Below are positions 1 through 64,000 of a DNA stretch of 64,000 nucleotides, in pieces. The notes under the pieces are model-generated. The model had not been told where the DNA came from. It worked only from the letters and a program-made list of their open reading frames with translations, and did not search any database. The position numbers and the translations under genes are program-made. Source of the stretch: an uncultured bacterium (lineage in GTDB: Bacteria; Patescibacteriota; Minisyncoccia; Phycocordibacterales; GWA1-40-21). How positions within the stretch are numbered: the first letter of the stretch is position 1; each line of letters begins with the position of its first letter. Location of the stretch: assembly GCA_963798465.1 (NCBI GenBank), contig CAWCTC010000001.1, positions 4,315 to 68,314 on the forward strand, in the 5' to 3' direction.

Positions 1-212
1 TCGCGGAGAGTATTCATCGAATCGGAGATTTCGCTTGCAGATGATGTTGAATTTGTCAGATCTGCTTTATAAACCAATTCTGTTCCACCGTTCAAATCAA
101 GGCCGAGCTTAAATTTAAATTGTGATGACGAGGTTTCGCTTGCATAAACAAAATATCCTATTAAACATGCAACAAGAATAAGTATTATTGCCCAAAATCT
201 TCTTTTAATCAT
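1..212 (-). CDS. secD: Protein translocase subunit SecD, N-terminal fragment (gene continues past window start)
   Basis: Minus-strand translation from ATG at 212-210 gives MIKRRFWAIILILVACLIGYFVYAS...FKLGLDLNGGTELVYKADL. This is an N-terminal TM helix followed by the LGLDL-GG motif typical of SecD. Truncated by the window edge. Confidence 0.55.
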   Translation of the reverse strand, partial: MIKRRFWAIILILVACLIGYFVYASETSSSQFKFKLGLDLNGGTELVYKADLTNSTSSASEISDSMNTLR

Positions 213-293
213 AATACAGGCTAGTATAGCTATTTTTATCAATTTTGCAATAAGGACAAAGTGTAAAAAATGTTATTAAATAGAAATGAAAAA

Positions 294-318
294 GGGCGGG
301 AAATTTCGTCGCCGCCCT
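294..318 (-). terminator. Rho-independent terminator hairpin
   Basis: GGGCGG...CCGCCC stem. On the minus strand it is followed by a T-run. Confidence 0.5.
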
Positions 319-339
319 TAAAATATTCTGCTTATTTAT

Positions 340-908
340 CAATTACAAAAACAAACTTAGCGTCCTCAACAAAAACCACTTCATTAATGGATCAATCCTA
401 TCCATACGCAGCCCAGTTACTCCGTCCATAAACTAAAAACATGGTAATCATCCGCGGGTGATCAAAACCATACATACCGATAGATCAATTTCGCCCGTTG
501 ATCCTTATATTGCAAACACAACCATGGACCAATGTCCGGAGGACATACGGGCAAACCGAGTTTCTCCGCCGACTCAAAAAGACTGTCCAAATAACGAATT
601 TATAACTCCAATATCTTTCAATGAAACTATTGCAAGATCAAGTGTTTTTATTTTGGATAGCTTAATCGGAATTCCTTAAGAATCGATTCCGCAGATTTAA
701 AATCAATTCTTCATTCATAAAGGGACTGAAATTTCTTGTATCATTTCAAGTTCCCGACAATTGTTTTCCAAACCGGCCAGATAGGTTTGCCATCTTTTGT
801 TCTGATGACAATTTCTCCTTTGAGAAATTGCTCAACTCCTTCAACTCCTCCAAGCTTGTTAACCACTGCTTCCGTCTTCACCAAACGAAATCCATACTTA
901 TACCTCAT
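340..908 (-). pseudogene. Decayed ORF of an uncharacterised conserved family
   Basis: Minus-strand pieces in three frames: MRYKYGFRLVKTEAVVNKLGGVEGVEQFLKGEIVIRTKDGKPIWPVWKTIVGNLK (741-908), then ...AEKLGLPVCPPDIGPWLCLQYKDQRAKL... with stops and frame changes. From memory, the LCP-x-GP-x-L-x-LQYKDQ block resembles a widespread hypothetical-protein family. The plus-strand track ORFs 458-679 and 736-930 look spurious. Confidence 0.35.
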
Positions 909-1007
909 AAAACACTTCCTTCTCAGCTAATAGCTGATTTTATTCTTATCCCTAATAGGAATAAGCGATTCAAACAACAAATCTAAATAGATACTATATT
1001 AAAAAAA

Positions 1008-3316
<2,309 letters not shown>

Positions 3317-3364
3317 TTAAGGCTTTTTTATATATAATATGTTCATGATTAATGTTGCGAAAAA

Positions 3365-3470
3365 CCCCGTAAAGAATTTTTTAAGAACAACCTATATTTT
3401 AAAAGTTACATATATTTAATAAATACCAACATTATGTTAAGTTCAAAACAAAGTGAAAATTCACACGGGG
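3365..3470 (+). promoter_or_regulatory. Start-codon cassette, copy 1 (box1 CCCCGTAAAGAATTTT ... ATG ... box2 GAAAATTCACACGGGG)
   Basis: One of three 104-106 nt elements bounded by imperfect inverted repeats that enclose the ATG at 3434. Upstream ORF 3339-3419 runs over box1. Confidence 0.6.
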
Positions 3471-4606
3471 CAAGAAAGCTTTTTATCTGTATCACAAAAT
3501 CAAATTGGGGTGGCGCTCAAAAATATGTTTTTGATATCGCAACAAGCACACCGAGAGATCAGTTCGACACAACGGTGCTTCTAGGCGGCAACGGCGACTT
3601 GAAGCGCAAACTTGATGAAGCCGGAGTCAAAACGATTCTCTTGGAAAATTCACAAAGAGATATAAACACAAAAAAAGAATTCGGACTGCTGTTCGAACTT
3701 ATAAAAATATTCAAAAAAGAAAAACCAGATATCATTCATTTGAACAGCTCGAAAATGGGCTTTACCGGAGCCATTGCGGGAAGAATTGCCGGAATCAAAA
3801 AAATTATTTTTACAGCTCACGGCTGGGCATTCAATGAAAACAGAAATTTCTTTTCAAAATGTTTTTTCAGAATTCTCCATAATCTGACGATAATGCTTTG
3901 CGACAATACTATTGCAGTATCGGAAATCACAAAAAATCAGATAGGAAAAATGTTCAGAAAAAAAATAGTTGTCATAAGAAACGGTTTGAGAGAAACTGAA
4001 TTGAAAGACAGAAATACGGCTCAGAAATTTCTTTCGGAAAAGATTTTGCAGCAAAATTATAAAGCCGGAAAAATTCTTGCTGAAAAACCGATTTGGATTG
4101 GCACTTTGTCCGAACTTCATACGACTAAAGGTTTGAATTATGCAATCGAAGCAATTTCAAAAATCCAGAGTAATGTAATTTTTGTTGTCATGGGCGAAGG
4201 AGAAAAAAGAAAAGAACTTGAAGAACAAGCTGTAAAACTCGGCGCTGGAAATAAAGTTTTTCTGATAGGCCATATTGATTGCGCTTCAACATATCTAAAA
4301 GCATTCGATATCATCACATTATCTTCAATCACAGAAGCACTTCCCTACATGCTGCTCGAAGCTGGCTATGCGTCTCTTCCGATTATCGCAAGCAACGTCG
4401 GCGGCATTCCGGAAATAATTGAAAATCAAAAAACAGGAATGCTTGTTTCTCCAAGAAATTCCGAAGAAATAAAATCTGCGATTGAATATTTGATAAAAAA
4501 CCCTGAAAAAGCAAGGTTTTTTGGGGATTCTTTAAAAGCAAAAATTTCCAAAGATTTTACCCAAAAAGCCATGGTAGAAAAAACTTTTGCTCTTTATAGG
4601 AAATGA
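3434..4606 (+). CDS. Glycosyltransferase family 4 (GT-B)
   Basis: 390 aa. Contains ...KSNWGGAQKYV... and the C-terminal EALPYMLLEAGYASLPIIASNVGGIPEII (E-x7-E region). The N-terminal 15 aa come from the repeat cassette. Confidence 0.85.
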   Translation: MLSSKQSENSHGARKLFICITKSNWGGAQKYVFDIATSTPRDQFDTTVLLGGNGDLKRKLDEAGVKTILLENSQRDINTKKEFGLLFELIKIFKKEKPDIIHLNSSKMGFTGAIAGRIAGIKKIIFTAHGWAFNENRNFFSKCFFRILHNLTIMLCDNTIAVSEITKNQIGKMFRKKIVVIRNGLRETELKDRNTAQKFLSEKILQQNYKAGKILAEKPIWIGTLSELHTTKGLNYAIEAISKIQSNVIFVVMGEGEKRKELEEQAVKLGAGNKVFLIGHIDCASTYLKAFDIITLSSITEALPYMLLEAGYASLPIIASNVGGIPEIIENQKTGMLVSPRNSEEIKSAIEYLIKNPEKARFFGDSLKAKISKDFTQKAMVEKTFALYRK

Positions 4607-4644
4607 TATAATGAACAAGTTATTAATTTAATTAATTTGAAATA

Positions 4645-4690
4645 GCATCGCGCTTAAAGGAGGACCGCGCGACGTAATTTCGCAAAATCA
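4645..4690 (+). promoter_or_regulatory. Two-hairpin leader motif, copy 1
   Basis: TCGCGC-TTAAAGGAGGACC-GCGCGA-CGTAATTTCGCAAAATCA immediately before the ATG at 4691. Confidence 0.6.
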
Positions 4691-4882
4691 ATGCCAGTAC
4701 AATTTGAAGAAGAACAGAATTTCAATGACAGCTATAATAAATCTATTTCAAAATCTAACTCGGGACTGACTGCGTGGATAATAAAAAAAGGCTGGGCAAA
4801 AGATGAGAAAGGCGCGAATTCCATGATGATTATCGTGACAATAATATGCTTTGCACTCGCGATATTCGTTTTCACCAGATAA
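4691..4882 (+). CDS. Small tail-anchored membrane protein, hypothetical
   Basis: 63 aa with a hydrophilic N-terminus and a C-terminal TM helix (MMIIVTIICFALAIFVFT). Preceded by the leader motif. Confidence 0.4.
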   Translation: MPVQFEEEQNFNDSYNKSISKSNSGLTAWIIKKGWAKDEKGANSMMIIVTIICFALAIFVFTR

Positions 4883-4892
4883 AATTCAACTA

Positions 4893-4935
4893 CATCGCGT
4901 CTAAATGACTTACGCGATGTGATTCCGCAGAATCA
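4893..4935 (+). promoter_or_regulatory. Two-hairpin leader motif, copy 2 (divergent, covarying)
   Basis: ATCGCGT-CTAAATGACTT-ACGCGAT-GTGATTCCGCAGAATCAA before the ATG at 4936, which opens an 18-codon GC-rich ORF (4936-4992). Confidence 0.45.
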
Positions 4936-5133
4936 AATGACCTCCTCCCCGGGCTCCGCTACGCTGCGCCCGGGGTTTCCTTTTAAAGCATGAGAATGCT
5001 ATTTAATTACTAATTCTCATGAATATATATAAATCACGTTTAGTGAACATGGTAGTACTTATCTAACCCCCGCCCTCCAAAGTTCTGAAAATGCCCTTAT
5101 CTAGGGGATGCTTCGGGCGGGGTTCTGGGAAAG

Positions 5134-5164
5134 AAAAGGGCGGCACCGAAGGTGCCGCCCTTTT
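5134..5164. terminator. Bidirectional Rho-independent terminator
   Basis: AAAAGGGCGGCACCGAAGGTGCCGCCCTTTT between convergent genes. Confidence 0.8.
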
Positions 5165-5202
5165 GTATTTGATTTTTTTATTGCGATTTTTTTTGATTTT
5201 TC

Positions 5203-6363
5203 TTACAATCCCAAAAATTCATTTTTAATAGTATCTTTGTGAGCATCTCTCCTGTATCTTCTCATACCCATGAGCATTCCGAGACCGGCGAAAGATGTCA
5301 GAAGATTTGTTCCTCCATAACTCATAAATGGAAAAGGAATTCCCGTGACAGGCATGAGACCTAGAGCCATTCCGACATTAACCAAAAAATGGCTCATAAA
5401 TAAAATTGCGAGGCCAAGCCCGAATAATATTTCAAAATTTGTCGCACCATAATATGCATTTGTGACAATTCTCCATATAAAAATTCCAAAAATAAAAAAT
5501 AATATTCCTACGCCAACAAGTCCCCATTCCTCGGCAAAAGCTGAAAAAATAAAATCTGACCTGTATTCAGGCAAAAATTTTAATTTTGATTGGGTTCCAT
5601 ATCCTATTCCCTTTCCCAAAAGTTCTCCAGAACCGATGGCTATTGCCGACTGATATGCGTTATATCCCGAACCCCTGACATCAGAAAGCGGATGCAAAAA
5701 ATTTATAACTCTCTGTTTTTGGTAATCTTTCAGTCCATAAACCCACAAAAGTGAAAAAACCGTAGCTCCAAAAATAAATACCATGAGAAGATGTTTTTTT
5801 GATATTCCGGAAACTAGGATCATGCCGAACCAAATAAGAAATATTACGAGAGCGGAACCAAAATCCGGCTGGAAAAAAACCAAAACAAAAAAACATAAAG
5901 TATAAAATCCTGAAACTAAAATGTGCCTTAAATCGGCGATTTCAACATGCCTTCTGGAAAAATATTTTGCTAGGAGAACAATCAAAACAAGTTTTACCGG
6001 ATCTGCCGGCTCAAAAGAAATTCCGCCGAAAGAAAACCAGCTTTCCGCACCTTTTGAAATGTGCCCTAAAACGAACAACGCTGACAAAAGTGCCAGAGAA
6101 ATCAGAAATATACTTACAACAACATTTGTTTTATTAAGAAATCTGTAATCTACAAAACTAAAAACAAAAAAAACTATTATGGAAACAACCAGCCATATCA
6201 GCTGTTTTTCCAAAAAAGTATCTCCGCTTTCAAATGATGACATCGTCAAAAGTCCAAGACAAGAAATAGCGATTGCAGAAAAAAACATCATCCAATCTAT
6301 CTTGAGATTGGAAAAAAAAGAAAATATGCCAGAATTGGTTTTGTGTTGTGACTCAATCAGCAT
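5203..6363 (-). CDS. SEDS family peptidoglycan glycosyltransferase (FtsW/RodA/SpoVE)
   Basis: 386 aa and polytopic. Contains ...QPDFGSALVIF..., ...GSGYNAYQSAIAIGSGELLGKGIGYGTQSKLKFLPEYRSDFIFSAFAEEWG..., ...PFPFMSYGGTNLL. Confidence 0.9.
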   Translation of the reverse strand: MLIESQHKTNSGIFSFFSNLKIDWMMFFSAIAISCLGLLTMSSFESGDTFLEKQLIWLVVSIIVFFVFSFVDYRFLNKTNVVVSIFLISLALLSALFVLGHISKGAESWFSFGGISFEPADPVKLVLIVLLAKYFSRRHVEIADLRHILVSGFYTLCFFVLVFFQPDFGSALVIFLIWFGMILVSGISKKHLLMVFIFGATVFSLLWVYGLKDYQKQRVINFLHPLSDVRGSGYNAYQSAIAIGSGELLGKGIGYGTQSKLKFLPEYRSDFIFSAFAEEWGLVGVGILFFIFGIFIWRIVTNAYYGATNFEILFGLGLAILFMSHFLVNVGMALGLMPVTGIPFPFMSYGGTNLLTSFAGLGMLMGMRRYRRDAHKDTIKNEFLGL

Positions 6364-6369
6364 AAATGT

Positions 6370-7136
6370 TTAATCAGGCAAAACAGTCGAAACAATATCT
6401 ATCCTTACTATCGGCTCTGCAAACGGTTCCGGCCAAGTGAATACTATATCCGACGTGCCTCCTCCTGCGATAGAATCAATTTTAGTTGTGGAAAAATCTA
6501 CTGCATTATTATTTGCAGTCATACAATATCGCAACTTCCTGAATATTTTGTATCGGATTAACACCCGAGTTCGACATTGTAACAAAAAGTTTAGGATTCG
6601 TATCTTCATCAGTTAGATTTTTTGAAAGCGGAGTAATCTGCAATTCTTGACTGGTCATTTTTTGCCACGAAGGACTTTGCGTAAACTCAAGCTCTGTTCT
6701 CATCCGGAATTTTATCCCCAAGATTTATATTGTCTTCAAAAATTACGAAATTATTATCTGGCGGAATATATGCTGTGTCATTTTTCTGATAAAGAAGAAT
6801 ATTGTCTTTATCATAAACTTTGAGCGTGTATGGAACATTGTAAGCGCCAGCGCCGATATTCGGATTTTGGACATAAGTCAAAAAACTATATGTGCCATTG
6901 CTGATAATTTTTTCCCATCTCGGTCCCCAGATGACCACGGGATCGCCATATTGCGCCCTGCATAAAATCTGGCATGGCCCTCCGCAATCTATTCCCTGCT
7001 CGCCCTCATTTTGTATTCCATCAAAGCAAGTCGGCACTTTTTTCAAAGCAAAAAACAAAACGACTGCAGCTATAATTGCAAAAACAAATAGGATTGAAAT
7101 TATATAAGTTGTTTTTCTTCTTTGTGCCCAAGACAT
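6370..7136 (-). CDS. Membrane-anchored hypothetical protein, split by two frame changes
   Basis: Track ORFs 6687-7136, 6509-6721 and 6370-6609 read as one ~255-aa protein. It has an N-terminal TM helix and a Cys-rich CFDGIQNEGEQGIDCGGPCQILC segment. Confidence 0.55.
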
Positions 7137-7171
7137 GGATATTATTAATTAATTTTAACTAGCTGATATTA

Positions 7172-7198
7172 TAACAAAAAACTGCCAGTTTTGGCAGT
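7172..7198 (-). terminator. Rho-independent terminator after the 5S-like RNA
   Basis: Minus strand: ACTGCCAAAACTGGCAGTTTTTTG. Confidence 0.6.
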
Positions 7199-7216
7199 AT
7201 TTGCAAATTAAAAACT

Positions 7217-7495
7217 TAGTTCCGGCAGACCAGCTACTCCACTCCGATGGAGTTGAAAAGCGAATACGTGGAGCTTTTCAAAAACGGAGCGCGGCGGCGC
7301 GAGTCGGGGTCGCGCAAATTTTCAGCAGAAAAATACTTGTGACCCGAAGTTTTAAGACCTTTGATAGTTTTTTGCGAGCTGCAGCGCGACATTATTTACT
7401 TATGAACGCAGTGAATTAGTAAATAAGAAGTACTCTTGTGGTGAAATAAAAAACAGAAAAGGTGTACAGCACCTGTAAGGCGGAACAATCCAGCG
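7217..7495 (-). ncRNA. Candidate ~280-nt RNA with 5S-like termini (5S-derived?)
   Basis: The minus-strand sequence starts TTTGTCGCTGG (as in helix II of the adjacent 5S) and ends CTCCATCGGAGTGGAGTAGCTGGTCTGCCGGAAC. Compare the 5S 3' end CTCTCTGAAGGGGAAAGTAGCTAGGTGCCGGAAC. The interior lacks the 5S loop C motif. It is bracketed by two terminators. Confidence 0.3.
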
Positions 7496-7496
7496 A

Positions 7497-7529
7497 CAAA
7501 AAAAAACCACACTTTCGTGTGGTTTTTCT
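7497..7529 (-). terminator. Rho-independent terminator or processing hairpin after 5S rRNA
   Basis: Minus strand: GAAAAACCACACGAAAGTGTGGTTTTTTTTT. Confidence 0.65.
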
Positions 7530-7542
7530 AGTTAAATTCTTT

Positions 7543-7655
7543 GTTCCGGCACCTAGCTACTTTCCCCTTCAGAGAGAGTATCATCGCCTCAACTGGGCTT
7601 AACTTCTGAGTTCGGAATGAGATCAGGTGTGACACCAGCGACAAAGCACCAGAAC
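7543..7655 (-). rRNA. rrf: 5S rRNA
   Basis: Minus strand: GTTCTGGTGCTTTGTCGCTGGTGTCACACCTGATCTCATTCCGAACTCAGAAGTTAAGCCCAGTTGAGGCGATGATACTCTC...GTAGCTAGGTGCCGGAAC. Contains the conserved CCGAACTCAGAAGTTAAGC core, and the two ends pair. Confidence 0.9.
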
Positions 7656-8048
7656 AAAAAATTCAACTATAAACTATCGTGAAAATACTCAAAATATTTT
7701 TTGAATTAATTCCACATAACAGGTTAAAACAAAATGATTTGTGTATTTTTAAATTTCCTAATAAGAATCGGAAATTAGTATTGCTCGCCTGAACGCATTA
7801 CTCCACTTACAGCTGCAACCTATCACCTGATCATCTCTCAGGGTCCTCAAACGAATTCTAATCTTGGGGACGGCTTCACTCTTAGATGCTTTCAGAGTTT
7901 ATCCGTTCCGAACATAGCTACTCTGCGTTGCCCTTGGCAGGAACAGCAGATAGACCAGAGGTCCGTTCAACTCGGTCCTCTCGTACTAAAGTCAAATCCC
8001 CTCAAAATTCTACGCCTGCAGTAGATAGGAGACCAACCTGTCTCACGC

Positions 8049-8543
8049 ATGTTATCACAAATTACTCTGTGCATTGGACTATAGCTTATCCGAAAATTAA
8101 ATTTCGAGACTGTTGGTGTTTAGTCTCTACGGGTATTTATGAATTTCGTTGAAGTGTCAATTTTATAAAAGAAATTAGCTGGTCGAGGGGACAGGATTTT
8201 CACCTGAATGTCTTTGCCTATTGTAACAGCAACGCTCTTCTGAGGCGTACTCCTCCGAACTTATATTTTCATTAATATATACTTCAACGAAATTCACAAA
8301 CTTCCCTCGGTATAATCCACTTTCATGGACTCCACCGATACTAATCAACTTGATCATAATATTTTTATAAATATCAGACCGCCGTGATTTGATTGTGTCT
8401 TCTCTATCTATTTATATTCAATAACAAAATTTCTCATCCTGTTATGAGTTTATAAACGAAAATTTTCTAGTTCTAATACATAACAATTCCTCGATGGGAT
8501 TCAAACTGTCCAGATAACAAATAATTACTTTGTCTTCTGAACG
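8049..8543 (-). other. Intervening sequence in 23S domain V (group I-like intron, no endonuclease ORF)
   Basis: It interrupts ...GCGAGCTGGGTTCAAACCGT | CGTGAGACAGGTTGG. This is the site homologous to E. coli ~2593, the I-CreI-type homing site. About 495 nt with long internal stems (for example 8141-8155 pairs with 8284-8298). The only ORF is 60 aa with no endonuclease motif. Confidence 0.55.
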
Positions 8544-9204
8544 GTTTGAACCCAGCTCGCGTATCTTTTTAAATGGCGAACAGCCATACCCTTGGGAGCT
8601 TCTCCACCCCCAGGATAAGATGAGCCGACATCGAGGTGCCGAACTCCGCCGTCGATATGAACTCTTAGGCGGAACTAGCCTGTTATCCCTAGAGTAGCTT
8701 TTGTCCGATAATCTTCGGCCGCGTCTAATGCGGACGGTCGGTTCACTTTGCTCTGCTTTCGCATCTGCTCGACAAGTACGTCTCGCAGTCAAGCCAGCTT
8801 TTGCCAATACACTATCGGCACGGTTTCCATTCGCGCCTAGCTGACCTTAATAGACTCCTCCGTTACTTTTTAGGAGGATAGCGCCCCACTAAAACTACCC
8901 ACCAGATACTGTTTCTATGCGTTTTTTCCGTCAAAGGTTAGAATATATATTCAAAAAGAATGGTATTTCACTGACGGATCCATCTTCCCCGAAAGAAAAA
9001 CTTCAAATCCTCCCATCTACGCTACGCATTCAAAACATATACTCAATATCAAGTTGCAGTAAAGCTTCTAGGGTCTTTTCGTCTAACTGCAGGTAACCGG
9101 CATCTTCACCGGTATTGTATTTTCACCGAGCTGATCTTCGAGACAGTTCCCCACTCATTACACTATTCAAGCGCGTCTGAACTTACCAGACAAGGAATTT
9201 CGCT

Positions 9205-9429
9205 CAACCATTCCTCAAACGTTGGACTCTATCTTAATCCTCTAATAAATTAATTAAAATTTTTTCGTAGGATCCATGACGTTGGTCTCTTGTTAACCAT
9301 GTTGCGGACTAAGTGCAAATTACTTTGCATTAGGTAGCTACTTATTTTGTGTAATGCTAATTCATTTATCAAGGCCATAAATTTGCAACAGTCCTAGTCC
9401 TTCTGAAACTTTCTTGCGAAAGTTCCAGA
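9205..9429 (-). other. Intervening sequence in 23S domain IV (small group I-like intron)
   Basis: It interrupts ...ACGGTCCTAAGGT | AGCGAAATTCCTTGTC just 3' of helix 69, about E. coli 1925-1931. Length 225 nt, no ORF. Confidence 0.55.
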
Positions 9430-9464
<35 letters not shown>

Positions 9465-10273
9465 CAGGGCTTACAACAATCACCATTACCCTTGCGGATA
9501 ACAACGTCGTTAGTTGACCTTCTGGCATTGGTCAAGTGTCACCCCCTATACATCCTCTTACGAGTTCGCAGGGAGCTGTGTTTTTGATAAACAGTTGGCA
9601 GGGATACTTTAGCTGCGGCCCAAATAAATTTGGGCAAGCCTTATCCCGAAGTTACGGCTGCTTTTTTGCCGAGTTCCTTGAAGATCTATCACTCGTTCAC
9701 CTTACTCTACTCGAGCTGACCACCTGTGTCGGTTTACGGTACGGTCTTTACATATTTAAGCTTAGAGACTTTTCTCGGAAGCTTGCTTTGATAAATCCAC
9801 CACGGCGAACCGTAATATTTTCGCTGCGCTTTCGCTTATCATTAAAGAAAGAATTCCGGATTTACCTGGAACTCGCAATTACGCCACGAACGCAAATCCA
9901 ATAATGCGCTTATCATACTAAGCTTCGTCCTCCCATCGCAATATATAAAAGTCATGGAATATTAACCATGTGTCCATCGGGTGCGGCTTTCGCCATCCCC
10001 TTAGGCCCGACTAACCCTTCGCTGATTGTCATCGCGAAGGAAACCTTGGTTTTTCGGCGTGCGGGGTTCTCACCCGCATTGTGGTTACTTGTGCCAACAT
10101 TCTTACTTCAACACGCTCCACCATGGGTCACCCCTTCGCCTTCATCGCAGAGTTGAATACTCTCCTACCAATATAAATGTCCGAAGACATTCATAGTCCT
10201 CAGTTTCGGTACCATGTTTAACCCCGATTATCTGCGGCGCAAAATCTCTTAGTGAGTGAGCTGTTACGCTATC

Positions 10274-10305
<32 letters not shown>

Positions 10306-10810
10306 TCACTGTCTGAGAAAAATCACCACCTTAAGTGTACTTAACATAGATTTAGGGACCTTAAATAGAGATCCGGGCTGTTTCCCTTTTGACCATGGGG
10401 CTTAGCCCCCACAGTCTAACTGCCGAATAATTTACTTCATGGTATTCGGAGTTTGATAGGTCTTGCGATATTTCGACCTGTCAAGACCTTCCAGTGCTCT
10501 ACCCCCAGAAGGAACATGCAACGCTAGCCCAAAAGCTATTTCGGAGAGAACCAGCTATTACCAGGCTCGATTAGCTTTTCACTTCTTACCTCAAGTCATC
10601 CGAGAGTATTGCACGGCTCACCGGTTCGGACCTCCCCTCTGATTTCTCAAAGGTTCATCCTGCTCAAGATAAGCTCGCTCTGGCTTCGGGTCTGATGTAT
10701 AAAACAAACGCGCTATTCACACTCGGTTTCCCTATGGCTCCACCCGGTAAAGGGCTTAGCCTGCTTCATACATCAACTCGTTGGCTCATTCTTCAATAGG
10801 CACGCCGTGA

Positions 10811-10920
10811 CGGACAGCACATAACAAGTCAAAATTTATAAAGTCGAAATTCGAAATAAATGCTATTGCATATCCTTTAGACTTTATGGACTTTGGACTT
10901 TTCACTGGCTTGTGCTGCCC
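10811..10920 (-). other. 23S expansion hairpin (domain II variable helix)
   Basis: GGGCAGCACAAGCC...GGCTTGTGCTGTCCG-type long hairpin of ~110 nt, inserted between conserved GGAGTCGGAGC and TCACGGCGTGCCTATTGAAG. Confidence 0.5.
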
Positions 10921-10978
10921 GCTCCGACTCCTTGTAAGCATATGGTTTCAGGTCTATTTCACTGCCCTCACCGGGCTG

Positions 10979-11015
<37 letters not shown>

Positions 11016-11228
11016 ATCTCTAAAAATATTTAGCCTTACCGGTTAGTTCCGGCAGATTCCCTCAAGCTTTTCGTGTCCTGAGGTACTCAAGAATAATAAC
11101 GGAAAAGATATTTTATTTTCGCTTACGGGACTATTACCCACTAGGGTTCTGCTTCCCAGCAGATTCTGCTAACAAAATATTTTGTAACTTTTCTCATCTA
11201 TAAATAAATGACGTCATCATCTTACTAC

Positions 11229-11520
11229 ACCGATCACAAACTTTATGTACAAATTTTTCGTACTAAATAGTGGAGGCGAGTCATAGAATTTTTTTAGTGT
11301 TCTATGTTGTTACTCGCCCGTGGAGCTTGTTAGTCACAAGACAAAAAATCGGGGAAACCGAATGATCCTGTTAAAAATAACTAACTCACCTGGATATCCA
11401 ATTTCAGAGCTGCAGCCCTGAGTGCGGTTTCCAATAATTGAGAAACCCTATTGGGAATATCCTAATGCTCTCCACTATTTAATACAAAAAATAAATTTAT
11501 ACACAAAGTTTGTGATCGGT
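11229..11520 (-). other. ~290-nt structured insertion in 23S domain I
   Basis: Closed by a 16-bp stem (11229-11244 with 11505-11520, ACCGATCACAAACTTT/AAAGTTTGTGATCGGT), then an 11-bp stem (AAATAGTGGAG/CTCCACTATTT). Lies just 3' of AGTAGCGGCGAGCGAA in rRNA sense. No ORF. Confidence 0.5.
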
Positions 11521-12212
11521 TTGGGCTGTTTCCTTTTCGCTCGCCGCTACTAGGGAAATGTTGTTACTTGCGTAACATTGTTTTCTATTCCTCCAGGTAC
11601 TGAAATGTTTTACTTCCCTGGGTATGCATATTGCATCAAGTGCAATATAACCAATAAAATTGGCTGAGTTACCTCATTCGGAAATCTCTGGATCAAAGGT
11701 TGCTAAGCACCTCCCCAAAGCTTATCGCAGCTTAACTACGTCCTTCATCGCTTATTAGAGTCAAGGCATCCACCGTACGCCCTTAAATTTCCCATTAGGA
11801 AATTTAAAAACCACAATCTTTAAAAGTTTACGTTATAAACTTTAAATTTGTTTTAACCTGTTATATGGAATCAATTCCGTATAACAGTCTTATCAAAATT
11901 AATTGATAAAATTTTTTTAAATCATTTCAATCTCTCTCCAAGAAAAATTGAATGATTCACCTGCCTGCCTATAGCATCTATAAAAGACCCAATCCACTTA
12001 TCATGGAAAATTGGTAATGCTATGACAGAATGAAGATGTAAATTTTAATTATCATCCGCTAGGATAATCTCTGAAATCTTAATCTTATTTTTCAAGTTTC
12101 AATCTTTCTGATGAAAAAATCGCCTTTCGGCGACTAGTAGACAACATCAAAGATGCATCTATATAAGCCGCTTTAAAATTGATTTCTTGTATAACATATC
12201 TGTGTAAGAACG

Positions 12213-12386
12213 AGTATATAGGAAAGTAGAATAAAGTCAAGGAAAATAAGGAGTAAAACGACTATATTTTCTTGACCCAGTGCCTTTTTCCAATATAGCC
12301 ATAAATTTCAACATTATTTTTATATAACAAATATAATGATACTAAATTATGTGGGTAAATTTTTAAGAAAATGGCGGGGGTCAAGG
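12213..12386 (-). promoter_or_regulatory. rRNA promoter (TTGACT-N16-TATACT) plus conserved upstream structured module, copy P1
   Basis: -35 at 12235-12240 and -10 at 12213-12218 (minus strand). Upstream arms are TTGACCCCCGCCATTTTC / GAAAAAGGCACTGGGTCAA and GTCAAGGAAAATA / TATTTTCTTGAC. Confidence 0.55.
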
Positions 12387-12480
12387 ATTTTACAGGTTAA
12401 AATCAGATAGTTCTCTACAGGTTATCCCCAGTTTTATTTTTACCCTTATTTTCCAATATTTTTTGATATTTTGATAATAA

Positions 12481-12505
12481 AAAAACTAGGTTTTACCTAG
12501 TTTTT
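12481..12505. terminator. Terminator downstream of ndk
   Basis: AAAAACTAGGTTTTACCTAGTTTTT hairpin with flanking A/T runs. Confidence 0.6.
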
Positions 12506-12533
12506 AAATTTTTTTTTAGTGTTTATGAATGAA

Positions 12534-13127
12534 TTATTCAAGAATACTATCCAGATTTACATCATAAAGCATTTTTTCTTGAATGGAAGTATAGCTGATT
12601 ATTTCTTCAGGTTTTATCCAGATTTTTATTTCTCTTTCGGCTTCTGCCGGCTTATCCGAACAATGAATGAGGTTCCTAACTGCTCTTCCGTCGGCGTCCG
12701 CTAAAGTATAAGAATCCAAAGTAAAATCTCCTCTTATTGTTCCTACATCCGACGTTAAAGGTTCAGTACTTCCGACAAGTTTTTTTACAATCCCAACAGA
12801 TTGGTTTCCTTCTATCACCATGATTACGACAGGTCCAGCTGTCATGAATTTTACGAGTCTGCCGATTATTTCTTTTCCATATTCCAAAGCTGGTTTTGTA
12901 ACTTCTGCTCCGCGTGCAGTTCTGTCATTTACTATTTTTGTACCCTTCTCCAAAAACCAGACATCATCTTTGTTGTAATGCAACCAACATTGTTCTTCAG
13001 TTGGAATGGCCATTTTCATGGCAACAATTTTCAAACCAGTTCTTTCAATTCTGCTTATGATTTCACCTATGAAATTTCTTTGAACTCCGTCGGGTTTTAT
13101 AATTACAAAAGACTTTTCGTTTTTCAT
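12534..13127 (-). CDS. ndk: Nucleoside diphosphate kinase (with C-terminal extension)
   Basis: MKNEKSFVIIKPDGVQRNFIGEIISRIERTGLKIVAMKM...GTIRGDF...NLIHCSD (active-site His region). Confidence 0.9.
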   Translation of the reverse strand: MKNEKSFVIIKPDGVQRNFIGEIISRIERTGLKIVAMKMAIPTEEQCWLHYNKDDVWFLEKGTKIVNDRTARGAEVTKPALEYGKEIIGRLVKFMTAGPVVIMVIEGNQSVGIVKKLVGSTEPLTSDVGTIRGDFTLDSYTLADADGRAVRNLIHCSDKPAEAEREIKIWIKPEEIISYTSIQEKMLYDVNLDSILE

Positions 13128-13314
13128 TTATTTATTTTTTATAAAAATTAATTAATAATTAAACTTTAGGTGTTGTAGGTGCGCTCACGACTTCAGACTT
13201 CTTAACGCTGATCGATTTGCGAAGATGTAATCATCTGAGCAAAGCGAGTCGTATTCTGCTGCCCGCGTTGGCGGGCTCACATTACGTAAAGAAAACCTGG
13301 CATGAAAAACTGCA

Positions 13315-16077
13315 TTAAAGCGGTTTTTCATTTTTCTTATATTTTTCCATAATCGCTTCCTCAACTTCTGCTCGGTCGCGACCATACTTAAGATATGATA
13401 ATTCTTTGATTTTATCAAGCAAAAGTTTGTTTCCTCTTGGCGGAAGATTTGTTTCCATACTAAATGGTTTTATCGGTTGGCCATTTGCGAGCATTTTTAC
13501 ATATGAGTTGTGCATCTGCAAATTCATCAAATCTTTTGGTGTGAATACTGGAGCAAATTGTTTCGCCAAATATTCTGCATCTTCAGAGCTGACGCGGAAT
13601 GCAGCCATCGAGCCGACGTTTCCAAATACAGCGTTCTTAATTCTTTCATCAAGTTGTGCAATATATTGATGAGCAACTGTAAGCGCTAATTTATATTTCC
13701 TTGCCTCTGAAAGAATCATGGAAATAGAATCTGTTGTTACATTTTGGAACTCATCAATGTAAAGATAAAATGGTGGCAAATCTGTTCCAAAAGAATCCAC
13801 ACGCGACATAGCCGCCATTTGAAGTTTGCCGACAATAATAAGCCCGATGAGATTTGAATTGATTTCTCCAAGTCTTCCTTTTGCAAGATTTACAAGCAAG
13901 ATTTTCTTATTGTCCATGATATCTCTGAAATTGAATGCGGATTTTTCCTGAGAAACTATCGGGCGCATAATATCGTTTGAAAGAAATACGTCAAATTTGT
14001 TCGTGATGTACGGAACAAAATTAGCAAGTCCGCTCTCGCCGGTAGTTTTTACGGCATTTGCCCAAAATTGATTTATGAGAGGATTCTTGCATTTAGAAAG
14101 TTTCATTTCTCTGAAAGTTTTATCAGAAAGGACGCGGGCGATATCAAGAAGAGTATTTCCAGATTCCGGATCTTCCATCACGAGCAACGCGGAATTTCTA
14201 AAGTATTGTTCAAAAGCCGGACCTCCAGCAACTTTCATGTCAAAAAGCTTATTGAAAATAGAAAGCATTTCATTAACAACGAAAGTTTTTTGTTCCGGAA
14301 ATTTTCTATCGTATTCAAGCATGTTCAAACCCATAGGTCTTTCAGTGTGACTCGGATCAAAATATATTACGTCTTCATATCTTTCCGGCGGAATAAATGA
14401 AAGAACTTCCTGAATATCCGAACCATGAGGATCAATCATGCAAACGCCTTCGCCATTCAAAATATCTTGTCGTATCATCGTCTTCAAAAGAGTCGTCTTA
14501 CCTGTACCGGTTTGTCCTATGATATAAAAATGTCGCAATCTGTCTTCAACTGTAATTCTTATCGGTGTTCTTACATTCCTGTGGACATTAGTTCCAAGCA
14601 AAATTCCATGATCCGGCAAATCAAGCGGTGCCGGCGCAGTAATCGCGTTTGACTGTTTAAGCTGCGATGCTTCGCTGAAATCATTTTCCGGAAGATGAAA
14701 GAGAGTTGTGAGTTCTTTCAAATTTAAAACCAAATCATTTTTCTCGTTGAAAATTCTGAAAGAAAAATCGCGGGACATTTTCAAAAGTTCGCTTCCTTCA
14801 ATTCTTTTGAATCTAAATTTATTCCCCTTCGTATTTTCAAATTGATTGAAAGATGATTCAATATCGGAAAGAATTGCTCCGGCTTCCTCTCTAGAATTTG
14901 ACGAAGCCATTATCCTTATATTCACGCTCGCGAGCGGAGCATCAATTTTTAATTTTATATTATCTATAATATCCTGATGTGAATCTTGAGGTTTTTTCTC
15001 ATCATCTGTCTTTTTATTCGAACTTAAAATCTCTTTTCCTACCTGTTTGAAAATACCGGCAAAAGAGATGTCCGCTTTTTCGTAAGCTTCTTTTAATTTT
15101 GCGCCTTTTTCAACTTCTTTCAGGACTCTTTTATACAAACTCATTTCATTAGGTGCCGGCTTGACTATTATCTGTATTGCGGCTCCCTCGCCGTTCTTGT
15201 CCACCTTTGAAAAACTGTTCAAAATAATTTTCAGCGGATCATAATCATAATTGTCATATGTCTTTATTGGAAAAATATCGTCAGTTGAAAACTCCGCATA
15301 GGAACCGACAAAATCTCCGGCCTCATTAAAAATATTATAATCATCTTTTTTCTCGGTAATCCTTACGTCCGAAAAAGTGGATTGTATTTGTGTTTCAAAA
15401 AGGGTTTTTTTGCTGTCCGGCACGGCGATATAAAAAATTATTTCACTGCTGAAATTCGCCTTCGTCAGTTCCAAAACAAAATAGTGATTGTAACTATCGT
15501 CATTGTCTTCCACCGAAAACATGCCGGAATAAAACTGTTCCATCTTTGAAATAAGTTCTTCTAGTGCCTTATTTTTTTGGGTTTCATCTTTATTTATTCC
15601 AGGGAGTGAAACTTCAAAAAGCGTCATCTTGAGCGCTTTAAAAATAGGATTTTTTTCGTTGTCATTTGCAACTCTGAAACCGGCTTTTATATATTGAACC
15701 AAAAATCTGTGAAAATCATCTTCAACATGCGGATCTTTTAATCTTTCGACAATTGAAAGAGCATTCAAAACTCCTTTTTCTTGAAGTACATTTACAAGCT
15801 CTCCCATTTTTTCATCGTGAGCTTCAGGAGACAAATCAAGTACAATTGCTTCAACTTCATGCTGTTTTAAAATATAATCTTTATCTAGAATATCTTCTGG
15901 CTTTTTTTCGGCATGTTCGGCCAATTCCCTTTTTATTACTTCTTCTCTTGAAATCACCTCACCTTTTTCGGCTAGCATTTTTTCATGACTTGAAACTTTT
16001 GCACGCAAATAATTTAGCTCCTCTTCCGGAGTTTTAAATTTTTGTTCTATTCCTTCATTTCCGAATTGTTCAGCCAT
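13315..16077 (-). CDS. Type IV coupling protein-like (TraD/VirD4/TrwB-family) P-loop ATPase with large uncharacterised N-terminal half
   Basis: Walker A is YIIGQTGTGKTTLL and Walker B is FYLYIDEFQNV. The C-terminal block KYKLALTVAHQYIAQL...GNVGSMAAFRV is typical of T4CP/TraG-D_C. I set the start at MAEQFGNEG (16077) because the leader motif abuts that ATG. The track ORF extends to 16110. Confidence 0.75.
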   Translation of the reverse strand: MAEQFGNEGIEQKFKTPEEELNYLRAKVSSHEKMLAEKGEVISREEVIKRELAEHAEKKPEDILDKDYILKQHEVEAIVLDLSPEAHDEKMGELVNVLQEKGVLNALSIVERLKDPHVEDDFHRFLVQYIKAGFRVANDNEKNPIFKALKMTLFEVSLPGINKDETQKNKALEELISKMEQFYSGMFSVEDNDDSYNHYFVLELTKANFSSEIIFYIAVPDSKKTLFETQIQSTFSDVRITEKKDDYNIFNEAGDFVGSYAEFSTDDIFPIKTYDNYDYDPLKIILNSFSKVDKNGEGAAIQIIVKPAPNEMSLYKRVLKEVEKGAKLKEAYEKADISFAGIFKQVGKEILSSNKKTDDEKKPQDSHQDIIDNIKLKIDAPLASVNIRIMASSNSREEAGAILSDIESSFNQFENTKGNKFRFKRIEGSELLKMSRDFSFRIFNEKNDLVLNLKELTTLFHLPENDFSEASQLKQSNAITAPAPLDLPDHGILLGTNVHRNVRTPIRITVEDRLRHFYIIGQTGTGKTTLLKTMIRQDILNGEGVCMIDPHGSDIQEVLSFIPPERYEDVIYFDPSHTERPMGLNMLEYDRKFPEQKTFVVNEMLSIFNKLFDMKVAGGPAFEQYFRNSALLVMEDPESGNTLLDIARVLSDKTFREMKLSKCKNPLINQFWANAVKTTGESGLANFVPYITNKFDVFLSNDIMRPIVSQEKSAFNFRDIMDNKKILLVNLAKGRLGEINSNLIGLIIVGKLQMAAMSRVDSFGTDLPPFYLYIDEFQNVTTDSISMILSEARKYKLALTVAHQYIAQLDERIKNAVFGNVGSMAAFRVSSEDAEYLAKQFAPVFTPKDLMNLQMHNSYVKMLANGQPIKPFSMETNLPPRGNKLLLDKIKELSYLKYGRDRAEVEEAIMEKYKKNEKPL

Positions 16078-16127
16078 AATTAATTTTGCAAAATTACGTC
16101 GTGCAATCATCCTTTAAGCGCAACGCT
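16078..16127 (-). promoter_or_regulatory. Two-hairpin leader motif, copy 3
   Basis: Coding strand: GTTGCGC-TTAAAGGATGATT-GCACGAC-GTAATTTTGCAAAATTAATT-ATG. Confidence 0.55.
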
Positions 16128-16187
16128 ATGCAAATTATATCATAATAAATTGATATTTTGCACCAATAATGCCTCAATCTTCTCTCT

Positions 16188-17210
16188 CTAACTCTTAGCT
16201 AATCTTTTTTCTATTAAAATCTGCTTCACTTTTTCATAAGATTCATGATCAATACCCATATCAGATAAAATCCTAAAAGATCCTTTACCAAAAGAATTTT
16301 CTATTAGACGTCCTATTTCTAAAATATTTCCTGAAAAATGAGCTAGAAAGAATTTCTCCATAACTTCATCTTTTGTTAATGAACTGTCATCCTGCAAAAT
16401 AGAATCAACGACAAAATTTAGTACCTCTCTTTCATTTGGATAAATATAATAACTAAGCATTTTTTCAGAAGGATATATAAACTCTATTTCTGAAGGATCG
16501 ATACCCGCTTCGGAGGCTACTTTTGCTTTTTCTTCAAAATCCATATATGGCTCTTTTGGTATATTCTGAGAACTTGAAATGAGGACTGGCAAAAGTTTCT
16601 TCTCAAGTTCAACAACCACAGCTTCATTTAATCCTTTAAATTTTACTGAAAAAGGTTCATCATTTTCTTCTATTCTTCTCATATTTGAAGCAACTTTTAA
16701 TCCCTCTCTAAATAGACCGCTGTGAATTATTCTATCTTTAGGATTTTTGCTGTCTTTATCAAAAAATTCAAATATCTGATCTGATTGGTATCCTTTAAAA
16801 TGTATAGCTTCGTGCAAAATTTTACCAACATTTTCCATATTCGGTTCATTCTCAGAGTGTTTGACAAAAATTGCTTGATTAACAGAACTATAACAAGCAT
16901 TCGTATTTTTAAGACCTCCAGCAAATTTTTTATAAATATCTTCGCCAATAATATGTACATTATTTTCTTTCAAATCAAATGGTTTAAGTCCATACTCAAC
17001 GAGTAAATCATTAGTTATAGTATTTGCAAGATTGATTGTCTCAATATCAATCAAAGTTTTTTCTTTTTCGGCTTTTAACAATTCATTCACATCCTCTTGT
17101 GATAGCTCTGCCGAATAACCCTTTGCATAACTTTCTTTTATATTTACAATTTTCTCTTCCTTAAGATCTTCACTTGCATTGCCATGTATAAATATTTTTG
17201 GTTTTTCCAT
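16188..17210 (-). CDS. Hypothetical protein with HExxH motif (possible zinc metallopeptidase)
   Basis: 340 aa. The only recognisable feature is KILHEAIHFKGY (HEAIH). It sits immediately upstream of, and is co-oriented with, the T4CP-like ATPase. Confidence 0.45.
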   Translation of the reverse strand: MEKPKIFIHGNASEDLKEEKIVNIKESYAKGYSAELSQEDVNELLKAEKEKTLIDIETINLANTITNDLLVEYGLKPFDLKENNVHIIGEDIYKKFAGGLKNTNACYSSVNQAIFVKHSENEPNMENVGKILHEAIHFKGYQSDQIFEFFDKDSKNPKDRIIHSGLFREGLKVASNMRRIEENDEPFSVKFKGLNEAVVVELEKKLLPVLISSSQNIPKEPYMDFEEKAKVASEAGIDPSEIEFIYPSEKMLSYYIYPNEREVLNFVVDSILQDDSSLTKDEVMEKFFLAHFSGNILEIGRLIENSFGKGSFRILSDMGIDHESYEKVKQILIEKRLAKS

Positions 17211-17254
17211 TTTTTTTAGTTAAATTAGCAACAATTATATTTGTTACACATATA

Positions 17255-18025
17255 TTAAATCTTTGTCAATATTTCCGGCTCGCCGCTTGTAATCAAAACA
17301 GTATGTTCAAAATGTGCACTTCTTGACGCATCTACAGTTTTAAAAGTATATCCATCCTTGTCTATAAAAACATCCTTCGCGCCTTCGTTTATCATCGGTT
17401 CTATGGCAATAATCATTCCCGGTTTTAATCTGTCACCGCTTCCTCTATCACCATAATTCGGAATATAAGGATCTTCGTGAACGCTGTATCCGACTCCATG
17501 TCCGCACAAATCTTCGACAACAGAAAATCCATTCGCCTTGGCAACTCTTTCAACCGCAAAACCTATATCACCGGTATGTTTATTTCCTTTTGCAGATTTT
17601 ATTCCGGCATACAATGCTTCCTTTGTAACTTCAATAAGTTTTTTTGAAACGGAATCAATATTTCCAACTGGCACTGTAATTGCAGAATCTGTTACTAAAC
17701 CTTTGTGCGTGAGACACATGTCTAAAGAAACAATATCTCCTTCTTTCAAAATTTTTGGATTTTCATTCGGTATCCCGTGGACGACCTCATCATTTATGGA
17801 AACGCAAATGGAAGCAGGATACGGTCTCTTGGCACCTTTAGGTTTATAATTTAATTCAGAAGGAATATCTCCTTTTTCTTTTGCCAACTTTGTCGCAAGA
17901 TCATTTAATTCTGCCGTGGAAACTCCAGGTTTTGCCGCTTTACCGACTTCTTGCAATATGAAAGCTAGGCGTTTTCCACCTTCTCTCAATTTTTCTATTT
18001 CCTCTTTGGTCTTGATTGTTATCAT
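17255..18025 (-). CDS. map: Methionine aminopeptidase type I
   Basis: 256 aa. Contains ...SICVSINDEVVHGIP..., DIVSLDM, GHGVGYSVHEDP, IAIEPM, FEHTVLIT (metal ligands). Confidence 0.92.
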   Translation of the reverse strand: MITIKTKEEIEKLREGGKRLAFILQEVGKAAKPGVSTAELNDLATKLAKEKGDIPSELNYKPKGAKRPYPASICVSINDEVVHGIPNENPKILKEGDIVSLDMCLTHKGLVTDSAITVPVGNIDSVSKKLIEVTKEALYAGIKSAKGNKHTGDIGFAVERVAKANGFSVVEDLCGHGVGYSVHEDPYIPNYGDRGSGDRLKPGMIIAIEPMINEGAKDVFIDKDGYTFKTVDASRSAHFEHTVLITSGEPEILTKI

Positions 18026-18062
18026 AATCAGGCTTTAATATACGCCAAGGCCCATAAAAATC

Positions 18063-18088
18063 AAATCCCCGCATTCAAGCGGGGATTT
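18063..18088. terminator. Terminator between adk and map
   Basis: AAATCCCCGCATTCAAGCGGGGATTT hairpin. Confidence 0.6.
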
Positions 18089-18095
18089 GATTTTT

Positions 18096-18719
18096 TTATT
18101 TATTAAATACTTTTTTCATTATTTCTTCGGACACCTGTTCAATCGTCTGTTCTCCGTTTATTTCTATAAATTCGCAATTTTCATTGTTTTTAAAAAATTC
18201 CACGCAAGGCAGAACATCCGCATCAAACCAAGACATTCTGTTTGCAATCCCGTCCTTGGTATCATCAGCACGTCCTCTCGCAAGAAGTCTTGCCGTTGCC
18301 CATTCTTTACTTACGTTTATATAAACGACTCTATATTTTTTAATTTGGTAAAATTTCAATGTTCCATCAAGCAAGAGCGCTTCAGTGAGTCTTCTAGGAG
18401 CGCCATCAAAAACCAAATTTTCATTGTTTGTAAAATTATCTATAAGATAATTTACCCAAAGTCCTATCACTATTGATTCTGGCATAAGTTTTCCGGTTTC
18501 AAGTATTTCTTTTGTTTTCTCTGCTGTAAATGAAGTTGTTTTTACTAAAGCTCTCAAAAGAGAACCTGTTTCTATATGAAGAGTTTTCAATCCGTTAATT
18601 TCTTTTATTTTATTCATGTAAAGAGCGACTTGTGTTCCCTTTCCACAACCAGATCTGCCCATAAAAATACATGCTTCCAAGCCTGATGAATTTTCTTTGT
18701 CGTTTGAAATATTTGTCAT
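18096..18719 (-). CDS. adk: Adenylate kinase family protein
   Basis: P-loop FMGRSGCGKGTQ, then ...FDGAPRRLTEA..., LARGRADD (LID-region arginines). Sits in the secY-adk-map context. Confidence 0.8.
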   Translation of the reverse strand: MTNISNDKENSSGLEACIFMGRSGCGKGTQVALYMNKIKEINGLKTLHIETGSLLRALVKTTSFTAEKTKEILETGKLMPESIVIGLWVNYLIDNFTNNENLVFDGAPRRLTEALLLDGTLKFYQIKKYRVVYINVSKEWATARLLARGRADDTKDGIANRMSWFDADVLPCVEFFKNNENCEFIEINGEQTIEQVSEEIMKKVFNK

Positions 18720-18776
18720 GAAAAAGATTATATCATAAATTAAAAATTAGAATATAGTATTTAGATTTTAAAATAC

Positions 18777-18810
18777 AAAGAGGGTTTTCGCTTCGCGAAA
18801 ACCCTCTTTG
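18777..18810. terminator. Terminator between secY and adk
   Basis: CAAAGAGGGTTTTCGCTTCGCGAAAACCCTCTTTG perfect hairpin. Confidence 0.7.
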
Positions 18811-18838
18811 TATTTGCATTTATCTTATAACTTTCGTA

Positions 18839-20110
18839 TTAGTATTCTCTCATCGTTATCTGAGCTTGCACTTTCTTTATCAAATCAATAAGAACAGAAA
18901 CCACGATAAGCAACGCAGTTCCTCCGACGGCTATTGAAGATATTCCTGTAATAGATTGTATTGCTATTGGCAAAACGGCGATAACGCCAAGAAAGAGAGC
19001 ACCAACCAAAGTAATTCTTGTTAGAATATTGGCCACATAATCCGATGTTGAAATTCCAGGTCTTACTCCGGGAATGAATGCTCCGCTTTGCTGAAGATTT
19101 TTCGACATCTGTTCAGGATCAAAAGTGACTGCCGTGTAAAAATATGTGAATAAAACGACAAGAATAAAATACAGCGAGCCGTTAACCCAGGCATTTGCAA
19201 AAAATATATTCAAAGATGATGCCACAGTTTTCAAAGTTGGATTTGTCGCTATCTGAATTATGTATTTGAATATCATCTGTGGAAAAAGAAGAATGGACAT
19301 TGCAAAAATTATCGGAATCACTCCAGCTTGATTCAATCGTAGTGGTATATATGTTGAAACTCCTCCGGAAGTTTTTGAACCAGTTATTCTTTTTGCATAA
19401 GTGACTGGAATAGGTCTTTCCGCTTCCGAAATAAAAACGATTCCATAAATTACGATAAGCGAAATTACTATGACCAATAAATACATAGGAATTTGTGAAA
19501 TATCAAAAGATGCGCTCATCTGTGAAATGGCCGTGGGTATTCTTGATACGATACCGGCAAAGATAAGAAGAGAAGTTCCATTTCCTATTCCAAACTCTGT
19601 CATAAGTTCTCCTATCCACATCAGCAAGATTGAACCGGCGGTTATTATTAAAATATTTACAATCATTTCAACACCGCTCAAAGTCGGTATGACTCCGGAT
19701 TTTTCAAGCAATATTAAAAAGCCAAAACCTTGTGCGAGTGCAATCGGAACTGTAAGTAATCTTGAAATCTGCGTAAATTTTCTTCTGCCAATTTCTCCTT
19801 CTTCCTGATACATTTCTTTCACTTTTGAAGACATCATCGTAAGAAGCTGCATGATAATCGATGAAGTGACAAAAGGACCGACTCCCAACATTACAATAGA
19901 AAGTTTGCTCAAGCCTCCTCCGGAAAATACGTTTAGAAAATTAAGGACATCGTTGCCGGCAAAAAATGAATTCAATCTGCTCGTGTCAATTCCAGGTATT
20001 GGAATTGCGGCAAGCAATCTTGAAATAAGCAGCGCTCCAAGAATAAAGAGAAGTCTTCCTCTAAGGCCTTTATCTTGAAAAACCATTTTTATTTTGCCAA
20101 AAAAGTCCAT
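18839..20110 (-). CDS. secY: Preprotein translocase subunit SecY
   Basis: 423 aa with 10 TM segments. Contains ...LSIVMLGVGPFVTSSIIMQLL..., GEIGRRKFTQISR, and the operon context. Confidence 0.95.
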   Translation of the reverse strand: MDFFGKIKMVFQDKGLRGRLLFILGALLISRLLAAIPIPGIDTSRLNSFFAGNDVLNFLNVFSGGGLSKLSIVMLGVGPFVTSSIIMQLLTMMSSKVKEMYQEEGEIGRRKFTQISRLLTVPIALAQGFGFLILLEKSGVIPTLSGVEMIVNILIITAGSILLMWIGELMTEFGIGNGTSLLIFAGIVSRIPTAISQMSASFDISQIPMYLLVIVISLIVIYGIVFISEAERPIPVTYAKRITGSKTSGGVSTYIPLRLNQAGVIPIIFAMSILLFPQMIFKYIIQIATNPTLKTVASSLNIFFANAWVNGSLYFILVVLFTYFYTAVTFDPEQMSKNLQQSGAFIPGVRPGISTSDYVANILTRITLVGALFLGVIAVLPIAIQSITGISSIAVGGTALLIVVSVLIDLIKKVQAQITMREY

Positions 20111-20121
20111 TTTATTTTATT

Positions 20122-20553
20122 TTATTTTACCGATCCTCCAGCTTTTTCTATTTTTGTTTTTGCTTCAACTGATACTTTGCATCCGGAAACATTCAATTTT
20201 TTGGAAAGATCGCCCAAACCTAGTATTTTTACTTTTGGATTTTTACCAAGTCTTGTTTCGAGTGCGCCGATTTTTACCAAATATGATGGAGTAACAGAAT
20301 CGCCGTTTGAACATGCGATTTCAAGCTGACCGACATTAATGACAACAAATTTATCGTTGATTGATTTAAAAGAATAACCTCTGAGCTTAGGCATCTTCTT
20401 TATAATATCTCTCATCTCCGGTCTTAATTTGTGACCGGCTCTTGCCGTTTGCCCTTTTCCTCCTCTGCCGGATGTCTTTCCTCTTTTTCCTCCTCTTCCG
20501 ACAATCGCAGTCTTTTTATTTTTTGTTATTCTTTTAAGATTATGAATTTGCAT
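20122..20553 (-). CDS. rplO: 50S ribosomal protein L15
   Basis: MQIHNLKRITKNKKTAIVGRGGKRGKTSGRGGKGQTARAGHKLRPE... Confidence 0.9.
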   Translation of the reverse strand: MQIHNLKRITKNKKTAIVGRGGKRGKTSGRGGKGQTARAGHKLRPEMRDIIKKMPKLRGYSFKSINDKFVVINVGQLEIACSNGDSVTPSYLVKIGALETRLGKNPKVKILGLGDLSKKLNVSGCKVSVEAKTKIEKAGGSVK

Positions 20554-20569
20554 GGTAGTGAATTATTTT

Positions 20570-21196
20570 TTAACTTCCGTTTTTGCTTCGGAATTTGTTT
20601 CTGTTCTTTACAACCGCAGGGTTTCTCTTTTTATCAAAAGCTGAAAGCGCGATAATGGCCGCTCTCGCAATATTCAATTTATTTTTTGATGGTGAAATTA
20701 TTTTTGCAGTTATATCTTTTATTCCGGCCAATTCAATGACATTTTTCAATGCGCTTCCTGCGCTAACTCCTCTTCCTTTTGCAGGCATCATTATGACTCT
20801 TCCGCTGCAATATTTTGCTTCCACGCTGTGAGGAATAGACATTGTCTTTGTAAGATTCAAGTGCATGATATTTTTCTTCGCATTTCTGTATGCCTTATCT
20901 ATTGCGAGAGATGTATCATTTGCTTTTCCTGTTCCGACTCCGACTGTACCTTTCTTATCGCCGACAACCATATGAACGCTGAAATTCAATCTCTTTCCTC
21001 CTTTCGTGACTCTTGTAACTCTTCTTATATTCAAAATTTTCTGATCAAATTCCGGTTTGATTCTTTCCGGTCTTCCGTGTCCTCCTCTTCTTGGATTTTT
21101 TGTTCTGTCTCCGCTATTCATTCCAAACTGTCCAAATTGTTTTCCAACAGGCTTGGTAAAATGAGGTCTTTGCAGCCATCGGAGTGGTTTTTGCAT
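20570..21196 (-). CDS. rpsE: 30S ribosomal protein S5 (extended N-terminus, exact start uncertain)
   Basis: ...EFDQKILNIRRVTRVTKGGKRLNFSVHMVVGDKKGTVGVGTGKANDTSLAIDKA... Only 16 nt separate it from rplO, so no L30 gene is present. Confidence 0.9.
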   Translation of the reverse strand: MQKPLRWLQRPHFTKPVGKQFGQFGMNSGDRTKNPRRGGHGRPERIKPEFDQKILNIRRVTRVTKGGKRLNFSVHMVVGDKKGTVGVGTGKANDTSLAIDKAYRNAKKNIMHLNLTKTMSIPHSVEAKYCSGRVIMMPAKGRGVSAGSALKNVIELAGIKDITAKIISPSKNKLNIARAAIIALSAFDKKRNPAVVKNRNKFRSKNGS

Positions 21197-21305
21197 CTGC
21201 TGAATTTACAGGAGCAACAGGAATGCTATTTATATTTTTATTTTCTGTATCCATTTTTATTAATCTTAAGATAAGTAAATTATATTCGCTTTGCTCATTA
21301 ATTTT

Positions 21306-21656
21306 CTAAAATTTAAGTCCGCCTTCTCTTGCGCCATCCGCAAAAGCTTTCACCTTTCCAGTATAAATAAATCCTCCTCTGTCAAAAACTACTTTTGAAA
21401 CTCCTTTTTCGATTGCAATCTTTGCCAATTCTTTTCCGGCATTGGCAGATTTTTCAACAAAATTCTTTCCTTTAGCTTTATCAGCTGAATATGAGGCCAG
21501 AGTGATTCCCTTTGTATCATCAATTATTTGTCCATAAACTGAAGTGTTTGATTTGTAAACGCTAAATCTCGGCATTTCCGAAGTCCCGGAGATTTTGGCT
21601 CTGAGTCTTTTGTGTCTTACTTCTATTTTTGCTGATTTACTAGTTAATCTTTTCAT
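21306..21656 (-). CDS. rplR: 50S ribosomal protein L18
   Basis: MKRLTSKSAKIEVRHKRLRAKISGTSEMPRFSVYKSNTSVYGQIIDD...FDRGGFIYTGKVKAFADGAREGGLKF. Start set at 21656, next to the leader motif. Confidence 0.9.
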   Translation of the reverse strand: MKRLTSKSAKIEVRHKRLRAKISGTSEMPRFSVYKSNTSVYGQIIDDTKGITLASYSADKAKGKNFVEKSANAGKELAKIAIEKGVSKVVFDRGGFIYTGKVKAFADGAREGGLKF

Positions 21657-21700
21657 TTTGATTTTCAATCACGTCGCGCGACGTCCTTTAAGCGACAATC
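21657..21700 (-). promoter_or_regulatory. Two-hairpin leader motif, copy 4 (inside the r-protein operon)
   Basis: Coding strand: TGTCGC-TTAAAGGAC-GTCGCGCGAC-GTGATTGAAAATCAAA-ATG. Confidence 0.5.
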
Positions 21701-21710
21701 TCAAATTATT

Positions 21711-22244
21711 TTATGCGGTTTTCTTTCCTTCTTTTCTTCTGATGACTTCGCCTTCAAATCTTATTCCCTTTCCTTTATAAGGTTCAGGTTTTTTTATTGC
21801 TCTCAATCCTGAAGCAAAGCTGGTAATCAATTCTTTATCTATTCCCGTAATTACCACAATTCCTTTATCTAAAGACTACTTTTAATCCTGCAGGAATTTT
21901 TACTTTTACAGGATGAGAAAAACCTACTTTAAAGTGATGTCCGTAGGAGTAACGTCGGCTTTATATCCGACTCCTTCAACAATCATTCTCTTTGCCATAA
22001 CCTTTATTCACTCCTTCTACCATATTTTGAATATGAGAAGCATAAGTTCCCCAAAGCGCTTTGTTTTCCAAAGAATCTTTGACAGGTTTAAGCTGACTTT
22101 ATTTCCTTCAACAGAAATAACTATATTTTTTTTGAAAGTTCTTGAAAGTTCTCCGAGTGGACCTTTTACGCTAACAACATTGCCGTTTACTTTAATTTCG
22201 GTCTTTGCTGGTATTTCTATTCCTTTTTTTCCTAATCTTGACAT
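21711..22244 (-). CDS. rplF: 50S ribosomal protein L6 (several frame changes)
   Basis: N-terminus [37 protein letters not shown]. The C-terminus [25 protein letters not shown] is in another frame. The interior is readable only by frame-hopping. Confidence 0.8.
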
Positions 22245-22263
22245 TATATTAAAATAAACTTAA

Positions 22264-22649
22264 TTACCAGATTTTGAATAAAATTTCTCCGCCGACTTTC
22301 TGTTTGACTGCTTCTTTGTTTGAAAGAATTCCTGCTGGTGTAGAAATTATTGTCGCACCGAAACCATTTTTGAAAGGTTTGATATCTTCTGACTTTTATA
22401 TAAATTCTTCTTGAAGGTTTTGAAATTCTCTGGACATTGGTGATTTTCGGAGATTTGTCGGCTTTATAACTCAAAACAACGTCAATCATATTTCCATTTT
22501 TTGAAAAAGATTTTATATAACCCGTTCTTACAAGAACATCTGCTATGGCATACTTTTATTTTTGAGGTATAAGCTGAAACAGACTCCTTTCCTGCGAGGT
22601 TTCCATTCTTGATTCTTATTATGAAATTTCCAATAATGTCAGTTACCAT
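22264..22649 (-). CDS. rpsH: 30S ribosomal protein S8 (frame changes)
   Basis: N-terminus MVTDIIGNFIIRIKNGN. C-terminus GFGATIISTPAGILSNKEAVKQKVGGEILFKIW. The start overlaps the corrected rpsN stop (ATGGTAA). Confidence 0.75.
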
Positions 22650-22829
22650 GATGATTTTTTAATTCCGGGAATTTTTCCCTCGATTAGCAAACTCTCTAAA
22701 GCATATTCTGCAAAGATCAAAGTCTCTCATATATCCGTGTTTTCTTCCACAACGGAAACATCTCCTCACTACTCTTGAGGCAAATTTTATCGGTTTTTTT
22801 GATCTTGCAACTGTTGATTTCTTAGCCAT
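22643..22829 (-). CDS. rpsN: 30S ribosomal protein S14 type Z (zinc-binding); 1-nt indel near the 3' end
   Basis: MAKKSTVARSKKPIKFASRVVRRCFRCGRKHGYMRDFDLCRICFREFAN. Removing one A from GGGAAAAATTCCC restores the canonical ...GKIPGIKKSSW ending. Confidence 0.85.
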
Positions 22830-22873
22830 TTTGTAAAATGTAAAATAAAAAGCTTCAAAAAGCTTGTTGCAAT

Positions 22874-23049
22874 ATACTAGCAAGAAGCTCTTACAAAGTC
22901 AATGAAATAACGAGTGCATTCCCGACTATATTTCATTGACTCCGTCACTATTTCAGCAAGCACAAAATAATCACTAAAATTGGTGAAAGAAAACCTTCAT
23001 CTAAAACTGCACAAAAGCTCAATTTGATAAAAATAGTGTTGGGGGTCAA
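22874..23049 (-). promoter_or_regulatory. Promoter (TTGACT-N17-TAGTAT) plus conserved upstream structured module, copy P2, in front of rpsN
   Basis: -35 at 22897-22902 and -10 at 22874-22879 (minus strand). About 75 percent identical to the copy at 27143-27314. Confidence 0.55.
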
Positions 23050-23056
23050 TAAAAAA

Positions 23057-23080
23057 GGGCCGCACTTTTACATGCGGCCC
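23057..23080 (-). terminator. Rho-independent terminator
   Basis: GGGCCGCATGTAAAAGTGCGGCCC followed by TTTTTT on the minus strand. Confidence 0.7.
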
Positions 23081-23142
23081 GGGAAATCTTCATCGGATTC
23101 TTGTTCTTTGCCCGACTTTTAAGTGAGGCAAAATTACTCCGA

Positions 23143-23346
23143 TTAGTTTCCTTTTTTTTCTATTCTTTCTTTCATCTTGCTGAAATACTTCTCAGCAGAT
23201 TTTTTTCCCATCTCAAGGAGCATTAGATTTAACTCCTTCACTTCCTCAGAAGACAGACCTTTGGTAAAGTCCATGTTTTTCTTTATCTCATCCATCTTTT
23301 GTGAGACAGAGCGGTCCATGGACTCTTGCAGAATCCTTTCATACAT
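23143..23346 (-). CDS. Small Lys/Glu-rich helical hypothetical protein inserted between rplE and rpsN
   Basis: MYERILQESMDRSVSQKMDEIKKNMDFTKGLSSEEVKELNLMLLEMGKKSAEKYFSKMKERIEKKGN (67 aa), bracketed by two terminators. The longer track ORF (to 23505) overlaps rplE out of frame. Confidence 0.3.
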   Translation of the reverse strand: MYERILQESMDRSVSQKMDEIKKNMDFTKGLSSEEVKELNLMLLEMGKKSAEKYFSKMKERIEKKGN

Positions 23347-23366
23347 AACAGCATATAAACAAAAAA

Positions 23367-23384
23367 AACCGCTTTTCAGCGGTT
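23367..23384. terminator. Terminator after rplE
   Basis: AACCGCTTTTCAGCGGTT with A/T runs on both sides. Confidence 0.6.
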
Positions 23385-23398
23385 TTTTAAAATTTTTC

Positions 23399-23977
23399 TT
23401 ATTCTCTCTTTTTCTTTCCTTTTCTTCTTTTTTCTTCTTCACCTTTTTTGAATGGAAATCCGAGATATTCCAAGAAAGTTTTTGCTGAAATTTTATCTTT
23501 GACATTCGTCACTATTGTGACGGCGAGTCCGAAAACATCTTTCAATTCTTCATCGGATGATTCAGGAAAAACTGAATTTTCTTTCATACCGATAGTGAAA
23601 TTGCCCATATTATCTATAGCAGTGCACTGAAAGCCCTCTGAAATCTTTTGTTCTTGGAAGAGCAATGTAAACAAGCTTATTTAGAAAATCAAACATTCTT
23701 TGTCCGCGGAGAGTGACTTGGTATCCGACTGGATCTCCTTCTCTGACTTTGAAAGTTGCGACTGATTTCTTTGCAACTTTAAGCATGACTTTCTGTCCGG
23801 AAATTTTTGTCAAGCCTGTCATCAACAATTTTATTTTTGTTCTTATCTTTGAAAGAGCCGGTACCAGAACTCAAAACAACCTTCAAAACTTTTGGAGTTT
23901 GCATTTTGTTCTTTAAGCCCAAAGTTGTTCTTTAGTGCTTCAAAGGCTTTATTCTGTTTTTCTTTTAATGATATCAT
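23399..23977 (-). CDS. rplE: 50S ribosomal protein L5 (frame changes)
   Basis: Pieces: [35 protein letters not shown] / [49 protein letters not shown] / [20 protein letters not shown]...[12 protein letters not shown]...[10 protein letters not shown]. Confidence 0.8.
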
Positions 23978-23994
23978 CTCTTTTTTATTAAATA

Positions 23995-24293
23995 TTAAAT
24001 CTCTTTTCCTGTTTTTCTGTTGATTCTTACTCTATTTCTCGCCGATAGTTTTCTTTCCGACTCTCGCTCTCTTTCCGTTTTCATTTATCATGACATTTGA
24101 AGCGTGATAGGCATTGCTTTGTCCACAACCTGACCTTTTGCACCTGACTGTTTTGCTTTCTGGTGTTTCTTGCTGATATTTATTCCTTCTATCAAAACTT
24201 TATTTACTTTCGGATATGCGGCAACAACTTTCCGGTTTTGCCTTTGTCTTTTCCTGCTATAACTATTATATTGTCTCCTTTTTTAATTTTCAT
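23995..24293 (-). CDS. rplX: 50S ribosomal protein L24 (frame changes)
   Basis: MKIKKGDNIIVIAGKDKGKTGKV...YPKVNKVLIEGINISKKHQKAKQSGAKGQVVDKAMPI... Ends ...RVRINRKTGKEI in a different frame. Confidence 0.7.
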
Positions 24294-24328
24294 TTTTTTC
24301 TTTTGACTTTATGGACTTTCGACTAATT

Positions 24329-24700
24329 TTAGACTATTTCCGGCGCAAGGGAAGCGATTTTCTTGAAACCCAATTCTGCAATCTCTCTTGGAATCGGACC
24401 GAAAACTCTTCCGGCAATCGGATCCTGTTTTCCTTTTTCAATAATGACAACTGCATTCTCATCAAATCTTATATATGAACCGTCAGCTCTTCTGAATGGT
24501 TTTCTTTGTCTGACAACAACTCCGTAAAGAATATCTTTTTTCTTTGCCAATTTTCTCGGCTCAGCTTTCTGAACAGACAAGACGACAACTTCGCCGATAC
24601 TCGCCCATCTCTTTTTTGAACTTCCAAGCACTCTTAAAAATTCTGCCGATTTTGGCGCCTGAATTATCTGTTATATTTACTATTGATCTGTCTTGTATCA
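24329..24700 (-). CDS. rplN: 50S ribosomal protein L14 (one frame change near codon 23)
   Basis: MIQDRSIVNITDNSGAKIGRIFK then (shifted) VLGSSKKRWASIGEVVVLSVQKAEP...IRFDENAVVII...GRVFGPIPREI. Confidence 0.85.
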
Positions 24701-24719
24701 TTTTATTATTTAAAAATTA

Positions 24720-24953
24720 TTATTTCTTCAAAACTTTGAATCTTTTGTTTTTTGAAATCGGTCTTGTTTCGATTATTTCAATAATCTCTCCTTCTTTGCA
24801 TGTATTTCCTTCATCGTGAGCCATGATTTTATTCTGTTTCTTGATGAATTTTCCATACTTCGGATGTTTTTTGAAAGAATCGATGGAAACAACAACGGTA
24901 TCCTTCATTTTTGCTGAATACAACTTCCTTTCAATACTTTTCCATTATTCTTT
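24720..24953 (-). CDS. rpsQ: 30S ribosomal protein S17 (start uncertain)
   Basis: ...KLYSAKMKDTVVVSIDSFKKHPKYGKFIKKQNKIMAHDEGNTCKEGEIIEIIETRPISKNKRFKV. An ATG (MEK...) lies upstream in another frame. Confidence 0.8.
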
Positions 24954-24989
24954 TTTTACTGATTTTTTTTCCATATTTTTATATTATAA

Positions 24990-25180
24990 TTATGCTTTTT
25001 TCTCTTCCTTTAAGAATCGTAAGAATTCTGGGCAATTTCTTTTCTTAAATTTCTTCCGTTTTACATTTTTCATTTTGCTTCTTGAAGTTCCAAATCTGAA
25101 ATTGCTCAAAGCAGTTGCTTTTTCTGAAAGCTCTTTTTCAAGTTCGCCGTTGTTTTTTTTCTTAAATCTTTTAATTTCAT
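24990..25180 (-). CDS. rpmC: 50S ribosomal protein L29 (frame changes at A-runs)
   Basis: MKLKDLRKK / NNGELEKELSEKATALSNFRFGTSRSKMKNVKR... / ...ILKEEKKA. Confidence 0.65.
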
Positions 25181-25617
25181 ATATATTGTATATTAAAATC
25201 TTCGCTATAACTTTCGTTGTTGACTGGAAACTTCGTTCCTCCTTTTCTCAGCATTTCTCTTGCTGAAGGCACATCAACATCCGTCAACTTCAAAAAGAAC
25301 TCTTCCCGGCTTTACGATAGCGACATAACCTTGCAATTCTCCTTTTCCTTTTCCCATTTTAACTTCGGCTGGTTTCTGAGTATATGGATGATCTGGGAAA
25401 ATTCTTGTCCAAATTTTTCCGCTCTTTGCACATTGAGTGAGCAATAGCTTTTCTGGCGGCTTCAATCTGATTTGATTTAATTCTTCCCGCTCATATAGCT
25501 TTCAAACCAAAAGAACCGAAAGAAACTTTTGTTCCTCGTGTTTCTACGCCGACTCTTGTCAGGATTTTCCCTGAAAGTATGAGCTTTTCTGAATTTTACT
25601 TTTTTTGGCATTAACAT
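25177..25617 (-). CDS. rplP: 50S ribosomal protein L16 (multiple frame changes)
   Basis: [13 protein letters not shown]..., ...[10 protein letters not shown]..., ...[23 protein letters not shown]... The stop overlaps the rpmC start (ATGA). Confidence 0.75.
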
Positions 25618-25644
25618 ATTTGTTTATCTGGTTTCTTTAGTAAA

Positions 25645-26311
25645 TTATTTCTTTTCTTTATTGAAAATATCACCTTTGTAAATCCAGACTTTTGATACCG
25701 ATATCTCCGTATGTCATATGAGCTTTTTCTTGCGCATAATCAATATCTGCTCTGAAAGTCTGAAGCGGAACTCTTCCTTTTTTCATTTCTTCTGATCTTG
25801 CGATTTCTGCACCGCCGAGTCTTCCTCCGCAATAAACTCTGATTCCTTTGACATCGCGATTTGCCATGACTTTTTCAATAGTCTGTTTCATCACTCTTCT
25901 GAAAGGCAATCTTTTTTCCAAACCTTCGGCAATCATTTGGGCAACTATAGCTGCATTTGATTCTGGTGATTTGATTTCTTCAACATCCAATTTGAAATCT
26001 GCTGGAATTGAAAGTTTGTTCTTTGCGGCAAATTTCATTATATCTTTTCTCAAGTTTGACGGAACCTTCTCCGCTTCTGCCGATAACAACTCCGGGTCTT
26101 GAAGTTTTAATGATCAGTCTGAATGTCTTGTCGTTTCTTTCCATTTCAATGGAGCCGACGTATTGGCCTCGCATTTTCTTTTCGAGAAATTCTCTGAGCA
26201 TCATATCGGCTCTCAAAAATCTTTGTAATTTTTGCCAGTAGAAAACCATCGGGATTTCCAATCTCTGATGATTCCCAGTCTATGTGAATATGGATGTACT
26301 GTGTGTGACAT
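25645..26311 (-). CDS. rpsC: 30S ribosomal protein S3 (frame changes)
   Basis: MSHTVHPYSHRLGIIRDWKSRWF..., ...RPGVVIGRSGEG..., ...[57 protein letters not shown]. Confidence 0.8.
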
Positions 26312-26315
26312 AAAA

Positions 26316-26747
26316 TTATTTTTCTGATTTTTTAACTTTCTTTTCTGTTACGGCTTTTACAGCTTCTTTTTTATTTTCTACTTTAACTGCTTTTTTACCG
26401 GTTTAACAGGCATATTATCTATTGTATCCAAACTAACAAAAACATGGCTTGTTCTTTTGTTTATAGGATAAGCCATTCCTCTTGCTCTTGGCATTCTTCT
26501 TTTCAAAACTACTCCTTCATCTACTCTGAATTCTTTTACAAAAAGTTTGTCTGCTGGAATATTAAAATTGTGTCGATGCATTTGCAACCGCGGAATCAAT
26601 CAAATCTGAAAGTGGCTTTGCAGCTCTTTTAACCAAAAAGTTTAAAGTGTTTTTCGCATCCTCTACTTTCTTTCCTTTCACTAGATTGGCGACTAATCTT
26701 ACTTTTCTTGGTGACTGTCTATAATCATTTAATTTTGCGGTAATCAT
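26316..26747 (-). CDS. rplV: 50S ribosomal protein L22 (frame changes; 3' end uncertain)
   Basis: MITAKLNDYRQSPRKVRLVANLVKGKKVEDAKNTLNFL... / ...FVKEFRVDEGVVLKRRMPRARGMAYPINKRTSHVFVSL. Confidence 0.8.
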
Positions 26748-26750
26748 ATA

Positions 26751-27092
26751 TTATTTTTTAGCTTCTGTCGATGCTTTTGCTGCTTTTGCTGCTGCTATTT
26801 CTGATTCTTTTGCGGCAATATCAAGTTCTTTCTGCATCTTACCTCCGTGTCTTGTAAACTTCCTTGTAGGAGAAAATTCTCCGAGTCTGTGTCCGACCAT
26901 ATCTTCGGTGACAAGAACTTCCAAATGCGTTCTGCCATTGTGAACTCCGAAAACAAAACCTACCATTTCTGGAGATATCTGGCTTCTTCTTGACCATGTT
27001 TTAATAACACCGGTTTCAATCGGTTTTTTGCCTTCTATTTTTTTTAGAAGTTTTTCATCTACATATGGTCCTTTTTTAAGCGATCTTGCCAT
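26751..27092 (-). CDS. rpsS: 30S ribosomal protein S19 (C-terminal Ala/Lys-rich extension)
   Basis: [21 protein letters not shown]...[55 protein letters not shown]. Confidence 0.92.
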
Positions 27093-27142
27093 AAAATAAT
27101 TTGCATAAATAAAACAAGAAGCTCATAAGAGCTCGAATTAGC

Positions 27143-27314
27143 ATATTAGCAAAATTACGAATAATGTCAAGGAAAATAACGAGCACAGCGACCATATTTT
27201 CCTGACCCCGACACTATTTCAACCGAAATAAAATAATCATTGAAATTGATAAAAGAAAACTCCCATCAAAAACTGCACAGAAATCAACTGATAAAAATAG
27301 TGCAGGGGGGTCAA
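27143..27314 (-). promoter_or_regulatory. Promoter (TTGACA-N16-TAATAT) plus conserved upstream structured module, copy P3, in front of rpsS
   Basis: -35 at 27165-27170 and -10 at 27143-27148 (minus strand). Arms are 27166-27178/27195-27206 and 27203-27219/27296-27314. Confidence 0.55.
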
Positions 27315-27352
27315 CAGCAAAATGGTTTGTTTACGTGGCAAAGAACACTAAA

Positions 27353-27493
27353 ACTAATTTGGAATAGCGATTTGATTATTGTTGTTTTGACTATTTTTAG
27401 AACTTAAACCTCCAGCAATTCCCATAATCAAAAAACTGACGCCGATTATCAGTGCAAATGCTATCAAGAATTTGAAAAAGGTTGAATCGAACA
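27353..27493 (-). CDS. Small membrane protein (46 aa), hypothetical
   Basis: MFDSTFFKFLIAFALIIGVSFLIMGIAGGLSSKNSQNNNNQIAIPN. Below the track cutoff. The ATG abuts the end of the leader element. Confidence 0.35.
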
Positions 27494-27675
27494 TTTACCC
27501 GAGAAAATTTTTGCTGACTTGCCCGAAGAAAATTTGTAATAAAATTTTGACGGGTGAAAATGTGTTGGTGTTATATGACTAAACCATTTCGCAGATTTTT
27601 CTTTGCTAAAAGATTTATCGAATTGGTTAGCATTTTCAACACGTCAACAAAAACTTTAACGGGTTAATTATACCA
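27494..27675 (-). promoter_or_regulatory. TGnTATAAT promoter + structured leader element, copy A
   Basis: Minus strand: TGGTATAATTAACCCGTTAAAGTTTTTGTTGACGTGTTGAAAATG ... CAACACATTTTCAC ... GTCAGCAAAAATTTTCTCGGGTAA-ATG. Homologous to 35863-36016. Confidence 0.5.
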
Positions 27676-27679
27676 TTTT

Positions 27680-29362
27680 TTAAAAATTGTAGAATATATG
27701 GATGAAAGATTTTATTCCACTGGCTGGAATATCAACCAATTTCGACCAAAAGCTCTTTGTCGATGAGGAATAGGAATTATTATCAGGAACTGAAAGACCT
27801 GAGTTCAAAACAGACGCAGTCTGATCAAGATTTTCTGCATTGGAATTTGCTGTCGATGTTGCTGACTCTTCCCTAGTCACGGCAATTTTATTATTCTGGT
27901 TATTTTTCAAAGCAAGAGAATCTTTGTAATTTTTTAGCAATTTTTCCGCATCTTCTACAGAAATATAATTACTTGATGAAGCAACGGCAAGATTACTTTC
28001 TGGCTGTGAGGTTGTTGCATTTTGCTGACCAAAATTATCAGAAGCTACTTCCCCATCAGTAGGATTATCAAGAAATATTCCGCTCGTCGAAGCGTCTATT
28101 CCCAAATCGTCTTTCGCCAAAATAATCTTATTTCCAGCACTTATGATGGTATCTTTCGGAAACAAAAAATCTTTTTGCATTCCCTTAATTTTCCAATTTC
28201 CAACATTTATTTCGGTTACTCCATTATTTTTAATTTCTATATCGCCATTTTCCGTATCTGAAATTGAAATGTCGGGAGAAACTACATTTACCGTAGTTCT
28301 GGAAATAGAATTATACTCTCCGCAAGTTCCGTTCAAAACGACTTGATATTCCCCGGGATATTTGTAGTTATGAGAAACATCCGTGCCTTCAGCATCAAAT
28401 CCATCGCCAAACGACCATGTAAATAAGGGAGAACATTGGCCATTTTGTTCAATATTATACTTGGCATCAAATTCAATCGGCGAGCCGACCGAAGCCAATC
28501 TTTCCCTTCCCGCCGAAATTTCAAAATCATTTTCATCATTATAATTGCTTATGTCTTCCGGATCCGAATGCGAAGAAACATAAACTATTTGTGTAGTTAT
28601 ATTTGTAATTGGCACTTGAGAAGTGGAAGAAGCAACCGATACTGTAGCACTACTACTTGCAGATCCTCCATCACAAGATATTGTAAAAATAGTATTAGCT
28701 GTCAAATTGTCTGAAGAAGCAGAACCAGATGTGCCGACTTGCCATGAAGAAGTGGCACCTTCAGATATTGCGCAAGAATTAACATTGCTTGAATTCCAGG
28801 AAATGGTTGTGGAAGAATTATAAGAAATAGACGAAGGTGCGGCAAAAATTGTGGCAGTTGGAGTTGTGCCTGAAGGAGGTGACGGAAGAGGTGACATTGA
28901 TGTTCCAATATTTATGATTTGGGTTGCTGAAATCCAGGACTGTCCTTGGGCCGAAACAGTTAAAGTAAAAGTCCCGTTTGTAGAATCCGAATAGCAAAAT
29001 CCTTTGTTTGCTTTGCTAGTTGACATTGTCAGCGTACCAGTAGCAGAAATTACAGCCCCGCATTCTCCGCCAATACTCGCGTTGTAAAAAATTCCAGTCG
29101 GAGAGGAAGATATAAATTGTAATTTTGTTGCTGAGCCAACCGCGGTTGAAGTACTGTCCGCATCTTGTGTCTGAACAGTCATAATTTGTGAAATCATACC
29201 AACTCCAATGTTTTGCGGGGCTGAAGTAAAAACTAATTTTGTTATATTACCATCTGCAAAAACTTTCTCCACAGAAATAAAATTAAAAAATATTACTGAT
29301 AAAAAAATCACAAACAAAAAGAACAAATTTTTATTTTTCATAATTATAAAATATATTAACAT
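27680..29362 (-). CDS. Secreted multidomain protein (Ig-like repeats, PKD domain, lamin-tail-like domain)
   Basis: Signal/TM segment KNKNLFFLFVIFLSVIFFNFISVEKVFA. PKD-like FTWSFGDGFDAEGTDVSHNYKYPGEYQVVLNG. LTD-like IEIKNNGVTEINVGNWKIKG...ISAGNKIILAKDD. Confidence 0.7.
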   Translation of the reverse strand: MLIYFIIMKNKNLFFLFVIFLSVIFFNFISVEKVFADGNITKLVFTSAPQNIGVGMISQIMTVQTQDADSTSTAVGSATKLQFISSSPTGIFYNASIGGECGAVISATGTLTMSTSKANKGFCYSDSTNGTFTLTVSAQGQSWISATQIINIGTSMSPLPSPPSGTTPTATIFAAPSSISYNSSTTISWNSSNVNSCAISEGATSSWQVGTSGSASSDNLTANTIFTISCDGGSASSSATVSVASSTSQVPITNITTQIVYVSSHSDPEDISNYNDENDFEISAGRERLASVGSPIEFDAKYNIEQNGQCSPLFTWSFGDGFDAEGTDVSHNYKYPGEYQVVLNGTCGEYNSISRTTVNVVSPDISISDTENGDIEIKNNGVTEINVGNWKIKGMQKDFLFPKDTIISAGNKIILAKDDLGIDASTSGIFLDNPTDGEVASDNFGQQNATTSQPESNLAVASSSNYISVEDAEKLLKNYKDSLALKNNQNNKIAVTREESATSTANSNAENLDQTASVLNSGLSVPDNNSYSSSTKSFWSKLVDIPASGIKSFIHIFYNF

Positions 29363-29403
29363 CCACCATCCCTCTTTCTCTAACTTTTTTGTGGATAACT
29401 TTT

Positions 29404-29422
29404 GCGAAGGTCTGACCTTCGC
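29404..29422 (+). repeat. REP hairpin a (GCGAAGGTCTGACCTTCGC)
   Basis: Palindromic hairpin 7 nt beyond the RAYT stop codon. Confidence 0.75.
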
Positions 29423-29428
29423 AAGAAA

Positions 29429-30121
29429 TTATTTAATATCTATTTTCTCTGGATTAAAATTTAGCCACTCAAATAAATTATTTTTAAAATTTTCTTTCGA
29501 CTCAAAATATTCCGGAAAAACTTTTTTATCTAAAATATCATTTTCTAATCTTTTCAAACCAAAATAATCCAAATAACTTGAATAAGTGTAAACATTTAAA
29601 AAATCCTTAGCTTTTTCAAAATCGCTTATACCAACATCTTTCCAATCAGATTGAATTAATTTTATTGGATTTAAGTGTATATATGAATATAAAAATTTTA
29701 GATAATTGTCATTATTGGCATGCTTTGCTTGAAACCTTCCTTGAAACAAGGCGCCACTCCTTTCATATTTTTTATTAAAATACATTGAGTATGAAGTTAA
29801 TAATTTTTGAAAAAAATTAGATATGCCGCCAGGAATTTTTTCACTAACCAATAAATGGAAGTGGTTCGGCATTAAGCACCAGGCACCAATATTAATCAGA
29901 TCTTTTTCTCTTGTATTTGCTAGGTTTGCGAAGGTCTGGCCTTCGCAGACATCATTTCTCTTCATTTCCCTAACATCTGTAGGCAAACTACTATTGCAAA
30001 TTTTTAACAAAAATAAAAATCGATCATAATCATATTTGTCCATAAAAATATCTCTTTTATCAACTCCCCTATTATAAATATGATAATATTCGCCTTCTGA
30101 AAATTTTATTTTTCTGTTCAT
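29429..30121 (-). CDS. REP-associated tyrosine transposase (RAYT; IS200/Y1 HUH family)
   Basis: 230 aa. EGEYYHIYNRGVDKRDIF, HUH motif CLMPNHFHLLV, catalytic Tyr region LYSYIHLNPIK. Flanked by REP hairpins. Confidence 0.8.
   Translation of the reverse strand: MNRKIKFSEGEYYHIYNRGVDKRDIFMDKYDYDRFLFLLKICNSSLPTDVREMKRNDVCEGQTFANLANTREKDLINIGAWCLMPNHFHLLVSEKIPGGISNFFQKLLTSYSMYFNKKYERSGALFQGRFQAKHANNDNYLKFLYSYIHLNPIKLIQSDWKDVGISDFEKAKDFLNVYTYSSYLDYFGLKRLENDILDKKVFPEYFESKENFKNNLFEWLNFNPEKIDIK
29928..29946 (+). repeat. REP hairpin b, inside the RAYT coding sequence
   Basis: GCGAAGGTCTGGCCTTCGC, translated in-frame as ..VCEGQTFAN.. of the RAYT. Confidence 0.75.
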
Positions 30122-30171
30122 CCAAAAATGATTATAACAACTTTTATATAAATAACAAAAAATAAAAACCC

Positions 30172-30190
30172 GCGAAGGTCTGGCCTTCGC
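30172..30190 (+). repeat. REP hairpin c
   Basis: GCGAAGGTCTGGCCTTCGC, upstream of the RAYT start. Confidence 0.75.
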
Positions 30191-30222
30191 GGTTTTTTAT
30201 TTTGAACAATTTTCGCTAACTT

Positions 30223-30241
30223 GCGAAGGTCTGGCCTTCGC
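30223..30241 (+). repeat. REP hairpin d
   Basis: GCGAAGGTCTGGCCTTCGC, with the same TAACTT...AAAAT flanks as copy a. Confidence 0.75.
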
Positions 30242-30256
30242 AAAATTTTGACAACA

Positions 30257-30286
30257 GAAAAGGCCGGCTCTTTCGAGTCGGCCTTT
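30257..30286 (-). terminator. Terminator of the 1164-aa surface protein gene
   Basis: AAAAGGCCG...CGGCCTTTT hairpin followed by a T-run on the minus strand. Confidence 0.65.
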
Positions 30287-30340
30287 TCTTAACCTATTCT
30301 TCTATGACGAATCCCATAGATAGAATCACAAGTGGTTATA

Positions 30341-33300
30341 TTAGTTGACCATTGATGAATAATTCTGTTGAGCTGTGCTGTATGAAGGTATCAACGTTGC
30401 GTTGATTCCTGTTGCTGCACCCTCTATATCATCCCATTTAACAAAGTTGGCTGAACCAAGCTGTGTTTTAATAGAATCATTACCTGCACCAAGAGTAGCA
30501 CCCGTTATGTTCGCTAGAACATCGAATGTTACTGTTGTATTTGCTGGGATTATGTAACCTGTACCATTAAACGCCAAAGTAGTTGTTCCATTTGACGCTG
30601 ATGATGAAGCTATAACGACACTTGAATTACCATCTACAACAAGGTTTATATTACCTGTTGTTGAAGCTGCGCCTGCAAATGACAAAACTATAGGAAGAGC
30701 AGTCAAATTGACTGAATTTCCAGAAGCTGTAACTGTAATTTGTGCTATCTGCAGATTGGTTCCATCGATGTTACCCTGAGTTGGCTTAGTACTCTGTACA
30801 AGGTTAATTACTGGGTAAGCTGCAACTGGTGTCAATTGTGAGCTTGAAGGTATTGGTGAAGGATAAAGCGTATTCGTTGCATTTCCAGATATGAATTTAA
30901 CTCTGGTCAATTGTAACTGAACTGGAACATCTGAAGGTATTCCGCCATTTGAACTTACATTATTGTAAGTAACAGTGACTGGAATATCTGTACCTGCATT
31001 CGAAAGCGGTATTGAAATACCAACTGGGAATGACAATGTTGTTGTAGCACCGAGAGAAACGGCTTGTGTAACGCCTGCGACAGTGATTGATGTAATCGCT
31101 GGTGAACCTACTGGAGTTGTGTTGAAATCCATTTCAGTTATTGAAGCTGCACCAATTGTAGACTTGAAGTTGAAGGTTGCGATAGCTGAATTTGATGTAC
31201 CTCCGAGAACAAGCTGTGCGCTAGGTGAAGCTGATGTAAGTGTAGGAGCATTTACTATTGATCCTACTCCAACTGTGAACGTCTGACCTACAACTGCTGG
31301 CCTTGAAGCATCTATGTTGCTGATTACACCGTTAGCTGTGACAGCCAAAGATGTTGATGCTGTTGAACCTGTTGTTAGAATTGAAGCACCGCCACCCAAT
31401 TTTCCTGAAACTGATGTAGCCAAAGTAACTGTTGTACCGTTTGCATTAGTTGCACTCTCGGTAATAGTTACATCGTTTCCATAGGTTGTGTTGTAATTCA
31501 ATGCTGTTGTTTTAGCTGTCAAAGTAAGTATTTTACCTGTTGCATTAACTGACGCTGTTACAGGAGAAGTACTTGAACCATTTATTGCAGCTAACATATA
31601 ACCTGCCATAGTAACATCTGTCGTACTAGCAAGGTAGCTACCAACAGTATATGAATTACCACCGACTACAACTGTCGCAGTATTGCCAATCTCAAAGTGA
31701 GATCCTCCGGCAAATGCAACTGTAGCTGTCGCCGCGCTTATTGATGTTGATGAAGTCAAATTTCCAATATCAGCAAAAATATCAACTGTCTGTGAACCAT
31801 TTGCTGGAATTGTTATATTTGTGCTGAAGTTGTTTGAAAGCTGTGGATTAACTTTTGTTGAATTAACTGATGTGTACAAATTTGACAAACCAGTAATTCC
31901 AAGTGAACCTCCGATATTTACTGTCAAACCAGTAACTCTTACCGCTTCTGATGAGTTTGAACTCAAAACGAATGAACCAATTTTGAAGTTAGTTGTATTC
32001 GCTGTAAGTGTTGAACTGTTATATGAAGCGTTCTGAGCGACTGTTAAACCTGCGCCGACTACTGACATAGTAGGACCGGTTACAGGATTTAATGGGAATG
32101 TTGACAAGGTTGAAGAATATGAACCCTGAGCATTGTTTGGATAACTTGACAAAGTTATCACTGTGCTCGTTCCTGCAGGAATATTTACGCCTGCTGGGTT
32201 CTTAAGATCTCCCTTTACATCAAGTGAAACTGTTCCTCCAGCTGGGATTACCAAAGATGATCCTAGGCTGAATAGAGTAGGTGTCGTTGAAGAAACATTC
32301 TGTGAGCTTGAAATTGATGCTCCGTTTGCGTATAAAGTGACATTTGTCAAATCTTGAGTTGCAGAAATATTAAGATAAGAAACCTTAACATCTTCTCCGT
32401 AACCTCTCAATGTGTATTTTGCCAAATCTACGTTTGTTGAACCTACAACTACATTGCCTGAGCTAAGTGTTGCATCTTGTGATGCTGACAAAGATCCTGC
32501 ATTTATGCTGATTGTATTTTCAGACATTGGAATACCTGAAGCTGTGATTCCGACATTGTAGTTTGAATCTACGACTTGGAAATCTGCAGCATTCTGCAAA
32601 TCAACGCTGAATGTTCTGTCTGCACCGTTTACTATATCTGCTCTTACTTCAATTGATCTGTTGCTGTCGATCTTGTAAGGATTTGATGAAAGATCAAAAG
32701 TGATCATTCCATTGTTATCCACACCTGATGCTGTAGCAACTTGAACTCCTGAAATAAACAAACCGATATTTGCAAGTGAATTTGAAGGAACTGAACCGAT
32801 TACCTTGAAAGCTGCGCTCTTAAGATAAACTGCTCTTCCGCCTTCCGAAAGACTTGCTCCCCAGATTGTGTACTGCAATGTTCCGGCATCAACTTGTGTT
32901 GCTGGCTGTACTGCTGTAAGACCAATTGTAGCAAGATCTGTTGCAACAGCTACCGTGAAGGTAGAACCTGTTATTGGATATACTCCTGAACCTGGGATGC
33001 TTGCTGTGACTCCTGTCAAAGCAACATTTACTGTTTGTCCGGCTGCAGCACTTGAAGCTATATCAGCTTTTACTGCAACTGTTACTGATTGCCCTGGAGC
33101 AACAGTGAACAATCCTGTTCCTGAATTAAATGTAATTTGTCCAGATGAAACTGTAGCTGCATCTGTCAATCTTGTTGCACCTTGGAAAAGGTAAACATTC
33201 GCAAGTGAAGTATCTGCTGAAACTCCGCCTCTCTGCAATGTTACGTTTGTAACAACTGCTGGAGCTGATGAAGTGTTCGTGAATGTGTATTCTGCCAAGT

Positions 33301-33835
33301 CTGCTGCTGCTTGACCTTCAATGACTGAACCTGCTGAAGGTGATGTAGCTGCTAAGGCGAAGTTTAAGCTTGAACCTGTTGCTACTACTGTTGTGCCTCC
33401 TGTTGTTGTCGTTGTGACTGAACCTGCTGTTGCATTTACTTTAGCCATTGTTATAGGACCAAAGTATCCGACTGCTGGTGAAATTCCCATAGCTGCCTGA
33501 TATTTTGCTAAAGCTGTTTTTGTCAAATTTCCAAAGTAACCGAATGCTGTGCCGGCTGGCATAACGAGGTCACCTTGAGCGACAAGAATATTTTGCAAAG
33601 CTGTGACATCTGCACCTGAACTTCCAATCGTGAGACTCTTAGTGAAAGTGTATGATGAAGCTGTTGCGACTGGTGCTGCTATTGAAGCCATCAATGATGA
33701 TGCTTGCGTAGCATTGATTATTCCTGCTGCTTGAAGCATAGAAATATCTGCTGACGTCAAAGCAAAGACTGAAGTAGCAACCAATGAAAGTGTCATCACA
33801 ATTGATGCAATGACACCGATTTTATTTTTACTCAT
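30341..33835 (-). CDS. Large wall-associated surface protein (S-layer/adhesin-like) with N-terminal peptidoglycan-binding domain
   Basis: 1164 aa. Signal peptide MSKNKIGVIASIVMTLSLVATSVFA. PG_binding_1-like GSSGADVTALQNILVAQGDL...GYFGNLTKTALAKYQAAMGI. The remaining ~1000 aa are Thr/Ser/Ala/Val/Gly/Asn-rich beta-type sequence with almost no charged residues. The gene has clearly higher GC than its surroundings. Confidence 0.7.
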   Translation of the reverse strand: MSKNKIGVIASIVMTLSLVATSVFALTSADISMLQAAGIINATQASSLMASIAAPVATASSYTFTKSLTIGSSGADVTALQNILVAQGDLVMPAGTAFGYFGNLTKTALAKYQAAMGISPAVGYFGPITMAKVNATAGSVTTTTTGGTTVVATGSSLNFALAATSPSAGSVIEGQAAADLAEYTFTNTSSAPAVVTNVTLQRGGVSADTSLANVYLFQGATRLTDAATVSSGQITFNSGTGLFTVAPGQSVTVAVKADIASSAAAGQTVNVALTGVTASIPGSGVYPITGSTFTVAVATDLATIGLTAVQPATQVDAGTLQYTIWGASLSEGGRAVYLKSAAFKVIGSVPSNSLANIGLFISGVQVATASGVDNNGMITFDLSSNPYKIDSNRSIEVRADIVNGADRTFSVDLQNAADFQVVDSNYNVGITASGIPMSENTISINAGSLSASQDATLSSGNVVVGSTNVDLAKYTLRGYGEDVKVSYLNISATQDLTNVTLYANGASISSSQNVSSTTPTLFSLGSSLVIPAGGTVSLDVKGDLKNPAGVNIPAGTSTVITLSSYPNNAQGSYSSTLSTFPLNPVTGPTMSVVGAGLTVAQNASYNSSTLTANTTNFKIGSFVLSSNSSEAVRVTGLTVNIGGSLGITGLSNLYTSVNSTKVNPQLSNNFSTNITIPANGSQTVDIFADIGNLTSSTSISAATATVAFAGGSHFEIGNTATVVVGGNSYTVGSYLASTTDVTMAGYMLAAINGSSTSPVTASVNATGKILTLTAKTTALNYNTTYGNDVTITESATNANGTTVTLATSVSGKLGGGASILTTGSTASTSLAVTANGVISNIDASRPAVVGQTFTVGVGSIVNAPTLTSASPSAQLVLGGTSNSAIATFNFKSTIGAASITEMDFNTTPVGSPAITSITVAGVTQAVSLGATTTLSFPVGISIPLSNAGTDIPVTVTYNNVSSNGGIPSDVPVQLQLTRVKFISGNATNTLYPSPIPSSSQLTPVAAYPVINLVQSTKPTQGNIDGTNLQIAQITVTASGNSVNLTALPIVLSFAGAASTTGNINLVVDGNSSVVIASSSASNGTTTLAFNGTGYIIPANTTVTFDVLANITGATLGAGNDSIKTQLGSANFVKWDDIEGAATGINATLIPSYSTAQQNYSSMVN

Positions 33836-34390
33836 ATCTAATTTATAATTTTTAATTAAAAGAAAAAACTTTCCTTAACATTAACTAATAAAAAGCTAAT
33901 AACGTTGGAAAGAATCTCTTCGTTTTCTCACCAGTGAACTCTTTCGAGCAAAATAAAATGTTTCGACTAAAAACTTTTTTATTTAAATCTGATGAACATC
34001 TTTATTCCCATTGAAATTTATGAAATGACCTTTCAAAAATTTCGGGATAACACACGGCCGACATATTGCACGTGCGACTTCCTTTCTACTATTCCCTCTT
34101 TTTTATATTCTCAATCACACGATCGTCTTGAGCAGACAAAAGTTTTTTAGTGAATGAGTTCGACACAAAAAAGTTGGATTAGTTGGCGTGAACAAAAACT
34201 ATCTTTCTGTAATTCTGAACTATTCAATTGTCAAAGTTCTCGACCACTGACAAATGGACTTGAGCGAGTCCGAATCAGTTTTTCTGTATTGGTTAATCTT
34301 TTCAGATTAACCGATTAGACCGCCTTTAAAAGCCGTCTAATTTTTGAGAAATACAAAGCGTTTTTAGGCGCAACATACATCTCAACAATC

Positions 34391-34419
34391 ATTATATATC
34401 TTGTTAGAATATCTAGCAA
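34391..34419 (-). promoter_or_regulatory. Candidate strong promoter of the surface protein gene (TTGCTA-N17-TATAAT)
   Basis: -35 at 34414-34419 and -10 at 34391-34396 (minus strand). Implies a ~550-nt 5' UTR. Confidence 0.45.
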
Positions 34420-34623
34420 AATAAATAACTGTGGATAACTAAAAAAAGTTTCTACCTATCGCCATTGACTTAAGACGCTTAAATAAAAACTGCAACTAAT
34501 ATAGCCACAAAAGTATTGTTGCACACTAAAGGTGAAAAGGCAACGAAAAAACTATTGATTATTTACTAAAATTCTTGGTTAATTTTCAATAAAATTGTTT
34601 CGTAAATAAAGGACAAAAAAACT

Positions 34624-34642
34624 GCGAAGGTTTCACCTTCGC
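34624..34642 (+). repeat. REP hairpin e (variant GCGAAGGTTTCACCTTCGC) within a longer terminator hairpin
   Basis: Embedded in AAAGGACAAAAAA...TTTTTTGTCCTTT (34607-34664), just after the wHTH gene stop. Confidence 0.6.
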
Positions 34643-34661
34643 AGTTTTTATTTTTTGTCCT

Positions 34662-35516
34662 TTACTTAGATATAAAATATTTTGACCATCTTCTTTCTCC
34701 CTCCTTTTTTAAGGTCCCTTTTGATACTAAAGATAGGAGTTCTCTCTGTATAGTTTTTTCGCTGCAGTCTTTTATATTTTGAGCAAAATCCTTTATCGTA
34801 AGTTTTATTCCGCTTTTTAACATTGAGAGAATAATATCTTGTCTGTTGTTTTTGTCCTTTATAATTTTTACCGGCGCAGTTGTTTTTATAACAGACATTT
34901 TTTCAACTGGATTATTTTTTGTGTTTTCATCAGCAGATTCTTTCTGTCCTTTATAAGAGACATTTGTGTCTGTTATAGGATTATTTTTAATTAGGTTTGC
35001 ATCTGTTATCTGCACGGAAGGATCCTTGAAAGTCTGTTTTGGAATATATTTATAATCGCCGTCAAACATGTTCGGTTCAAAAGCAATTTTTGCCGATGAA
35101 AAATTTGACGAAGAGGTTATAATAAAATCAGTCAATTTTCTGAGCTCGGCAGTAATTATTTGATGATTCATTTTTGACATCATTTTTGCATTTTCAGCGA
35201 CATCAAAAAGAACTGATAATTCTCCGATAGCCAACAAAAGATTTTTCTGAAATATTTCTTCACCCCAAACTCTATTGGACATGTTCAAAGCATTCTCAAG
35301 CATCTTGTTTGCAAGTGCTCTAGCTCTTTCTCTCATCGGTTCTTTTTCAGACATCAATCCTGTTAAAAGATAAACTGCTTTTACTAGTTTTTCTGTCTTT
35401 TGAAAAACAAACAAACCATATGAGTCACCAGCAAAAAGGACACTAATATCAGCTGTAGCAGCTTTACTGTTTTGATTTTGAGAAGTTATTAAATTATTTT
35501 GATTTTGATTTTCCAT
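34662..35516 (-). CDS. Putative transcriptional regulator with C-terminal winged helix-turn-helix
   Basis: 284 aa. C-terminus LTIKDFAQNIKDCSEKTIQRELLSLVSKGTLKKEGERRWSKYFI (DeoR/HTH_11-like wHTH). The helical N-terminal domain is uncharacterised. Confidence 0.55.
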   Translation of the reverse strand: MENQNQNNLITSQNQNSKAATADISVLFAGDSYGLFVFQKTEKLVKAVYLLTGLMSEKEPMRERARALANKMLENALNMSNRVWGEEIFQKNLLLAIGELSVLFDVAENAKMMSKMNHQIITAELRKLTDFIITSSSNFSSAKIAFEPNMFDGDYKYIPKQTFKDPSVQITDANLIKNNPITDTNVSYKGQKESADENTKNNPVEKMSVIKTTAPVKIIKDKNNRQDIILSMLKSGIKLTIKDFAQNIKDCSEKTIQRELLSLVSKGTLKKEGERRWSKYFISK

Positions 35517-35862
35517 ATTTTATATATATGAATGTCTTTTAATAAAAAGTCCTTTATTTTCAGGTGTCTTTTATGTTTGTCCTTTTATTTATAAAGGACC
35601 GGAGAGCAACTTACTGATTAGTTTATTATGTCCATTACTAAATGTCAATGACTATTTTACTACTATAAAAGACATTTGTCAATAGGACAAATGGGGGACA
35701 TTTTAAGAGTATTTTGACAAAAAATTTTACATTAAATCATATGCATATTTGTAAGCACGGCGAAGCAATCCAGAATTAATAATCTAGATTGCTTCACTGC
35801 GCTCGCAAAGACAAAAAAGTAATGGCTTATAAAATAAATTACAGGAAATTATAAAATATTTT

Positions 35863-36016
35863 TGTTATAATTAACTCGCTAAAGTTTTTGTCGACGTGCT
35901 GAAAATGAGGGTTTGATAGAGATACATTTTATCAAATAAATATATCAAAATATAACCGCCAGTTCATGTAACATCAGCACACATTTTCATCGACAAAAAT
36001 TTTCTCGGGTAAATAT
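35863..36016 (+). promoter_or_regulatory. TGnTATAAT promoter + structured leader element, copy B
   Basis: TGTTATAATTAACTCGCTAAAGTTTTTGTCGACGTGCTGAAAATG ... CAGCACACATTTTCATCGACAAAAATTTTCTCGGGTAAATATC-ATG (22-aa uORF 36018-36086), leading into ftsK. Confidence 0.5.
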
Positions 36017-36049
36017 CATGGCATCAAAAAATAAAGGAAAAAAGAAAGA

Positions 36050-36153
36050 CCCCGTAAAGAATTTTATAAGAACAATTGTTGACTAAACTTAAATACTGAA
36101 ATTAACAAAAAATATCATGTCAAAATTAAAACGAAGTGAAAATTCACACAGGG
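36050..36153 (+). promoter_or_regulatory. Start-codon cassette, copy 2
   Basis: CCCCGTAAAGAATTTT ... ATG(36117) ... GAAAATTCACACAGGG. Confidence 0.6.
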
Positions 36154-38423
36154 CAAGAAAAACAAATTCAAAATCAGAATATAAAAACGATGTATTAAGC
36201 AATATAAAAAATGAAACTAAACAAGGAATATTGGCTGTCACTTTTTTAGTTTTGGGGATAATTTTTATTTTAGCTTCAATCAAGACCGGAAATTCTGGAC
36301 ATGAAGTCTATTACGCGGGACCAGTCGGAAAAGGAACTTATGATTTTCTTTCCACTCTTTTTGGTATCGGATATTTTCTTATTCCGCTATTTTTTCTCAT
36401 GTTCAGCATTTCTTTTTTTAAGGCAGAAGAACGAGAATTCAATAAGTTAAAAATCTTCGGCGGAATATTATTTTTTGTCTCCGGTCTTGGAATGATTGAT
36501 CTTGTTTCAAGACAATATTGGACTGCGCAAGGAGGCAAATTTGGCTGGCTCATTTCCACTCCTCTTTCAAGCATGTTCGGCTTCTATGCAAGTGTAATTA
36601 TTTTATTCGCACTTCTTATAATTTCTTGTCTCATTTTATTTGAAACGAGAATTACAGTTGAGTCACTTTTATTCTGGAGAAAAGAAAAAGAAACGAGGAC
36701 GAAGACGAAGATGAGGATATAAAGGTAATTGCCGAAAATTGAAGAGGAGGAAAAAAAGAGAAAGAAATTGAAAAAGAAGAAAAGAAAAGAAAAAGAAACA
36801 ACAAAAGGAGCGTTCATAAAAAAGAATGAGGAAGAGGAATCGGGAATAAAATTTAATCCGAAAATGGTGGGAAATACAAAATATGTTCCTCCCCCACTTT
36901 CTCTGCTTGAAGATGATAAAGGAAGAATGGTTTCCGGTGATATAAAAGCAAATGCAAATATTATAAAAAGAACTTTGCAAAATTTCGGCATTGATGTCGA
37001 AATGGATGAAGTTTCAATCGGACCATCAGTCACAAGATATGCACTCAAGCCAGCCGAGGGAGTGAAAATTTCAGAATTATCGGATTGCAAAATGATCTTT
37101 CACTTGCTCTTGCCGCGCACCCTCTCAGAATTGAAGCTCCGATTCCCGGCAAATCGCTTGTCGGAATAGAAATACCGAACTCCGTAAAATCAACAGTCGG
37201 TCTTGCTGCACTTATTGGTTCCGAAGAATTCCAAAAATCGGACAAGCCGCTTCTTGATAACACTTGGAAAAGGAATTTCCGGAAAATCACATTATGCAAA
37301 CTTGGCAAAAATGCCGCACGTTCTTGTTGCGGGAGCAACTGGTTCAGGAAAATCTGTGACAATTCACGCAATCATCACTTCCCTTCTTTATCGAAATTCG
37401 CCGGAAAATTTGAAATTTATAATGGTTGATCCAAAAAGAGTCGAGCTTACTCTATACAACAAAATTCCCCACCTCCTCACTCCGGTCATCACCGATGCAA
37501 AGAAAACTATTCTTGCTTTGAAATGGGCAACAAAAGAAATGGATCGCAGATATGATGTACTTGAATCCATGCGGTAAAAGATATAGATTCATATCACAAA
37601 AATATTTTTGCTCCAGCACTCAAGAAAAATTGAGGAACTGAAGAAAAAAGGAACTTATAATCCGGAAAAAAATGTTGTGCCGGAACCGATGCCATTATAT
37701 TGTCATAATAATAGACGAGCTCGCCGATATTATGATGGCTTATCCGCGAGAGCTTGAAGCCGGAATCGTTCGTCTTGGCTCAAATGAGCCGAGCTGTCGG
37801 TATCCACTTATACTTTCCACCCAAAGACCTTCCGTGAATGTCATTACCGGTATCATCAAAGGCAAATATTCCAGCAAGAATCGCCTTCAGGTGGTCTCCC
37901 AGATAGATTCAAGAACAATTTTGGATACCACAGGCGCGGAAAAACTTCTCGGTGCTGGAGATATGCTTTATATCGGCGGAGAAATGTCAAAGCCCGTGAG
38001 AATCCAGTCTGCATTCGTTTCTGAAAAAGAAGTTAAAGATGTTGTGAAATATTTGGTTGATTCATACAAGAGATGAGCTTATCGGCGGAGAAATTGATTT
38101 AGCAGAAGTCGCAAAAGGCGGAGATGAAAGCGGAGGCGTCGGAGTATTCAATAGTCTTGAAGATGACGATGGGATGAATTGTACGAGCAAGCAAAAGAAG
38201 AAGTTTTAAAAGCTGGAAAAGCATCAACTTCATATATACAGAGAAAACTTCGAGTCGGATATGCGCGAGCGGCAAGACTTGATTGATTTATTGGAACAGA
38301 AGAGGCGTTATAGGTCCTGGCGACGGTGCAAAAGCGAGAGAAGTCATCGGAAGTGGAGAAAATATTGAAAAATCTAAGATGCAGAAGAAGTGGATGAAAA
38401 TGCACAAAGAAGATCAGATATAG
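36117..38423 (+). CDS. ftsK: DNA translocase FtsK (multiple frame changes / in-frame stops)
   Basis: N-terminal TM domain (36117-36722). Then ...[10 protein letters not shown]...[61 protein letters not shown], Walker [40 protein letters not shown]. The gamma domain reads [26 protein letters not shown]. Read across at least 5 frames or fragments. Confidence 0.85.
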
Positions 38424-38479
38424 ATGAAATACAGCTTTAGAATCCTGATAGTCGAGATCAAACCTAATAAATAATTATA

Positions 38480-38836
38480 ATGACAGACAGATACGAAACA
38501 AGAAAATTTCTTAAAATAGTTATTATTTCTTTTGTTATTATTATGCTTACTCGGATATACCGCGTATGAAATACAGAAAGTTATTTTCGGTCCAAGAATA
38601 ACGGTATTCCTACCCCAAAAATGGTTCAACGGTATCGGATTCCTACATTGAAATAACAGGAATGGCAAAAAATATAAATAGTATATCAGCATGGATGACA
38701 GAAAATATTTATGGATGAGAAAGGAAATTTTAAAGAAGAAATACTTCTCTCCTCCGGCTACAATGCAATAACGATCAAAGCCAGCGATAAATTCGGCAGA
38801 AACACGGAAAAAATAATTGAGGTTATTTATAAATAA
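38480..38836 (+). CDS. Small secreted/membrane hypothetical protein (frame changes)
   Basis: MTDRYETRKFLKIVIISFVIIMLT... and C-terminal ...DEKGNFKEEILLSSGYNAITIKASDKFGRNTEKIIEVIYK, in different frames. Confidence 0.35.
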
Positions 38837-38883
38837 TATGATAAAATTAGAGAGAAATAATTATTAATTTTAATAAATCAAAA

Positions 38884-39979
<1,096 letters not shown>

Positions 39980-39991
39980 TATTTAAAAAAT

Positions 39992-40141
39992 ATGCAAACT
40001 TTCTATTGGGTTTTAATTATAGCTTTGGGAATCGCGATGATATACATTCCAGCATTACATATCGTCATCCCTGCTATATCTTTGGGAGTGGTAGTTTTTG
40101 TTTTGGGAATATTCGGGTTGGCAAAAAGCATATTTCATTAA
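39992..40141 (+). CDS. Small membrane protein (49 aa), hypothetical
   Basis: MQTFYWVLIIALGIAMIYIPALHIVIPAISLGVVVFVLGIFGLAKSIFH, two TM helices. Below the track cutoff. Confidence 0.35.
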   Translation: MQTFYWVLIIALGIAMIYIPALHIVIPAISLGVVVFVLGIFGLAKSIFH

Positions 40142-40159
40142 TTAAAAATTATTATAAAA

Positions 40160-40182
40160 GGGCGGCACCTTCGGTGCCGCCC
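40160..40182. terminator. Bidirectional terminator (GGGCGGCACCTTCGGTGCCGCCC family)
   Basis: Identical 23-nt hairpin at 53972-53994. Near-identical at 5138-5160. Confidence 0.8.
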
Positions 40183-40197
40183 TTTTATAATTTATAT

Positions 40198-40770
40198 TTA
40201 TTTATTCGCTCTGCCTATATAATCCCCTGTCTCCGTATTTATAGTTATTGTTTCTCCTTCAGTAATAAAAAGCGGACCATTTATGACTGCACCTGTTTCA
40301 AGCGTGATTTGTTTCTGTCCTCCGCTTGATGTATCGCCTTTTACCGCTGGTGGAGCTTCGGTGACTTTCAAATCTACTTTAATTGGAAGTTTTACTCCAA
40401 TAACTTTATCATCAAAAATCATCGTCTCAACAAGAGAATTTGTCTTCATAAATTTTGCGGGATTGCCGATCATCTCTTCTTCCAACTTGAATCTATTTGA
40501 TGGATCCTTTGGATCGCAAAACCAAAATTCGCCTTTGCTCTTGTAAAGAAATTTTGCATCTTTATATTCAATCTCAGCTTCCTCTATTTTTTCAGACTGA
40601 TGAAAAGAAACTTCGGTGATTTTTCCCGTTATCAAATTTTTAAGTTTCGTAGCATTTACCGGCTTTCTCATCTGTTTTCTGAAAACGTGAGAATGCAAAA
40701 CTTCATAAGGCTGTCCTTCATAAAGAATGATTTTTCTTTCAACTGCTTCACTGTATTCCAATATTGCCAT
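40198..40770 (-). CDS. efp: Elongation factor P
   Basis: 190 aa. ...YEGQPYEVLHSHVFRKQMRKPVNATKLKNLITGK..., ...VTEAPPAVKGDTSSGGQKQITLETGAVINGPLFI. Confidence 0.92.
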   Translation of the reverse strand: MAILEYSEAVERKIILYEGQPYEVLHSHVFRKQMRKPVNATKLKNLITGKITEVSFHQSEKIEEAEIEYKDAKFLYKSKGEFWFCDPKDPSNRFKLEEEMIGNPAKFMKTNSLVETMIFDDKVIGVKLPIKVDLKVTEAPPAVKGDTSSGGQKQITLETGAVINGPLFITEGETITINTETGDYIGRANK

Positions 40771-40787
40771 GAAATGAAAAAATTAGT

Positions 40788-40988
40788 TTATCTTGCTACA
40801 AAAGGCAAAAGCGCCATATATCTTGCTCTCTTTATGGCTTCTGCGAGCTGTCTTTGACTTCTAGCTTTGACTGAAGTCTTCTTCTTGCCTTGAATTCTTG
40901 CATGAGGATTGATGAACTTCTTCAAAAGCTCAACATCCTTGTAGTCCACGTATTTTATATTATTTTGTGAAAAAAAACATTGTTTCAT
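40788..40988 (-). CDS. rpsR: 30S ribosomal protein S18
   Basis: ...IKYVDYKDVELLKKFINPHARIQGKKKTSVKARSQRQLAEAIKRARYMALLPF. Confidence 0.9.
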   Translation of the reverse strand: MKQCFFSQNNIKYVDYKDVELLKKFINPHARIQGKKKTSVKARSQRQLAEAIKRARYMALLPFVAR

Positions 40989-41119
40989 CCTAATTGTAAA
41001 TTTTAATATTTGTAATTTATTTCGACTTATTGTTTATGTTTATATAATTTTTCTGACTCTTAATATTTGTATCTGCTGAATTTCCAACAGGACAAGTATT
41101 CTTATAATTTAATTTTTAT

Positions 41120-41581
41120 TTAAAATGGTATATCTTCTGGATTAATTTCTTCTGTCGGATATTCTATCGTATCCATCTGTGCTGCTTTTCCTTTTGTTGC
41201 CGGTGCTTCTTCGTGGCTCTTCGGTGCGCCTCCTTCGCTACTTCTCCCGCCTGAACTTGGTCCAAATTGGAAATTATCAACTATTATTTCTGTTCTGTAT
41301 TTTTTTGTGCCGTCATTCTTATCATCCCAGCTTCTTGTTTCAATTCTTCCTTCGACAAATGCGCTGCTTCCCTTTTTCAAATATTGAGCCATGACTTCTG
41401 CTGTTTTTCCAAAGGCTACAATGTTGTGAAAACTTGTGCTTTCTTGTTTTACTCCGTTTTTATCTTTCCATGTTCTGTTTGTCGCAAGTCCAAATGAAAC
41501 AACTTTAATACCGGAAGGAAGAGATTTCAATTCTGGGTCTCTTGTTAAGTTTCCAAATAAAAATGCTTTGTTTAAATACAT
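41120..41581 (-). CDS. ssb: Single-stranded DNA-binding protein
   Basis: MYLNKAFLFGNLTRDPELKSLPSGIKVVSFGLATNRTWKDKNG...; acidic tail ...EEINPEDIPF. Confidence 0.9.
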   Translation of the reverse strand: MYLNKAFLFGNLTRDPELKSLPSGIKVVSFGLATNRTWKDKNGVKQESTSFHNIVAFGKTAEVMAQYLKKGSSAFVEGRIETRSWDDKNDGTKKYRTEIIVDNFQFGPSSGGRSSEGGAPKSHEEAPATKGKAAQMDTIEYPTEEINPEDIPF

Positions 41582-41590
41582 AGTTAAATT

Positions 41591-42097
41591 TTATATTACT
41601 TCCTCTGCAACAAGTGCGTCGATTGATTTGTCGATTTCTTCTACTGAAGCCGGCTTTATATCTATTTCTGCTTTTTCAACTTTGAAAGTTTTTATTTTTG
41701 CGTCCTTGTCTGAAAATACTGTTATCTTTGGAGAATACATCGTATTTTCCTTTACTGTTTTTATTACTATATATCTCAAAACCGATTCATTATTTTTCAT
41801 AGCTGAATCTATTGTTCTGACATCTGCATCTTCACCGAGGGTAAATTTTATAAAACCAAAATATGCTTTATCAAATGTTTTATATGAACCGCCGAAAGCC
41901 TTTTTTATTGAATATGCTAAAGGTCTGAGCTTTGGAGCTTCCTCTGAAATGATAACTGCCTTTTCTTTGGCTAAATATGATTTGATTTTTTCAACTTCAG
42001 CCGGAATATTCTCTTCCGCAACGGAAGAAACGATGTGATATCCGACTTCGTATATCTTTTCCCCGCTGATTTTTGCAACTTTTTCCTTTTTACTCAT
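41591..42097 (-). CDS. rpsF: 30S ribosomal protein S6 (long C-terminal extension)
   Basis: ...KIYEVGYHIVSSVAEENIPAEVEKIKSYL...LRPLAYSIKK...VLRYIVIK. Sits in the rpsF-ssb-rpsR order. Confidence 0.85.
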   Translation of the reverse strand: MSKKEKVAKISGEKIYEVGYHIVSSVAEENIPAEVEKIKSYLAKEKAVIISEEAPKLRPLAYSIKKAFGGSYKTFDKAYFGFIKFTLGEDADVRTIDSAMKNNESVLRYIVIKTVKENTMYSPKITVFSDKDAKIKTFKVEKAEIDIKPASVEEIDKSIDALVAEEVI

Positions 42098-42149
42098 ACG
42101 CGAAATCCTATCATAATACTAGCCTTATTGCAACAAAAATCGCCAAAAT

Positions 42150-43418
42150 TTAAAAATGCAGGATATCTTTGAATTCCTTGTCATCTTTGAACTTCCCAAC
42201 TATAGCCAAATTCAGGCCTTCATCTTTGAATATTCTTTCCGCGACGAATTTTATTTCTTCCGCAGTGACGGCTTTTATTTCTTTTATGATGTCTTCAGGC
42301 TTTTTGATATCTTTTCTCAAAACTTCCTGCCCGCCGTAATACATAGCCAAGGAATCAGATGACTCCAATCCTAAATTTAAATTCCCAATTAAATATTGTT
42401 TTACTTTATCCAACTCGTCTGATTTAACTAAGGTTGTTTTAAATTTATTCAATTCATAAAGAATTGCTGTGATGGCTTCTTTTACTCTTTTACTATCCAC
42501 ACCTGCAGAGACTGCGAAGAATCCATGATCAGTAAAAGTATCGTCATCTGAACCAATGTAATAACAAATTCCTAATTCATCTCTCATTTTTTGAAATAAT
42601 CTGGAACTCATACCTCCAGACAATACTCCGTTCATAATCCGTATGATTGAATTATATTTATTATAGGTATTGAAAGTTCTGACCCCTAAAATTATATGCG
42701 TTTGATCCGGAAATTTATTTGATAATGCTACTTGTGGTGTTTTTTGATTTTCAACTACTTTTTCTTTACCATCTTTTTTCCAAGTCCCGATATCTTTAAA
42801 GGAATTAATTATTTTTTTAGTTGCTTCTTTTTCATCAATCCTACCGGCAACAATAATCGTTGTAGCACTTGCAACATAGTGTCGGCTTCGATAATCAATG
42901 AGATCTGTTCTATTTATTTTCTGGACGTTTTCTTTTGTGCCAGCAATATTTCGACCAGCAGGCTGATCTCCATACAAAAGTTTATAAAATTCTTCAACAA
43001 CAATCCTCTGCGGCAAATCCTGATACATATTTATTTCCTCAATTATCACTCCTTTTTCTTTTTCTATTTCTTTCTCAGGGAAAATAGGATTTAAATATAA
43101 ATCAGAAACGACATCTAAAATTTTATCGAAACTTTTGTGCTCGGCTTTTGCATAATATCCCGTATATTCCAAACTAGTAAATGCATTATACTGCGAACCT
43201 ATATTGTCTAATTCCTTAGTAATATCAAAAGCTGAAGGCCTCTTTGCTGTGCCTTTGAAGCACACGTGTTCAAGAAAGTGAGAGATACCGCTATTATTTT
43301 TATTTTCATATTCTGAACCAGTTTCTACAAGGACTAAAACAGTCACAGTTGGATTATCTTTCATTGGAACCGTGATAATTCTCATTCCGTTCTTTAATTT
43401 CTTTTTAGTGTAATTCAT
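42150..43418 (-). CDS. M16 family zinc peptidase (pitrilysin-like)
   Basis: 422 aa. Inverted zinc motif GISHFLEHVCFKGT (HxxEH) and a downstream EYTGYY/E region. Confidence 0.85.
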   Translation of the reverse strand: MNYTKKKLKNGMRIITVPMKDNPTVTVLVLVETGSEYENKNNSGISHFLEHVCFKGTAKRPSAFDITKELDNIGSQYNAFTSLEYTGYYAKAEHKSFDKILDVVSDLYLNPIFPEKEIEKEKGVIIEEINMYQDLPQRIVVEEFYKLLYGDQPAGRNIAGTKENVQKINRTDLIDYRSRHYVASATTIIVAGRIDEKEATKKIINSFKDIGTWKKDGKEKVVENQKTPQVALSNKFPDQTHIILGVRTFNTYNKYNSIIRIMNGVLSGGMSSRLFQKMRDELGICYYIGSDDDTFTDHGFFAVSAGVDSKRVKEAITAILYELNKFKTTLVKSDELDKVKQYLIGNLNLGLESSDSLAMYYGGQEVLRKDIKKPEDIIKEIKAVTAEEIKFVAERIFKDEGLNLAIVGKFKDDKEFKDILHF

Positions 43419-43458
43419 GAAGCAATTTTATCATAAAATGAAGTCTAATAAAATCAAA

Positions 43459-43483
43459 AGAGCGGCGCCTACGGCGCCGCTCT
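43459..43483. terminator. Bidirectional terminator
   Basis: AGAGCGGCGCCTACGGCGCCGCTCT with A/T flanks. Confidence 0.75.
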
Positions 43484-43490
43484 TTTGATT

Positions 43491-44915
43491 TTATTGAAGC
43501 GCTTTTTTAAAAAATTCGAATAAATCTTCAATTTTTATTCTATCTTGTGTTCCCGTATCTCTGTCTCTTACCGTGACCATATTGTCTTTTTCAATTGTTT
43601 CAAAATCTACAGTGACACAATAAGGAGTTCCGATTTCATCTTGTCTTCTGTATCTCTTGCCGATGTTTCCATTGTCATCAAACTCACACATGAAATCTTT
43701 TTTCAAAGATTCATATATTTCTTTTGCTTTTTCTACAAGAATCGGCTTATTTTTAAGAAGAGGAAACACTGCAATTTTGATCGGTGCCAATTTTTTCGGC
43801 AATTTCAAAAAAATTCTTTTTTCTCCGCCGAGATTGTCTTCTGTATATCCATAATCTAAAAACATGAGCATAAGTCTTCCGAGTCCAGCTGAGGTTTCAA
43901 CAATATGCGGAATATATCTTTCCTTTGTCTCTTCGTCATAATAACTCAAATCAACTCCGGAAAATTTTGAATGTTGGGACAAATCCCAATCACCTCTCGC
44001 ATGAATACCTTCAACTTCTTCAAAATCTCCAAAACAGGCAAAGTCATATTTAATATCATAAGCATCCGAAGCATAATGAGCTAATTTTTCATGCTTGTAC
44101 CAGGTAAGTTTTTCTTTTGGAATTTCATTTTCAAGATACCATTTCATTCTTACCTCTTTCCACATATCATATTTTTCTTTTGTATCTTTCTTGTGTATAA
44201 AATATTGCATTTCCATTTGTTCAAATTCTCTTGTTCGAAAAATAAATTGTCTTGCCGCAATTTCATTTCTAAAAGCCTTTCCAATCTGTGCAATACCAAA
44301 AGGTATTTTTGGATGCAGTGAATCCAATGTGTTTTTGTAATCCAAATATATTCCCCCGCAAGTTTCCGGTCTCAAATAAACAACATTTTCTTCACTCAAA
44401 GCTTCGGTTGGCGAACCGAAATTTGATTTTATCATCAGAGAAAACTTTTTTGCAGGAGTGATATCCGTTTCTCCACAATTTGTACATTTTAATTTTTTCT
44501 CTGCTCTAAGTTTGTCTAATTCTTTATTTATAAAATCGATCGGCATTTTATCTGCAGAAATTCCAAATCCTTCAAGAATTTGATCTGCTCGCATTCTGTT
44601 GTGACACTTCCTGCATTCAATGAGCGGATCGTCAAAATTTCCAACATGTCCAGAAGCAACCCATGTCGTTGGGTGCATAAAAATTGCACTGTCCAAAAGT
44701 AAGATATCTTCTCTGTCTTGAATCATGCTTTTCTGCCAAGAATCCCTTATATTATTTTTTAAAAGAGTCCCGTAGTGTCCATAATCATAAACTCCACCAA
44801 GTCCTCCGTATATTTCAGAACCTTGAAATACAAAACCTCTTCTTTTACAAAGTGATATCAGTTCCTCCATTCTTTGATTTTTTTCTGCCTTAGCAGGAAT
44901 ATCTTTTTTACTCAT
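43491..44915 (-). CDS. glyQS: Glycine--tRNA ligase (alpha2 homodimeric type)
   Basis: 474 aa. ...RRGFVFQGSEIYGGLGGVYDYGHYGTLLKNNI..., FRNEIAARQFIFRTREFEQMEMQYF, GLGRLMLMFL, anticodon-binding C-terminus. Confidence 0.92.
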   Translation of the reverse strand: MSKKDIPAKAEKNQRMEELISLCKRRGFVFQGSEIYGGLGGVYDYGHYGTLLKNNIRDSWQKSMIQDREDILLLDSAIFMHPTTWVASGHVGNFDDPLIECRKCHNRMRADQILEGFGISADKMPIDFINKELDKLRAEKKLKCTNCGETDITPAKKFSLMIKSNFGSPTEALSEENVVYLRPETCGGIYLDYKNTLDSLHPKIPFGIAQIGKAFRNEIAARQFIFRTREFEQMEMQYFIHKKDTKEKYDMWKEVRMKWYLENEIPKEKLTWYKHEKLAHYASDAYDIKYDFACFGDFEEVEGIHARGDWDLSQHSKFSGVDLSYYDEETKERYIPHIVETSAGLGRLMLMFLDYGYTEDNLGGEKRIFLKLPKKLAPIKIAVFPLLKNKPILVEKAKEIYESLKKDFMCEFDDNGNIGKRYRRQDEIGTPYCVTVDFETIEKDNMVTVRDRDTGTQDRIKIEDLFEFFKKALQ

Positions 44916-44954
44916 GTTATCTAATCTACTTTAAAATTAATTTTTTTGCTAGTC

Positions 44955-46898
44955 CTAGTTTGACTGTGGCACGACTTTTCCTATATCGTCTACATATGCC
45001 GGATCCGAAGTGATATTCGTAGTTATAATATCTTTGTTTTCTCCTACTACAGCTCCAGTAAAAACATCTGTTCCTCTTATAGTCGATTCATTAAGTAAAT
45101 TTAATTCTTGTCCAACTTGCGTAATACTAGGAGTAACTGCAACTTGGAAAGATACTTGTCTGGGAGAAGAATTCAGACCAACTCCGGATTGCATGTTACC
45201 AATATTCCAAGTGACTTCTCCAGTTCCTGAATCATAAGAGATATTTTCTGTCGACGATCCGGTATTCCTTGTCCATGTTACATTCGTAGGAAGAGTTGCC
45301 GATACTACAGCTCCATTTATATTATTGAATGAATCTGATGCAGTCCATGTAATAACATAAGTGCTTTCACTATTTGCCTGAGGAGGAAATGGTCCGCTGT
45401 TTTGAATATTGTTTTCAAATAGTCCAGTAGTTTTGAATCCTCTTGCCAATAAATTCAATTCTGATGAAATTTTAACTGTCTGAGTGTCAGAGTATAGAAC
45501 TTCTTGATTATTCGAGCCGTCAGAACCAGCCAGACTTCCCAGAACGCTGATATCAAATGTTATAGTCGAGTTTCCAAATGGAATCGATGAATCAGAAGAA
45601 AATGGCAATGTGTTGAAAGTAAATTGCGTACTGCCTTGATCTGAAGGATTTACCGTTTCAAGTAAAGAATTACCGCTCTTGTCGAAAACAATTGTATTGT
45701 TTGAAGAATCATAGAAACCGCTGTCCGGAACGACAGATCCTTGATCCAAAGTCTGGCCATTAATTTTTACATTTACCGACATATCATAAACTTTTTGGGC
45801 CAGATTATTCTGCCAATCAATTTTGAAAGTATTTTTATTTCCCACCTCAACAGCAGTATTGTCTCCAGTCTGATCATTGACTGAAACAGCAACTCCAACT
45901 GAAGATTTCATTAAAGATATAGTGGAAACATACGAAGCGAAAGCTGTTTCAACAACTGTGCTGTCAGTTGGACTAGGATTTCCTACCGTAAATTTGAATA
46001 CTCTTTCTTCTCCATCCTGGCCTTGGACTACTCCGGAAACTTTTATAATTCTTTTTTCGCCCGGAGACAAATCGCCCAGATTAAAAACACTATTGTCAGA
46101 GCTAGCCGGACTTGGATCGGATGATGAAAAAGTAAAACCAAAAGGATAATCTATTTTTAAAATAAGATTTTTGACGATACTGGCTGAATTGGAATCAACT
46201 TCAATAGAAAAATCTGCCGTCTGATTGGAATTGACCTCCGTCGGACCAGATATGCTTATATTTACGGGAGAAGAACTTATGAGAATAACGAAATCTTTTT
46301 CTTTGCTGAAAACAGCATTCGAACCAGGAATCCTATATTGCACTGTGACTTTGACAGTTTCCTGTGAATTTTCCTGGCCAAAAAGAATTGCCTTCGTCAA
46401 AATTTCCTTGGATTGTCCGGCACTTATGTCTCCGAGAGTCTGTTCAAAATTTTTCAAATCCGTCGTTTGATCCGTCGCATCTTTTGTTCCATCAGGATAT
46501 TCTATATGCAAATCCACGACTTGAAGATCTGTGCTGTTATTATTTTTAACCTGAATATCGAGAGGTAAAACTTCCCCACCGGCAATTGAAGCCGGACCAC
46601 CAATCAGAATATCTATATTATTTCCAGAAACGACATTTGCTCCAAAAAAGAATTTTGAAAAAGTAAAAACCATCGCTAAAACAAAAAATATAAAAGCTCC
46701 TATCAGGATTTTTGTGTAAGGAATCTTAAAATTGCTTTCCGGCTTATCTTCTTTTATATTCCAGGCCGTCGGCTCCTGCGGAGCACTTTTTTCCTGAAGC
46801 ACATGCCTTCTTTTCACAAAAATCCCATCTGGATTTTTGGAATACAATTCTTCTTCTGCTTCTTTTATTTTATCGTCTTTATCATTCGACTCGTACAT
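44955..46898 (-). CDS. Membrane-anchored protein with repeated beta-sandwich (CARDB/DUF11-like) domains, hypothetical
   Basis: 647 aa. One TM helix (ILIGAFIFFVLAMVFTF), then Ser/Thr/Asn/Val-rich repeats. No catalytic motif recognised. Confidence 0.55.
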   Translation of the reverse strand: MYESNDKDDKIKEAEEELYSKNPDGIFVKRRHVLQEKSAPQEPTAWNIKEDKPESNFKIPYTKILIGAFIFFVLAMVFTFSKFFFGANVVSGNNIDILIGGPASIAGGEVLPLDIQVKNNNSTDLQVVDLHIEYPDGTKDATDQTTDLKNFEQTLGDISAGQSKEILTKAILFGQENSQETVKVTVQYRIPGSNAVFSKEKDFVILISSSPVNISISGPTEVNSNQTADFSIEVDSNSASIVKNLILKIDYPFGFTFSSSDPSPASSDNSVFNLGDLSPGEKRIIKVSGVVQGQDGEERVFKFTVGNPSPTDSTVVETAFASYVSTISLMKSSVGVAVSVNDQTGDNTAVEVGNKNTFKIDWQNNLAQKVYDMSVNVKINGQTLDQGSVVPDSGFYDSSNNTIVFDKSGNSLLETVNPSDQGSTQFTFNTLPFSSDSSIPFGNSTITFDISVLGSLAGSDGSNNQEVLYSDTQTVKISSELNLLARGFKTTGLFENNIQNSGPFPPQANSESTYVITWTASDSFNNINGAVVSATLPTNVTWTRNTGSSTENISYDSGTGEVTWNIGNMQSGVGLNSSPRQVSFQVAVTPSITQVGQELNLLNESTIRGTDVFTGAVVGENKDIITTNITSDPAYVDDIGKVVPQSN

Positions 46899-46936
46899 GA
46901 GAATTATTATACCACAATGTTTTTAAGCCAGGAATA

Positions 46937-47557
46937 TTATAAGTGTGTTTCATTTAAGGAATCATTTATATTGGCAACAGCCTGCTTTCTGATGCTATCG
47001 AACGAATCGAGAGTTGAAAAAGACAATTCATCATCCTTTAAAAAATCAGAAAAACTAGGAGTTATTTTCATATATCCAAGATGATATAAAATTCTCAGAA
47101 CAGTTATAGTTTCAAGATTTTTTATGTTCTCCTGCGACAATTCATTATTGGATAAAAAATTATAGAAACATTCGACGCTATAAAAAAGCTGTTCATTTTT
47201 TTCTTCTCCATGAAGAAGCCTGAGAAGTAAATTAAATACATTTTTTAATGCAATAAGCTTGTTTATATCATCCAAGAAATTGCCATGTTTTATAGTTTCA
47301 ACGCTAATAATTCGCCAAATGTCCCTGCCTTTTACCAAAGAAATCTCAATGAAGCAAAAATCCTGGAGATGTCCTTTTAATTTTGATTTATCCAAGCGAA
47401 CTCCTTGAGCGGAAGCTCTGATAAATCCCAAATCTTTCGTAAGTAAGAAATAATATTTATTAGCTTCACCAATCGGGACGCTTTTTATGATCAGAGCCTT
47501 GGTCGTATAAATATGATGCATGAGTACCAGTCTAAAGTCGAAAGAGTATAAAGTCAA
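46937..47557 (-). CDS. recO: DNA repair protein RecO (true start possibly MHHIYTT at 47521)
   Basis: ...TKALIIKSVPIGEANKYYFLLTKDLGFIRASAQGVRLDKSKLKGHLQDF... OB-fold N-terminus with a helical C-terminus of typical RecO length. Confidence 0.7.
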   Translation of the reverse strand: MTLYSFDFRLVLMHHIYTTKALIIKSVPIGEANKYYFLLTKDLGFIRASAQGVRLDKSKLKGHLQDFCFIEISLVKGRDIWRIISVETIKHGNFLDDINKLIALKNVFNLLLRLLHGEEKNEQLFYSVECFYNFLSNNELSQENIKNLETITVLRILYHLGYMKITPSFSDFLKDDELSFSTLDSFDSIRKQAVANINDSLNETHL

Positions 47558-47564
47558 AAGAAAA

Positions 47565-47589
47565 AGAGCGGCACCTTCGGTGTCGCTCT
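47565..47589. terminator. Bidirectional terminator
   Basis: AGAGCGGCACCTTCGGTGTCGCTCT. Confidence 0.7.
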
Positions 47590-47599
47590 TTTTCTTCGC

Positions 47600-50500
47600 T
47601 TATTCTTCAATCAGCAATCTTCCTTTGAATCCATCAATATCCACAAGCTCGCCTTCTTCCATCTTCTCAAAAGTAATTTCTTTCAAACCTGTCGTCTTTG
47701 AAATTTCATTGCTGAACTTCTCAAAAATCTTTTTGCCTTTTTCATCCGTATCAATAATAAGTTCAACCATATCCGCGGGATTCAATTTTTTATTTTTGCG
47801 CATTTCCTGAATCGATCTGACGATATCGCGCATAATTCCCTCTTCTTTGAGTTCCTCTGTGATAGTTGTATCAAGCTCGACGTCATTCACATTCGATTCA
47901 TCGAAAATAATTTCTTTTACATTAATTTCATCCATTATCAGATTGAAATATTCCTTTTGATTTTTCAACTTCTGGCTTTTGACTTTAATTCCCATAAGTG
48001 GCTGTCTGACTTTGATTCCAACTTTCGCGCGAGCTTCAAGTCCGAGGGAAACAATTTGCCTTGTCTCTTTCATATTTTCCAATATTTCATTTTCGCTGGC
48101 GGAAAGTTCGCCGACAAGATCATCCGGCCAATTTTCCAAGTGCACGCTTTCCTTTTCCATTCCGCCGGTGATTTTCAAATATAAATCTTCAGCAAGAAAG
48201 GCATCGATGGCGCCAAGAGTTTTGAAAATTCGAGAATAACAGTTCTTGTTGTAAGCATAGCCGAATTTCTGTCTTCCACATCTTCAGATTTGAATCTGTC
48301 GCGTGATCTTCTCAAAAACCAAGTTGAAAGATCGTCGACAAAATCTCGCTATCGGCCTCGTTGCTCTATCGAGCTCATGGCTGTCTGTGGCTTTCGTAAT
48401 TTTAGTTGCTGTTTCCTTAAGTCTTGCAATAATCCATTTATCCAAAACATTATTCTGAATTTTTATAATTTTCTTTTTTAGTCAAATCAAGATCAAAACC
48501 ACCATACATTTCAAAGAATGAATAAACATTTTGCAATCTCATTATTACTTTTTTCAGAATTTCGTCCACTCCTTTATTTGAAAATTTCAAATCTTCTGCC
48601 TCTGTAGCAGAAGAAGAAAGAAGATAATATCTCATAGCGTCAGCACTATACGTATCCACAACTTCCATCGGGTCAGAATAATTTTTCAAATGTTTTGACA
48701 TCTTCTGTCCATCTTCAGCCAAAAGAATTCCATTTACAGCAACGCTTTTATAAGGAGCTTTGCCAAAAAGCGCGATTCCAAGAATAAGCAATGAATTGAA
48801 CCAGCCTCTAGTTTGATCAACTCCTTCTGCAATAAAATCTGCTGGGAAACCTTAATGTTTTCGTCGGATCAAATCTTATCTAAATTTTCAAAAGGATAAT
48901 GCATCTCTGCATATGGCATTGAACCAGACTCAAACCAGCAATCAAATACTTCTGGAATTCTTTTCATTTCTCCACCGCATTTACATCTCAAAGTAATTTC
49001 ATCTATGAATGGCCTGTGCAAATCGAGTTCGTAATTTCTGTTGTGAGGAATAGGTGCAAAAGGAAGTTCTTTGATTTCAGAATTTTCTATAAAAGCCTCG
49101 CCTTGTTTTCTTGTTTTCAAAGCCTGTGCATGATCAAAACCTGCAGCTCCGCAGAACATAAGCCAAATAGGAGTGTTGTGAGAAACAATTAGAATATTTT
49201 TTCCTTCATTTTTTGCATCTATTTCATACAAAAAATCGCACATTCTTTTTTTTGCGTCCTCGTATAGTTTCTCCGCCTTCAGGCGTTTTCCTAAATTTTT
49301 CTTCCCTGTTGCCAAAAAATGCCTGATATTCAGCATCTTTTTTGCCATCAAATTCTCCGCCAGATATTTCGTGCAGTCGTTCGGATCATAAATAATTTTA
49401 TCTTTCGGATAGCCGATATTTTCAGCAATAATTTCCGCTGTTTCTTTCGTTCTCATAAATGGAGAACAATAAATAATATCAATCTTTGTCTTTAAGATTT
49501 TCTGCAACTTTCACAGCCTGCTCTTTTCCTTTTTCCGTCAAATGATTTATAGTTTTCGGATTCGAACTCAAAATTCCCAAAACATTGCTCTCGGATTCTC
49601 CATGTCTGGCGATAAAAATTTTATTTTTGCTTTTTGTTTTTTCTTTTATCTCATCGATTGAACCGATAAATTCTTTTTCTTGGCAGTTTCATAGCGCATT
49701 TCCAAACTGGTATAGGTGCACCCCAAAATCTGCTTCTTGAAATTGCCCAGTCAGGAGCGCCTTCAAGCAATTTGCCGAATCTTCCTTCACCGATTTCTTT
49801 TGGAACCCATTTTATTTTTTTATTTGCTTCAACAAGCCTATCTTTGAATTTTGTCACTTCAACAAACCAAGAGCTTGCGGCATAATTCAAAAGCGGAGTG
49901 TCGCATCTGTAACAATGCGGGTATGAGTGGGCGAATTTTTCTTTTGCAAAAAGAGTTCCCTTTCCAGCCAGAAATTTGATCACTTCAATATCGGCAAGCT
50001 GAGGATTTTCTATCGGCTTCACTTTTTGTCCGGCAAAATCTTTCACTTCTTTTTTGAAAGTGCCGTCCATCGCGACATGCTGGATGAAAGGAAGATTTTT
50101 CTCTTTGCCGAGATTCATATCGTCTTCTCCGAATGCTGGCGCAATGTGAACAATTCCCGTTCCGTCTTCCGTCGTTACAAAAGCGGCATCATAAACTTTG
50201 AAACCGTTTTCAATATTTTTTAATTCATCATCAACATAATAATCAAAGACAGGTTTATAAGACATGCCGACTAAAGCATCGCCTTTCATTTTTTCTATGA
50301 TTTCATACGGCTCTTTTATTACGGACAATCTTGATTCAGCTAAAATAAATTTATCATTGCCAATTTTTATTTTTACATAATCAATATCTGGATTTACAGC
50401 AAGTGCAACATTTCCTGGAAGAGTCCAAGGCGTGGTCGTCCAAGCCAGGAAATATGTTCCTGGTTCATCTACAAGTTCAAATTTAACAGTCACTGAAATA

Positions 50501-51120
50501 TCTGTAATATCTTTGTAACCCTGGCCAACTTCAAAATTTGAAAGAGTTGTCCCACAGTGAGGGCAAAGATGCATGGATTTGAAACCTTCATAAATCAAAC
50601 CTTTTTTCTGAAGTTCTTTGAAAACCCACCAGACGGATTCTGTATAAGTCGGAGTCATCGTTCTGTAATCATTTTCCATATCGACAAAACGTCCGGTTCG
50701 TGGAATTATTTTTTTCCATTCATCTGCATATGTGAATATTTTTGTTCTTGCAATATCATTGAATTTTTCCAAACCAAAATCTTCAATATCTTTTTTTGAC
50801 TTCAATCCCATTTCTTTTTCAACAATATTTTCAATCGGAAGACCATGGGTATCCCAGCCCCATCTTCGATTGACATGCTTGCCTTTCATCGTCTGATATC
50901 TGCCCATATAATCTTTCATCGTTCCAGCAAGAATATGCCCGTAGTGTGGAAGTCCTGTGGCAAATGGCGGTCCATCATAAAATACGAATTCGCCATTTGG
51001 AGATGGTTTCTCTAAAGTTTTTTTGAAAATTTCTTTTTCCTGCCAGAATTGCAAGATTTCTTCTTCCCTTTCGGCGATTTTGCTTATAACTCTCGGTTTT
51101 TCTTTGTTATTTTCGCTCAT
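47600..51120 (-). CDS. ileS: Isoleucine--tRNA ligase (type 2) with embedded histidine-phosphatase domain; many frame changes
   Basis: [18 protein letters not shown] (HIGH), [41 protein letters not shown]...[28 protein letters not shown] (KMSKS), and a C-terminal anticodon-binding/Zn part. Fragments: 49651-51120, 48869-49507, 48450-48791, 47600-48178. Confidence 0.85.
49030..49635 (-). other. Histidine phosphatase (PGAM-like) domain inserted in-frame within ileS
   Basis: [16 protein letters not shown]...[10 protein letters not shown]...[18 protein letters not shown]...(alternate frame: [15 protein letters not shown]...KTPEGGE)...[13 protein letters not shown]. Flanked on both sides by IleRS sequence in the same ORF (48869-49507). 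Confidence 0.6.
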
Positions 51121-51173
51121 ATAAAATGTATTATTGAATTTTCATTGTATCAGTTTTTTTAAAAAAAGAAAAA

Positions 51174-51200
51174 GGGCGGATTTGCTTCGCAAATCCGCCC
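51174..51200. terminator. Bidirectional terminator
   Basis: GGGCGGATTTGCTTCGCAAATCCGCCC with A/T flanks. Confidence 0.75.
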
Positions 51201-51213
51201 TTTTTCTTTTTTG

Positions 51214-52896
51214 TTACATTTTTTCCGGTGCTTGTATACCAAGCAAGTTTAATCCATTTTTCAAAACAATAGAAAAAGCTTCGGTAAGCGCAACTTTATA
51301 TGGAGAATTTGAATCTGTTTTGTCGACAATTTTCCCTTGTCCATAAAAATTATTGAAAGCTGATGCGAGCTCAATAAGATAAGTTGCGATGTAATGTGGC
51401 GAATATTCCTCCCCTGCTCTTTCGACGACTTCAGGAAATCTGTAAAGAATTTTTTCCAAATTAGTTGCTTCATTTTCCTGAATTTTTTTCCAATCAACTT
51501 TTTTAATTTTTTCTTCTTTTGCTTTTCGCAAAATTGATTTCGCGCGAGCATACGAATATTGCAGATATGGTCCGGAATCGCCTTTTAGATTCAAGGCTTC
51601 ATCCCAACTGAAAATTATATCCTTTGAACTTTCTCTTTTTAAATCATTAAATTTTATTGCTCCAATACCGACAGCTTCAGCGGTGTCTTTATCAAAAACT
51701 TTTGCTTTTTCTACCGCTTCATCAAGAACTTCCTCCAGCCAAATACCATTTCCTTTTCTTGTACTCATTTTTCCTTCAGGAAAACGATAAAAACCATGTT
51801 TAACATGTATTCTGTCGTGACCATTTGAATAGCCGAGTAATTTTTCTGCTTCTATAACCTGCTGGAAATGCAAACTTTGTTCCATTCCAACTTCATTTAT
51901 AATGACAACATCTTTTCCATATTTTTCTTTTCTAAATTTGTCCGTCGCAAGATCACGAAGCGCATAAATAGTTGAACCGTCTTTTTTTAAAACCATCATC
52001 GGCGGATATTTATCATCTTTGAAAAAAATTAGATAAGCTCCCTCACTTTCCTTTGCAAGCTTAAGCTTATTTATATCTTTCAAAACTTCCTGCATTTTCT
52101 TTTCAAAATAACTTTCGCCGTAGGCGGTATCAAACTTTACGCCAAGCCTTTCATATATCTTTTCAAATTCTTTCAATGAAAGTTTAACGCAGATATTCCA
52201 AATATTTTTGGCTTCTTTATCGCCATTTTCAAGTTTTGTAAACCAATCTCGAGCTTCATTATCAAGTGCCAGATCTTTTTCAGCTTCGTCATGAAATTTT
52301 ACATACAAAGCTACCAAATCTTTTATAGGCTCGGCAGATTTCTGTATTTTTTCAATTGATGACCAATTTTTTATGGCAACAATCAGCTTGCCAAACTGAG
52401 TTCCCCAATCGCCTAAATGATTATCGCGAATCACTTCATATCCCGAAAAATCCAGAATATTTGCGATTGCATCGCCGATGACAGTGGAGCGAAGATGTCC
52501 GATTGTAAAAGGTTTCGCAATATTTGGCGAAGAATATTCAACAATTACTTTCTTCCCTTTTCCAATTTTACTTCTGCCAAATTCTTTTTCTTCTTTCAAT
52601 ATTTTTCTGTTTTCATCAACAAAAAATTCTGGGGATAAATAAAAATTGATAAAACCAGGTCCGGCGACTTCAACTTTTGAAATTTCTTTTGGTTTTCTTT
52701 CGTTTATTTCTGCGACAATCTTTTCTGCAAGTTCTCGGGGATTTTTAGCGACTTGTTTTGCAAGTATCATTGCAACATTGCACGAATAATCTCCATGAGT
52801 TAATTCCTCGGGATGTTCTAGATTTATTTTTTCGGCTTTAATATCAAGTTCAGAAAGTGCCTGCTTTATTGATTTTTCCAATATGTTTCGAATCAT
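51214..52896 (-). CDS. argS: Arginine--tRNA ligase
   Basis: 560 aa. EYSSPNIAKPFTIGHLRS (HIGH-like), ...DWGTQFG..., MSTRKG (KMSKS equivalent), DALR anticodon-binding C-terminus. Confidence 0.92.
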   Translation of the reverse strand: MIRNILEKSIKQALSELDIKAEKINLEHPEELTHGDYSCNVAMILAKQVAKNPRELAEKIVAEINERKPKEISKVEVAGPGFINFYLSPEFFVDENRKILKEEKEFGRSKIGKGKKVIVEYSSPNIAKPFTIGHLRSTVIGDAIANILDFSGYEVIRDNHLGDWGTQFGKLIVAIKNWSSIEKIQKSAEPIKDLVALYVKFHDEAEKDLALDNEARDWFTKLENGDKEAKNIWNICVKLSLKEFEKIYERLGVKFDTAYGESYFEKKMQEVLKDINKLKLAKESEGAYLIFFKDDKYPPMMVLKKDGSTIYALRDLATDKFRKEKYGKDVVIINEVGMEQSLHFQQVIEAEKLLGYSNGHDRIHVKHGFYRFPEGKMSTRKGNGIWLEEVLDEAVEKAKVFDKDTAEAVGIGAIKFNDLKRESSKDIIFSWDEALNLKGDSGPYLQYSYARAKSILRKAKEEKIKKVDWKKIQENEATNLEKILYRFPEVVERAGEEYSPHYIATYLIELASAFNNFYGQGKIVDKTDSNSPYKVALTEAFSIVLKNGLNLLGIQAPEKM

Positions 52897-53007
52897 TCAA
52901 CTTATAATACTATAGTTATAAGCTAAATTAAAGGCAGATTTTCGCGAGGCATATTATCCGCCTTCCACATGCTATAATGACTCTATTACTAATTTAACTA
53001 TTTAATT

Positions 53008-53958
53008 ATGGACAATAAACCAAAAACAACAGCAAAGGATTTCTTTCTATACTTAGGAATTACGATTGGACTTTACGCCAGTGTCGTAAGTTTTCTCAAT
53101 CTTGTTTTTACAATTATCAACAAAGTATTTCCGCTTGCGGGCGATTACATCGGAGGATATGAAAATACAATCAGAATCTGCATTGCTACCCTGATAATTT
53201 TCTTCCCAACTTTTTTCTATCTGACATGGCTCATCTACAAAGATTTGAAAGTGAATCCTGAGAAAAAAGAAATCTGGGTCAGAAAATGGATGATATTCTT
53301 GAATCTTTTCATTGCCGGACTTACAGCAGCAATAGATTTGGCAGTTCTAATTTATCAATTTTTGGGAGCGGAAGATTTAACTTTAAGATTTTTCTTGAAA
53401 GTATTTTTCGTCCTTGCATCTGCAGCAACTATATTTGTATTTTATTTTTATAATCTCAAAAGACCCATTTTTGAATACAAGGATTATATGAATATTTTTC
53501 TTGCTTTTATATCGGCTGTCATTCTCGCAAGCATCATATATGGAATCATACTTATCGGTTCGCCCGCTTCACAAAAAGCAAGACAGCTTGACGAACAAAG
53601 AATCAGCGATTTGAGCAATATTCAAAATCAGATTGTTTATGTTCAATGGGAAACTAAAGGAACTGTTCCGACTAGCTTGAGCGAATTAAATGATCCAATC
53701 AGTGGCTTCATTGTTCCGACAGATCCTCAAACCGGCGAAAGTTATATTTATAAAATGATTTCAACAAGTAGTTTTGAACTTTGCGCAAATTTTAAAACTG
53801 TCGTTTCAACAACTACATCAAATACAGTCGTGCCATCGCCAGCTTCATATCCAATTCAAGGCAATTCAGTAGATGAAAATTGGCAACACCAAGCGACAAC
53901 AACCTGTTTTACAAGAGTGATAGATGCGACGCTTTATCCGGTAAATACGAAAAAATAA
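53008..53958 (+). CDS. Polytopic membrane protein, DUF5671-like, with extracellular C-terminal domain
   Basis: 316 aa. Six predicted TM helices, starting KDFFLYLGITIGLYASVVSFLNLVF. C-terminus ...QKARQLDEQRISDLSNIQ...SYIYK...ELCANF. Confidence 0.55.
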   Translation: MDNKPKTTAKDFFLYLGITIGLYASVVSFLNLVFTIINKVFPLAGDYIGGYENTIRICIATLIIFFPTFFYLTWLIYKDLKVNPEKKEIWVRKWMIFLNLFIAGLTAAIDLAVLIYQFLGAEDLTLRFFLKVFFVLASAATIFVFYFYNLKRPIFEYKDYMNIFLAFISAVILASIIYGIILIGSPASQKARQLDEQRISDLSNIQNQIVYVQWETKGTVPTSLSELNDPISGFIVPTDPQTGESYIYKMISTSSFELCANFKTVVSTTTSNTVVPSPASYPIQGNSVDENWQHQATTTCFTRVIDATLYPVNTKK

Positions 53959-53971
53959 CAATAAATTAAAA

Positions 53972-53994
53972 GGGCGGCACCTTCGGTGCCGCCC
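53972..53994. terminator. Bidirectional terminator (GGGCGGCACCTTCGGTGCCGCCC)
   Basis: Identical to 40160-40182. Confidence 0.8.
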
Positions 53995-54007
53995 TTTTTG
54001 TATTTGT

Positions 54008-54565
54008 TTATTTCAAAAAATGGAAACTACTAATAATTTGATTATTATATTGAGTGATTTGATCATTATCTTGAGAACCATTTAAACTAATATCGTATAA
54101 TTTTTTACCATTCATAACCAACACACCGTACTCATAAATAGTTTCACCCTTTTCTTGTGGTAGCCCGTATTCATACGCATCAAATCCATCAATAGTAAAT
54201 TTCTTCTCAAAAATATTATCGGTATTGTATTGTTTTAGTATCTCATCAAGAGTCTGTCCTGGAGTTGTAACACTTACACCTATTTCCCACATACCGATAC
54301 CACCATTTTCGCCTCTATCATCTTCATTAAAACTAACCCTGTCTTTATAATCTGTTATTGCCAAGCCACTTGAAAAATCAATCTGAAATCCTAAAACTGT
54401 ATTTATATAAGTATCCCAAGTTAAAGACGAAGTTGCAGTTGATGTAGAAACCGAACTTTTAGTAGCAGGTGTTTTGTTAGCTAATAAAAAATAAAACACG
54501 GAACCAATAATCAGCAAAAAAAATATGATTAAAAATATCTTAAAATATGAAAGTTTTTTGGACAT
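54008..54565 (-). CDS. Membrane-anchored hypothetical protein
   Basis: The likely start MSKKLSYFKIFLIIFFLLIIGSVFYFLLA (54565) avoids overlap with the upstream gene. The track ORF extends to 54652. Confidence 0.45.
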   Translation of the reverse strand: MSKKLSYFKIFLIIFFLLIIGSVFYFLLANKTPATKSSVSTSTATSSLTWDTYINTVLGFQIDFSSGLAITDYKDRVSFNEDDRGENGGIGMWEIGVSVTTPGQTLDEILKQYNTDNIFEKKFTIDGFDAYEYGLPQEKGETIYEYGVLVMNGKKLYDISLNGSQDNDQITQYNNQIISSFHFLK

Positions 54566-54566
54566 T

Positions 54567-55892
54567 TTATAAATTTTTCGCTGATGACTTCCCTGCAATA
54601 TAGCCACTCGTCCAGCAAAGCTGAAGTGAATATCCCCCAGAATTTCTGTCAAAATCCAAAATATCTCCGACTAAAAATAAATTATCATAAAGTTTTGATT
54701 TCATTTCTTTAAAATCGACTTCGGATAAATCCACTCCGCCGGAAGAAACAATCGCTTTGTCATAGCCGAGCAAGCTGTCCACTGTCAGCTCAAATTTTTT
54801 GAACATTTCAACAATTGCCATTCTTTCTGGTCTTTTGACTTCGTTTGCAAACCACTCACCATCCATTCCGATGATATCTAGAATTTTTAAATATATTTTT
54901 TCTGGCACTTCCTTGAAAGCCAAATTTTTAATTTTCTTTTTTGGATTAGCTTCAAAAAGTTTCAAAACATTTGCATGCATGACATCAAGACCGACTCCTG
55001 GGAAGAAATCTATTGAAACTTTTACTTCATTTTTCTTGGCAAGCAAGTCGCCGATGTTTTTACTCATGTTCAAAATCGTCGGACCTGAAAGTCCATCGTG
55101 AGTGAAAAGTATTCTGCCTTTCTTTGAAATAACTTTTTTATTTTGAAAATTAATTTTATCTACAGTCCAAACTGAAATTCCGACATCATCGAGCGTAATT
55201 CCAGCCAAATCTGAAACCCAATTTTCTTTTACTTTTATCGGGACAAGCGAAGGATTCGGTTCAACAACTTTATGCCCGATTTCTTTCAGCCAATTGAAAC
55301 CGTCGCCAGTCGAGCCGGTTTCCGGATGTGAAAGTCCGCCTGTCGCCAAAATAAAATTTTTCCCTTTTATTTCTCTTCCGTCTGATAGTATCACTGAAAC
55401 AATTTTATTTTTTTCTTTTTTTATATGAGAAACTTCAGCACCGAGTTCAAGCTGGACTCCGCTTTGCACTGAATTTTTTGTAAGTGCGCCAAGAATATCA
55501 AGTGCATTATCGCTCACCGGGAAAACTCTGAAACCTGCTTCAACTTTCGTTTTAATTCCGAGCTTTTCAAAAAATCTTATTGTGTCATCAACTCCGAAAA
55601 TTGAAAGCGGAGTAAAAAGAAGATTTCCTTTTTTGCCGAATTTCGAAATAAAATCTCTTTGATCCGGATTTGCATTTGTAAGATTGCAGCGTCCTCCGCC
55701 GGTGAGAAGTAGCTTCTTGCCCATTACGTCATTCTTCTCAATAAGCAATACTTTAGCGCCCAATTTGGCAGCTACGGAAGAAGATATAAGCCCCGCAGGT
55801 CCTCCGCCGATAACAACAACATCCCAGATATTCGGTTTTACGTCTTTCCTTGCCCCGTGTGAATTTTTACTTTGTTTTGATTTTAAATTCAT
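54567..55892 (-). CDS. FAD-dependent flavoprotein, HI0933 / aminoacetone-oxidase-like family
   Basis: 441 aa. WDVVVIGGGPAGLISS (dinucleotide-binding fold), ...LLLTGGGRCNLTN..., ...ATGGLSHPETGSTGDGF..., C-terminus GGYSLQLCWTSGYIAG. The N-terminal 16 aa come from the repeat cassette. Confidence 0.8.
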   Translation of the reverse strand: MNLKSKQSKNSHGARKDVKPNIWDVVVIGGGPAGLISSSVAAKLGAKVLLIEKNDVMGKKLLLTGGGRCNLTNANPDQRDFISKFGKKGNLLFTPLSIFGVDDTIRFFEKLGIKTKVEAGFRVFPVSDNALDILGALTKNSVQSGVQLELGAEVSHIKKEKNKIVSVILSDGREIKGKNFILATGGLSHPETGSTGDGFNWLKEIGHKVVEPNPSLVPIKVKENWVSDLAGITLDDVGISVWTVDKINFQNKKVISKKGRILFTHDGLSGPTILNMSKNIGDLLAKKNEVKVSIDFFPGVGLDVMHANVLKLFEANPKKKIKNLAFKEVPEKIYLKILDIIGMDGEWFANEVKRPERMAIVEMFKKFELTVDSLLGYDKAIVSSGGVDLSEVDFKEMKSKLYDNLFLVGDILDFDRNSGGYSLQLCWTSGYIAGKSSAKNL

Positions 55893-55958
55893 ATATTTTC
55901 ATTAATTATACTCATATTCCGGTGTATCCGGGTCATTCCCCCAAAATTCTTTACGGGG
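55853..55958 (-). promoter_or_regulatory. Start-codon cassette, copy 3
   Basis: Minus strand: CCCCGTAAAGAATTTT ... ATG(55892) ... AAAAATTCACACGGGG. The mini-uORF ATGAAAACCCCGTAA overlaps box1. Confidence 0.6.
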
Positions 55959-56014
55959 TTTTCATTGATTGATATATTAGAGCAAAACTTGATAAAAAGC
56001 GAATTTTAAAAATC

Positions 56015-56033
56015 GCGAAGGCCAGACCTTCGC
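56015..56033 (-). repeat. REP hairpin f (inverted orientation, GCGAAGGCCAGACCTTCGC)
   Basis: Exact reverse complement of the REP at 30172-30190, about 26 kb from the RAYT. Confidence 0.7.
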
Positions 56034-56076
56034 AAAGAATTGGTTTTTAAATTTGATTTTTGCTAAACTTGACGAC

Positions 56077-56652
56077 ATGAAAATAGGAGTAGATTTAGAT
56101 GAAGTTTTGGGACATTCCCTGCCGGAACTTATTGCATTTCATAATCACAATTATGGAACAAACTTAAAAACGGAAGATTTCACATCTTATAATTTTGAAA
56201 AAATCTGGGGCGGAACTCTCGCTGAAGCCATAGACAAGGTGGAAGAATTCCACAAAACTCAATATTTTAAAAACATAAAGCCAATGGAAGGCGCAAAAGA
56301 AGTTCTGGAAAAACTCAAAAAAAATAATGAGCTTTTTGTCATCACTGCAAGAAGAGACAATATAAGAAAAGAAACCGAAGAATGGGTGAACAAATATTAT
56401 CCGAATATTTTTTCAAAAATATATTTTACCGATGAGTTTTCAAATGCCAGTACAAAAAGCACGACCAAGAAAAAAATCTGCGATAGTTTGGACATAGATA
56501 TTTTTATTGAAGATAATATTAAATATGCTCTGGAATGCGCCGGACCAAAAAGAAAAGTTTATCTTCTGAATTATCAATGGAACCAAACCAAAGAAAAATT
56601 GCCGAAAAATATAATTCGCGTCAATTCTTGGAAAGAAATAGATACTAAATGA
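56077..56652 (+). CDS. 5'(3')-deoxyribonucleotidase-like HAD phosphatase (NT5C family)
   Basis: MKIGVDLDEVL (DxDxV/T nucleophile motif), ...FVITARRD..., ...IFIEDN. Confidence 0.7.
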   Translation: MKIGVDLDEVLGHSLPELIAFHNHNYGTNLKTEDFTSYNFEKIWGGTLAEAIDKVEEFHKTQYFKNIKPMEGAKEVLEKLKKNNELFVITARRDNIRKETEEWVNKYYPNIFSKIYFTDEFSNASTKSTTKKKICDSLDIDIFIEDNIKYALECAGPKRKVYLLNYQWNQTKEKLPKNIIRVNSWKEIDTK

Positions 56653-56659
56653 AATCTAA

Positions 56660-56683
56660 AGGCGGGCCGTTTACGGCCCGCCT
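56660..56683. terminator. Bidirectional terminator
   Basis: AGGCGGGCCGTTTACGGCCCGCCT. Confidence 0.75.
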
Positions 56684-56687
56684 TTAA

Positions 56688-57411
56688 TTATTTTCTATAT
56701 TCTTGTTTTTTATATGGCAGTGGCTTACTTATCTCACTCCAATGTTTATTTTGGTCCAATAAACCTTTTATCCCCAGACAATGCGAATGCATGACAGTAA
56801 ATTTTGCATCCTTGATGGCGATATAACCTTTTTTGAACCAATATCCTGACCAAGCTTGATCTTCCCCTCCCATTCCATAGGCTTCGTCAATCTTATGCTG
56901 TTCCCATAAATCTTTTCTGATTATCGCATGCGTAAAACCCATAACACCAGTACCGAGTTTTCGGTCTATTCTTTTATAATTTATAATTCAAAAGACATGC
57001 AATTTTTACTTTGAAACCATTCCAAAATAATTTTTCTGCCCATGAGCCATCAGGCAGCGCTTGCATCATTCCATAAACACCGAGAACTTTATCATTTATG
57101 AAATCACTTACGCCGTCTGCAAGCCAAGTTTTTGAAATCGGTATGGAGTGAGCGCTTAAAATAACAAAATATTTTGTAGCTTGAGCTCTTTCGCAACCAT
57201 AATTTATCGCATACGGATAAGAAAAATCTTCAGGTTTAATCTGAAAAATTTTTGTGTTAAATTTTTTAGCAATTTCTAAAGTTTTATCAGTAGAGCCAGA
57301 ATCAATGATAATAATTTCAAAATCTTTGTAAGTTTGTTCACTTAATTTCTCCAAAACTTTACCGAGCCACTTCTCCTCGTTTTTTGTTCTTATTATTATT
57401 GATGTTTCCAT
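56688..57411 (-). CDS. Glycosyltransferase family 2 (one frame change)
   Basis: METSIIIRTKNEEKWLGKVLEKLSEQTYKDFEIIIIDSGSTDKT... (GT-A DxD region). The C-terminal part 56688-56942 is in another frame. Confidence 0.75.
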
Positions 57412-57412
57412 A

Positions 57413-57847
57413 TCATTTTCCTGTACTACCAAAACCTCCCTCGCCTCTTACGGTATCAGAAAGTTCGGAAACTTCTTCAAAATCTACAAATTCTTTTTTT
57501 TGAATTACCATCTGCGCGACTTTATGACCTTTTAGAAATGTGTAATCCGCGTCGCTCAAATTTATCATTCCAACAAGTACTTCACCGCGATAAGTTGAAT
57601 CAATCACTCCGCCGAGAGTTTTCATTCCATTTTTTATTGAAAGTCCGCTTTTGTCCCAGATGAGTCCGACATATCCTTCAGGTATTTCCATTGCAATTCC
57701 CGTTGGCACGCCGATTCTTTCTCCTTTTTTTACGACAATATTTTCCGGTGTGAACAAATCAAATCCCGCATCGTCATGATGCGAATAAGCTGGCACTTTT
57801 GCATCAGCATGAAGTTTTTTTATCTTTAATTTCATTTTTCCACTCAA
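57413..57847 (-). CDS. dut: dUTP diphosphatase
   Basis: ...AKVPAYSHHDDAGFDLF..., GVIDSTYRGEV, ...RGEGGFGSTGK. Confidence 0.9.
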   Translation of the reverse strand: MSGKMKLKIKKLHADAKVPAYSHHDDAGFDLFTPENIVVKKGERIGVPTGIAMEIPEGYVGLIWDKSGLSIKNGMKTLGGVIDSTYRGEVLVGMINLSDADYTFLKGHKVAQMVIQKKEFVDFEEVSELSDTVRGEGGFGSTGK

Positions 57848-57849
57848 AA

Positions 57850-58605
57850 TTAATTCGGCTTCTTCATCGAAGAATAAACATCCTGAACTGCATTCATAAG
57901 CTGCATCGGGAATAAAATTGTTGTGTTATTCTCATCACTCATTTCAGCAAGCGTTTGCAAAGTTCTAAGCTGCAAAGAAATTGGATGCGCCGCCATTATG
58001 TCCGCAGCTTGTCCGAGCTTCTCTGAAGCTTGGAGTTCTCCTTCTGCTGCAACAATCTTCGCTCTTCTTTCTCTTTCCGCTTCAGCTTCTTTTGCCATCG
58101 CTCTTTGCATATTGTCTGGCAGTGTAATATCTTTTATTTCAACTGCTGTCACCTGCGCTCCCCAAGGTTCTGTGTGCAAGTCTATGACATTTTTAATCTG
58201 CGTATTTATTTCTTCAGTCTGAGACAAAAGCTGGTCGAGCATAAATTGTCCGACAACATTTCTCATCGTCGTCTGACTTATCTGATTTACAGCGCTAAAA
58301 ACATCTTCAATGGCAATGACAGCTTTCTGCGAATCGACAATTTTATAATAAGCGACTCCGGCAATATCAATAGAAACATTATCTTTTGTGATGATTTTCT
58401 GTGAAGGAATATTCATCGTCACTGTTCGAAGTGAAATCTTAACCATCTTTTGAAATACAGGAAAAACAACGATAAGCCCCGGACCTTTTACTCCGCCAAA
58501 TTTTCCAAGAGTAAAAATAACTCCCCTTTCGTATTCATTAAGAACTCTCAAACCCGCAAAAACATAAAACACCGCAATCACAATCACATATGTCAAAATA
58601 TCCAT
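57850..58605 (-). CDS. SPFH/band 7 domain protein (stomatin/prohibitin-like)
   Basis: 251 aa. N-terminal TM helix, ...VLNEYERGVIFTLGKF...GPGLIVVFPVFQKMVKISLR..., AEAERERRAKIVAAEGE. Confidence 0.85.
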   Translation of the reverse strand: MDILTYVIVIAVFYVFAGLRVLNEYERGVIFTLGKFGGVKGPGLIVVFPVFQKMVKISLRTVTMNIPSQKIITKDNVSIDIAGVAYYKIVDSQKAVIAIEDVFSAVNQISQTTMRNVVGQFMLDQLLSQTEEINTQIKNVIDLHTEPWGAQVTAVEIKDITLPDNMQRAMAKEAEAERERRAKIVAAEGELQASEKLGQAADIMAAHPISLQLRTLQTLAEMSDENNTTILFPMQLMNAVQDVYSSMKKPN

Positions 58606-58793
58606 GTTTTTCTTGCCCCGTCAAAGTATTTTTTATTTGATGGGTATTTATTAATTATTAAATGTTAATGAGGTTTAATTATAACAGATTTTAAGGTTTC
58701 TAATCATAATTATATTCTTTAAATACAGATTATTTTATAATATTATTAATAATATTTTGCTATACTTTGTTATCAACAGTTTTATTTTAAATG

Positions 58794-58916
58794 TTGACTA
58801 AATTATAACATTGCTGCTATACTTACGCTGTAGTGAAAACTACCCTCGCCTAAAGGATATTGGGATTGTATTTATACCTCGCCCGAGCTTAACCGCTCGG
58901 GCGGGTTTGTTTTTAT
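58794..58916 (+). ncRNA. Candidate small RNA (promoter TTGACT-N18-TATACT to intrinsic terminator), convergent with the NYN gene 3' end
   Basis: -35 at 58794-58799 and -10 at 58818-58823. The ~85-nt predicted transcript ends in CGCCCGAGCTTAACCGCTCGGGCG + GGTTTGTTTTT. The terminator hairpin overlaps the last ~15 codons of the minus-strand NYN ORF. Confidence 0.3.
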
Positions 58917-59600
58917 ATATTCTAGATGATCTTTTAATGAATCTGCGGGAATAAAAATATCTGAATATTTATATAATTCTTCACTTACAAAATCACGCGT
59001 ACAGATAGTAATAACTTTTTTCTTTTTTGATTTTACATATTGTAAAAGGGTATGAAAATCACTATCACCAGACCATAAAAAAATAGTATCGTATTTTTCC
59101 ATCTGTTGAATTATATCCATAGTCATTTCAACATCAAAATTACATTTATTTATTTTACCCAAAAATTTTCCGTCTTCATCAAAATTATGAATTTCTTTAA
59201 TATCTTTGGTTCTAACTTTAAACCCAGACTTCCTTGCTTTATCTATTCTATATATAGACTGTCTATATTTTAGATTTAAAGTGTTTTCTGGCGCAAGACC
59301 GGGAAATTCTTTGTAATGACCATAATAAAAATACTTACGTTCAGGACAAATAATATTAATAATATCTGCAATTTTCGAAATATCTATTTCCCTTTTTAAA
59401 TATTCTTTATTTTCTGTTGGCCAAAATTTTTTTGCCCAATTACGCACATTTGCAAAATCAACAAAAACAAATATTCTTCCACAACCATCTGTTTCAAATA
59501 GGTAAAGTTTTTTAAAATGCTGATTTTTTAGTTCATCAAGATTCATAATAACAATAATATCACATAACAATATAGTAATTGCCCTAGAAATATATCTCAA
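58872..59600 (-). CDS. NYN (LabA/DUF88-like, PIN-fold) domain protein; probable start MNLDELK at 59546
   Basis: ...RIFVFVDFANV..., KCNFDVEMTMDIIQ, IFLWSGDSDFHTLL. Confidence 0.75.
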   Translation of the reverse strand: MRYISRAITILLCDIIVIMNLDELKNQHFKKLYLFETDGCGRIFVFVDFANVRNWAKKFWPTENKEYLKREIDISKIADIINIICPERKYFYYGHYKEFPGLAPENTLNLKYRQSIYRIDKARKSGFKVRTKDIKEIHNFDEDGKFLGKINKCNFDVEMTMDIIQQMEKYDTIFLWSGDSDFHTLLQYVKSKKKKVITICTRDFVSEELYKYSDIFIPADSLKDHLEYIKTNPPERLSSGEV

Positions 59601-59646
59601 ACTATGTTTATTTAATTAATTGAAATCAGTCGCTTAAATATACAAA

Positions 59647-60849
59647 CTACTTTCTAAGTATTTTATCAATCCTCTTCGCCAATTTAATCATATCTCTCTC
59701 CTTTGCTCCTCTCGTAGTTTCTCCTGCAGTACCAAGACGGATTCCTGAAGGATCCATCGGACTTCGTGTTTCGTTAGGAATCGTGTTTTTGTTCACGATT
59801 ATTCCGGCTTTTTCAAGCTTTGTCGCCGCTTCTTCCCCGCTTATTCCTTTGCCTTCCATCCAAGTATCAACAAGAATCAAATGGCTGTCTGTTCCGCCAG
59901 AAATTATTTTCCAGCCAAGTTTTTTCAATTCTTCCGCGAGAACTTTTGCATTTTTCACAACTTGATTTGCATATTTTTTAAATGCTGGCGAATGCTGCTT
60001 CCTTTAAAGCGACTGCGACGGCAGCAACTTGATTCATGTGAGGTCCGCCTTGAAGTCCAGGAAAAACCGCTTTGTCTATCAAATCGCCGAAACTTATTTG
60101 ATTTCCTTTTGCACTCAATTGTGTTTTATCATTTCTTGAAAAGATAAGTGCACTTCTTGGACCGCGTAGAGTTTTGTGAACTGTTGTCGTCACAACATCT
60201 GCATATGGAAATGGAGACGGATATGCTCCACCTGCAACAAGTCCGGCAAAGTGCGACATGTCCACCATGAGTATCGCTCCGCATGCGTCTGCAATTTCTC
60301 TGAACTTTTTGAAATCTACAATTCTTGGATATGCAGTGAAGCCGGCGATAATCATATTCGGTTTATTTTCCATAGCAATTTTTTTGAGTTCATCATAATC
60401 AATCACTTCAGTATTTTTATTTACTCCATACGGAATTTGAGTCCAGATTTTTCCTGTCGCAGAAACTTTGTGTCCATGCGTAAGATGTCCGCCGTGAGAA
60501 AGCGACATTCCCATAACTTTTCCTCCGATAGGAACAAGTGCAAGATACACTGCCAAGTTTGCCGGCGAGCCGGAAAGTCGCCTGAACATTTACATGCCAG
60601 ATCATTTTTATCCAAACCAAAAGCTTTGAGTGCCCGTTCTTGCGCGAGTTCTTCAAGCTTGTCAGTATTTGTCTGACCTTTGTAATATCTTTTGTGCGGA
60701 TAACCTTCGGAATATTTATTTGTAAACTTCGAGCCGAGTGCTTTCAAGACATCATCCGAAACATAATTTTCCGATGCAATAAGAGAGATGGTTTTTTTCT
60801 GCCTTGCTTCCTCCGCTTTTATGAGCTTTTCGATTTGTTTGTCTTTCAT
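59647..60849 (-). CDS. glyA: Serine hydroxymethyltransferase (2-3 frame changes)
   Basis: [51 protein letters not shown]..., [35 protein letters not shown] (PLP-Lys), ...[13 protein letters not shown]. Confidence 0.88.
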
Positions 60850-60900
60850 TTTTGATTTTGCAAAATCACGTCGCGCAACCGTCCTTTTAGCGCGACGCAA
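60850..60900 (-). promoter_or_regulatory. Two-hairpin leader motif, copy 5
   Basis: Coding strand: GTCGCGC-TAAAAGGACGGTT-GCGCGAC-GTGATTTTGCAAAATCAAAA-ATG. Confidence 0.55.
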
Positions 60901-61074
60901 TCGTATTGTTAATGGCTAATAATTAATTATATATAGAATATCACTAAAATACAGGTCATGCACTGTCATTTAATAAATGATATAATCCAGGAAAGAGTTA
61001 GTTGATTTTTATTTATAAATGAGTAACATTGCAACTAGACGAAAAGTTGTAAAAATAATATAAGGAGGAAAAAA

Positions 61075-61917
61075 ATGAAACAGTACAATGATGTTTTGAA
61101 AGAGATTTTCGAAAAAGGCGTAGACCGTAAGGGCAGAAATGCAGTAACGAGAGCTTTGTGGGCAAAGCAGTTGCGTTTCAATCTGGAAGATGGTTTCCCC
61201 GCAGTCACCACAAAACAGCTTGCATTCAATGCTGTCAAAGGCGAACTTCTCTGGTTTATCGAGGGTAGCGGAAGCGACAAGAGACTAAAAGAGATCATGG
61301 GCAAAGATGGAGTGCCGGCGAAGCATACAATCTGGACTGACAACGCCGAAGCTCCCTACTGGAAACCGAAAGCAAAGTTCGAAGGAGACCTTGGAAGGAT
61401 TTACGGTATGCAGTGGAGACACTGGAAGAGACCCGATGGAACTGAAGTAGATCAGCTGGCTGAAATTATCGAGAGAATCAAAAAGGATCCGAACGACAGA
61501 CGTCTCATCGTCACTGCTTGGAATCCTGGCGAGCTCGACCAGATGGCTTTACCTCCATGTCACATGACTTTCCAGTTTTTCGTTGCGAATGGAAAACTCT
61601 CGCTTCACATGCTTCAAAGAAGCTGTGATATGTTTTTGGGAGTTCCCTTCAACATCGCGTCTTATGCTCTGCTTCTCGCAATGGTCGCACAAGTAACGGA
61701 TTTGAAACCGCACGAGTGCGTTCTTACTCTCGATGATGCTCATATTTATCACGAGCACTTTGATGCAGTAAAAGAACAGCTCACGCGCAAGCCGATGAAG
61801 TTGCCTAAACTCTGGCTCAATCCGGATATAAAAGATATTGATAAGTTTACGATGGATGACATCAAACTTGTCGACTACGAACATCATCCAGCAATCAAGG
61901 CAGAAATGATCGTCTAA
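61075..61917 (+). CDS. thyA: Thymidylate synthase (ThyA)
   Basis: 280 aa. ...DRKGRNAVTRALWAKQLRFNLEDGFPAVTTK..., IWTDN, LPPCHMTFQFFV (catalytic Cys), SCDMFLGVPFNIASYALL. Canonical SD (AAGGAGG) 7 nt upstream. About 50 percent GC in sampled stretches. Confidence 0.95.
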   Translation: MKQYNDVLKEIFEKGVDRKGRNAVTRALWAKQLRFNLEDGFPAVTTKQLAFNAVKGELLWFIEGSGSDKRLKEIMGKDGVPAKHTIWTDNAEAPYWKPKAKFEGDLGRIYGMQWRHWKRPDGTEVDQLAEIIERIKKDPNDRRLIVTAWNPGELDQMALPPCHMTFQFFVANGKLSLHMLQRSCDMFLGVPFNIASYALLLAMVAQVTDLKPHECVLTLDDAHIYHEHFDAVKEQLTRKPMKLPKLWLNPDIKDIDKFTMDDIKLVDYEHHPAIKAEMIV

Positions 61918-61958
61918 ATTTAACTGGTCTAAAAAATCAGTTAGAAAAGGAGAGAGAA

Positions 61959-62453
61959 ATGTTTTCAATAATTGTAGCTATTGCAAAAAATGGAGTAATC
62001 GGAAACAAGGGAGAAATTCCATGGTATCTTACCGATGACTTCAAACGCTTCGCCAAAATCACAAAAGGTCACACTGTGATAATGGGCAGAAAAACGTATG
62101 AGTCCATATTCAAAAGACTGGGCAAACCGCTTCCGGAAAGAACAAACGTTGTTATAACAACGCAAAAAGATTTTTTGGCTCCTGGATGCACAGTTCTTGA
62201 ATCTGTTGACGCAGTAATTCATTTTTTTTCGCAAAGCAAGGAGGAAATTTTCGTAATCGGTGGAAGCACTATATACAATCAGTTTCTTCCGATAGCAAAA
62301 AAGCTTTACATCACTGAAGTTGATGCAAATTTTGAAGGCGACACAGTATTCAATTATAATAAAAAAGATTGGACACTGTCTTCAGAAGAACATCACTCGA
62401 AAGATGAAAAGCACAAATATGAGTTTGATTATCTTGAACTCGTGAAAAAATAA
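61959..62453 (+). CDS. folA: Dihydrofolate reductase
   Basis: MFSIIVAIAKNGVIGNKGEIPWYLTDDFKRFAKITKGHTVIMGRKTYESI...VIGGSTIY. SD AAAGGAG upstream. Confidence 0.9.
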   Translation: MFSIIVAIAKNGVIGNKGEIPWYLTDDFKRFAKITKGHTVIMGRKTYESIFKRLGKPLPERTNVVITTQKDFLAPGCTVLESVDAVIHFFSQSKEEIFVIGGSTIYNQFLPIAKKLYITEVDANFEGDTVFNYNKKDWTLSSEEHHSKDEKHKYEFDYLELVKK

Positions 62454-62465
62454 ATAGAAAACAAA

Positions 62466-62491
62466 AGAGCGTTACCGAAAGGCAACGCTCT
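62466..62491. terminator. Bidirectional terminator
   Basis: AGAGCGTTACCGAAAGGCAACGCTCT + TTTTT. Confidence 0.75.
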
Positions 62492-62513
62492 TTTTTCTTT
62501 GACGAATATTCCG

Positions 62514-63152
62514 TCACTTAAGAGAAGAAATTATTTTTTTGAAATCCTCGAAGACTTCCTCCTTAGACTTTTCCGCGTCGATAATCACGCTTTTAATGCC
62601 ATGATTTTTCTGTGCGAAAAATTCTTTGAATCCCTCGCGAAGCCTGTAGTGAAAATCGAGTTTCCTTTTGTCAAAATGATTTTTCTTTTCATCTTGCTGC
62701 ATATTTTTCCTAGCAAGACCAACTTCAGGCTTAACATCCAGATAAATATAAATATCTGGCTTATATTTCCTAAGATATCTGTCTCTCATCTTCCAGAAAA
62801 AACTTTCCAGATCTCTAGCACCCTGAGCCTCTATCTGGTAAGCATAAGTCGAAGAATCAAATCTGTCGCTCACAACTATCTTCCCGATGTTTAAAGCTGG
62901 AATAATAGTATTCTTCAAATGATCCGCCCTGGCTGCCCAGAACAAGGCAAACATAGTTAAAGCGTCAGCCTGCTCCGCATTTGGAGAATTCAATATTAGA
63001 TTTCTTATTTCCTCCGCATATGGAGAACCTCCTGGTTCCCTGGAGATAACAATCTCATCTCCGTAAAAATCTTTGACCATTTTTAACAACGTCGATTTTC
63101 CAGAGCCTTCACCACCATCAAGCGCAATTAACAATCCATTTTTTGCATCCAT
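62514..63152 (-). CDS. tmk: Thymidylate (dTMP) kinase
   Basis: MDAKNGLLIALDGGEGSGKSTLL..., REPGGSPYAEEIR, DRFDSSTYAYQ. The start at the second ATG is preceded by GGGAGG. Confidence 0.9.
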   Translation of the reverse strand: MDAKNGLLIALDGGEGSGKSTLLKMVKDFYGDEIVISREPGGSPYAEEIRNLILNSPNAEQADALTMFALFWAARADHLKNTIIPALNIGKIVVSDRFDSSTYAYQIEAQGARDLESFFWKMRDRYLRKYKPDIYIYLDVKPEVGLARKNMQQDEKKNHFDKRKLDFHYRLREGFKEFFAQKNHGIKSVIIDAEKSKEEVFEDFKKIISSLK

Positions 63153-63223
63153 TTTTTTTCCTCCCATTTTTATTTTGTAGGTACTTCTTTCCTTTCTAAA
63201 ATTAGCACTCCCGACTTGAAAAG

Positions 63224-63781
63224 CTAGTTTTTTAAAATATCACCAATTATCTTGTCTGTCTGATAATAAAGCTCATCTAAAGTTCCGCTATTGTCGATTT
63301 TTAATTTTGCAAAATCCATGACGACAGGAATTTCTTTTTCGGCTTCATTGTTTTGGTCAGCTAAAAATTGTTCATACGTTTTGTCCTTGTCGCCGGCATT
63401 CTCATTCCTGTTTTTCATTCTTTCATATCTGATTTGCGGATCGGCATCGACTCTTATCAAATAAAAATTCGGCAAGTCTTTCAAATATTTTATATCGGCC
63501 ATTCTTCTCACGCCGTCCACGATGACAATATCGGAATCTAGATTTGATGCATCTTTTGCAATAACTTTCGCTAAAAGATCTTCGCCGAAAGCGCCGCGCA
63601 ATACTGTGGAAATCTTCTGTAAGTTTTCTCTACTTTCAGAAATATCAAGTCTTTTTACAACATCGCGAAGCGGAGTAGAAAATCTGCAATCTTCAATATT
63701 GTATTTTTGCGCCAAATATTTTTTGGCGGCTCCTTTTCCGCACGCAATTTGCCCGACAAGTCCGATGATTATTTTTGACAT
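63224..63781 (-). CDS. P-loop nucleoside/nucleotide kinase-like protein (dNMP kinase / dephospho-CoA-kinase-like)
   Basis: MSKIIIGLVGQIACGKGAAKKYL (Walker A), ...IVIVDGVRR..., 185 aa. Specificity is not assignable from sequence. Confidence 0.5.
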   Translation of the reverse strand: MSKIIIGLVGQIACGKGAAKKYLAQKYNIEDCRFSTPLRDVVKRLDISESRENLQKISTVLRGAFGEDLLAKVIAKDASNLDSDIVIVDGVRRMADIKYLKDLPNFYLIRVDADPQIRYERMKNRNENAGDKDKTYEQFLADQNNEAEKEIPVVMDFAKLKIDNSGTLDELYYQTDKIIGDILKN

Positions 63782-63896
63782 CCCAGTTATATATTTTTAA
63801 AGCTGCTAATGTTTAACTTGCTATCACTATTATATTTTCATCTTCAAATAATTTTTATTATTTGATTCATCTCGTCATATATAACGGGACAAGTAA

Positions 63897-64000
63897 TTAT
63901 TTTTTGCAAGAATATTGCCTTAATGTCACTCCCGCTAATTTGAACATTTTCTTTGATGCTCTTGTGGCCGGAGTTTCTCCATATTTATCGCTGTCGTAAA
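63897..64000 (-). CDS. C-terminal fragment, possibly dCMP deaminase-like (gene starts beyond window end)
   Basis: Minus-strand frame ...YDSDKYGETPATRASKKMFKLAGVTLRQYSCKK-stop. It resembles the tail of ComEB/dCMP deaminases and fits the thymidylate context, but it is very short. Confidence 0.25.
   Translation of the reverse strand, partial: YDSDKYGETPATRASKKMFKLAGVTLRQYSCKK

Follow-up and report, generated by a model that had tools for sequence, protein, structure and literature searches.

Five copies of a two-hairpin element in the window

The window analysed here is a stretch of 64,000 nt from an uncultured bacterium (GCA_963798465.1, CAWCTC010000001.1:4315-68314). It has a G+C content of 35% and carries a ribosomal-protein operon together with typical small-genome housekeeping genes. 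Its 23S rRNA is about 1.1 kb longer than the Rfam model, and a 5S rRNA is also present. ARAGORN found no tRNA or tmRNA in the window. The broken open reading frames (ORFs) of the window result from frameshifts; an alternative code with UGA as a sense codon was considered for them and rejected, because the long ORFs do not grow under it.

Five sites in the window, hereafter c1 to c5, can be aligned with one another along about 46 nt. The aligned stretch opens with a GC-rich inverted repeat and closes with an A, 0 to 3 nt before an ATG, and each site is on the strand of its following gene. The extents given below run from the first paired base to this invariant A. The original prediction had placed five copies on the coding strand just before start codons, and our covariance model, run over the window with filters off, recovered exactly the same five sites (30.9 to 72.5 bits, E = 2e-14 to 5e-5). 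The only weaker matches were the opposite strands of c1, c3, and c5; thus, no copy had been overlooked. The model was trained on 56 foreign copies plus c2, c3, and c4. The other two, c1 and c5, entered it only as identical sequences in the loci L005 and L061, their counterparts in a genome sharing about 97% identity with the window, that of ‘Patescibacteria bacterium bog_1341’ (PLOL01).

The copy c1 occupies positions 4645-4690 of the + strand (60.5 bits, E = 1e-11) and abuts, with no spacer, the ATG at 4691 of a 63-aa ORF. Read directly from the coding strand, it consists of the 5′ arm GCATCGCGC (4645-4653), the loop TTAAAGGAGGACC (4654-4666), and the 3′ arm GCGCGACGT (4667-4675) of the first stem, followed by the second hairpin AATTTCGCAAAATC (4676-4689) and the invariant A at 4690. 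A TATAAT within TGATATAAT at 4607-4612 on the same strand, 33 nt upstream of the first stem, is likely the −10 element for the c1 transcript; a two-hexamer promoter scan missed it. Only 10 nt separate the stop of the 63-aa ORF from c2 (4892-4935, + strand, 60.4 bits), a copy of a variant type. Here, the arms ACATCGCGT (4892-4900) and ACGCGATGT (4912-4920) enclose the loop CTAAATGACTT, and the second hairpin GATTCCGCAGAATC (4921-4934) is of a stronger type, with a folding energy of −3.9 kcal/mol. It is followed by the A at 4935, a single a, and an ATG at 4937. Directly 3′ of c2, a terminator-like GC-rich hairpin, CCCCGGGC...GCCCGGGG, and then TTTCCTTTT span 4947-4985 on the + strand. The 18-codon ORF that had been proposed behind c2 overlaps this hairpin and T-tract and is probably no gene.

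The other three copies lie on the − strand. In c3 (16081-16126, 61.1 bits), the arms GCGTTGCGC (16126-16118) and GCACGACGT (16104-16096) enclose the loop TTAAAGGATGATT, which holds an additional in-frame ATG at 16110. The second hairpin AATTTTGCAAAATT (16095-16082), the A at 16081, and a 3-nt ATT spacer then lead to the ATG (16077-16075) of a TrwB/TraG-like ATPase. A TATAAT, again within TGATATAAT, at 16134-16139 (− strand) ends 7 nt before the first base of the c3 stem, and the transcript is predicted to start at the foot of the element. The weakest copy, c4 (21659-21696, 30.9 bits, E = 5e-5), fills the spacer between the rplF stop (21713-21711) and the rplR ATG (21656-21654). It has a 5-bp stem, GTCGC/GCGAC, around the loop TTAAAGGACGTCGC, then GT, a shortened second hairpin GATTGAAAATC, the A, and a spacer of aa. 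Pfam confirmed the rplR product as L18; an exact-protein look-up of this L18 found no record. The copy nearest to the consensus is c5 (60853-60898, 72.5 bits, E = 2e-14), which reads GCGTCGCGC-TAAAAGGACGGTT-GCGCGACGT-GATTTTGCAAAATC-A-aaa before the glyA ATG (60849-60847); the glyA of the window is frameshifted. RNAfold predicted the first stem in c1, c2, c3, and c5 and the second hairpin in c2 only. A palindrome search additionally returned a site at 63303, which is inside a gene and without the remaining parts of the element.

Fold, covariation, and phyletic spread

The element has four parts, namely a 9-bp GC-rich stem (stem 1), its loop of 11-14 nt, a weak 5-bp AU hairpin with a YGCA loop (hairpin 2), and the invariant A, which stands behind hairpin 2 in 77/77 copies. 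The outer 6 bp of stem 1 are constant in sequence (GCGUCG/CGACGU), and the inner 3 bp covary. Stem 1 has a predicted stability of about −16 kcal/mol (−15.9). Hairpin 2 (GAUUU-YGCA-AAAUC) follows stem 1 without a gap and adjoins the AUG; it is marginal, at about −1.6 kcal/mol.

The covariation of both hairpins between copies, as originally proposed, is borne out by the family. With the two-hairpin structure imposed, 95-96% of the cells hold standard pairs, and 9 of the 14 pairs show double-sided changes. None of 500 shuffled controls reached the observed values, and pairing fell to 17-50% when the partner was shifted by 1-3 columns. The variation clusters in the three inner pairs of stem 1, where CG is swapped for UA 14 times, GC for AU 9 times, and CG for GC 3 times; hairpin 2 varies at its closing and top pairs (GC to AU, UA to CG). 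Furthermore, RNAalifold recovered both hairpins when the structure was not given. Sequence conservation is high even within the paired regions. In the stems, the terminal pair excluded, we counted 10 G·U pairs against 23 A·C mismatches. Since G·U is not in excess over A·C, the usual strand-specific sign of an RNA helix is absent. Each half of the element is an inverted repeat, and the 14 bp of GATTTTGCAAAATC form a perfect palindrome. In the predicted ensemble, the invariant CGU can pair with the AUG; no alternative pairing was found to be conserved.

Variation beyond base exchanges centres on the first loop and on hairpin 2. At least seven loci carry a complete second element nested in the first loop, at TG^AC, which yields a three-way junction. 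The nested copies have a GGAC-type loop of their own and a stronger hairpin 2 of the GAUUC type (GAAUC type in L001 and L043), the GAUUC form reaching −3.9 kcal/mol. Three copies of one genome contain an insert of about 55 nt, bordered by a CGAC repeat and placed between GCGAC and CGACGT, and two of these inserts are identical. Nearly all AUG-adjacent copies have the weak GAUUU hairpin 2, and the stronger form (GAAUC in two loci) belongs to copies that are nested or have no following gene. Among the free-standing copies, c2 is the only one with the stronger hairpin 2.

The element does not correspond to a described RNA class. At the gathering score, Rfam release 15 reported only the 23S and 5S rRNAs in the window; with the cut-off relaxed to E ≤ 1 for three loci and to E ≤ 10 for positions 4600-5250, the element still matched no family. 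Literature searches by topic and by literal sequence found no description of it. Intrinsic terminators have a GC-rich stem, a loop of 3-8 nt, and an immediate T-tract; the element has a loop of 11-14 nt and a GATTTYGC tail and went unreported by the terminator scan. ANTAR target RNAs consist of two tandem hairpins with hexaloops carrying a conserved A1 and G4, and the loops of the element measure 11-14 nt and 4 nt. The element is a new RNA motif family and, in kind, a start-codon-linked structured leader.

Scanning the 3′ block CGACGTRATTTYGCAAAATYA against one genome per species yielded 67 loci. Sixty-six of these come from Patescibacteria/Parcubacteria metagenome-assembled genomes, as judged by record naming or by their carrying the element, and the remaining one is a chance match in Lactobacillus. 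The covariance model, applied to the 67 loci, found about 77 copies beyond the window, about 10 of them outside the search pattern; they represent 66 loci and roughly 40 Parcubacteria/Paceibacterota genomes, at a density of one copy per roughly 10-13 kb. The genomes are named Paceibacterota, Nomurabacteria, Yonathbacteria, Kaiserbacteria, and Minisyncoccia. According to NCBI, the two names that we checked, Yonathbacteria and Kaiserbacteria, are separate candidate phyla of the Parcubacteria group. Across genomes named after several candidate phyla, the 3′ module fits a 21-nt pattern with only three twofold degenerate positions. Thus, the two-hairpin element is real and is conserved across several groups of the ultra-small Parcubacteria. 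It was absent (E ≤ 5) from other contigs of the candidate phyla radiation (CPR) picked by a CPR-type 16S signature (120 loci and 0.76 Mb, with 650-670 kb of CPR contigs searched by the model), and viral contigs held no copy. The element is confined to a subset of the Parcubacteria group.

Start codons, downstream genes, and the Shine-Dalgarno question

In 65 of 82 copies, an ATG follows 0-6 nt after the invariant A, 32 times at 0 nt and 18 times at 1 nt. In 57 of the 82 copies (44 at 0-1 nt), this ATG is the start of an ORF of 60 aa or longer, compared with only 2.3% for positions chosen at random in the same DNA. The tabulated distances thus confirm that the copies are tied to the strand and the start codon of a gene, and the adjacency persists when the upstream spacer is 100-700 nt long. 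About 20 copies, c4 included, occupy the whole spacer between co-directional genes and start 0-13 nt after the preceding stop. Over half of all copies are situated in a spacer of at least 40 nt or behind a gene on the opposite strand. TATAAT hexamers occur upstream at varying distances. There is a weak peak at −12/−13 from the first paired base of stem 1 (11/78), to which c3 belongs; a fixed promoter-to-element distance was rejected, given the small size of this peak. The element is present at the atpD-atpC junction of one genome, and in another genome the same junction has a 2-nt stop-start gap. Other orthologous junctions use a plain AT-rich spacer in place of the element, which indicates that it is dispensable there.

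The genes served form a housekeeping set with no common pathway. They encode AtpG, AtpC, L10, L18, S18, ParB, NusA, GlnA, SerS, CysS, GlyA, an NYN-domain protein, YqeY, SecF, Hsp20, FolD, an arginase-family enzyme, a Mur ligase, TGT, an aminotransferase, and TrwB/TraG-like ATPases, and many small membrane proteins are likewise found downstream. The Pfam families recorded are ATP-synt, Ribosomal_L10/L18p/S18, ParB, NusA, Gln-synt, Seryl and Cys tRNA synthetases, NYN, YqeY, SecF, HSP20, THF_DHG_CYH, Arginase, Mur ligase, TGT, and TrwB. Core genes with the element include nusA, serS, atpG, rplJ, rplR, and tsf. The same gene carries it in several genomes in the case of nusA (four times) and of serS, folD, and the NYN, arginase-family, and TrwB-like genes (twice each). 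A metabolite riboswitch was rejected because the downstream Pfam families show no single-pathway association. This diversity agrees with the earlier view of the element as a general module. About 17-25 copies (about 20%) have no ORF behind them, or one that is only 12-21 codons long.

How start codons are found in these genomes bears directly on the element. SD-like (Shine-Dalgarno-like) pentamers precede only about 6% of the starts among 473 ORFs from the window and related loci; within the window, those with an SD are thyA and the gene beside it, in a region of elevated G+C. It is true, as had been pointed out, that the five genes behind c1 to c5 have no normally placed SD, and the same holds for almost every gene of the window, so that this is nothing peculiar to them. 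In the same 473 ORFs, a TATAAT-like hexamer peaks 12 nt before the ATG (52 genes, with 22 more at −13). A TATAAT 12 nt before the ATG is the classical geometry of leaderless mRNAs. A 16S rRNA 3′ end was recovered from a single element-bearing genome (L025); it reads GGAUUAAUUCAAUU (...GUGGAUUAAUUCAAUU) and lacks CCUCC. The same motif is missing from the majority of about 110 16S ends in contigs of related CPR members, in agreement with a published survey that reports loss of the anti-SD for about half of the Parcubacteria (PMC9297842). The motif family has an unusual setting, a lineage rich in leaderless genes and apparently without an anti-SD. Since the element is missing from the other CPR contigs, which are mostly without an anti-SD, it is not a general replacement for the SD in such lineages.

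The original prediction held that the stem 1 loop displays an SD-like sequence, AAAGGA(GG), and that folding of hairpin 2 could set it at a working distance from the AUG. AAAGGA is indeed in the loop of four of the five window copies, c1 having AAAGGAGG. Family-wide, however, the conserved loop triplet is GAC (65 of 70 simple copies). GGA occurs in 44/70 loops, AGGA in 21/70, and the GGAG/GAGG core in 2/70, c1 being one of these; many loops read AAUCGAC, AAUUGAC, or UUUGAC. Besides, the putative SD would sit in a loop closed by the −16 kcal/mol stem, and both the rare use of SD motifs and the L025 16S end, together with the reported anti-SD loss (PMC9297842), argue against such pairing. We regard the loop-SD model as largely refuted and scarcely credible. 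The structured ribosome-binding sites of T4 genes 38 and 25 resemble the element in having a hairpin between a distal purine-rich motif and the AUG. Unlike these single-gene leaders, it is a multi-copy family whose purine motif lies in a closed loop, without a conserved SD and with no anti-SD in a related host.

Possible functions of the element

Several readings compete with the one that we favour, in which the element acts on the adjacent AUG as a structured mRNA module. The main rival, in itself rather unlikely, is a processing site. An endoribonuclease would recognise the two hairpins and cut at or next to the invariant A, so that the released leaderless-type mRNA begins at or 1-6 nt before the AUG and the upstream fragment keeps a protective 3′ hairpin. 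This would suit the tight spacing, which exceeds 6 nt in no AUG-adjacent copy, the invariance of the A, the sharp leaderless TATAAT signature of these genomes, and the roughly 20 filled co-directional spacers, which leave no other route to a leaderless start. A parallel is offered by T7 RNase III sites and mitochondrial tRNA punctuation, a structured intercistronic spacer that ends at the next AUG with leaderless translation; unlike them, the element has a 9-bp stem and no tRNA-like fold, and it often forms the leader of a monocistronic mRNA. A T7-type RNase III hairpin spans about two helical turns (about 20 bp) and is mostly paired; stem 1, with 9 bp, is too short for RNase III, and hairpin 2 has 5 bp. 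Nor do two simple hairpins make a tRNA-like fold, and ARAGORN detected none in the window. Moreover, the more than half of the copies in long spacers or behind opposite-strand genes include some with −10-like hexamers, and such genes could be leaderless without the element; copies directly before terminators would gain nothing by cleavage; and the apparent selection for a weak hairpin on the AUG side suggests that the ribosome meets an mRNA from which the hairpin has not been removed. Less likely is a selfish or structural intergenic repeat of the REP or MITE kind, which would at most stabilise its mRNA and would lie next to ATGs simply because intergenic regions are very short. Like REP/BIME, ERIC, and Correia repeats, the element is a GC-rich hairpin in dozens of copies per genome, located in operon spacers and at gene 3′ ends before terminators; complete copies are nested within others, the 55-nt insert recurs identically in two copies of one genome, and A·C mismatches are tolerated. 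Those repeats, however, occur in both orientations and at no set distance from start codons, whereas the element is strictly oriented with its downstream gene (57/82 copies share the strand of an ORF of 60 aa or more that begins 0-6 nt away), and it hugs the ATG even behind spacers of 100-700 nt. It also abuts orthologous genes in different genomes, including nusA, serS, and folD, across several candidate phyla. A 21-nt 3′ pattern of such constancy is unexpected for a neutral repeat, and the viral contigs held no copy.

Two further readings are less likely still, and both strike us as improbable. The palindromes might be a DNA-level signal, either an operator for a dimeric protein, as had been suggested as an alternative, or an alternative-sigma promoter with transcription starting at the ATG. 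The inverted repeats of both halves, the perfect palindrome of c5, the high conservation of paired regions, and the G·U to A·C count are compatible with this. A duplex operator, however, would not need the inner stem pairs to change on both sides and stay complementary, and the strict orientation with the gene likewise disfavours a dimeric regulator. Many copies lie inside operons, and the hexamer at −12 to −7 relative to the ATG is TTYGCA, not the TATAAT of leaderless genes in the same genomes. Sigma-70, sigma-54, and ECF promoter readings were rejected, as neither spacing nor hexamers fit (for sigma-54, GG-N10-GC, and for ECF-type spacing, read from the sequence). The element could instead be a sensor, that is, a riboswitch for a global signal or an RNA thermometer whose weak hairpin 2 opens with the signal. 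Its conserved structured core, the marginal stability of hairpin 2, the possible CGU-AUG pairing, and an ATG or a terminator as the next feature, the classic pair of expression platforms, accord with this. Against it stand the lack of a pathway common to the served genes, terminator-linked copies without a same-strand gene downstream, the want of any conserved alternative pairing, the tolerance of whole-element insertions in loop 1, and the absence of an Rfam match even at E ≤ 10.

The reading that we favour, though still tentatively, is that the element is a lineage-specific structured mRNA module that acts on the abutting AUG without SD pairing, probably via a conserved trans-acting factor. 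Its orientation and AUG adjacency, its conservation across candidate phyla, the weak hairpin on the AUG side, and its occurrence both in leaders, behind promoters at variable distance, and in operon spacers point to a cis-acting RNA module with a partner. The near-invariant sequence argues for recognition by a conserved partner, and the host context, namely the leaderless signature, the few SD motifs, and the anti-SD loss, would suit an SD-independent module. On the other side of the balance are the G·U to A·C count, the roughly 20% of gene-less copies, the junctions at which the element is dispensable, and its absence from other CPR contigs. We infer the action as RNA, the binding of a factor, and the direction of the effect from these sequence patterns. 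The factor, either an RNA-binding protein or the small subunit of the ribosome, would dock on the stable hairpin with its GAC loop and on the fixed junction. Weak hairpin 2 would have to melt for its A-rich 3′ arm and the AUG to enter the mRNA channel, and factor binding would set how often the adjacent AUG is used.

A bolder version, possible rather than probable, sees in the element an SD-independent start-site device of this anti-SD-less, leaderless-rich lineage, and thus a new kind of bacterial start-codon selection. The hairpin might dock on the vacant platform, or SD-helix region, of the small subunit, perhaps by imitating helix 45 and the self-folding 16S 3′ tail, or its target might be an initiation or processing factor peculiar to the lineage. 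The P site would then receive the AUG 16 nt downstream, or cleavage would occur at the invariant A, and a ‘leaderless-like’ start would become available to genes within operons or far from their promoters. The layout does resemble helix 45 and the tail, with a GC stem, a GGAA loop in 16S versus GGAC in the element, GAUU, and a mini-hairpin. Mimicry at the level of the covariance model was rejected, as neither the L025 16S end (filters off, E ≤ 10) nor the about 110 other ends gave a match; complementarity or identity of the element to 23S, 5S, and 16S rRNA was limited to chance-level 8-9-mers.

Parcubacteria/Paceibacteria are among the most abundant uncultured bacteria, and the element offers a concrete, testable handle on how ribosomes find start codons in this group, about half of which is without an anti-SD. 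If it recruits ribosomes or defines mRNA 5′ ends, a new initiation mechanism would be at hand; if it is the operator of a global regulator, it would mark the first post-transcriptional regulon of this group. In practice, its recognition should help to call gene starts correctly (e.g., behind c3) and to avoid spurious mini-ORFs (e.g., after c2), and it may serve as a portable expression signal in the genetic tools for Patescibacteria that are now under development.

Under the favoured reading of a module with a trans-acting factor, the nearest regulatory parallel is CsrA/RsmA with CsrB/RsmZ, in which a short hairpin with a purine-rich loop likewise stands beside the start codons of many unrelated mRNAs. 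CsrA normally occludes the SD. The element differs from CsrA/RsmA sites in conserving GAC, with GGA in only 44/70 loops (the rest having UGAC, CGAC, or other sequences), in being a 46-nt unit with a fixed stem and a second hairpin, and in having a host that does not use the SD. A CsrA/RsmA site proper was rejected, since the loop GGA is not invariant and there is no SD to overlap. IRE/IRP regulons and the leader operators of ribosomal proteins share with the proposed module the use of one hairpin type and one factor, acting from the 5′ end on translation or from the 3′ end on stability; the analogy is conceptual only, as they have no sequence or structural similarity to the element. At least eight gene-less copies (e.g., c2, L042, L054, L063, L019, and L066) have an intrinsic terminator hairpin within 60 nt downstream. 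Of these, c2, L042, and L019 start within about 10 nt of the preceding gene's stop and are thus part of its 3′ UTR, L054 and others are isolated between opposite-strand genes, and L066 comprises three copies in 1 kb of non-coding DNA. Free-standing copies before terminators, or in tandem, might titrate the same factor in the manner of CsrB/RsmZ-type decoys, and both the terminator-linked copies and the L066 triplet fit such a role.

Start signals and 16S rRNA tails

Among 473 gene starts from the window and the loci of the 3′-block scan (L001-L067), TATAAT-like hexamers peak sharply with their first base 12 nt upstream of the ATG (52 genes), and another 22 genes carry one at -13. Because of this peak, the sequences indicate that leaderless mRNAs make up a large share in these Parcubacteria. 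Shine-Dalgarno (SD)-like motifs precede only ~6% of the same starts. Within the window, the canonical SD AAGGAGG/AAGGAGA is confined to thyA and the next gene (61060-61075 and 61945-61959, both (+)). These two genes lie within a patch of 41% G+C, as against 35% elsewhere, and may have been acquired recently.

The anti-SD CCUCC is missing from most 16S rRNA 3′ tails of ~110 CPR contigs, namely L025 (tail at 3627-3668 (-)) and those chosen by CPR-type 16S signature (L068-L187). These tails read GAUUAAUUCAAU(U/G)UG, GAAUUAUUCAAGUG, AACAAUUAAAUUG, and the like, and many are self-complementary. Loss of the anti-SD has already been published (PMC9297842). Unlike this loss, the self-folding of the tails may be unpublished.

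Start codons at the element

In the predicted ensemble for element copies with the ATG at spacing 0 (26 loci), the AUG can form base pairs with the invariant CGU in which the 3′ arm of stem 1 ends, and the U and G of this start codon are ~65% paired. This CGU:AUG alternative would lengthen hairpin 2 across the start codon, at the cost of outer stem-1 pairs. At c3, the copy that precedes the TrwB-like gene, the ORF finder takes an in-frame ATG within the loop (window 16110-16108 (-)) as the start, giving a protein of 931 aa. The conserved element instead favours a start at the 16077 ATG, with a protein of 920 aa.

Variant copies and the region after c2

Three element copies from JBBACS01 (L023 6000-6114, L052 5570-5684, and L046 3787-3892) carry an insert of ~55 nt, comprising a hairpin and AAGTRCYCYTGTGGTR, between GCGAC and CGACGT. 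A CGAC direct repeat flanks the inserts, of which two are identical; the insert resembles a very small mobile insertion with the element as its target. In L066, a 1-kb non-coding region (1829-2822) holds three copies, none of them before a gene and each preceded by a AAGGAAATTGTCTATTAGTTT-like repeat; this region may be either a decoy RNA with multiple sites or an array in decay.

The 230 nt downstream of c2, another copy in the window, fold unusually well (4937-5170 (+), z = -6.6). Three hairpins lie in this region: a GC hairpin that has a T-tract, another hairpin, and a long one formed by ACCCCCGCCC...GGGCGGGGUU. Positions 5134-5164 hold a strong bidirectional terminator. A search of Rfam returned no family for 4937-5170 (+), which may encode a previously unknown small RNA.

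Interrupted genes and 23S rRNA

In the window, glyA (59600-60849 (-)) and rplF (21711-22244 (-)) each contain several mutually compensating frameshifts. None of the indels falls within a homopolymer; therefore, they reflect either assembly error or real decay. In a 97%-identical contig (L061) of 'Patescibacteria bacterium bog_1341' (PLOL01), glyA is unbroken, at 399 aa.

No tRNA genes were found in the 64 kb of the window, and a 16S gene does not adjoin its 23S rRNA (7755-11799 (-)). This 23S rRNA exceeds the bacterial model by ~1.1 kb, suggesting that it contains at least one insertion or intron.

Follow-up and report, generated by a model that had tools for sequence, protein, structure and literature searches.

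A structured ~145-nt module at rRNA and ribosomal-protein promoters of Paceibacteria is very probably a mobile insertion

Three promoters in the 64-kb stretch of DNA analysed here (the window), those of 23S rRNA, rpsN and rpsS, are each directly adjoined on the upstream side by a structured module of ~145 nt, which is very probably a mobile insertion and not ancestral regulatory DNA. Our preferred reading, to which we give a probability of roughly 0.55, is that each copy is an ORF-less, non-autonomous mobile element of Paceibacteria (Patescibacteria/CPR) that moves as guide-aimed single-stranded DNA to TTGAC; we are more tentative about the specific ssDNA/HUH mechanism, which we regard as slightly less likely than not. 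Genomes of CPR/Patescibacteria are tiny and thought to be poor in mobile elements, and their transcription signals have barely been studied.

Three copies of one structured module

The initial annotation had placed copies upstream of the 23S, rpsN and rpsS promoters, and all three were present on the minus strand as described, with promoters of the sequences claimed (Table 1). Covariance-model matches ran from 27314 to 27166 (rpsS), 23049 to 22898 (rpsN) and 12384 to 12236 (23S). Exact matches to the proposed start motif, TTGACCCCC, were confined to these copies within the window; with one mismatch allowed there were 4 matches against 5.9 expected, which is not above chance. For the core motif GTCANGAAAATATRGTCG at ≤3 mismatches, we found 4 matches in the window compared with 0.29 expected, the real copies carrying 0–2 mismatches. 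By our computation, the rpsS copy shares 79% identity with the rpsN copy (given earlier as ~75%), and the AGCT-loop-AGCT hairpins described in the leaders exist and are also conserved in relatives.

Table 1. Element copies, their flanking pentamers and the adjoining promoters in the window.
Feature	Position	Strand	Remarks
rpsS element copy (the copy originally flagged)	27166..27309	-	144 nt; 145.6 bits with the covariance model; 144-nt indel relative to L001
Left-flank TTGAC of rpsS copy	27310..27314	-	Original -35 pentamer and putative target, now parted from its -10 box
Hairpin 1, rpsS copy	27206..27309	-	Helices 1-2 of the alignment
Hairpin 2, rpsS copy	27166..27206	-	Helix 3; 99.6% paired, compensatory changes in 6/12 pairs
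rpsS promoter, TTGACA-N16-TAATAT	27143..27170	-	Spacer and -10 box ancestral, identical in L001
rpsN element copy	22898..23044	-	147 nt; 159.8 bits; 147-nt indel; absent from L001-L004
Left-flank TTGAC of rpsN copy	23045..23049	-	Putative target copy; ATTGAC recurs at right end
rpsN promoter, TTGACT-N17-TAGTAT	22874..22902	-	Promoter scan and comparison with relatives
23S element copy	12236..12379	-	144 nt; 'R-type' hairpin-1 subfamily; 73.2 bits; 144-nt indel
Left-flank TTGAC of 23S copy	12380..12384	-	TCCTTGAC recurs at right end
23S promoter, TTGACT-N16-TATACT, then boxA-like GTTCTTACACA	12213..12240	-	

The anatomy that had been proposed, two covarying inverted repeats that meet at GTCA and lead, on the 3' side, into a good promoter, proved right. 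Both the outer repeat (CCCC..CACTATTT / AAATAGTG..GGGG, in place of which the 23S copy has GCCATTTTC / GAAAAAGGC) and the inner one (GTCANNAAAATA / TATTTTNNTTGAC) are real, and the element runs from a left end, CCCC..., through an imperfect hairpin 1 (~105 nt), an internal hexamer GTCAAN and hairpin 2 to a right end, ...TATTTTNNTTGAC. The rpsS copy begins CCCCCTGCAC... and finishes ...TTATTTTCCTTGAC. In its hairpin 1, the 5' arm CCCC(C)TG-CACTATTT (27309–27295) pairs with AAATAGTG-TC-GGGG (27219–27206) around a loop of ~75 nt that contains a stretch conserved within the subfamily (GTTTTCTTT..CAATTT..ATGATTATTTT). In its hairpin 2, GTCAGGAAAATA (27206–27195) pairs with TATTTTCC(T)TGAC (27178–27166) around a conserved loop, T(A/G)GTCGC...GCTCGT, that includes an apical mini-stem. 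This hairpin opens with GTCAGG, the six bases proposed as the internal guide, and closes with TTGAC, five bases that form the right end of the element and supply the −35 pentamer of the rpsS promoter. Across copies, the hairpin-2 loop (TAGTCG-ministem-CTCSTT) is nearly invariant and the length of the element is steady at 136–150 nt, apart from one short copy of 92 nt, while pairwise identity is only 62–87%.

Pairing is kept despite sequence change, as had been claimed: among 19 copies drawn from several genomes, pairing held in 96.9% of cells and 15/24 pairs showed compensatory changes, values somewhat inflated because the alignment was fitted to the covariance model. When the partner strand was slid by 1–3 columns as a control, pairing fell to 38–59%. 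Because fold stability as single-stranded DNA was modest (z-scores of −1.4 to −2.8), the case for structure rests on this covariation. In no register do the ends form terminal inverted repeats (CCCC... on the left, against GTCAAGGAAAATAA when the right end is reverse-complemented), and the element has no ORF. A candidate mini-ORF in the hairpin-1 loop (MxVFFxQF) was rejected, as its start codon and reading frame vary among copies.

Empty sites in relatives

Comparison with relatives showed clean insertions at all three sites: 144 nt at the 23S site relative to L025, with flanks identical at 223/225 positions (99.1%); 147 nt at the rpsN site relative to L001 (flanks 96.3% identical); and 144 nt at the rpsS site, again relative to L001 (flanks 83.7% identical). 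The insertions are bounded by direct repeats of 5–8 bp (TCCTTGAC at 23S, ATTGAC at rpsN and TTGAC at rpsS), and the empty sites hold a single TTGAC. As these filled and empty alleles differ by indels bounded by a repeated TTGAC, we interpret the module as an insertion into the −35 hexamer whose right end restores the hexamer. At promoter insertions, the former −35 is left behind upstream, and its place is taken by the TTGAC of the element, which lies at the correct spacing after a T-rich tract; the spacer and −10 box are unchanged.

The initial annotation had taken the module for a common control region of translation operons, a reading that these comparisons contradict, since close relatives have the same promoters without it. 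It is missing from the rpsN and rpsS promoters of L001–L004 and likewise from those kept in L005 and L037–L041, and from the 23S promoters of L024 and L025–L028. The 23S copy is present in L023, which is from the same strain as the window (L023 and L036 are short Logan contigs of that strain). Overall, occupancy of these promoters is sporadic across lineages that are 72–93% identical in the r-protein operon.

Copies in other Paceibacteria

A pattern scan combined with the covariance model yielded about 20 further copies in other Paceibacteria. The core pattern was found at 7 genome loci and 9 metagenome loci, compared with about 0.03 expected by chance (an estimate), and the named loci are all from Paceibacteria-type MAGs. 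Most further copies are fused to −35 boxes, namely those of 16S, 23S, rpsN, rpsS, tRNA, obg and an RNA-binding-protein (RRM) gene, and by our reading of the loci 14/16 TTGAC-ended copies have a −10 hexamer 16–17 nt downstream. The expectation that copies would also be found at 16S was borne out, with copies upstream of 16S rRNA in L008, L015 and L017; others lie upstream of 23S (L009), rpsN (L010, L020), rpsS (L010) and tRNA (L012).

The initial annotation had also named copies at unrelated genes or in random orientation as what would speak against a shared control region, and such copies occur. Some are antisense inside operons (L010 rpsH-rplF, the L010 rpsS 5'UTR and L037 rplN-rplX), and others are near unrelated genes (between nrdA and nrdB in L011, beside pilT in L007 and upstream of mraY in L014). 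In addition, L022, L020 and L009 hold tandem arrays, where the TTGAC closing one copy is followed by the left end of the next, and the copies in L016 and at L010 rpsS are decayed. The link to the translation apparatus thus holds as a real bias in the promoters occupied, while the shared control region does not, although the element may have come to affect promoter strength secondarily.

Of 18 curated copies, 10 have TTGAC as their left flank and the others TTTAC, CTTAC, TTCAC, TGGAC, TTGAT, ATCAC or CTTCA; from −1 to −6, flank and right end agree in 11–17 of the 18. Copies at a shared locus in distant genomes can have stem variants in common: the window, L010 and L020 all have ATG/CAT at rpsN, and the window and L010 both have GG/CC at rpsS. 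This could mean that the insertions are old and that empty sites reflect repeated precise loss rather than gain. No pair of near-identical copies, which would have pointed directly to recent transposition, was seen among those found. Searches of the literature turned up no relevant account of such an element in Patescibacteria. A link to phages was rejected, as a scan of viral contigs gave 3 distinct matches, in line with the chance level (about 2 expected, an estimate); one of the loci, L029, is a lambda-like tail module.

Proposed movement as guide-aimed single-stranded DNA

On its 5' side the element directly adjoins a TTGAC-like pentamer, and its own last bases are TTGAC as well. In most copies, the terminal bases of the right end are the reverse complement of the internal hexamer, variants such as GTAAT/ATTAC included. 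GTCAAN thus complements the right end of most copies and also matches the left flank, including the GTAAT/ATTAC/ATCAC variants; this correspondence is read from sequence, and its geometry is unlike that of IS608. If the right and left ends were joined in a circle, TATTTTNNTTGAC|CCCC..CACTATTT would form a continuous complement of AAATAGTG..GGGG|TCAANNAAAATA. On account of this complementarity across the circular junction, we propose single-stranded DNA as the form in which the element moves.

Under this proposal, the internal GTCAAN would serve as a guide that pairs either with the target in the left flank or with the right end. Excision as single-stranded DNA would reseal the donor seamlessly, and re-insertion would take place 3' of TTGAC. 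The enzyme would be trans-acting and structure-specific, its chemistry most like the HUH Y1 'peel-and-paste' reaction of IS200/IS605 and their PATE/REPIN derivatives. The bias toward rRNA, r-protein and tRNA promoters would follow from target choice, as a consensus TTGAC with a T-rich upstream tract marks the strongest promoters, and also from the harmlessness of insertions after which the promoter is rebuilt and the loss of those that hit genes.

All three window copies have the G-rich minus strand as their top strand, an observation confounded by gene orientation and limited to three copies. On the plus strand, GC skew is negative throughout the window except in one 8-kb bin, and the G-rich strand is presumed to be the lagging-strand template for these co-oriented genes.

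A RAYT-like gene in the window

The only transposase-like gene in the window encodes a RAYT-like Y1 protein (29429–30121), which matches Pfam Y1_Tnp (2e-9) and scores 44.6 bits against NCBIfam REP_Tyr_transpos, below the cutoff of 80. The gene is syntenic in relatives, each time beside its own, different REP hairpins (GCGAAGG..CCTTCGC in the window; CCCGAGGAC.., GCCCGAGGGG.. and TACCAAGGTC.. at orthologues) and never beside the element. The GCGAAGG REP was absent from the 28 loci examined for it. A role for this gene in mobilising the element is not supported, considering its own REP hairpins, its synteny and its occurrence in genomes that lack the element at rpsS/rpsN. No cognate TnpA or TnpB for the element was found in the window or the loci examined.

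Alternative explanations

An element of mobile origin could have been kept at rRNA, r-protein and tRNA promoters as a portable upstream module that alters their output, whether through the UP-like T-rich tract at −37 to −46, a candidate regulator site in the hairpin-2 loop or insulation from upstream DNA. We consider such an acquired regulatory cassette unlikely, though several observations fit it. In several genomes, translation-apparatus and stable-RNA promoters carry copies disproportionately often, and 3 of about 16 intergenic TTGAC sites in the window are occupied, exactly those of the 23S, rpsN and rpsS promoters, a restriction that may leave room for selection for function. Furthermore, the copies are about equidistant in sequence, yet their length, stems and loop are conserved, which suggests long-term constraint. 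However, this constraint could equally stem from the requirements of mobility, sister strains and several lineages use the same promoters without the element, and the decayed copies, the antisense copies in operons and those at unrelated genes also count against a regulatory cassette. Homing and co-option might also be combined, in that a guide-programmed ssDNA element of CPR bacteria, moved by a still unrecognised enzyme and carrying a 6-nt guide to the strongest −35 boxes, a rebuilt 'safe haven', was co-opted as a portable promoter cassette tuning rRNA and r-protein transcription; we hold this fuller version to be improbable.

The flanking direct repeat of 5–6 bp can also be read as a target-site duplication, as expected of a conventional MITE mobilised by a DDE transposase with a preference for NTTGAC, with hairpins that are incidental or bound by the transposase. 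A direct repeat of 5–8 bp does flank all three window copies, most copies have the same bases at −1 to −6 in the left flank and the right end, and the size and the tandem or nested arrangements are MITE-like. But the terminal hexamer covaries with the internal hexamer, as a target-derived duplication would not, so that the repeat may instead be a motif encoded by the element. Considering also that many flank/right-end pairs are imperfect, that terminal inverted repeats are lacking, that clean empty sites would need precise excision (rare for DDE elements) and that no parent insertion sequence was seen among about 40 loci, there is little to recommend a DDE MITE.

The complementarity of the joined ends could alternatively reflect a hairpin-site recombination cassette, in which the right and left ends, paired with the internal a'b segment, form a duplex site on the folded strand, and a tyrosine recombinase acts on it at TTGAC sites, as at attC or the CTX-phage attP(+). 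The crossover would then fall in the middle of a ~30-bp stem, and bulged bases in the stem, conservation of structure but not sequence (as in attC sites), tandem arrays, precise presence or absence and a resemblance of target to right end that extends in part beyond the core would all be accommodated. Nevertheless, we regard this as quite unlikely, as the feet of the stem are GTCAAN/NTTGAC and not RYYYAAC/GTTRRRY boxes, the window and the loci examined contained no integrase, attI or Xer-type site, and many dispersed sites set by only 5–6 nt would be unusual for tyrosine recombinases.

Finally, a structured RNA (a transcribed sRNA, a leader switch, as the initial annotation had suggested, or an omega-RNA-like PATE guide RNA, its guide reading into the promoter) is very unlikely: strong covariation in three helices, the apical mini-stem included, the omega RNAs that PATEs often encode (PMC10055086) and the position of some copies within transcribed regions (the L010 5'UTR, intergenic spacers) would suit it, but the rpsN copy begins straight after the strong terminator that closes the upstream operon, convincing internal promoters or terminators are lacking, some copies point along the direction of transcription and some against it, the window and the loci examined showed no tnpB or iscB gene, G.T against A.C counts for the functional strand (8 against 3, mostly from one degenerate copy) show no strand preference, and Rfam gave no match even at permissive thresholds. 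Specifically, with Rfam 15 (r-protein leaders, omega RNA-type motifs and ribozymes included) only LSU and 5S rRNA reached the gathering threshold in the window, and permissive scans of the rpsS and 23S copies gave chance-level matches only. Candidate internal promoters (the upstream TTGACC as a P1 −35, a divergent internal TTGACC and TATAAT in R-type copies) were rejected, as their spacings are wrong or not conserved.

Implications

Filled and empty alleles pin down the real promoters of rRNA and r-protein operons in these organisms. They also carry a warning for motif-based regulon prediction, as ~145 nt of conserved, structured upstream DNA is, on our reading, parasitic or accessory and not regulatory. 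Entering and restoring a −35 hexamer would be a distinct strategy, a bacterial counterpart of the eukaryotic 'safe-haven' targeting at Pol III genes. If confirmed, a single Watson-Crick guide common to the target and the right end would be a simple, possibly reprogrammable variant of the IS200/IS605 type. If the element alters promoter strength, its presence or absence among strains would offer a direct handle on variation in growth-rate control in unculturable organisms, and should the combined reading of a homing element and co-opted cassette be true, strain-level gain and loss would vary growth-rate control in minimal genomes.

Comparison with known systems

IS608 inserts 3' of a short target that is kept in the left flank and pairs with an internal guide, and seamless resealing of the donor, a circular junction and ORF-less PATEs are described for this group (PMC5934647; PMC10055086). 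Like the PATEs of IS200/IS605, the element has no ORF, no terminal inverted repeats and hairpin-rich ends. As in IS200/IS605, it is inserted 3' of a retained target (TTAC for IS608, TTGAT for ISDra2 and TTGAC here), its target and end would be recognised by pairing with an internal guide, its empty sites are seamless, tandem insertion takes place beside an existing right end, and its top strand, to judge from the three window copies, may lie on the lagging-strand template. There are also differences. One Watson-Crick guide of 5–6 nt between the hairpins would serve both ends, whereas IS608 uses two 4-nt guides and non-canonical pairs. The putative cleavage sites lie within or at the foot of stems, while those of IS200/IS605 lie outside the hairpins; the left and right hairpins differ in size and sequence, where IS200/IS605 ends carry similar imperfect hairpins; and the right-end motif of the element equals its target motif.

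REPINs resemble hairpin 1, with its two inverted arms of ~20 nt around a spacer, and REP/REPIN sequences share with the element an intergenic location, low sequence conservation and high structural conservation, as well as a RAYT-like gene in the window. The element differs from them in its second, non-REP hairpin with a conserved loop, in its site-specific insertion at TTGAC and in not flanking the RAYT gene.

Correia elements, MITEs of Neisseria, are intergenic, ~100–155 bp long, supply or rebuild promoter boxes and differ in presence among strains. Their terminal inverted repeats measure 26 bp, they duplicate a TA target, and they create promoters by chance juxtaposition, whereas the element described here lacks terminal inverted repeats and appears to target and exactly replace an existing −35 box.

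Integron attC sites and ORF-less cassettes likewise conserve structure over sequence, use a folded-strand site, repeat a core at both boundaries, form tandem arrays and excise precisely. The element has no R/L box consensus and no IntI/attI, and is dispersed at many promoters instead of in one array. Lastly, the UP element and Fis sites of E. coli rrn P1 also lie directly upstream of the −35 box at rRNA and r-protein promoters, with an adjoining A/T-rich tract. In contrast to these regions, the module is not conserved at orthologous promoters, is very probably mobile and occurs in other contexts and in both orientations.

Empty sites at the three promoters

The initial annotation was accurate on the three copies of the module, on the TTGACCCCC at which each starts, on the two inverted repeats and on the promoters, and the link it predicted to 16S rRNA and translation-apparatus promoters was seen in other genomes (L numbers denote loci from other genomes and metagenomes). 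Its reading of the module as a shared control region did not hold: relatives keep the same promoters without the module, which is instead an accessory mobile element. These relatives, reached via S19 and ndk homologues, share the window's gene order. At the 23S site, L025–L028 (four different samples; flanks 223/225 identical to the window) read CTGTAAAATCCTTGAC directly followed by TTTATTCTAC, and the window is 144 bases longer. L001, with 93% identity to the window across the r-protein operon, is empty at both remaining sites, reading GGCCCTTTTTTATTGAC then TTTATAAGAGC at rpsN and CATTTTGCTGTTGAC then ATTATTCGTAATTTTGCTAATAT at rpsS, where the window has 147 and 144 additional bases, respectively. 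At all three sites the additional DNA begins directly after TTGAC and itself ends in TTGAC, so the module was inserted into, or seamlessly excised from, the -35 hexamer. The spacer, -10 box and leader of these promoters are ancestral.

The 23S copy is present in L023 (same strain and sample as the source genome), and the more distant relatives L005, L024 and L037–L041 have these promoters with the module absent. Occupancy is sporadic across lineages: L010 and L020, with r-protein operons 77–78% identical to the window, are filled, and L039/L040 (78–82%) are empty. Gain in the window lineage and precise loss in the sister lineage are about equally parsimonious. An ATG/CAT stem variant at rpsN is common to the window, L010 and L020, and a GG/CC variant with a bulged T at rpsS to the window and L010; such same-locus variants in distant genomes hint either that the insertions are old and have repeatedly been lost precisely, or that guide-directed re-insertion returns to the same sites.

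Structure and proposed internal guide

The element is 136–150 nt long, the sole exception being a 92-nt copy in L011, and comprises a long left hairpin (hairpin 1) and a right hairpin ending in TTGAC (hairpin 2). Pairwise identity among full-length copies is only 62–87% (67–79% among the three window-genome copies), and hairpin 1 falls into two subfamilies, one with CACTATTT/AAATAGTG arms and the other, the R type, carrying arms like GCCATTTTC/GAAAAAGGC. In 19 copies, pairing in the proposed helices reaches 96.9%, against 38–59% in slid controls, and 15/24 pairs show compensatory changes; fitting the alignment to the model biases these values upward. Hairpin 2 has a nearly invariant loop (TAGTCG...CTCSTT), whose apical mini-stem covaries (GC..GC, GT..AC, GGG..CCC, GTTG..CAAC). 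Terminal inverted repeats, an ORF and a convincing internal promoter or terminator were absent from the copies.

Between the hairpins lies a hexamer, GTCAAN, whose reverse complement forms the right end (N'TTGAC); from -1 to -6 the left flank is mostly identical to that end. Pairs 154-204, 155-203 and 156-202 (GTC/GAC of the "-35") co-vary in non-canonical copies, for example GTAAT inside, ATTAC at the right end and ATCAC in the left flank, or TTAAG, CTTAA and CTTCA at these three places. Covariation of the right end with internal sequence would not be expected of a purely target-derived duplication. If the right end is joined to the left, TATTTTNNTTGAC running into CCCC..CACTATTT is continuously complementary to AAATAGTG..GGGG running into TCAANNAAAATA, placing the insertion point midway in a ~30-bp stem. 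This accounts for the two repeats that had been described as competing for the GTCA segment.

Distribution in other genomes

An exact-pattern scan for the hairpin-2 core (chance expectation estimated at ~0.03 matches) returned 7 genome loci from GTDB species, every one in a CPR MAG, and 9 metagenome contigs, 2 of them duplicating genome loci. Searching with a covariance model derived from seven copies retrieved every one of these, plus others. Canonical copies, in which the TTGAC end is followed at 16–17 nt by a -10 hexamer, lie upstream of 16S rRNA (L008, L015, L017), 23S rRNA (window, L009), rpsN (window, L010, L020), a tRNA (L012), obg (L013) and an RRM RNA-binding-protein gene (L022), with Rfam confirming the RNAs downstream; rpsS is preceded by a copy in the window and a decayed one in L010. 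Non-promoter copies occupy the rpsH/rplF gap and rpsS 5'UTR of L010 (antisense), the rplN/rplX gap (L037) and the nrdA/nrdB gap (L011), adjoin pilT (L007), or lie upstream of mraY at the wrong spacing (L014); L039 has hairpin 2 alone, near ftsK. Three elements stand head to tail in L022, every new left end directly after the previous TTGAC, and decayed copies lie immediately upstream of intact ones in L009 and L020.

The L010 composite has the order hairpin 2, hairpin 1, inverted hairpin 2. The hairpin-2-like stem-loop that comes after the antisense copy (GATTTTTA-TATTCGCTTTGCTCAT-TAAAAATC) immediately precedes the rpsS ATG, and a homologous stretch of ~45 nt precedes rplF.

Bias toward translation promoters

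The window holds 114 TTGAC pentamers, ~16 of them intergenic and outside elements, and the 3 occupied are exactly the 23S, rpsN and rpsS promoters. The simplest account has three parts: the element would prefer a consensus TTGAC preceded by a T-rich tract, insertion would be harmless because the -35 box and a T-rich upstream tract are restored, and insertions into genes would be lost. The strongest promoters have this look, as does the element's right end itself; speculatively, heavy transcription could also leave the DNA upstream of such promoters single-stranded. A secondary regulatory role of the element at its promoters seems unlikely to us; speaking for it are copies that are equidistant from each other yet structurally constrained, and the fact that particular intergenic TTGAC sites are chosen over others.

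Genomic context and neighbouring features

The window derives from a low-GC Paceibacteria (Patescibacteria/CPR) genome, its nearest S19 homologues being labelled Paceibacterota, Taylorbacteria or Minisyncoccia. On the minus strand, genes for a PG-binding protein, a RAYT-like (REP-associated) Y1 transposase and a PKD protein and a 46-aa ORF lead to module 3, followed by rpsS-rplV-rpsC-rplP-rpmC-rpsQ-rplN-rplX-rplE, a small ORF and a terminator. Module 2 then precedes rpsN-rpsH-rplF-rplR-rpsE-rplO-secY-adk-map, two more ORFs, ndk and a terminator, and module 1 precedes 23S-5S. Many window genes are frameshifted and are intact in relatives (L001–L005) and in short reads assembled from the same strain (SHMT is intact at 416 aa in contig L036). 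The frameshifts therefore most likely reflect errors in a long-read assembly, not a set of pseudogenes, and single-base details of the window, such as C-run lengths, are to be read with care.

Coordinates of the element copies and neighbouring features
Feature	Position	Strand	Detail
Module 1 (23S)	12236-12379	-	
Module 2 (rpsN)	22898-23044	-	
Module 3 (rpsS)	27166-27309	-	
Frameshift-split essential genes	21700-26750 and elsewhere (e.g. 36117-37577, 39095-39631, 59978-61343)		rplV, rpsC, rplP, rplN, rplE, rpsH, rplF, ftsK, recA, ileS, glyA
23S rRNA gene	7755-11799	-	4045 nt against a 2925-position model; insertions e.g. 273 nt near model position 283, >100 nt near 583
AGCT-loop-AGCT hairpin, rpsS	27119-27134	-	GAGCTCTTATGAGCTT
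AGCT-loop-AGCT hairpin, rpsN leader	22845-22862	-	CAAGCTTTTTGAAGCTT
Stretch upstream of 23S promoter	12395-12440	-	CTGGGGATAACCTGTAGAGAACTATCTGATTTTAACC
GC-rich intergenic hairpins	5134-5177, 40156-40199, 43456-43499, 47562-47605, 53968-54011		near-identical, AAAAGGGCGGCACC-GAAG-GTGCCGCCCTTTT
Similar ~120-nt stretches	3359-3477, 36044-36160		74-94% identical, shared MLSSKQSENSHGARK-like start
RAYT-like Y1 gene	29429-30121	-	flanked by REP-like hairpins
REP-like hairpins	29404-29430, 29928-29954, 30172-30198, 30223-30249, 34624-34650, 56015-56041		GCGAAGG-N5-CCTTCGC
L010 composite	7540-7680, 930-1112 (native)		antisense copy, followed in the sense direction by hairpin-2-like stem-loop
L001 rpsS 5'UTR	9885-9995 (L001)		~100 nt more than window, after AGCT hairpin; another indel in same leader

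The 23S rRNA gene is unlinked from 16S, and the ORFs within it yielded no Pfam domain; such rRNA gene expansions are typical of CPR. The AGCT hairpins, a few bases past the predicted transcription start, are kept in L001, L005, L010, L020 and L037–L040, with or without the element, and could be 5' stabilisers or regulatory hairpins. The CTGGGGATAACCTGTAGAGAACTATCTGATTTTAACC stretch recurs upstream of the 16S promoter in L017 (CTGGGGATAAGCTGTAGAAAACTATTTCATTTTAAGCC), is retained in the empty 23S alleles of L025–L028 and could represent upstream DNA that rRNA promoters truly have in common. The GC-rich hairpins look like bidirectional intrinsic terminators of one common sequence, and the ~120-nt stretches run from upstream sequence into the first codons, one at a glycosyltransferase gene and one at ftsK. 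One REP copy is in frame within the RAYT-like gene (CEGQTFA). The PG_binding-RAYT-PKD-rpsS synteny recurs in L037–L041, with a flanking hairpin that differs by lineage; the RAYT-like gene is absent from this position in L001–L005.

Comparison with known elements

The nearby RAYT-like gene is unconvincing as the mobiliser: it is syntenic and single-copy in several relatives, each with its own REP hairpins, and is also present where the rpsS and rpsN promoters are empty. A literature search found nothing relevant on a described equivalent and Rfam, even at permissive thresholds, gave no match to the element; the family appears to be undescribed. The general kind, small non-autonomous hairpin elements, is already known, and two traits are unusual: the element targets the -35 box precisely and rebuilds it, and it appears to rely on one internal guide.

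We infer that the combined features most resemble IS200/IS605 "peel-and-paste" single-strand transposition, by which the element would move as ORF-less PATE derivatives do (PMC5934647; PMC10055086). Shared features are insertion 3' of a short motif kept in the left flank, putative recognition by base pairing to a guide inside the element, empty sites without a scar, insertion in tandem beside an existing right end, lack of terminal inverted repeats, and structure more conserved than sequence. The top strand of 3/3 window copies lies on the G-rich strand, the presumed lagging-strand template at these co-oriented genes, which is weakly consistent with a single-strand model, gene orientation being a confounder. 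Unlike IS608, the element has an apparent single shared Watson-Crick guide, putative cleavage sites inside stems, and hairpins unlike each other.

Follow-up and report, generated by a model that had tools for sequence, protein, structure and literature searches.

The Correia elements of Neisseria are palindromic repeats of 100–160 bp with inverted ends of about 26 bp, which also occur as shorter deletion forms; they bring about a duplication of their TA target, and a coding partner for them is not known. They are found adjacent to genes and are co-transcribed with them, carry a −10 box at the junction, and give rise to a hairpin RNA that is a substrate of RNase III. The family described here, two members of which (elements A and B) lie in a 64,000-nucleotide stretch of the genome of an uncultured patescibacterium (hereinafter the window), differs from the Correia elements in that no target duplication was seen, the full-length form is coding and the 3′ end falls at a start codon. 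With the REP/REPIN sequences and their RAYT (Y1 transposase) partners, the family shares short dispersed palindromes, a small nuclease gene flanked by them in inverted orientation, non-coding copies that far outnumber the coding ones and the lack of a duplication. However, the gene flanked by the repeats in this case codes for a GIY-YIG rather than an HUH/Y1 enzyme, 1–3 nuclease copies were found per genome, and the copies are locked to the junction of promoter and start codon, in the same orientation as the gene. The Y1_Tnp gene that does occur in the window is associated with different hairpins.

Further points of comparison are provided by nucleases and insertions of other kinds. Homing enzymes possess a DNA-binding domain and colonize a single allelic site. 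Free-standing GIY-YIG homing endonuclease genes, such as the seg genes of phage T4 (PMC2988022), resemble the present family in being small GIY-YIG genes between host genes, in their presence or absence at orthologous sites and in their decay. In contrast to the homing GIY-YIG enzymes, the protein in this family comprises 89 residues with the catalytic domain only, and the family has inverted-repeat ends, occupies many loci and includes multicopy miniatures. Non-intron insertions at stem-loops of the rRNA genes, some of them coding for a GIY-YIG protein, are found in CPR bacteria (PMC11270868), i.e., the same bacterial group, but these reside in rRNA genes and not in mRNA leaders. The intervening sequences of rRNA are removed by RNase III at their closing stem, a fate that would be hypothetical for this family. 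Finally, the leaders that act as riboswitches or attenuators share with our elements the location 5′ of a gene and a pair of mutually exclusive conserved helices; unlike them, the elements have no ligand core, no shared function among the downstream genes, a mobile behavior and a covariation limited to Watson–Crick pairs. The family can be classed with palindromic repeats that are non-autonomous and have a small nuclease as their partner; its insertion niche is unusual, and it lacks a defining feature of each of the REP/RAYT, Correia, homing endonuclease and rRNA intervening-sequence systems. Our search of the literature recovered no account of it, although the coverage of that search was incomplete, making this a weak sign of novelty.

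We consider it likely that A and B derive by internal deletion from a small mobile cassette with a palindromic structure, of which they would be non-autonomous copies; the cassette is dispersed in a Paceibacteria-like clade of Patescibacteria, and the two elements would be transcribed in the form of leaders. They are best read as MITE- or REP-like relics: like MITEs, they are small, non-coding, multicopy and bounded by terminal inverted repeats, with no target-site duplication seen. Of the features of a GIY-YIG homing endonuclease, the catalytic domain is present in the 298-nt class of the family only and the DNA-binding domain is absent.

The two elements (Table 1) show 89% identity over a 5′ block of 45 nt and 100% identity over a 3′ block of 21 nt (CAAAAATTTTCTCGGGTAAAT), while their middles do not align with each other. 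Each block occurs twice in the window, compared to an expectation of 0.00–0.03 from shuffled sequences. The first-pass annotation, which had described A and B as alike at their ends and unlike in the middle, is borne out by these comparisons. It had placed the elements correctly but counted the TGnTATAAT box as a part of each; the boxes lie 3 nt 5′ of the conserved block and hence outside the limits of both elements (27493–27663 and 35875–36014). The greater length of A is due to a nested micro-hairpin of 38 nt. When folded as RNA, A (−49.2 kcal/mol, z −7.0) and B (−36.0 kcal/mol, z −4.6) both pair their ends as a long stem. A covariance model of the family built without A recovered A with 67.3 bits (E 3e-10), in agreement with nhmmer; B scored 105.8 bits, with B being within the training set. 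A scan of the window with nhmmer and the unfiltered covariance model detected no further members beyond A and B, and neither element has a match in Rfam 15, be it at the gathering threshold or at E-values up to 10.

Neither A nor B has an in-frame ORF, and what remains of the nuclease gene in them is its last 8 codons. A conserved uORF was rejected for both, as there is no in-frame ATG in the frame ending in KNFLG and a stop. Similarly, the ATG within block Y was rejected as a conserved ORF start, since the resulting ORFs have 3–20 codons and are unconserved. We also dropped a role of the CTCGGG motif as a sigma-54 box or an SD-like sequence because its spacing and consensus do not fit.

Table 1. 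Coordinates of elements A and B, their parts and the adjacent genes in the window.
Feature	Position	Strand	Remarks
Element A	27493–27663	minus	171 nt; short non-coding family member (class 2); CCCGTTAAAG... to ...CTCGGGTAAAT
Element B	35875–36014	plus	140 nt; short non-coding family member (class 2); ends ...CTCGGGTAAAT
Extended −10 box of A, TGGTATAAT	27667–27675	minus	5′ of A, read as the host promoter; followed by TAA, then A
Extended −10 box of B, TGTTATAAT	35863–35871	plus	5′ of B, read as the host promoter
A, closing stem, 5′ arm S5, CCCGTTAAAGTTTTTGTTGAC	27643–27663	minus	pairs with 27498–27517; 4 variable pairs covary in the family
A, inner block X, GTGTTG	27637–27642	minus	complementary to X′; order of X and Y swapped
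A, inner block Y, GAAAATG	27631–27637	minus	complementary to Y′; order of X and Y swapped
A, inner block X′, CAACAC	27562–27567	minus	
A, inner block Y′, CATTTTC	27556–27562	minus	
A, nested micro-hairpin, CCCGTCAAAATTTTATTACAAATTTTCTTCGGGCAAGT	27517–27554	minus	38 nt
A, 3′ arm S3, TCAGCAAAAATTTTCTCGGG, plus TAAAT	27493–27517	minus	in the full-length form codes for ..KNFLG plus stop
B, S5	35875–35895	plus	
B, X	35896–35901	plus	
B, Y	35901–35907	plus	
B, X′	35975–35980	plus	
B, Y′	35982–35988	plus	
B, S3	35990–36009	plus	
B, TAAAT	36010–36014	plus	
46-aa ORF	27354–27494	minus	ATG completed by the end of A
rpsS	26751–27092		follows the 46-aa ORF
22-aa uORF, MASKNKGKKKDPVKNFIRTIVD	36018–36086	plus	starts 3 nt past B
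ftsK	from 36117	plus	interrupted by stops and frame changes in the window

We then scanned one genome per species with the exact 3′ 20-mer AAAAATTTTCTCGGGTAAAT as the search pattern. This recovered 102 loci, nearly all of them in about 13 MAGs labeled as Patescibacteria, Paceibacterota, Taylorbacteria and similar, with 2–20 copies per MAG by the exact-match search alone. The 5′ block CCCGYTAAAGTTTTT (CCCG(T/C)TAAAGTTTTT) was found 111–278 nt upstream in 104 of 112 copies, those of the window included. The invariance of the 3′ 20-mer is partly a matter of ascertainment, as it served as the search pattern; the 5′ block is almost invariant although it was absent from that pattern. Seeding with the 5′ block gave 124 distinct copies, among which the 3′ block is exact in 102 and mostly shows 1–4 base differences in the remainder, so its conservation is in part an effect of the search. 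By length, the copies fall into classes of 125–149 nt (70 copies), 150–185 nt (9), 190–245 nt (14) and 298 nt (9). A metagenome scan with the 5′ block returned only 4 loci. Viral contigs contained no match to the 3′ 20-mer, and 11 viral matches to the 5′ 18-mer were rejected as phage coding sequence lacking the 3′ block.

The genes behind the copies are ordinary and unrelated to each other: 90 of them span 107 Pfam families and include trmD, pilB, comM, murJ, murG, murA, ddl, adk, ruvA and recO, among others. The search for further copies suggested by the first-pass annotation yielded these 102 loci, and A and B do not form a pair of their own. The same annotation had held that additional copies with conserved interiors and target-site duplications would point to a MITE; the additional copies take us most of the way to such a reading, though a target-site duplication was not seen.

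The nature of the ends became apparent from the nine 298-nt copies. These contain an ORF of 89 codons, whose frame ends in AAA AAT TTT CTC GGG TAA (..SKNFLG and a stop) and whose product matches the GIY-YIG domain (PF01541) with E-values of 1e-15 to 5e-14 and 52.8–58.1 bits (cutoff 22.6). The domain spans residues 2–73 of the 89-aa protein, with a separate DNA-binding domain being absent. The nearest solved proteins are the single-domain UPF0213 members 1zg2 and 1ywl, and its metagenomic relatives form at least 133 clusters, named ‘GIY-YIG nuclease family protein’. A look-up of P0003 across assemblies returned one locus only, upstream of pheS. Read in the frame of the 298-nt class, what had been described as the 3′ part of A and B is the last eight codons plus the stop of the nuclease gene, and their 5′ part corresponds to the 25-nt leader of that gene.

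Matching the copies to an HMM built from the 298-nt class revealed a graded loss of the coding sequence. The 213–241-nt copies retain positions 2–135 and 242–302, those of 150–185 nt retain less, and those of 131–142 nt, along with A and B, retain approximately positions 2–25 and 265–302. In the middles of the short classes (~70–80 nt), homology to the nuclease gene was not detectable. Descent by internal deletion, as judged from the retained segments, is firm for the classes of 150–245 nt; for A and B we infer the same descent from the nuclease form. The window has no full-length copy, and the 11 copies obtained for the closest relative do not include one either. As a separate observation, the 298-nt form having the same ends and a deletion series, its GIY-YIG nuclease is a candidate for the enzyme that moves the element.

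Several comparisons point to copying at the DNA level. Two 298-nt copies on the contig JAVHRR010000033.1 (L073 and L088), located 10 kb apart on opposite strands, are identical at 298/298 positions. The identity extends from (A)CCCG to TAAAT, and the flanks are unrelated (..TTAA before and ATGC after the one vs ..TTCA before and GATA after the other). These flanks show neither a target-site duplication nor, specifically, a TA duplication of the Correia type. Likewise, no target-site duplication was found on comparing empty and filled sites, which resemble a replacement of the spacer and not a simple insertion. Short copies at unrelated loci of one genome reach 97% identity, and short copies of PLOL and JAVHRR are 96% identical, with the genes of these genomes being ~75–79% identical.

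The interior of A is ~88% like that of L087, a copy at a non-orthologous locus of the close relative, and unlike that of the orthologous copy L036, though the flanks match those of L036. The micro-hairpin of A, which has family-type ends, is absent from both L036 (PLOL01000021.1) and L087; as a unit of 40–44 nt it stands alone in other genomes (L003 and L068). Orthologous genes may occur with or without the element: the gene at 38481 has none in the window, while its orthologues feature a 162-nt (L034) or a 298-nt (L092) copy at the same ATG junction. We found no recognized transposase encoded by the family, and DNA movement is not a known activity of an 89-aa GIY-YIG domain that lacks a DNA-binding domain. 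Given this and the lack of target-site duplications, ‘mobile’ could mean gene conversion between copies instead of transposition.

We also determined the placement of the copies relative to host genes. Of 104 copies, 74 contribute their terminal AT to a start codon, which a following G completes as ATG, as at the end of A (27494–27492); the ORF opened in this way has 30 codons or more, and usually 100–860. An ATG lies within 4 nt of the element end in 84 of 104. On the opposite side, 42 of 103 copies, among them A and B, display a −10-like hexamer, often with a TG, at a fixed offset 3 nt before CCCG (−9 from CCCG). In one subfamily, a TGnTATAAT is located within the element instead, ~64 nt 5′ of the ATG. 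The sigma-70 scan requires a −35 box and does not report TGnTATAAT boxes that lack one. SD-like starts are rare in these genomes (50 of 600 ORFs, 8%). At 6–7 nt upstream of the ATG there is a sharp peak of −10 boxes, with 73 ORFs (a TG being present in 38) over a background of ~1 per position; this is the signature of leaderless genes, and the window itself holds examples of these.

Comparison of empty and filled sites connects this signature to the elements. The start of a ruvA-like gene is empty in three genomes, with the configurations TGATATAAT-TTTAGAC-ATG, TGATATAAT-CTAACA-ATG and GTAGTATCAT-TAAACTT-ATG, while in PLOL it is filled and reads GTAGTATCAT-TAA-(element)-TAA-ATG. A second gene, likewise leaderless in three genomes, displays TGGTATAAT-ATA-(element)-TAA-ATG in a fourth. 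For these two genes, the aligned starts identify TGnTATAAT as the putative promoter of the host gene itself, with the element situated within the spacer. More generally, 10 of 29 empty orthologous starts (8 with TG) have the leaderless geometry, compared to a background of 42 in 600. If the stretch CCCG...CGGG is deleted from A in silico, the remaining sequence reads TATAAT-TAATAA-ATG and has the modal leaderless spacing.

The leader reading is best supported by this comparison of empty and filled sites, in which a −10 box of that kind precedes the same ATG also where the element is missing. A and B should accordingly be transcribed as leaders of 140–171 nt from a plausible extended −10 promoter. 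The first-pass proposal of transcribed 5′ leaders is supported with regard to the position between promoter and start codon.

The genes behind A and B themselves have relatives in other genomes. The 46-aa ORF is also found behind the family copies L036, L053 and L079. The uORF of ftsK is retained in JAVHRR L034, and in PLOL L059 it is joined in frame to an intact 761-aa ftsK via a 108-nt deletion. The TTTGTTATAATTAAC box likewise recurs 5′ of the ftsK uORF in the distant relative JAVHRR L034 (as a TGTTATAATTAAC box), where no recognizable element lies between the −10 box and the uORF. An alternative genetic code was rejected as an explanation for the broken ORFs of the window: relaxing any single stop restores neither ftsK nor recA because frame changes are involved.

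We next consider the pairing potential of the family. The terminal inverted repeats are imperfect, comprise ~19–26 bp and covary between subfamilies, with the changes in the closing stem being GC to AU (7), CG to UA (7), UA to CG (33) and AU to GC (30). In the coding form, a synonymous change at the third base of a Ser codon (AGC/AGT) is matched by the paired base of the 5′ arm in 9 of 9 full-length copies. In A and B, complementarity holds for the closing stem as well as for GTGYTG:CARCAC and for GAAAATG:CATTTTC, and these two inner pairings are not both nestable. Among the 71 short copies, X:X′ is complementary at 7 of 7 positions in 53 and Y:Y′ in 57, compared to a mean of 5.4 and 5.7 pairs of 7 in the respective non-cognate controls; the covarying types of Y:Y′ include GAAAATG/CATTTTC, GAAGATG/CATCTTC, GAAAGTG/CACTTTC and AAAAATT/AATTTTT. 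The covariation that had been read from A and B alone for the closing stem and GTGYTG:CARCAC is borne out in the family, where the second inner pairing covaries as well.

The earlier suggestion of either a pseudoknot or two conformations holds for the second option. The blocks follow the swapped order S-X-Y ... X′-Y′-S with linkers of zero length; on this geometry an H-type pseudoknot of X:X′ and Y:Y′ was rejected, and the two pairings are to be seen as alternative registers of one hairpin. The full-length form does not have Y:Y′ (at best 4 of 7 pairs), which makes this pairing a derived feature of the short forms. Of about 1500 pairs examined, ~95% are Watson–Crick; G·U accounts for 17 of the others, A·C for 24 and further combinations for 41, so there is no excess of G·U over A·C. 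As a selected RNA helix would be expected to favor G·U, such near-pure Watson–Crick pairing is no less in keeping with an inverted repeat at the DNA level than with an RNA switch.

These observations bear directly on the possibility that A and B serve a dedicated function as cis-regulatory RNA leaders, with a switch or thermosensor toggling between X:X′ and Y:Y′ and the family as a whole forming a global regulon, for which a mobile-element origin would be old and irrelevant. Such a role would account for the fixed place between promoter and start codon, the stable folds of A and B and the covariation of the closing stem along with two exclusive helices. The emergence of Y:Y′ in the short forms, with its absence from the coding form, also looks like selection on non-coding copies. 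Nevertheless, we regard it as unlikely: even at E = 10 there is no Rfam match, the downstream genes have no common function and their orthologues manage without the element. Moreover, the interiors are poorly conserved, variable or swapped between loci, with no consensus inner structure across their alignment, identical copies occur at unrelated loci, and G·U pairs are not enriched over A·C. With the unrelated downstream genes, the variable interiors and the lack of a G·U excess, neither a dedicated RNA switch nor a pseudoknot is indicated.

The ends might instead be ordinary host signals, namely a 5′ UTR and a coupling uORF terminating in UAAAUG, reused and homogenized by gene conversion but not themselves mobile, with the GIY-YIG gene being one small ORF of several. 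This would agree with the class-1 copies, which have a leaderless uORF of 14–16 or 27 codons in the KNFLG-stop frame and, 7 nt upstream of it, an internal TGnTATAAT, with the stop abutting the host ATG in most copies and with the rarity of SD sequences in these genomes. We hold it to be quite improbable in light of the class 2/4 copies, including A and B, which have no in-frame start, the sharp-edged 298-nt unit that is identical at two unrelated loci, the graded deletion series and the nested micro-element. The conservation of synonymous sites and the inverted-repeat nature of the ends also speak against it.

The arrangement of A and B invites a further explanation, in which the 8-kb island between them is a composite transposon or invertible segment with A and B as its inverted terminal repeats, or else has split two divergent promoters apart. 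They are indeed inverted and flank the interval 27680–35516, which holds an IS200-like Y1 transposase gene, and the first-pass annotation had treated them as a matched pair tied to the island. However, they are two of at least 104–124 copies in about 13 genomes, where single copies precede unrelated genes. It had also proposed that relatives might show A and B adjacent, with the island absent. Instead, the close relative PLOL01000021.1 (88–98% identical) has the island with both copies flanking it in place, and lacks just 28594–30253, the 1.66-kb Y1_Tnp stretch containing the IS200-like gene. In a genome that is ~75% identical, the 284-aa gene already adjoins ftsK.

Further, A and B have different interiors and are not mutual nearest relatives, and the hairpin repeats of the Y1_Tnp gene are unrelated to them. 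This account is therefore largely refuted and retains only a very slight probability. The outward-facing geometry is real, but its significance is incidental: with the island present in the relative, the 284-aa gene beside ftsK and the more distant relationship of A and B, the arrangement is coincidental. The Y1_Tnp gene of the island, with its own hairpin repeats, is a genuine separate Y1_Tnp-plus-hairpin system. Even less credible is that A and B are small RNA genes (6S-like or other) with promoters of their own. The promoter-like 5′ box, the long closing stem and the length of 140–171 nt are compatible with such genes, but there is no terminator between the element and the ATG, the element end provides the start codon of a real gene in the 74 copies noted above, Rfam gives no hit and the 3′ end is coding in the full-length form.

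Returning to the mobile cassette as the preferred explanation, its complete form is a 298-bp unit consisting of a 25-nt 5′ arm, an 89-codon UPF0213/YhbQ-like GIY-YIG gene and, as the 3′ arm, the stop of this gene with the eight codons before it; the arms are inverted repeats of each other. Copies lie immediately 5′ of host start codons and, in the two compared genes, within the 6–7-bp spacer between −10 box and ATG of a gene that is leaderless elsewhere. The TGnTATAAT promoter of the host would then transcribe the element as a leader of 140–171 nt, with TAAAT supplying or abutting the start codon. The arms probably remain complementary due to the need for a DNA hairpin or cruciform on the part of a structure-specific nuclease or the copying process. 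In the transcript, the stem would enclose the insert and either bring the 5′ end beside the AUG or mark the insert for removal by RNase III, by analogy to the rRNA intervening sequences, such that the host gene stays expressed. The layout of the full-length and class-1 copies suggests that they add a stop–start coupling (UAAAUG) with termination–reinitiation, the ORF for which would have been lost in A and B, whose genes start behind a helix of 19–26 bp and have no SD.

A bolder version, which we put forward as a tentative and rather doubtful possibility, is that the 298-bp cassette is an autonomous mobile element, whose 89-aa structure-specific nuclease acts on the hairpin or cruciform of its own ends, homing to the −10/ATG junction of leaderless genes. 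Its miniature derivatives would also colonize many genes, the terminal stem would neutralize the insert in the transcript, and the UAAAUG coupling would serve as a second rescue. If autonomous, the cassette would probably be among the smallest such mobile elements known.

In practical terms, annotators would do well to mask such conserved ‘leaders’ as repeats and not to list them as riboswitch candidates. The cassette explains how ends that look RNA-like can be partly decayed coding sequence. If our interpretation is correct, streamlined ultra-small bacteria would tolerate tens of selfish palindromic copies between the −10 box and the leaderless start, where a gene is most sensitive over a few base pairs. 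This would link leaderless expression in Patescibacteria, the REP/MITE repeats and the many small genes named as ‘GIY-YIG nuclease family’, which are mostly studied separately, and would offer a testable model for an insertion that is made harmless at the RNA level.

The gap separating B, the plus-strand element copy, from the 284-aa gene contains a minus-strand terminator-like hairpin plus an imperfect inverted repeat of 27 nt. On the other side of B, the 22-aa uORF that lies ahead of ftsK is also kept ahead of that gene in a distant relative (L034). In the close relative PLOL its first 13 codons are joined to ftsK through a 108-nt in-frame deletion. The stretch deleted in PLOL starts with ACCCCGTAAAGAATTTT, a sequence similar to the 5′ block of the A/B element family.

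Both ftsK and recA are disrupted in the window, by an in-frame TAA (position 36720) and several frame changes. A reassigned stop codon was considered and rejected, as no single reassignment restores either gene. The two are either pseudogenes or products of assembly indels; in the close relative both are intact (FtsK, 761 aa; RecA, 362 aa).

A second hairpin repeat, GCGAAGGTCTGGCCTTCGC, unrelated to the A/B family, occurs at six sites in the window. Because four of these surround an IS200-like Y1_Tnp ORF, we classify the repeats and the ORF together as a REP/RAYT-like or IS200/IS605-like unit. The close relative (contig PLOL01000021.1) lacks a stretch matching window 28594-30253.

Coordinates of the features discussed in this part (L numbers are loci in other genomes)
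Feature	Location	Strand	Remarks
Terminator-like hairpin and 27-nt imperfect inverted repeat	window 35673-35693 and 35748-35809	minus (hairpin)	
22-aa uORF before ftsK and counterparts	window 36018-36130; L059 145-330; L034 1560-1620		
ftsK, disrupted	window 36117-38420		in-frame TAA and frame changes
recA, disrupted	window ~38880-39980		
GCGAAGGTCTGGCCTTCGC hairpin repeat sites	window 29404-30241, 34624-34642, 56015-56033		
IS200-like Y1_Tnp ORF	window 29429-30121	minus	
91-nt subfamily copy	L006 3926-4016		91 nt
91-nt subfamily copy	L068 6625-6715		91 nt
91-nt subfamily copy	L082	minus	91 nt
23S rRNA gene	window 7755-11799	minus	4045 nt vs 2925-nt model

Within the A/B family itself, a 91-nt subfamily retains the family ends but has two internal hairpins that are richer in GC, and tandem or abutting copies are seen at three loci (L011, L057 and L060). 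A complete 166-nt copy is present on contig JAGVNG010000033.1 (L033), binned as a Nanoarchaeota MAG; mis-binning probably explains its placement there, with transfer as a possible alternative source. Two other matches, L055 in Limnobacter and L089 in a Methanosarcinales MAG, have no 5′ block; both look coincidental.

Measured against its model, the 23S rRNA gene carries ~1.1 kb of insertions, as is typical of CPR bacteria. A Pfam search with the three ORFs inside the gene yielded no match, nor was any intron family reported.

Across the whole window and loci L001-L106, an SD-like core was found in only 8% of 600 ORFs, and −10 boxes peak at 6-7 nt upstream of the ATG. Judging from these two sequence features, leaderless genes seem to be common in this clade.

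Follow-up and report, generated by a model that had tools for sequence, protein, structure and literature searches.

The stretch of DNA analysed here (the window, 64 kb) probably contains a REPtron-like unit, in which a Y1/HUH enzyme related to RAYT/TnpA_REP, inherited vertically and present once in the window, is paired with a cognate short, perfect hairpin. Copies of this hairpin occupy three kinds of site at the gene: shortly before the promoter-like site, near the stop codon, and within the coding sequence, where the reading frame is kept. A few more lie in nearby intergenic spots. The features concerned are as follows.

29404-29422, no strand: 3' copy of the hairpin, 7 nt beyond the stop codon; one mismatch; 10-bp stem 29402-29424; -10.6 kcal/mol
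29429-30121, minus strand: Y1/HUH gene (RAYT-like, class-2 TnpA_Y1); intact ORF of 230 aa
29666-29689, minus strand: YSYIHLNP motif; catalytic-type Tyr147 of YIHLNP at 29681-29683
29855-29866, minus strand: NHFH motif; HUH residues H87-F-H89 at 29855-29863
29903-29986, minus strand: loop 1 (residues 46-73), 28-aa family-specific insertion from helix A to the strand before HUH; holds the internal hairpin
29928-29946, minus strand (coding strand of the gene): internal copy, exact GCGAAGGTCTGGCCTTCGC; extended stem 29927-29947; ssDNA hairpin of -9.1 kcal/mol; coding-strand codons tGC GAA GGC CAG ACC TTC GCa, in frame as C59 E G Q T F A65
30131-30158, minus strand: best sigma-70-like promoter of the region, TTGTTA-16-(TG)TATAAT; 10/12 matches plus the TG extension
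30172-30190, no strand: proximal 5' copy, exact; 51 nt upstream of the ATG; -13.7 kcal/mol
30223-30241, no strand: distal 5' copy, exact; extended stem 30221-30243; -10.3 kcal/mol
34624-34642, no strand: dispersed family member; 8-bp stem as in the 29404 copy, different loop (TTC); -16.6 kcal/mol
56015-56033, no strand: dispersed copy, intergenic, exact; loop inverted relative to the gene-proximal copies

The earlier note had read the ORF as a Y1/HUH enzyme of the RAYT/TnpA_REP kind, and both profile and fold bear this out. The gene product matched Pfam PF01797 (Y1_Tnp) with 38.0 bits (cut-off 23), and its score with NCBIfam NF047646 (REP_Tyr_transpos) was 44.6 bits, below the equivalog cut-off of 80. 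As a sequence search of the PDB gave a marginal match only (E 0.2), a fold search was needed. With the AF2 model (pLDDT 84), the best Foldseek match in the PDB was 4er8_A, E. coli TnpA_REP (E 4.9e-6); the fold also matched 2xo6 and 2vjv and is related to the TnpA proteins of IS608 and ISDra2. Residues H87, H89, Y147, N151 and P152 were invariant in 40 homologues, and the tyrosine motif (YIHLNP) is of the class-2 Y---NP type according to the criterion of PMC6006769. In addition to the 28-aa loop insertion, the 230-aa protein has a long C-terminal tail. No second Y1 gene or partial copy was found in the 64-kb window, and the gene has the look of a domesticated ssDNA transposase gene.

The 19-nt palindrome GCGAAGGTCTGGCCTTCGC was present in exact form on the plus strand at 29928, 30172 and 30223, and with inverted loop at 56015; the chance expectation was 0.00 matches (100 shuffles). 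The palindrome coordinates and sequences reported earlier were reproduced, including the inverted loop at 56015. The copies at 29404 and 34624 are variants of the family: the former has one mismatch, a loop change from G to A that gives it one base pair more, and the latter has another loop. The 34624 copy forms the core of a terminator-like hairpin of 15 bp with A/T flanks (34617-34649), located between a 284-aa gene and a 1164-aa PG_binding gene. Every copy folds as a stable ssDNA hairpin, with energies from -8 to -17 kcal/mol and z values between -4 and -9, and the loop orientation of the 30223 copy is that of the other gene-proximal copies. The family accounts for 6 of the 24 perfect GC-rich hairpins of the window, four of them at the Y1 gene and two away from it. 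A separate Logan assembly of run ERR11594402, which may share source data with the window, showed no difference across 2,693 nt that take in all four gene-proximal hairpins.

The internal copy is a perfect match that is translated in frame and lies in a flexible loop ahead of the HUH motif, as had been proposed; the site is the alphaA-beta2 junction, and the encoded peptide falls into a segment with pLDDT below 50 in the AF2 model (residues 52-66). After in-silico removal of residues 46-73, the Pfam match became contiguous over profile positions 6-119 and rose from 38.0 to 43.1 bits, and the NCBIfam match became contiguous over positions 6-133 and rose from 44.6 to 49.4 bits, still below 80. 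The secondary structure of the AF2 model agrees with an insertion at loop 1. Profile matches and model together place the internal copy in a predicted surface loop, inserted by comparison with canonical Y1 enzymes. In homologues, loop 1 had a median length of 28 aa with or without a hairpin. The suggestion that the CEGQTFA segment is an insertion thus holds against canonical Y1 enzymes, in deep time only, and does not hold against the homologues, in which the loop is equally long. Codons of the internal hairpin had a GC3 of 0.71 versus 0.21 in the rest of the gene; for hairpin codons, GC3 was 0.58 versus 0.34 elsewhere (Fisher 1.7e-9). The hairpin codons run against the codon bias, and we count this as selection on the nucleotides.

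The layout was compared in 123 complete homologous genes of Patescibacteria, from 160 loci among the matches listed; the closest relatives came in as separately fetched orthologues. P0002, with 75% identity, has no contig on record. Among the matches listed, the same perfect GC-rich hairpin occurred on both sides of the gene, shortly before the ATG and at the stop, in 73-74 of the 123 genes (about 60%), with the stop-side copy located -35 to +30 nt around the stop codon. An additional internal copy was present in 25-27 of the 123 genes (about 20%, again among the matches listed), 60-78 nt before the CLMPNHFH codons and always in the same frame. The sequence of the hairpin varies between loci and is identical within most of them, and the relative orientation of the copies is free (+++, -+-, -++ and ++-). 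Over 87 hairpin families the upper stem is conserved (G in 92% at -2, A in 80% at -4). No conserved flanking base, guide tetranucleotide or foot was found in 219 hairpins; in the window, the flanks are T...A/A. The three-position layout recurs over a large clade of Patescibacteria with a different hairpin in each lineage, and is therefore an old, co-evolving feature and not a one-off accident. Literature searches yielded no description of such a system in Patescibacteria.

Paralogues within one genome are divergent and old, each with its own hairpin. Approximately one-third of the homologous genes among the matches listed have no recognisable hairpin and yet are intact, so that the protein may have a hairpin-independent role. 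The internal copies form a decay series, in which peptides such as EGRSF and QGKTL persist where the hairpin is lost, with one locus (L058) half converted. Loci with perfect flanking hairpins and an intact gene but a decayed internal copy include L002, L005, L114 and L058. A second clade (L105, L109, L136, L149, L151, L152 and L155) carries an in-frame insertion of 5-14 aa with its own hairpin in loop 2, between beta3 (HUH) and alphaC and just after the HUH strand; it is independent of the insertion in the window gene.

Syntenic orthologues with 61-69% identity (L161, L162, L164, L165 and L166) were compared at the level of the individual hairpins. The stem in the window, GCGAAGG/CCTTCGC, is translated as CEGQTFA, and the hairpin of L161, GCGGAGGC/GCCTCCGC, as CGGFASA. 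Three copies of CGGAGGCTTAACCTCCG are present in L165 and three of TGCCAAGGTGGAACCTTGGCA in L166. L162 has an in-frame flip of the loop and encodes EGLAFA; the internal hairpin of this locus differs from the upstream doublet, and concerted evolution is thus not absolute. L164 holds a 45-nt inverted doublet within the CDS, and REPIN-like inverted doublets were found in L161, L162, L164, L165, L032 and L047. The internal copy follows the flanking copies in compensatory stem changes and in loop flips, and in some genomes it takes the form of an inverted doublet. Because the hairpin differs between genomes and matches within most loci, including those of the syntenic orthologues, the copies evolve in concert. 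The gene order PG_binding gene, Y1 gene, PKD/LTD gene and then rpsS is conserved, and this synteny indicates vertical descent of the Y1 gene.

The -10 box of the best promoter-like site ends 9 nt before the ATG, so that the leader would be very short or absent; comparable -10 boxes are located right upstream of the ATG in many homologous loci, and in most homologues the distance to it is 5-12 nt. The 30172 copy lies upstream of the promoter-like site. With the promoter between the 5' hairpin and the ATG, the 5' copy is probably not transcribed with the gene, and this position, together with the -10 boxes close to the ATG in homologues, led us to reject an RNA-level role for all three copies. 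With its flanks (30170-30192, T-runs on both strands), the 30172 copy resembles a terminator that works in both directions. The 3' hairpin arm was considered as a canonical -35 box and discarded since the spacings do not fit. Copies approximately 650 nt from the gene, considered as a second conserved cassette, merely bracket unrelated genes (for a MazF-like protein, LigA, membrane proteins and others).

That the internal palindrome arose in the coding sequence by coincidence, or is a recently inserted REP confined to the genome of the window, is hardly credible, and we regard this reading as refuted. At first sight, the similar peptides of the homologues, (Q/E)G-x-(T/S/P/A)-(F/L), suggest conservation at the protein level, and the earlier note had proposed that the same peptide in other genomes would reveal the palindrome as coincidental. 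This test is misleading, because the peptide co-varies with the hairpin of each genome: the homologues show related peptides since their own hairpins, of which these peptides are the translations, occupy the same codons. Zero 19-mer matches are expected by chance and codon usage within the hairpin is anomalous, both of which rule out a coincidence; a recent insertion is contradicted by the equal length of genes with and without the hairpin, as loop 1 does not change with its presence or absence. An autonomous IS200/IS605-like insertion sequence, comprising the gene and two flanking hairpins as left and right subterminal ends with the internal copy as an alternative end, appears very unlikely. 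It would account for the tight position of the hairpins at both gene boundaries in about 60% of the loci (among the matches listed), for the few solo copies, for the IS200-like terminator hairpin upstream and for the fold related to IS608 and ISDra2 TnpA. It is at variance with the synteny by rpsS that is kept among orthologues at 61-69% identity, with the single copy in the window and the old within-genome paralogues that each have their own hairpin, with the class-2 Y---NP motif in place of the IS200 Y---Q, and with the lack of tnpB; moreover, the end hairpins are identical and variable in relative orientation, whereas IS608-type chemistry needs same-strand ends.

A selected cis-regulatory site, through which the enzyme or the hairpin limits expression via the DNA or mRNA of the gene itself, is unlikely. 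Such a limitation could act by binding of the hairpin extruded on the non-template strand, by translational stalling at the GC-rich, rare-codon hairpin, or by cleavage of the enzyme's own gene. The internal copy is kept identical to the flanking copies against a strong codon bias, its position is fixed over a large clade, and the 5' copy of most loci directly adjoins the -10 box and therefore fills the -35 zone; self-limitation has a precedent in the auto-inhibitory C-terminal tail of TnpA_REP (PMC3479197). Against regulation stand the lineages named above, L002, L005, L114 and L058 among many, in which the internal hairpin has decayed next to an intact gene and perfect flanking hairpins, so that the internal copy is dispensable there, and the free orientation of the loop, which makes it less likely that the loop is recognised specifically, be it on a single strand or in RNA. 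We consider it improbable that the in-frame hairpin is a working part of a self-referential circuit, in which the enzyme would throttle itself by recognising this site in the DNA or mRNA that encodes it. The fixed position, the concerted change and a 5' copy next to the promoter are compatible with such a circuit. By analogy, the site corresponds to the position of R46 in E. coli TnpA_REP, a residue that contacts the hairpin (PMC3479197), and in a radical version of the circuit the hairpin-encoded peptide may help to read the hairpin. If this were true, the same nucleotides would encode both the substrate and the specificity loop, which would be forced to co-evolve.

The REPtron-like unit that we favour could have arisen and been maintained as follows. 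Loop 1 would have begun as an ancient in-frame REP or REPIN insertion. From the fold and the E. coli data, the enzyme is predicted to bind the hairpin in ssDNA via the conserved upper stem A[GA]G/C[CT]T. A cleave-and-rejoin activity, or template switching between hairpins, may keep replacing the gene-proximal copies, and ongoing replacement near the gene would explain why internal and flanking copies do not drift apart. The internal copy itself is most likely tolerated and dispensable, a REP that is still 'live' and not a required part of the protein; it would decay in many lineages while the peptide motif lingers. Points that count against the favoured reading are the low dispersal, the missing foot, the RAYT profile score under the cut-off, the lack of reported REPs in the subclass with similar motifs, the intact homologous genes that have no hairpin, and the mismatch between internal and upstream hairpins in L162.

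This reading extends REP/RAYT-type biology to Patescibacteria (CPR), with genomes under 1 Mb, and to Y1 proteins with the motifs of a subclass from which REPs are reported to be absent. The three-copy layout with a lineage-specific sequence in each genome amounts to a natural experiment in the concerted evolution of an enzyme and its DNA substrate. The determinants of hairpin recognition could be mapped with the help of dozens of matched protein/hairpin pairs, and the in-CDS copies could test whether HUH enzymes act preferentially beside their own gene. The practical value is modest and lies in cognate pairs for HUH-tag or ssDNA-tool engineering.

REPtrons are exemplified by E. coli yafM/TnpA_REP with its flanking BIMEs (PDB 4ER8; PMC3479197); for the wider literature we refer to Nunvar 2010, Ton-Hoang 2012, and Bertels & Rainey 2011, as cited in PMC6006769 and PMC5581495. 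The E. coli enzyme TnpA_REP cuts ssDNA that carries a REP and transfers strands, and its auto-inhibitory C-terminal tail makes self-limitation a known theme (PMC3479197). The system described here shares with REP/RAYT REPtrons the Y1/HUH fold, the Y---NP motif, a low copy number with vertical inheritance (one Y1 gene in the 64-kb window, conserved synteny) and cognate palindromes that flank each gene (29404, 30172 and 30223 in the window), as well as divergent paralogues each with its own hairpin and REPIN-like inverted doublets in several loci. In contrast, the hairpins here have no 5' GT[AG]G foot, their stems are short, perfect and unbulged, and dispersed copies are few; the 230-aa protein, with its 28-aa loop insertion and long C-terminal tail, scores below the NCBIfam RAYT cut-off; and the host belongs to the Patescibacteria. 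Dispersal was low: the DNA flanking the homologues, 779 kb in all, contained 10 copies far from the gene, or about 0.13 per 10 kb, so that genome-wide REP behaviour stands at candidate level only. The REP/RAYT arrangement proposed in the earlier note is thus retained for the REPtron-like flanking hairpins, but the foot is lacking, dispersal is low in the DNA covered and the profile score stays under the cut-off (44.6 versus 80 bits).

IS200/IS605 TnpA proteins (IS608, ISDra2, IS200) resemble the window enzyme in their fold, in the logic of hairpins in ssDNA and in hairpins by both gene ends, and IS200 also in a terminator-like hairpin upstream of the gene. The window gene differs by Y---NP instead of Y---Q, by its single, syntenic copy in the window without tnpB, by identical end hairpins of free orientation, and by a longer product (230 aa versus a core-only protein of about 150 aa), and does not fall into subclass 1.1. 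Judged from published motifs only, the protein is a candidate member of subclass 2.1 (Bertels Group 1 RAYTs, TIRYTs), the signature of which it matches in NH[YF]H, FQ, Y[IV]HLNP, an SS motif in the proximal tail and a length of about 230-238 aa. Subclass 2.1 proteins have about 238 aa, and Quentin et al. 2018 (PMC6006769) report no REP-like sequences near their genes; TIRYTs carry the terminal inverted repeats GGGG[AT][CG]A[CG] (PMC6006769; PMC5581495), whereas lineage-specific hairpins flank and invade the gene here.

An internal REP had been regarded as unusual, but REPs in frame within tnpA_REP genes are already known from subclass 2.4 (Quentin, Siguier, Chandler, Fichant 2018, PMC6006769, Fig. 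S7B, S10), which has the motifs NH[IFV]H / WQ / YIxNNP and an insertion between HuH and Y (PMC6006769). Both systems have a cognate REP in a peripheral loop of the enzyme's own gene with the frame unbroken. The insertion site of subclass 2.4, between beta3 (HUH) and alphaC, is shared by the loop-2 clade alone; in the window gene the REP precedes HUH at the alphaA-beta2 junction and the motifs are FQ and YIHLNP, which places it outside this subclass, and the hairpins here are without GTAG and without a 'double foot'. Beyond the report on subclass 2.4, inheritance at a fixed position over a whole clade, concerted evolution and decay series are documented here.

Re-reading of the region reproduced the coordinates of the 19-nt palindrome, including its in-frame internal copy, and of ORF 29429-30121 (minus strand, 230 aa) with its NHFH and YSYIHLNP motifs, as described in the earlier note. 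The following hairpin copies, all identified by sequence match, and promoter-like site were located:

29928, 30172 and 30223, plus strand: exact copies of GCGAAGGTCTGGCCTTCGC
56015: exact GCGAAGGTCTGGCCTTCGC with the loop inverted
29404: copy of GCGAAGGTCTGGCCTTCGC with a single loop substitution
34624: GCGAAGGTCTGGCCTTCGC-family copy with the same stem and another loop
30158-30131, minus strand: best promoter-like site, TTGTTA-16-TGnTATAAT, between the proximal 5' hairpin and the ATG

No match to GCGAAGGTCTGGCCTTCGC is expected in shuffled sequence, and every family copy folded as single-stranded DNA into a stable hairpin (-8 to -17 kcal/mol). The internal copy is translated as C59-EGQTF-A65. 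Six of the 24 perfect GC-rich hairpins in the whole window belong to this family, four of them at the Y1 gene; no second Y1 gene was found within the 64 kb. A Logan assembly of run ERR11594402, possibly the window's own source data, was identical over 2,693 nt including the four gene-proximal copies. Elsewhere in the window, essential genes contain reading-frame breaks: recA (39061-39979) is spread over at least 3-4 overlapping ORF pieces, and rpsC (S3, 25670-26261) and ftsK (36117-38076) are likewise fragmented, which points to indel errors in the source assembly or, less likely, to pseudogenes. The Y1 gene region itself is identical in the separate Logan assembly.

The identification as a Y1/HUH enzyme of the RAYT kind was corroborated by a Pfam Y1_Tnp score of 38 bits (cut-off 23), the fold of an AlphaFold model (40 homologues as input, pLDDT 84) and the residues H87, H89, Y147, N151 and P152, which are invariant in the alignment. 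The top PDB fold match was 4er8_A, E. coli TnpA_REP bound to a REP hairpin (E 4.9e-6), followed by ISDra2, IS608 and IS200 TnpA; by sequence, solved structures gave only a marginal match (4er8, E 0.2), and the score for the NCBIfam REP_Tyr_transpos equivalog fell below the cut-off (44.6 versus 80 bits). The enzyme appears catalytically intact. Compared by motifs alone, the protein (NHFH, FQ, YIHLNP, an invariant SS in the tail; ~230 aa) fits the signature published for subclass 2.1 in the TnpA_Y1 classification, i.e. Bertels Group 1 (PMC6006769).

There are more than 7,800 homologues, most of them ~215-235 aa long and assigned to Paceibacterota or Patescibacteria. From MAG and metagenome contigs, 160 homologous loci and six closer ones (L161-L166) were compared by script. 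Layout counts rest on 123 complete genes, with ranges where two classifications differ slightly; hairpins were called at a perfect stem of ≥6 bp, which undercounts imperfect copies. The same perfect GC-rich hairpin occurred upstream of the ATG (typically ending 10-35 nt before it) and at the stop codon (from -35 to +30 nt) in 73-74 of the 123 genes. A further hairpin lay 60-78 nt before the CLMPNHFH codons in 25-27 genes, always in the frame xAA-GGx...xCC-TTx, and the flanking pair was present in 22/27 genes with an internal hairpin versus 51/96 without (Fisher p = 0.008). Nine genes had a copy of the flanking hairpin at another coding site, seven of these ~270-285 nt into the gene. The hairpin sequence differed by lineage (e.g. 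TCCAAGGTCGAACCTTGGA, CAGCAAGGTCGGACCTTGCTG, CGCGAAGGAGGGTCCTTCGCG, ACTGAGCAAGCTCTGGGCTTGCTCAGT), copies inside most loci were identical to one another, and the loop orientation of the three copies varied by locus (+++, -+-, -++, ++-). Over 87 hairpin families, stems measured 6-19 bp and loops 3 nt (57 families) or 5 nt (23 families); conservation was confined to the loop-proximal stem, C-N-A-[GA]-G-N (G 92% at -2, A 80% at -4). Conservation of a flanking tetranucleotide, sought across these families, was not found, and the hairpins are thus without a GTAG foot.

L008 (1021-1047) departs from the three-copy layout: it has an internal hairpin with a 12-bp stem (FQEGRTFLE) and no matching flanking copies. 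At L026, L030, L066, L105, L151 and L155 the 3' hairpin falls within the coding sequence for the C-terminus, by 20-70 nt, so that two or even three copies are translated. Single MAGs encode two or three anciently diverged Y1 paralogues (L003/L057, L018/L054, and L066 with two genes together with L072); where hairpins are recognisable (L003/L057, both genes on L066), each paralogue has a private one, a parallel to the multiple RAYT/REPIN pairs of Pseudomonas.

Synteny around the Y1 gene is shared between the window and the closer relatives (61-69% identity): it lies between the gene of a large PG_binding surface protein and that of a PKD/LTD protein, which is followed by rpsS-rplV-rpsC. The Y1 gene has therefore descended vertically at a single locus. 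The hairpin varies among these genomes, and in most the internal copy follows suit.

Hairpins of the window and its syntenic relatives
Window: GCGAAGG/CCTTCGC; internal peptide CEGQTFA
L161: GCGGAGGC/GCCTCCGC; internal peptide CGGFASA
L162: stem of window type with the loop flipped in frame, EGLAFA; unlike its own upstream doublet (3' flank not in sequence)
L163: hairpin of its own type; the window's exact hairpin also present 1.2 kb upstream
L164: REPIN-like inverted doublet of 45 nt within the CDS, 20-bp stem, QGLTFVNNKGQTLV
L165: CGGAGGCTTAACCTCCG; three copies and an upstream inverted doublet
L166: TGCCAAGGTGGAACCTTGGCA; three copies

Since it changes with the genome's hairpin, the internal copy acts like any other repeat of the family rather than as coding sequence alone. 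At the level of sequence, the comparison shows cognate hairpins at fixed positions and concerted evolution that extends to the in-frame copy.

The Y1 gene and the large surface-protein genes (PG_binding, 1164 aa; PKD/LTD, 560 aa) lie directly upstream of rpsS-rplV-rpsC in the window (26751-35516) and in L161, L163, L164 and L165. As rplB immediately precedes the Y1 gene in L164, this marks a conserved variable island that separates rplB from rpsS within the S10 ribosomal-protein cluster. The 1164-aa gene has a terminator-like hairpin (window 30260-30291, aaaaggccggctctttcgagtcggccttttct); a similar one, comparably placed behind the PG_binding gene of L163 (4726-4759, AGAAAAGGCCGGCCCGAAAGGGCCGGCCTTTTCT), directly adjoins the copy of the window's exact REP.

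The earlier note had raised the possibility that the internal copy is an insertion. This holds relative to canonical Y1 enzymes, compared with which the whole of loop 1 (residues 46-73) is extra, but not within its own family, where same-length counterparts of CEGQTFA align (SEGQTFG, SEGLAFA, CGGFASA, QGLTFV, RGPSSG, QGRTLT; G61 nearly invariant) and median loop-1 length is 28 aa with or without a hairpin. When residues 46-73 were deleted in silico, the Pfam match became one contiguous stretch, profile positions 6-119 (38.0 to 43.1 bits), and so did the NCBIfam match, 6-133 (44.6 to 49.4 bits); residues 52-66, which span the hairpin-encoded peptide between helix A (29-41) and strand 76-83, were modelled with pLDDT <50. 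The counterpart peptides are palindrome translations (GAA pairs with TTC, GGx with xCC, TGC with GCA, CGA with TCG). GC3 of hairpin codons was 0.58 versus 0.34 for the rest, pooled over 25 genes (Fisher 1.7e-9, Wilcoxon 3.8e-5), and 0.71 versus 0.21 in the window gene, whose sole CAG, sole ACC and one of two TTC codons (against 18 TTT) lie in the hairpin. Genes with an internal hairpin are scattered over one large clade of an approximate NJ tree, interleaved with genes bearing relic peptides (EGRSF, QGKTL, QGLPL) over decayed hairpins; L058 has a half-matching hairpin. In a separate clade, an in-frame insertion lengthens the loop that joins the HUH strand to helix C by 5-14 aa (median loop 22 versus 11 aa); this insertion holds that clade's own hairpin and follows the same pattern of decay. 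Read most simply, REP or REPIN sequences would have entered surface loops in frame on two independent, ancient occasions; conversion would afterwards have kept them in some lineages, and other lineages would have lost them.

In most homologues a TATAAT-like box lies 5-12 nt before the ATG and is abutted by the hairpin, which places the 5' copy probably outside the mRNA. The proximal 5' hairpin of the window with its T-runs resembles a bidirectional terminator; the 5' copy probably covers the -35 zone and shields the gene from transcription that arrives from upstream. Dispersed copies were rare (10 in 779 kb of homologue flanks, ~0.13 per 10 kb) and located at the ends of unrelated neighbouring genes, versus 2-6 copies within ~1.2 kb at the gene. 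A second, unrelated hairpin family, AAAAGGGCGGCACC-(TTCG/GAA)-GGTGCCGCCCTTTT, has three dispersed copies (5134-5164, 40151-40191, 53968-53998) and no associated Y1 gene in the window; its 14-19 bp stems with A/T-run flanks also resemble bidirectional terminators.

For E. coli TnpA_REP, hairpin binding, cleavage and strand transfer have been described (PMC3479197). By analogy, the conserved upper stem would be recognised by the enzyme in single-stranded DNA, and nearby copies would be continually replaced by its cleave-and-rejoin activity or by hairpin-templated switching. Most probably the internal copy is a live repeat that is tolerated but not required, because it was lost in lineages that retain flanking copies and an intact gene; a regulatory role for it is conceivable. 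The gene and its hairpins are unlikely to form an IS200-like mobile unit: the locus is syntenic, the window has only one copy, the tyrosine motif is Y---NP, and the hairpins are free in orientation.

REPtrons and RAYTs are well described. Literature searches for the system in Patescibacteria retrieved no description, and this host group is new. In-frame REPs inside tnpA_REP genes were reported by Quentin et al. 2018 for subclass 2.4, where they sit in the beta3-alphaC loop that separates HuH from Y (PMC6006769); in contrast, the REP of the window gene occupies a new site before HUH. Subclass 2.1 was reported as REP-less (PMC6006769), whereas here a 2.1-like motif signature is combined with hairpins. 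Further new features are the short perfect hairpins without GTAG, the low dispersal of the family in the window and the homologue flanks, and the inheritance of fixed positions across the clade with concerted evolution.
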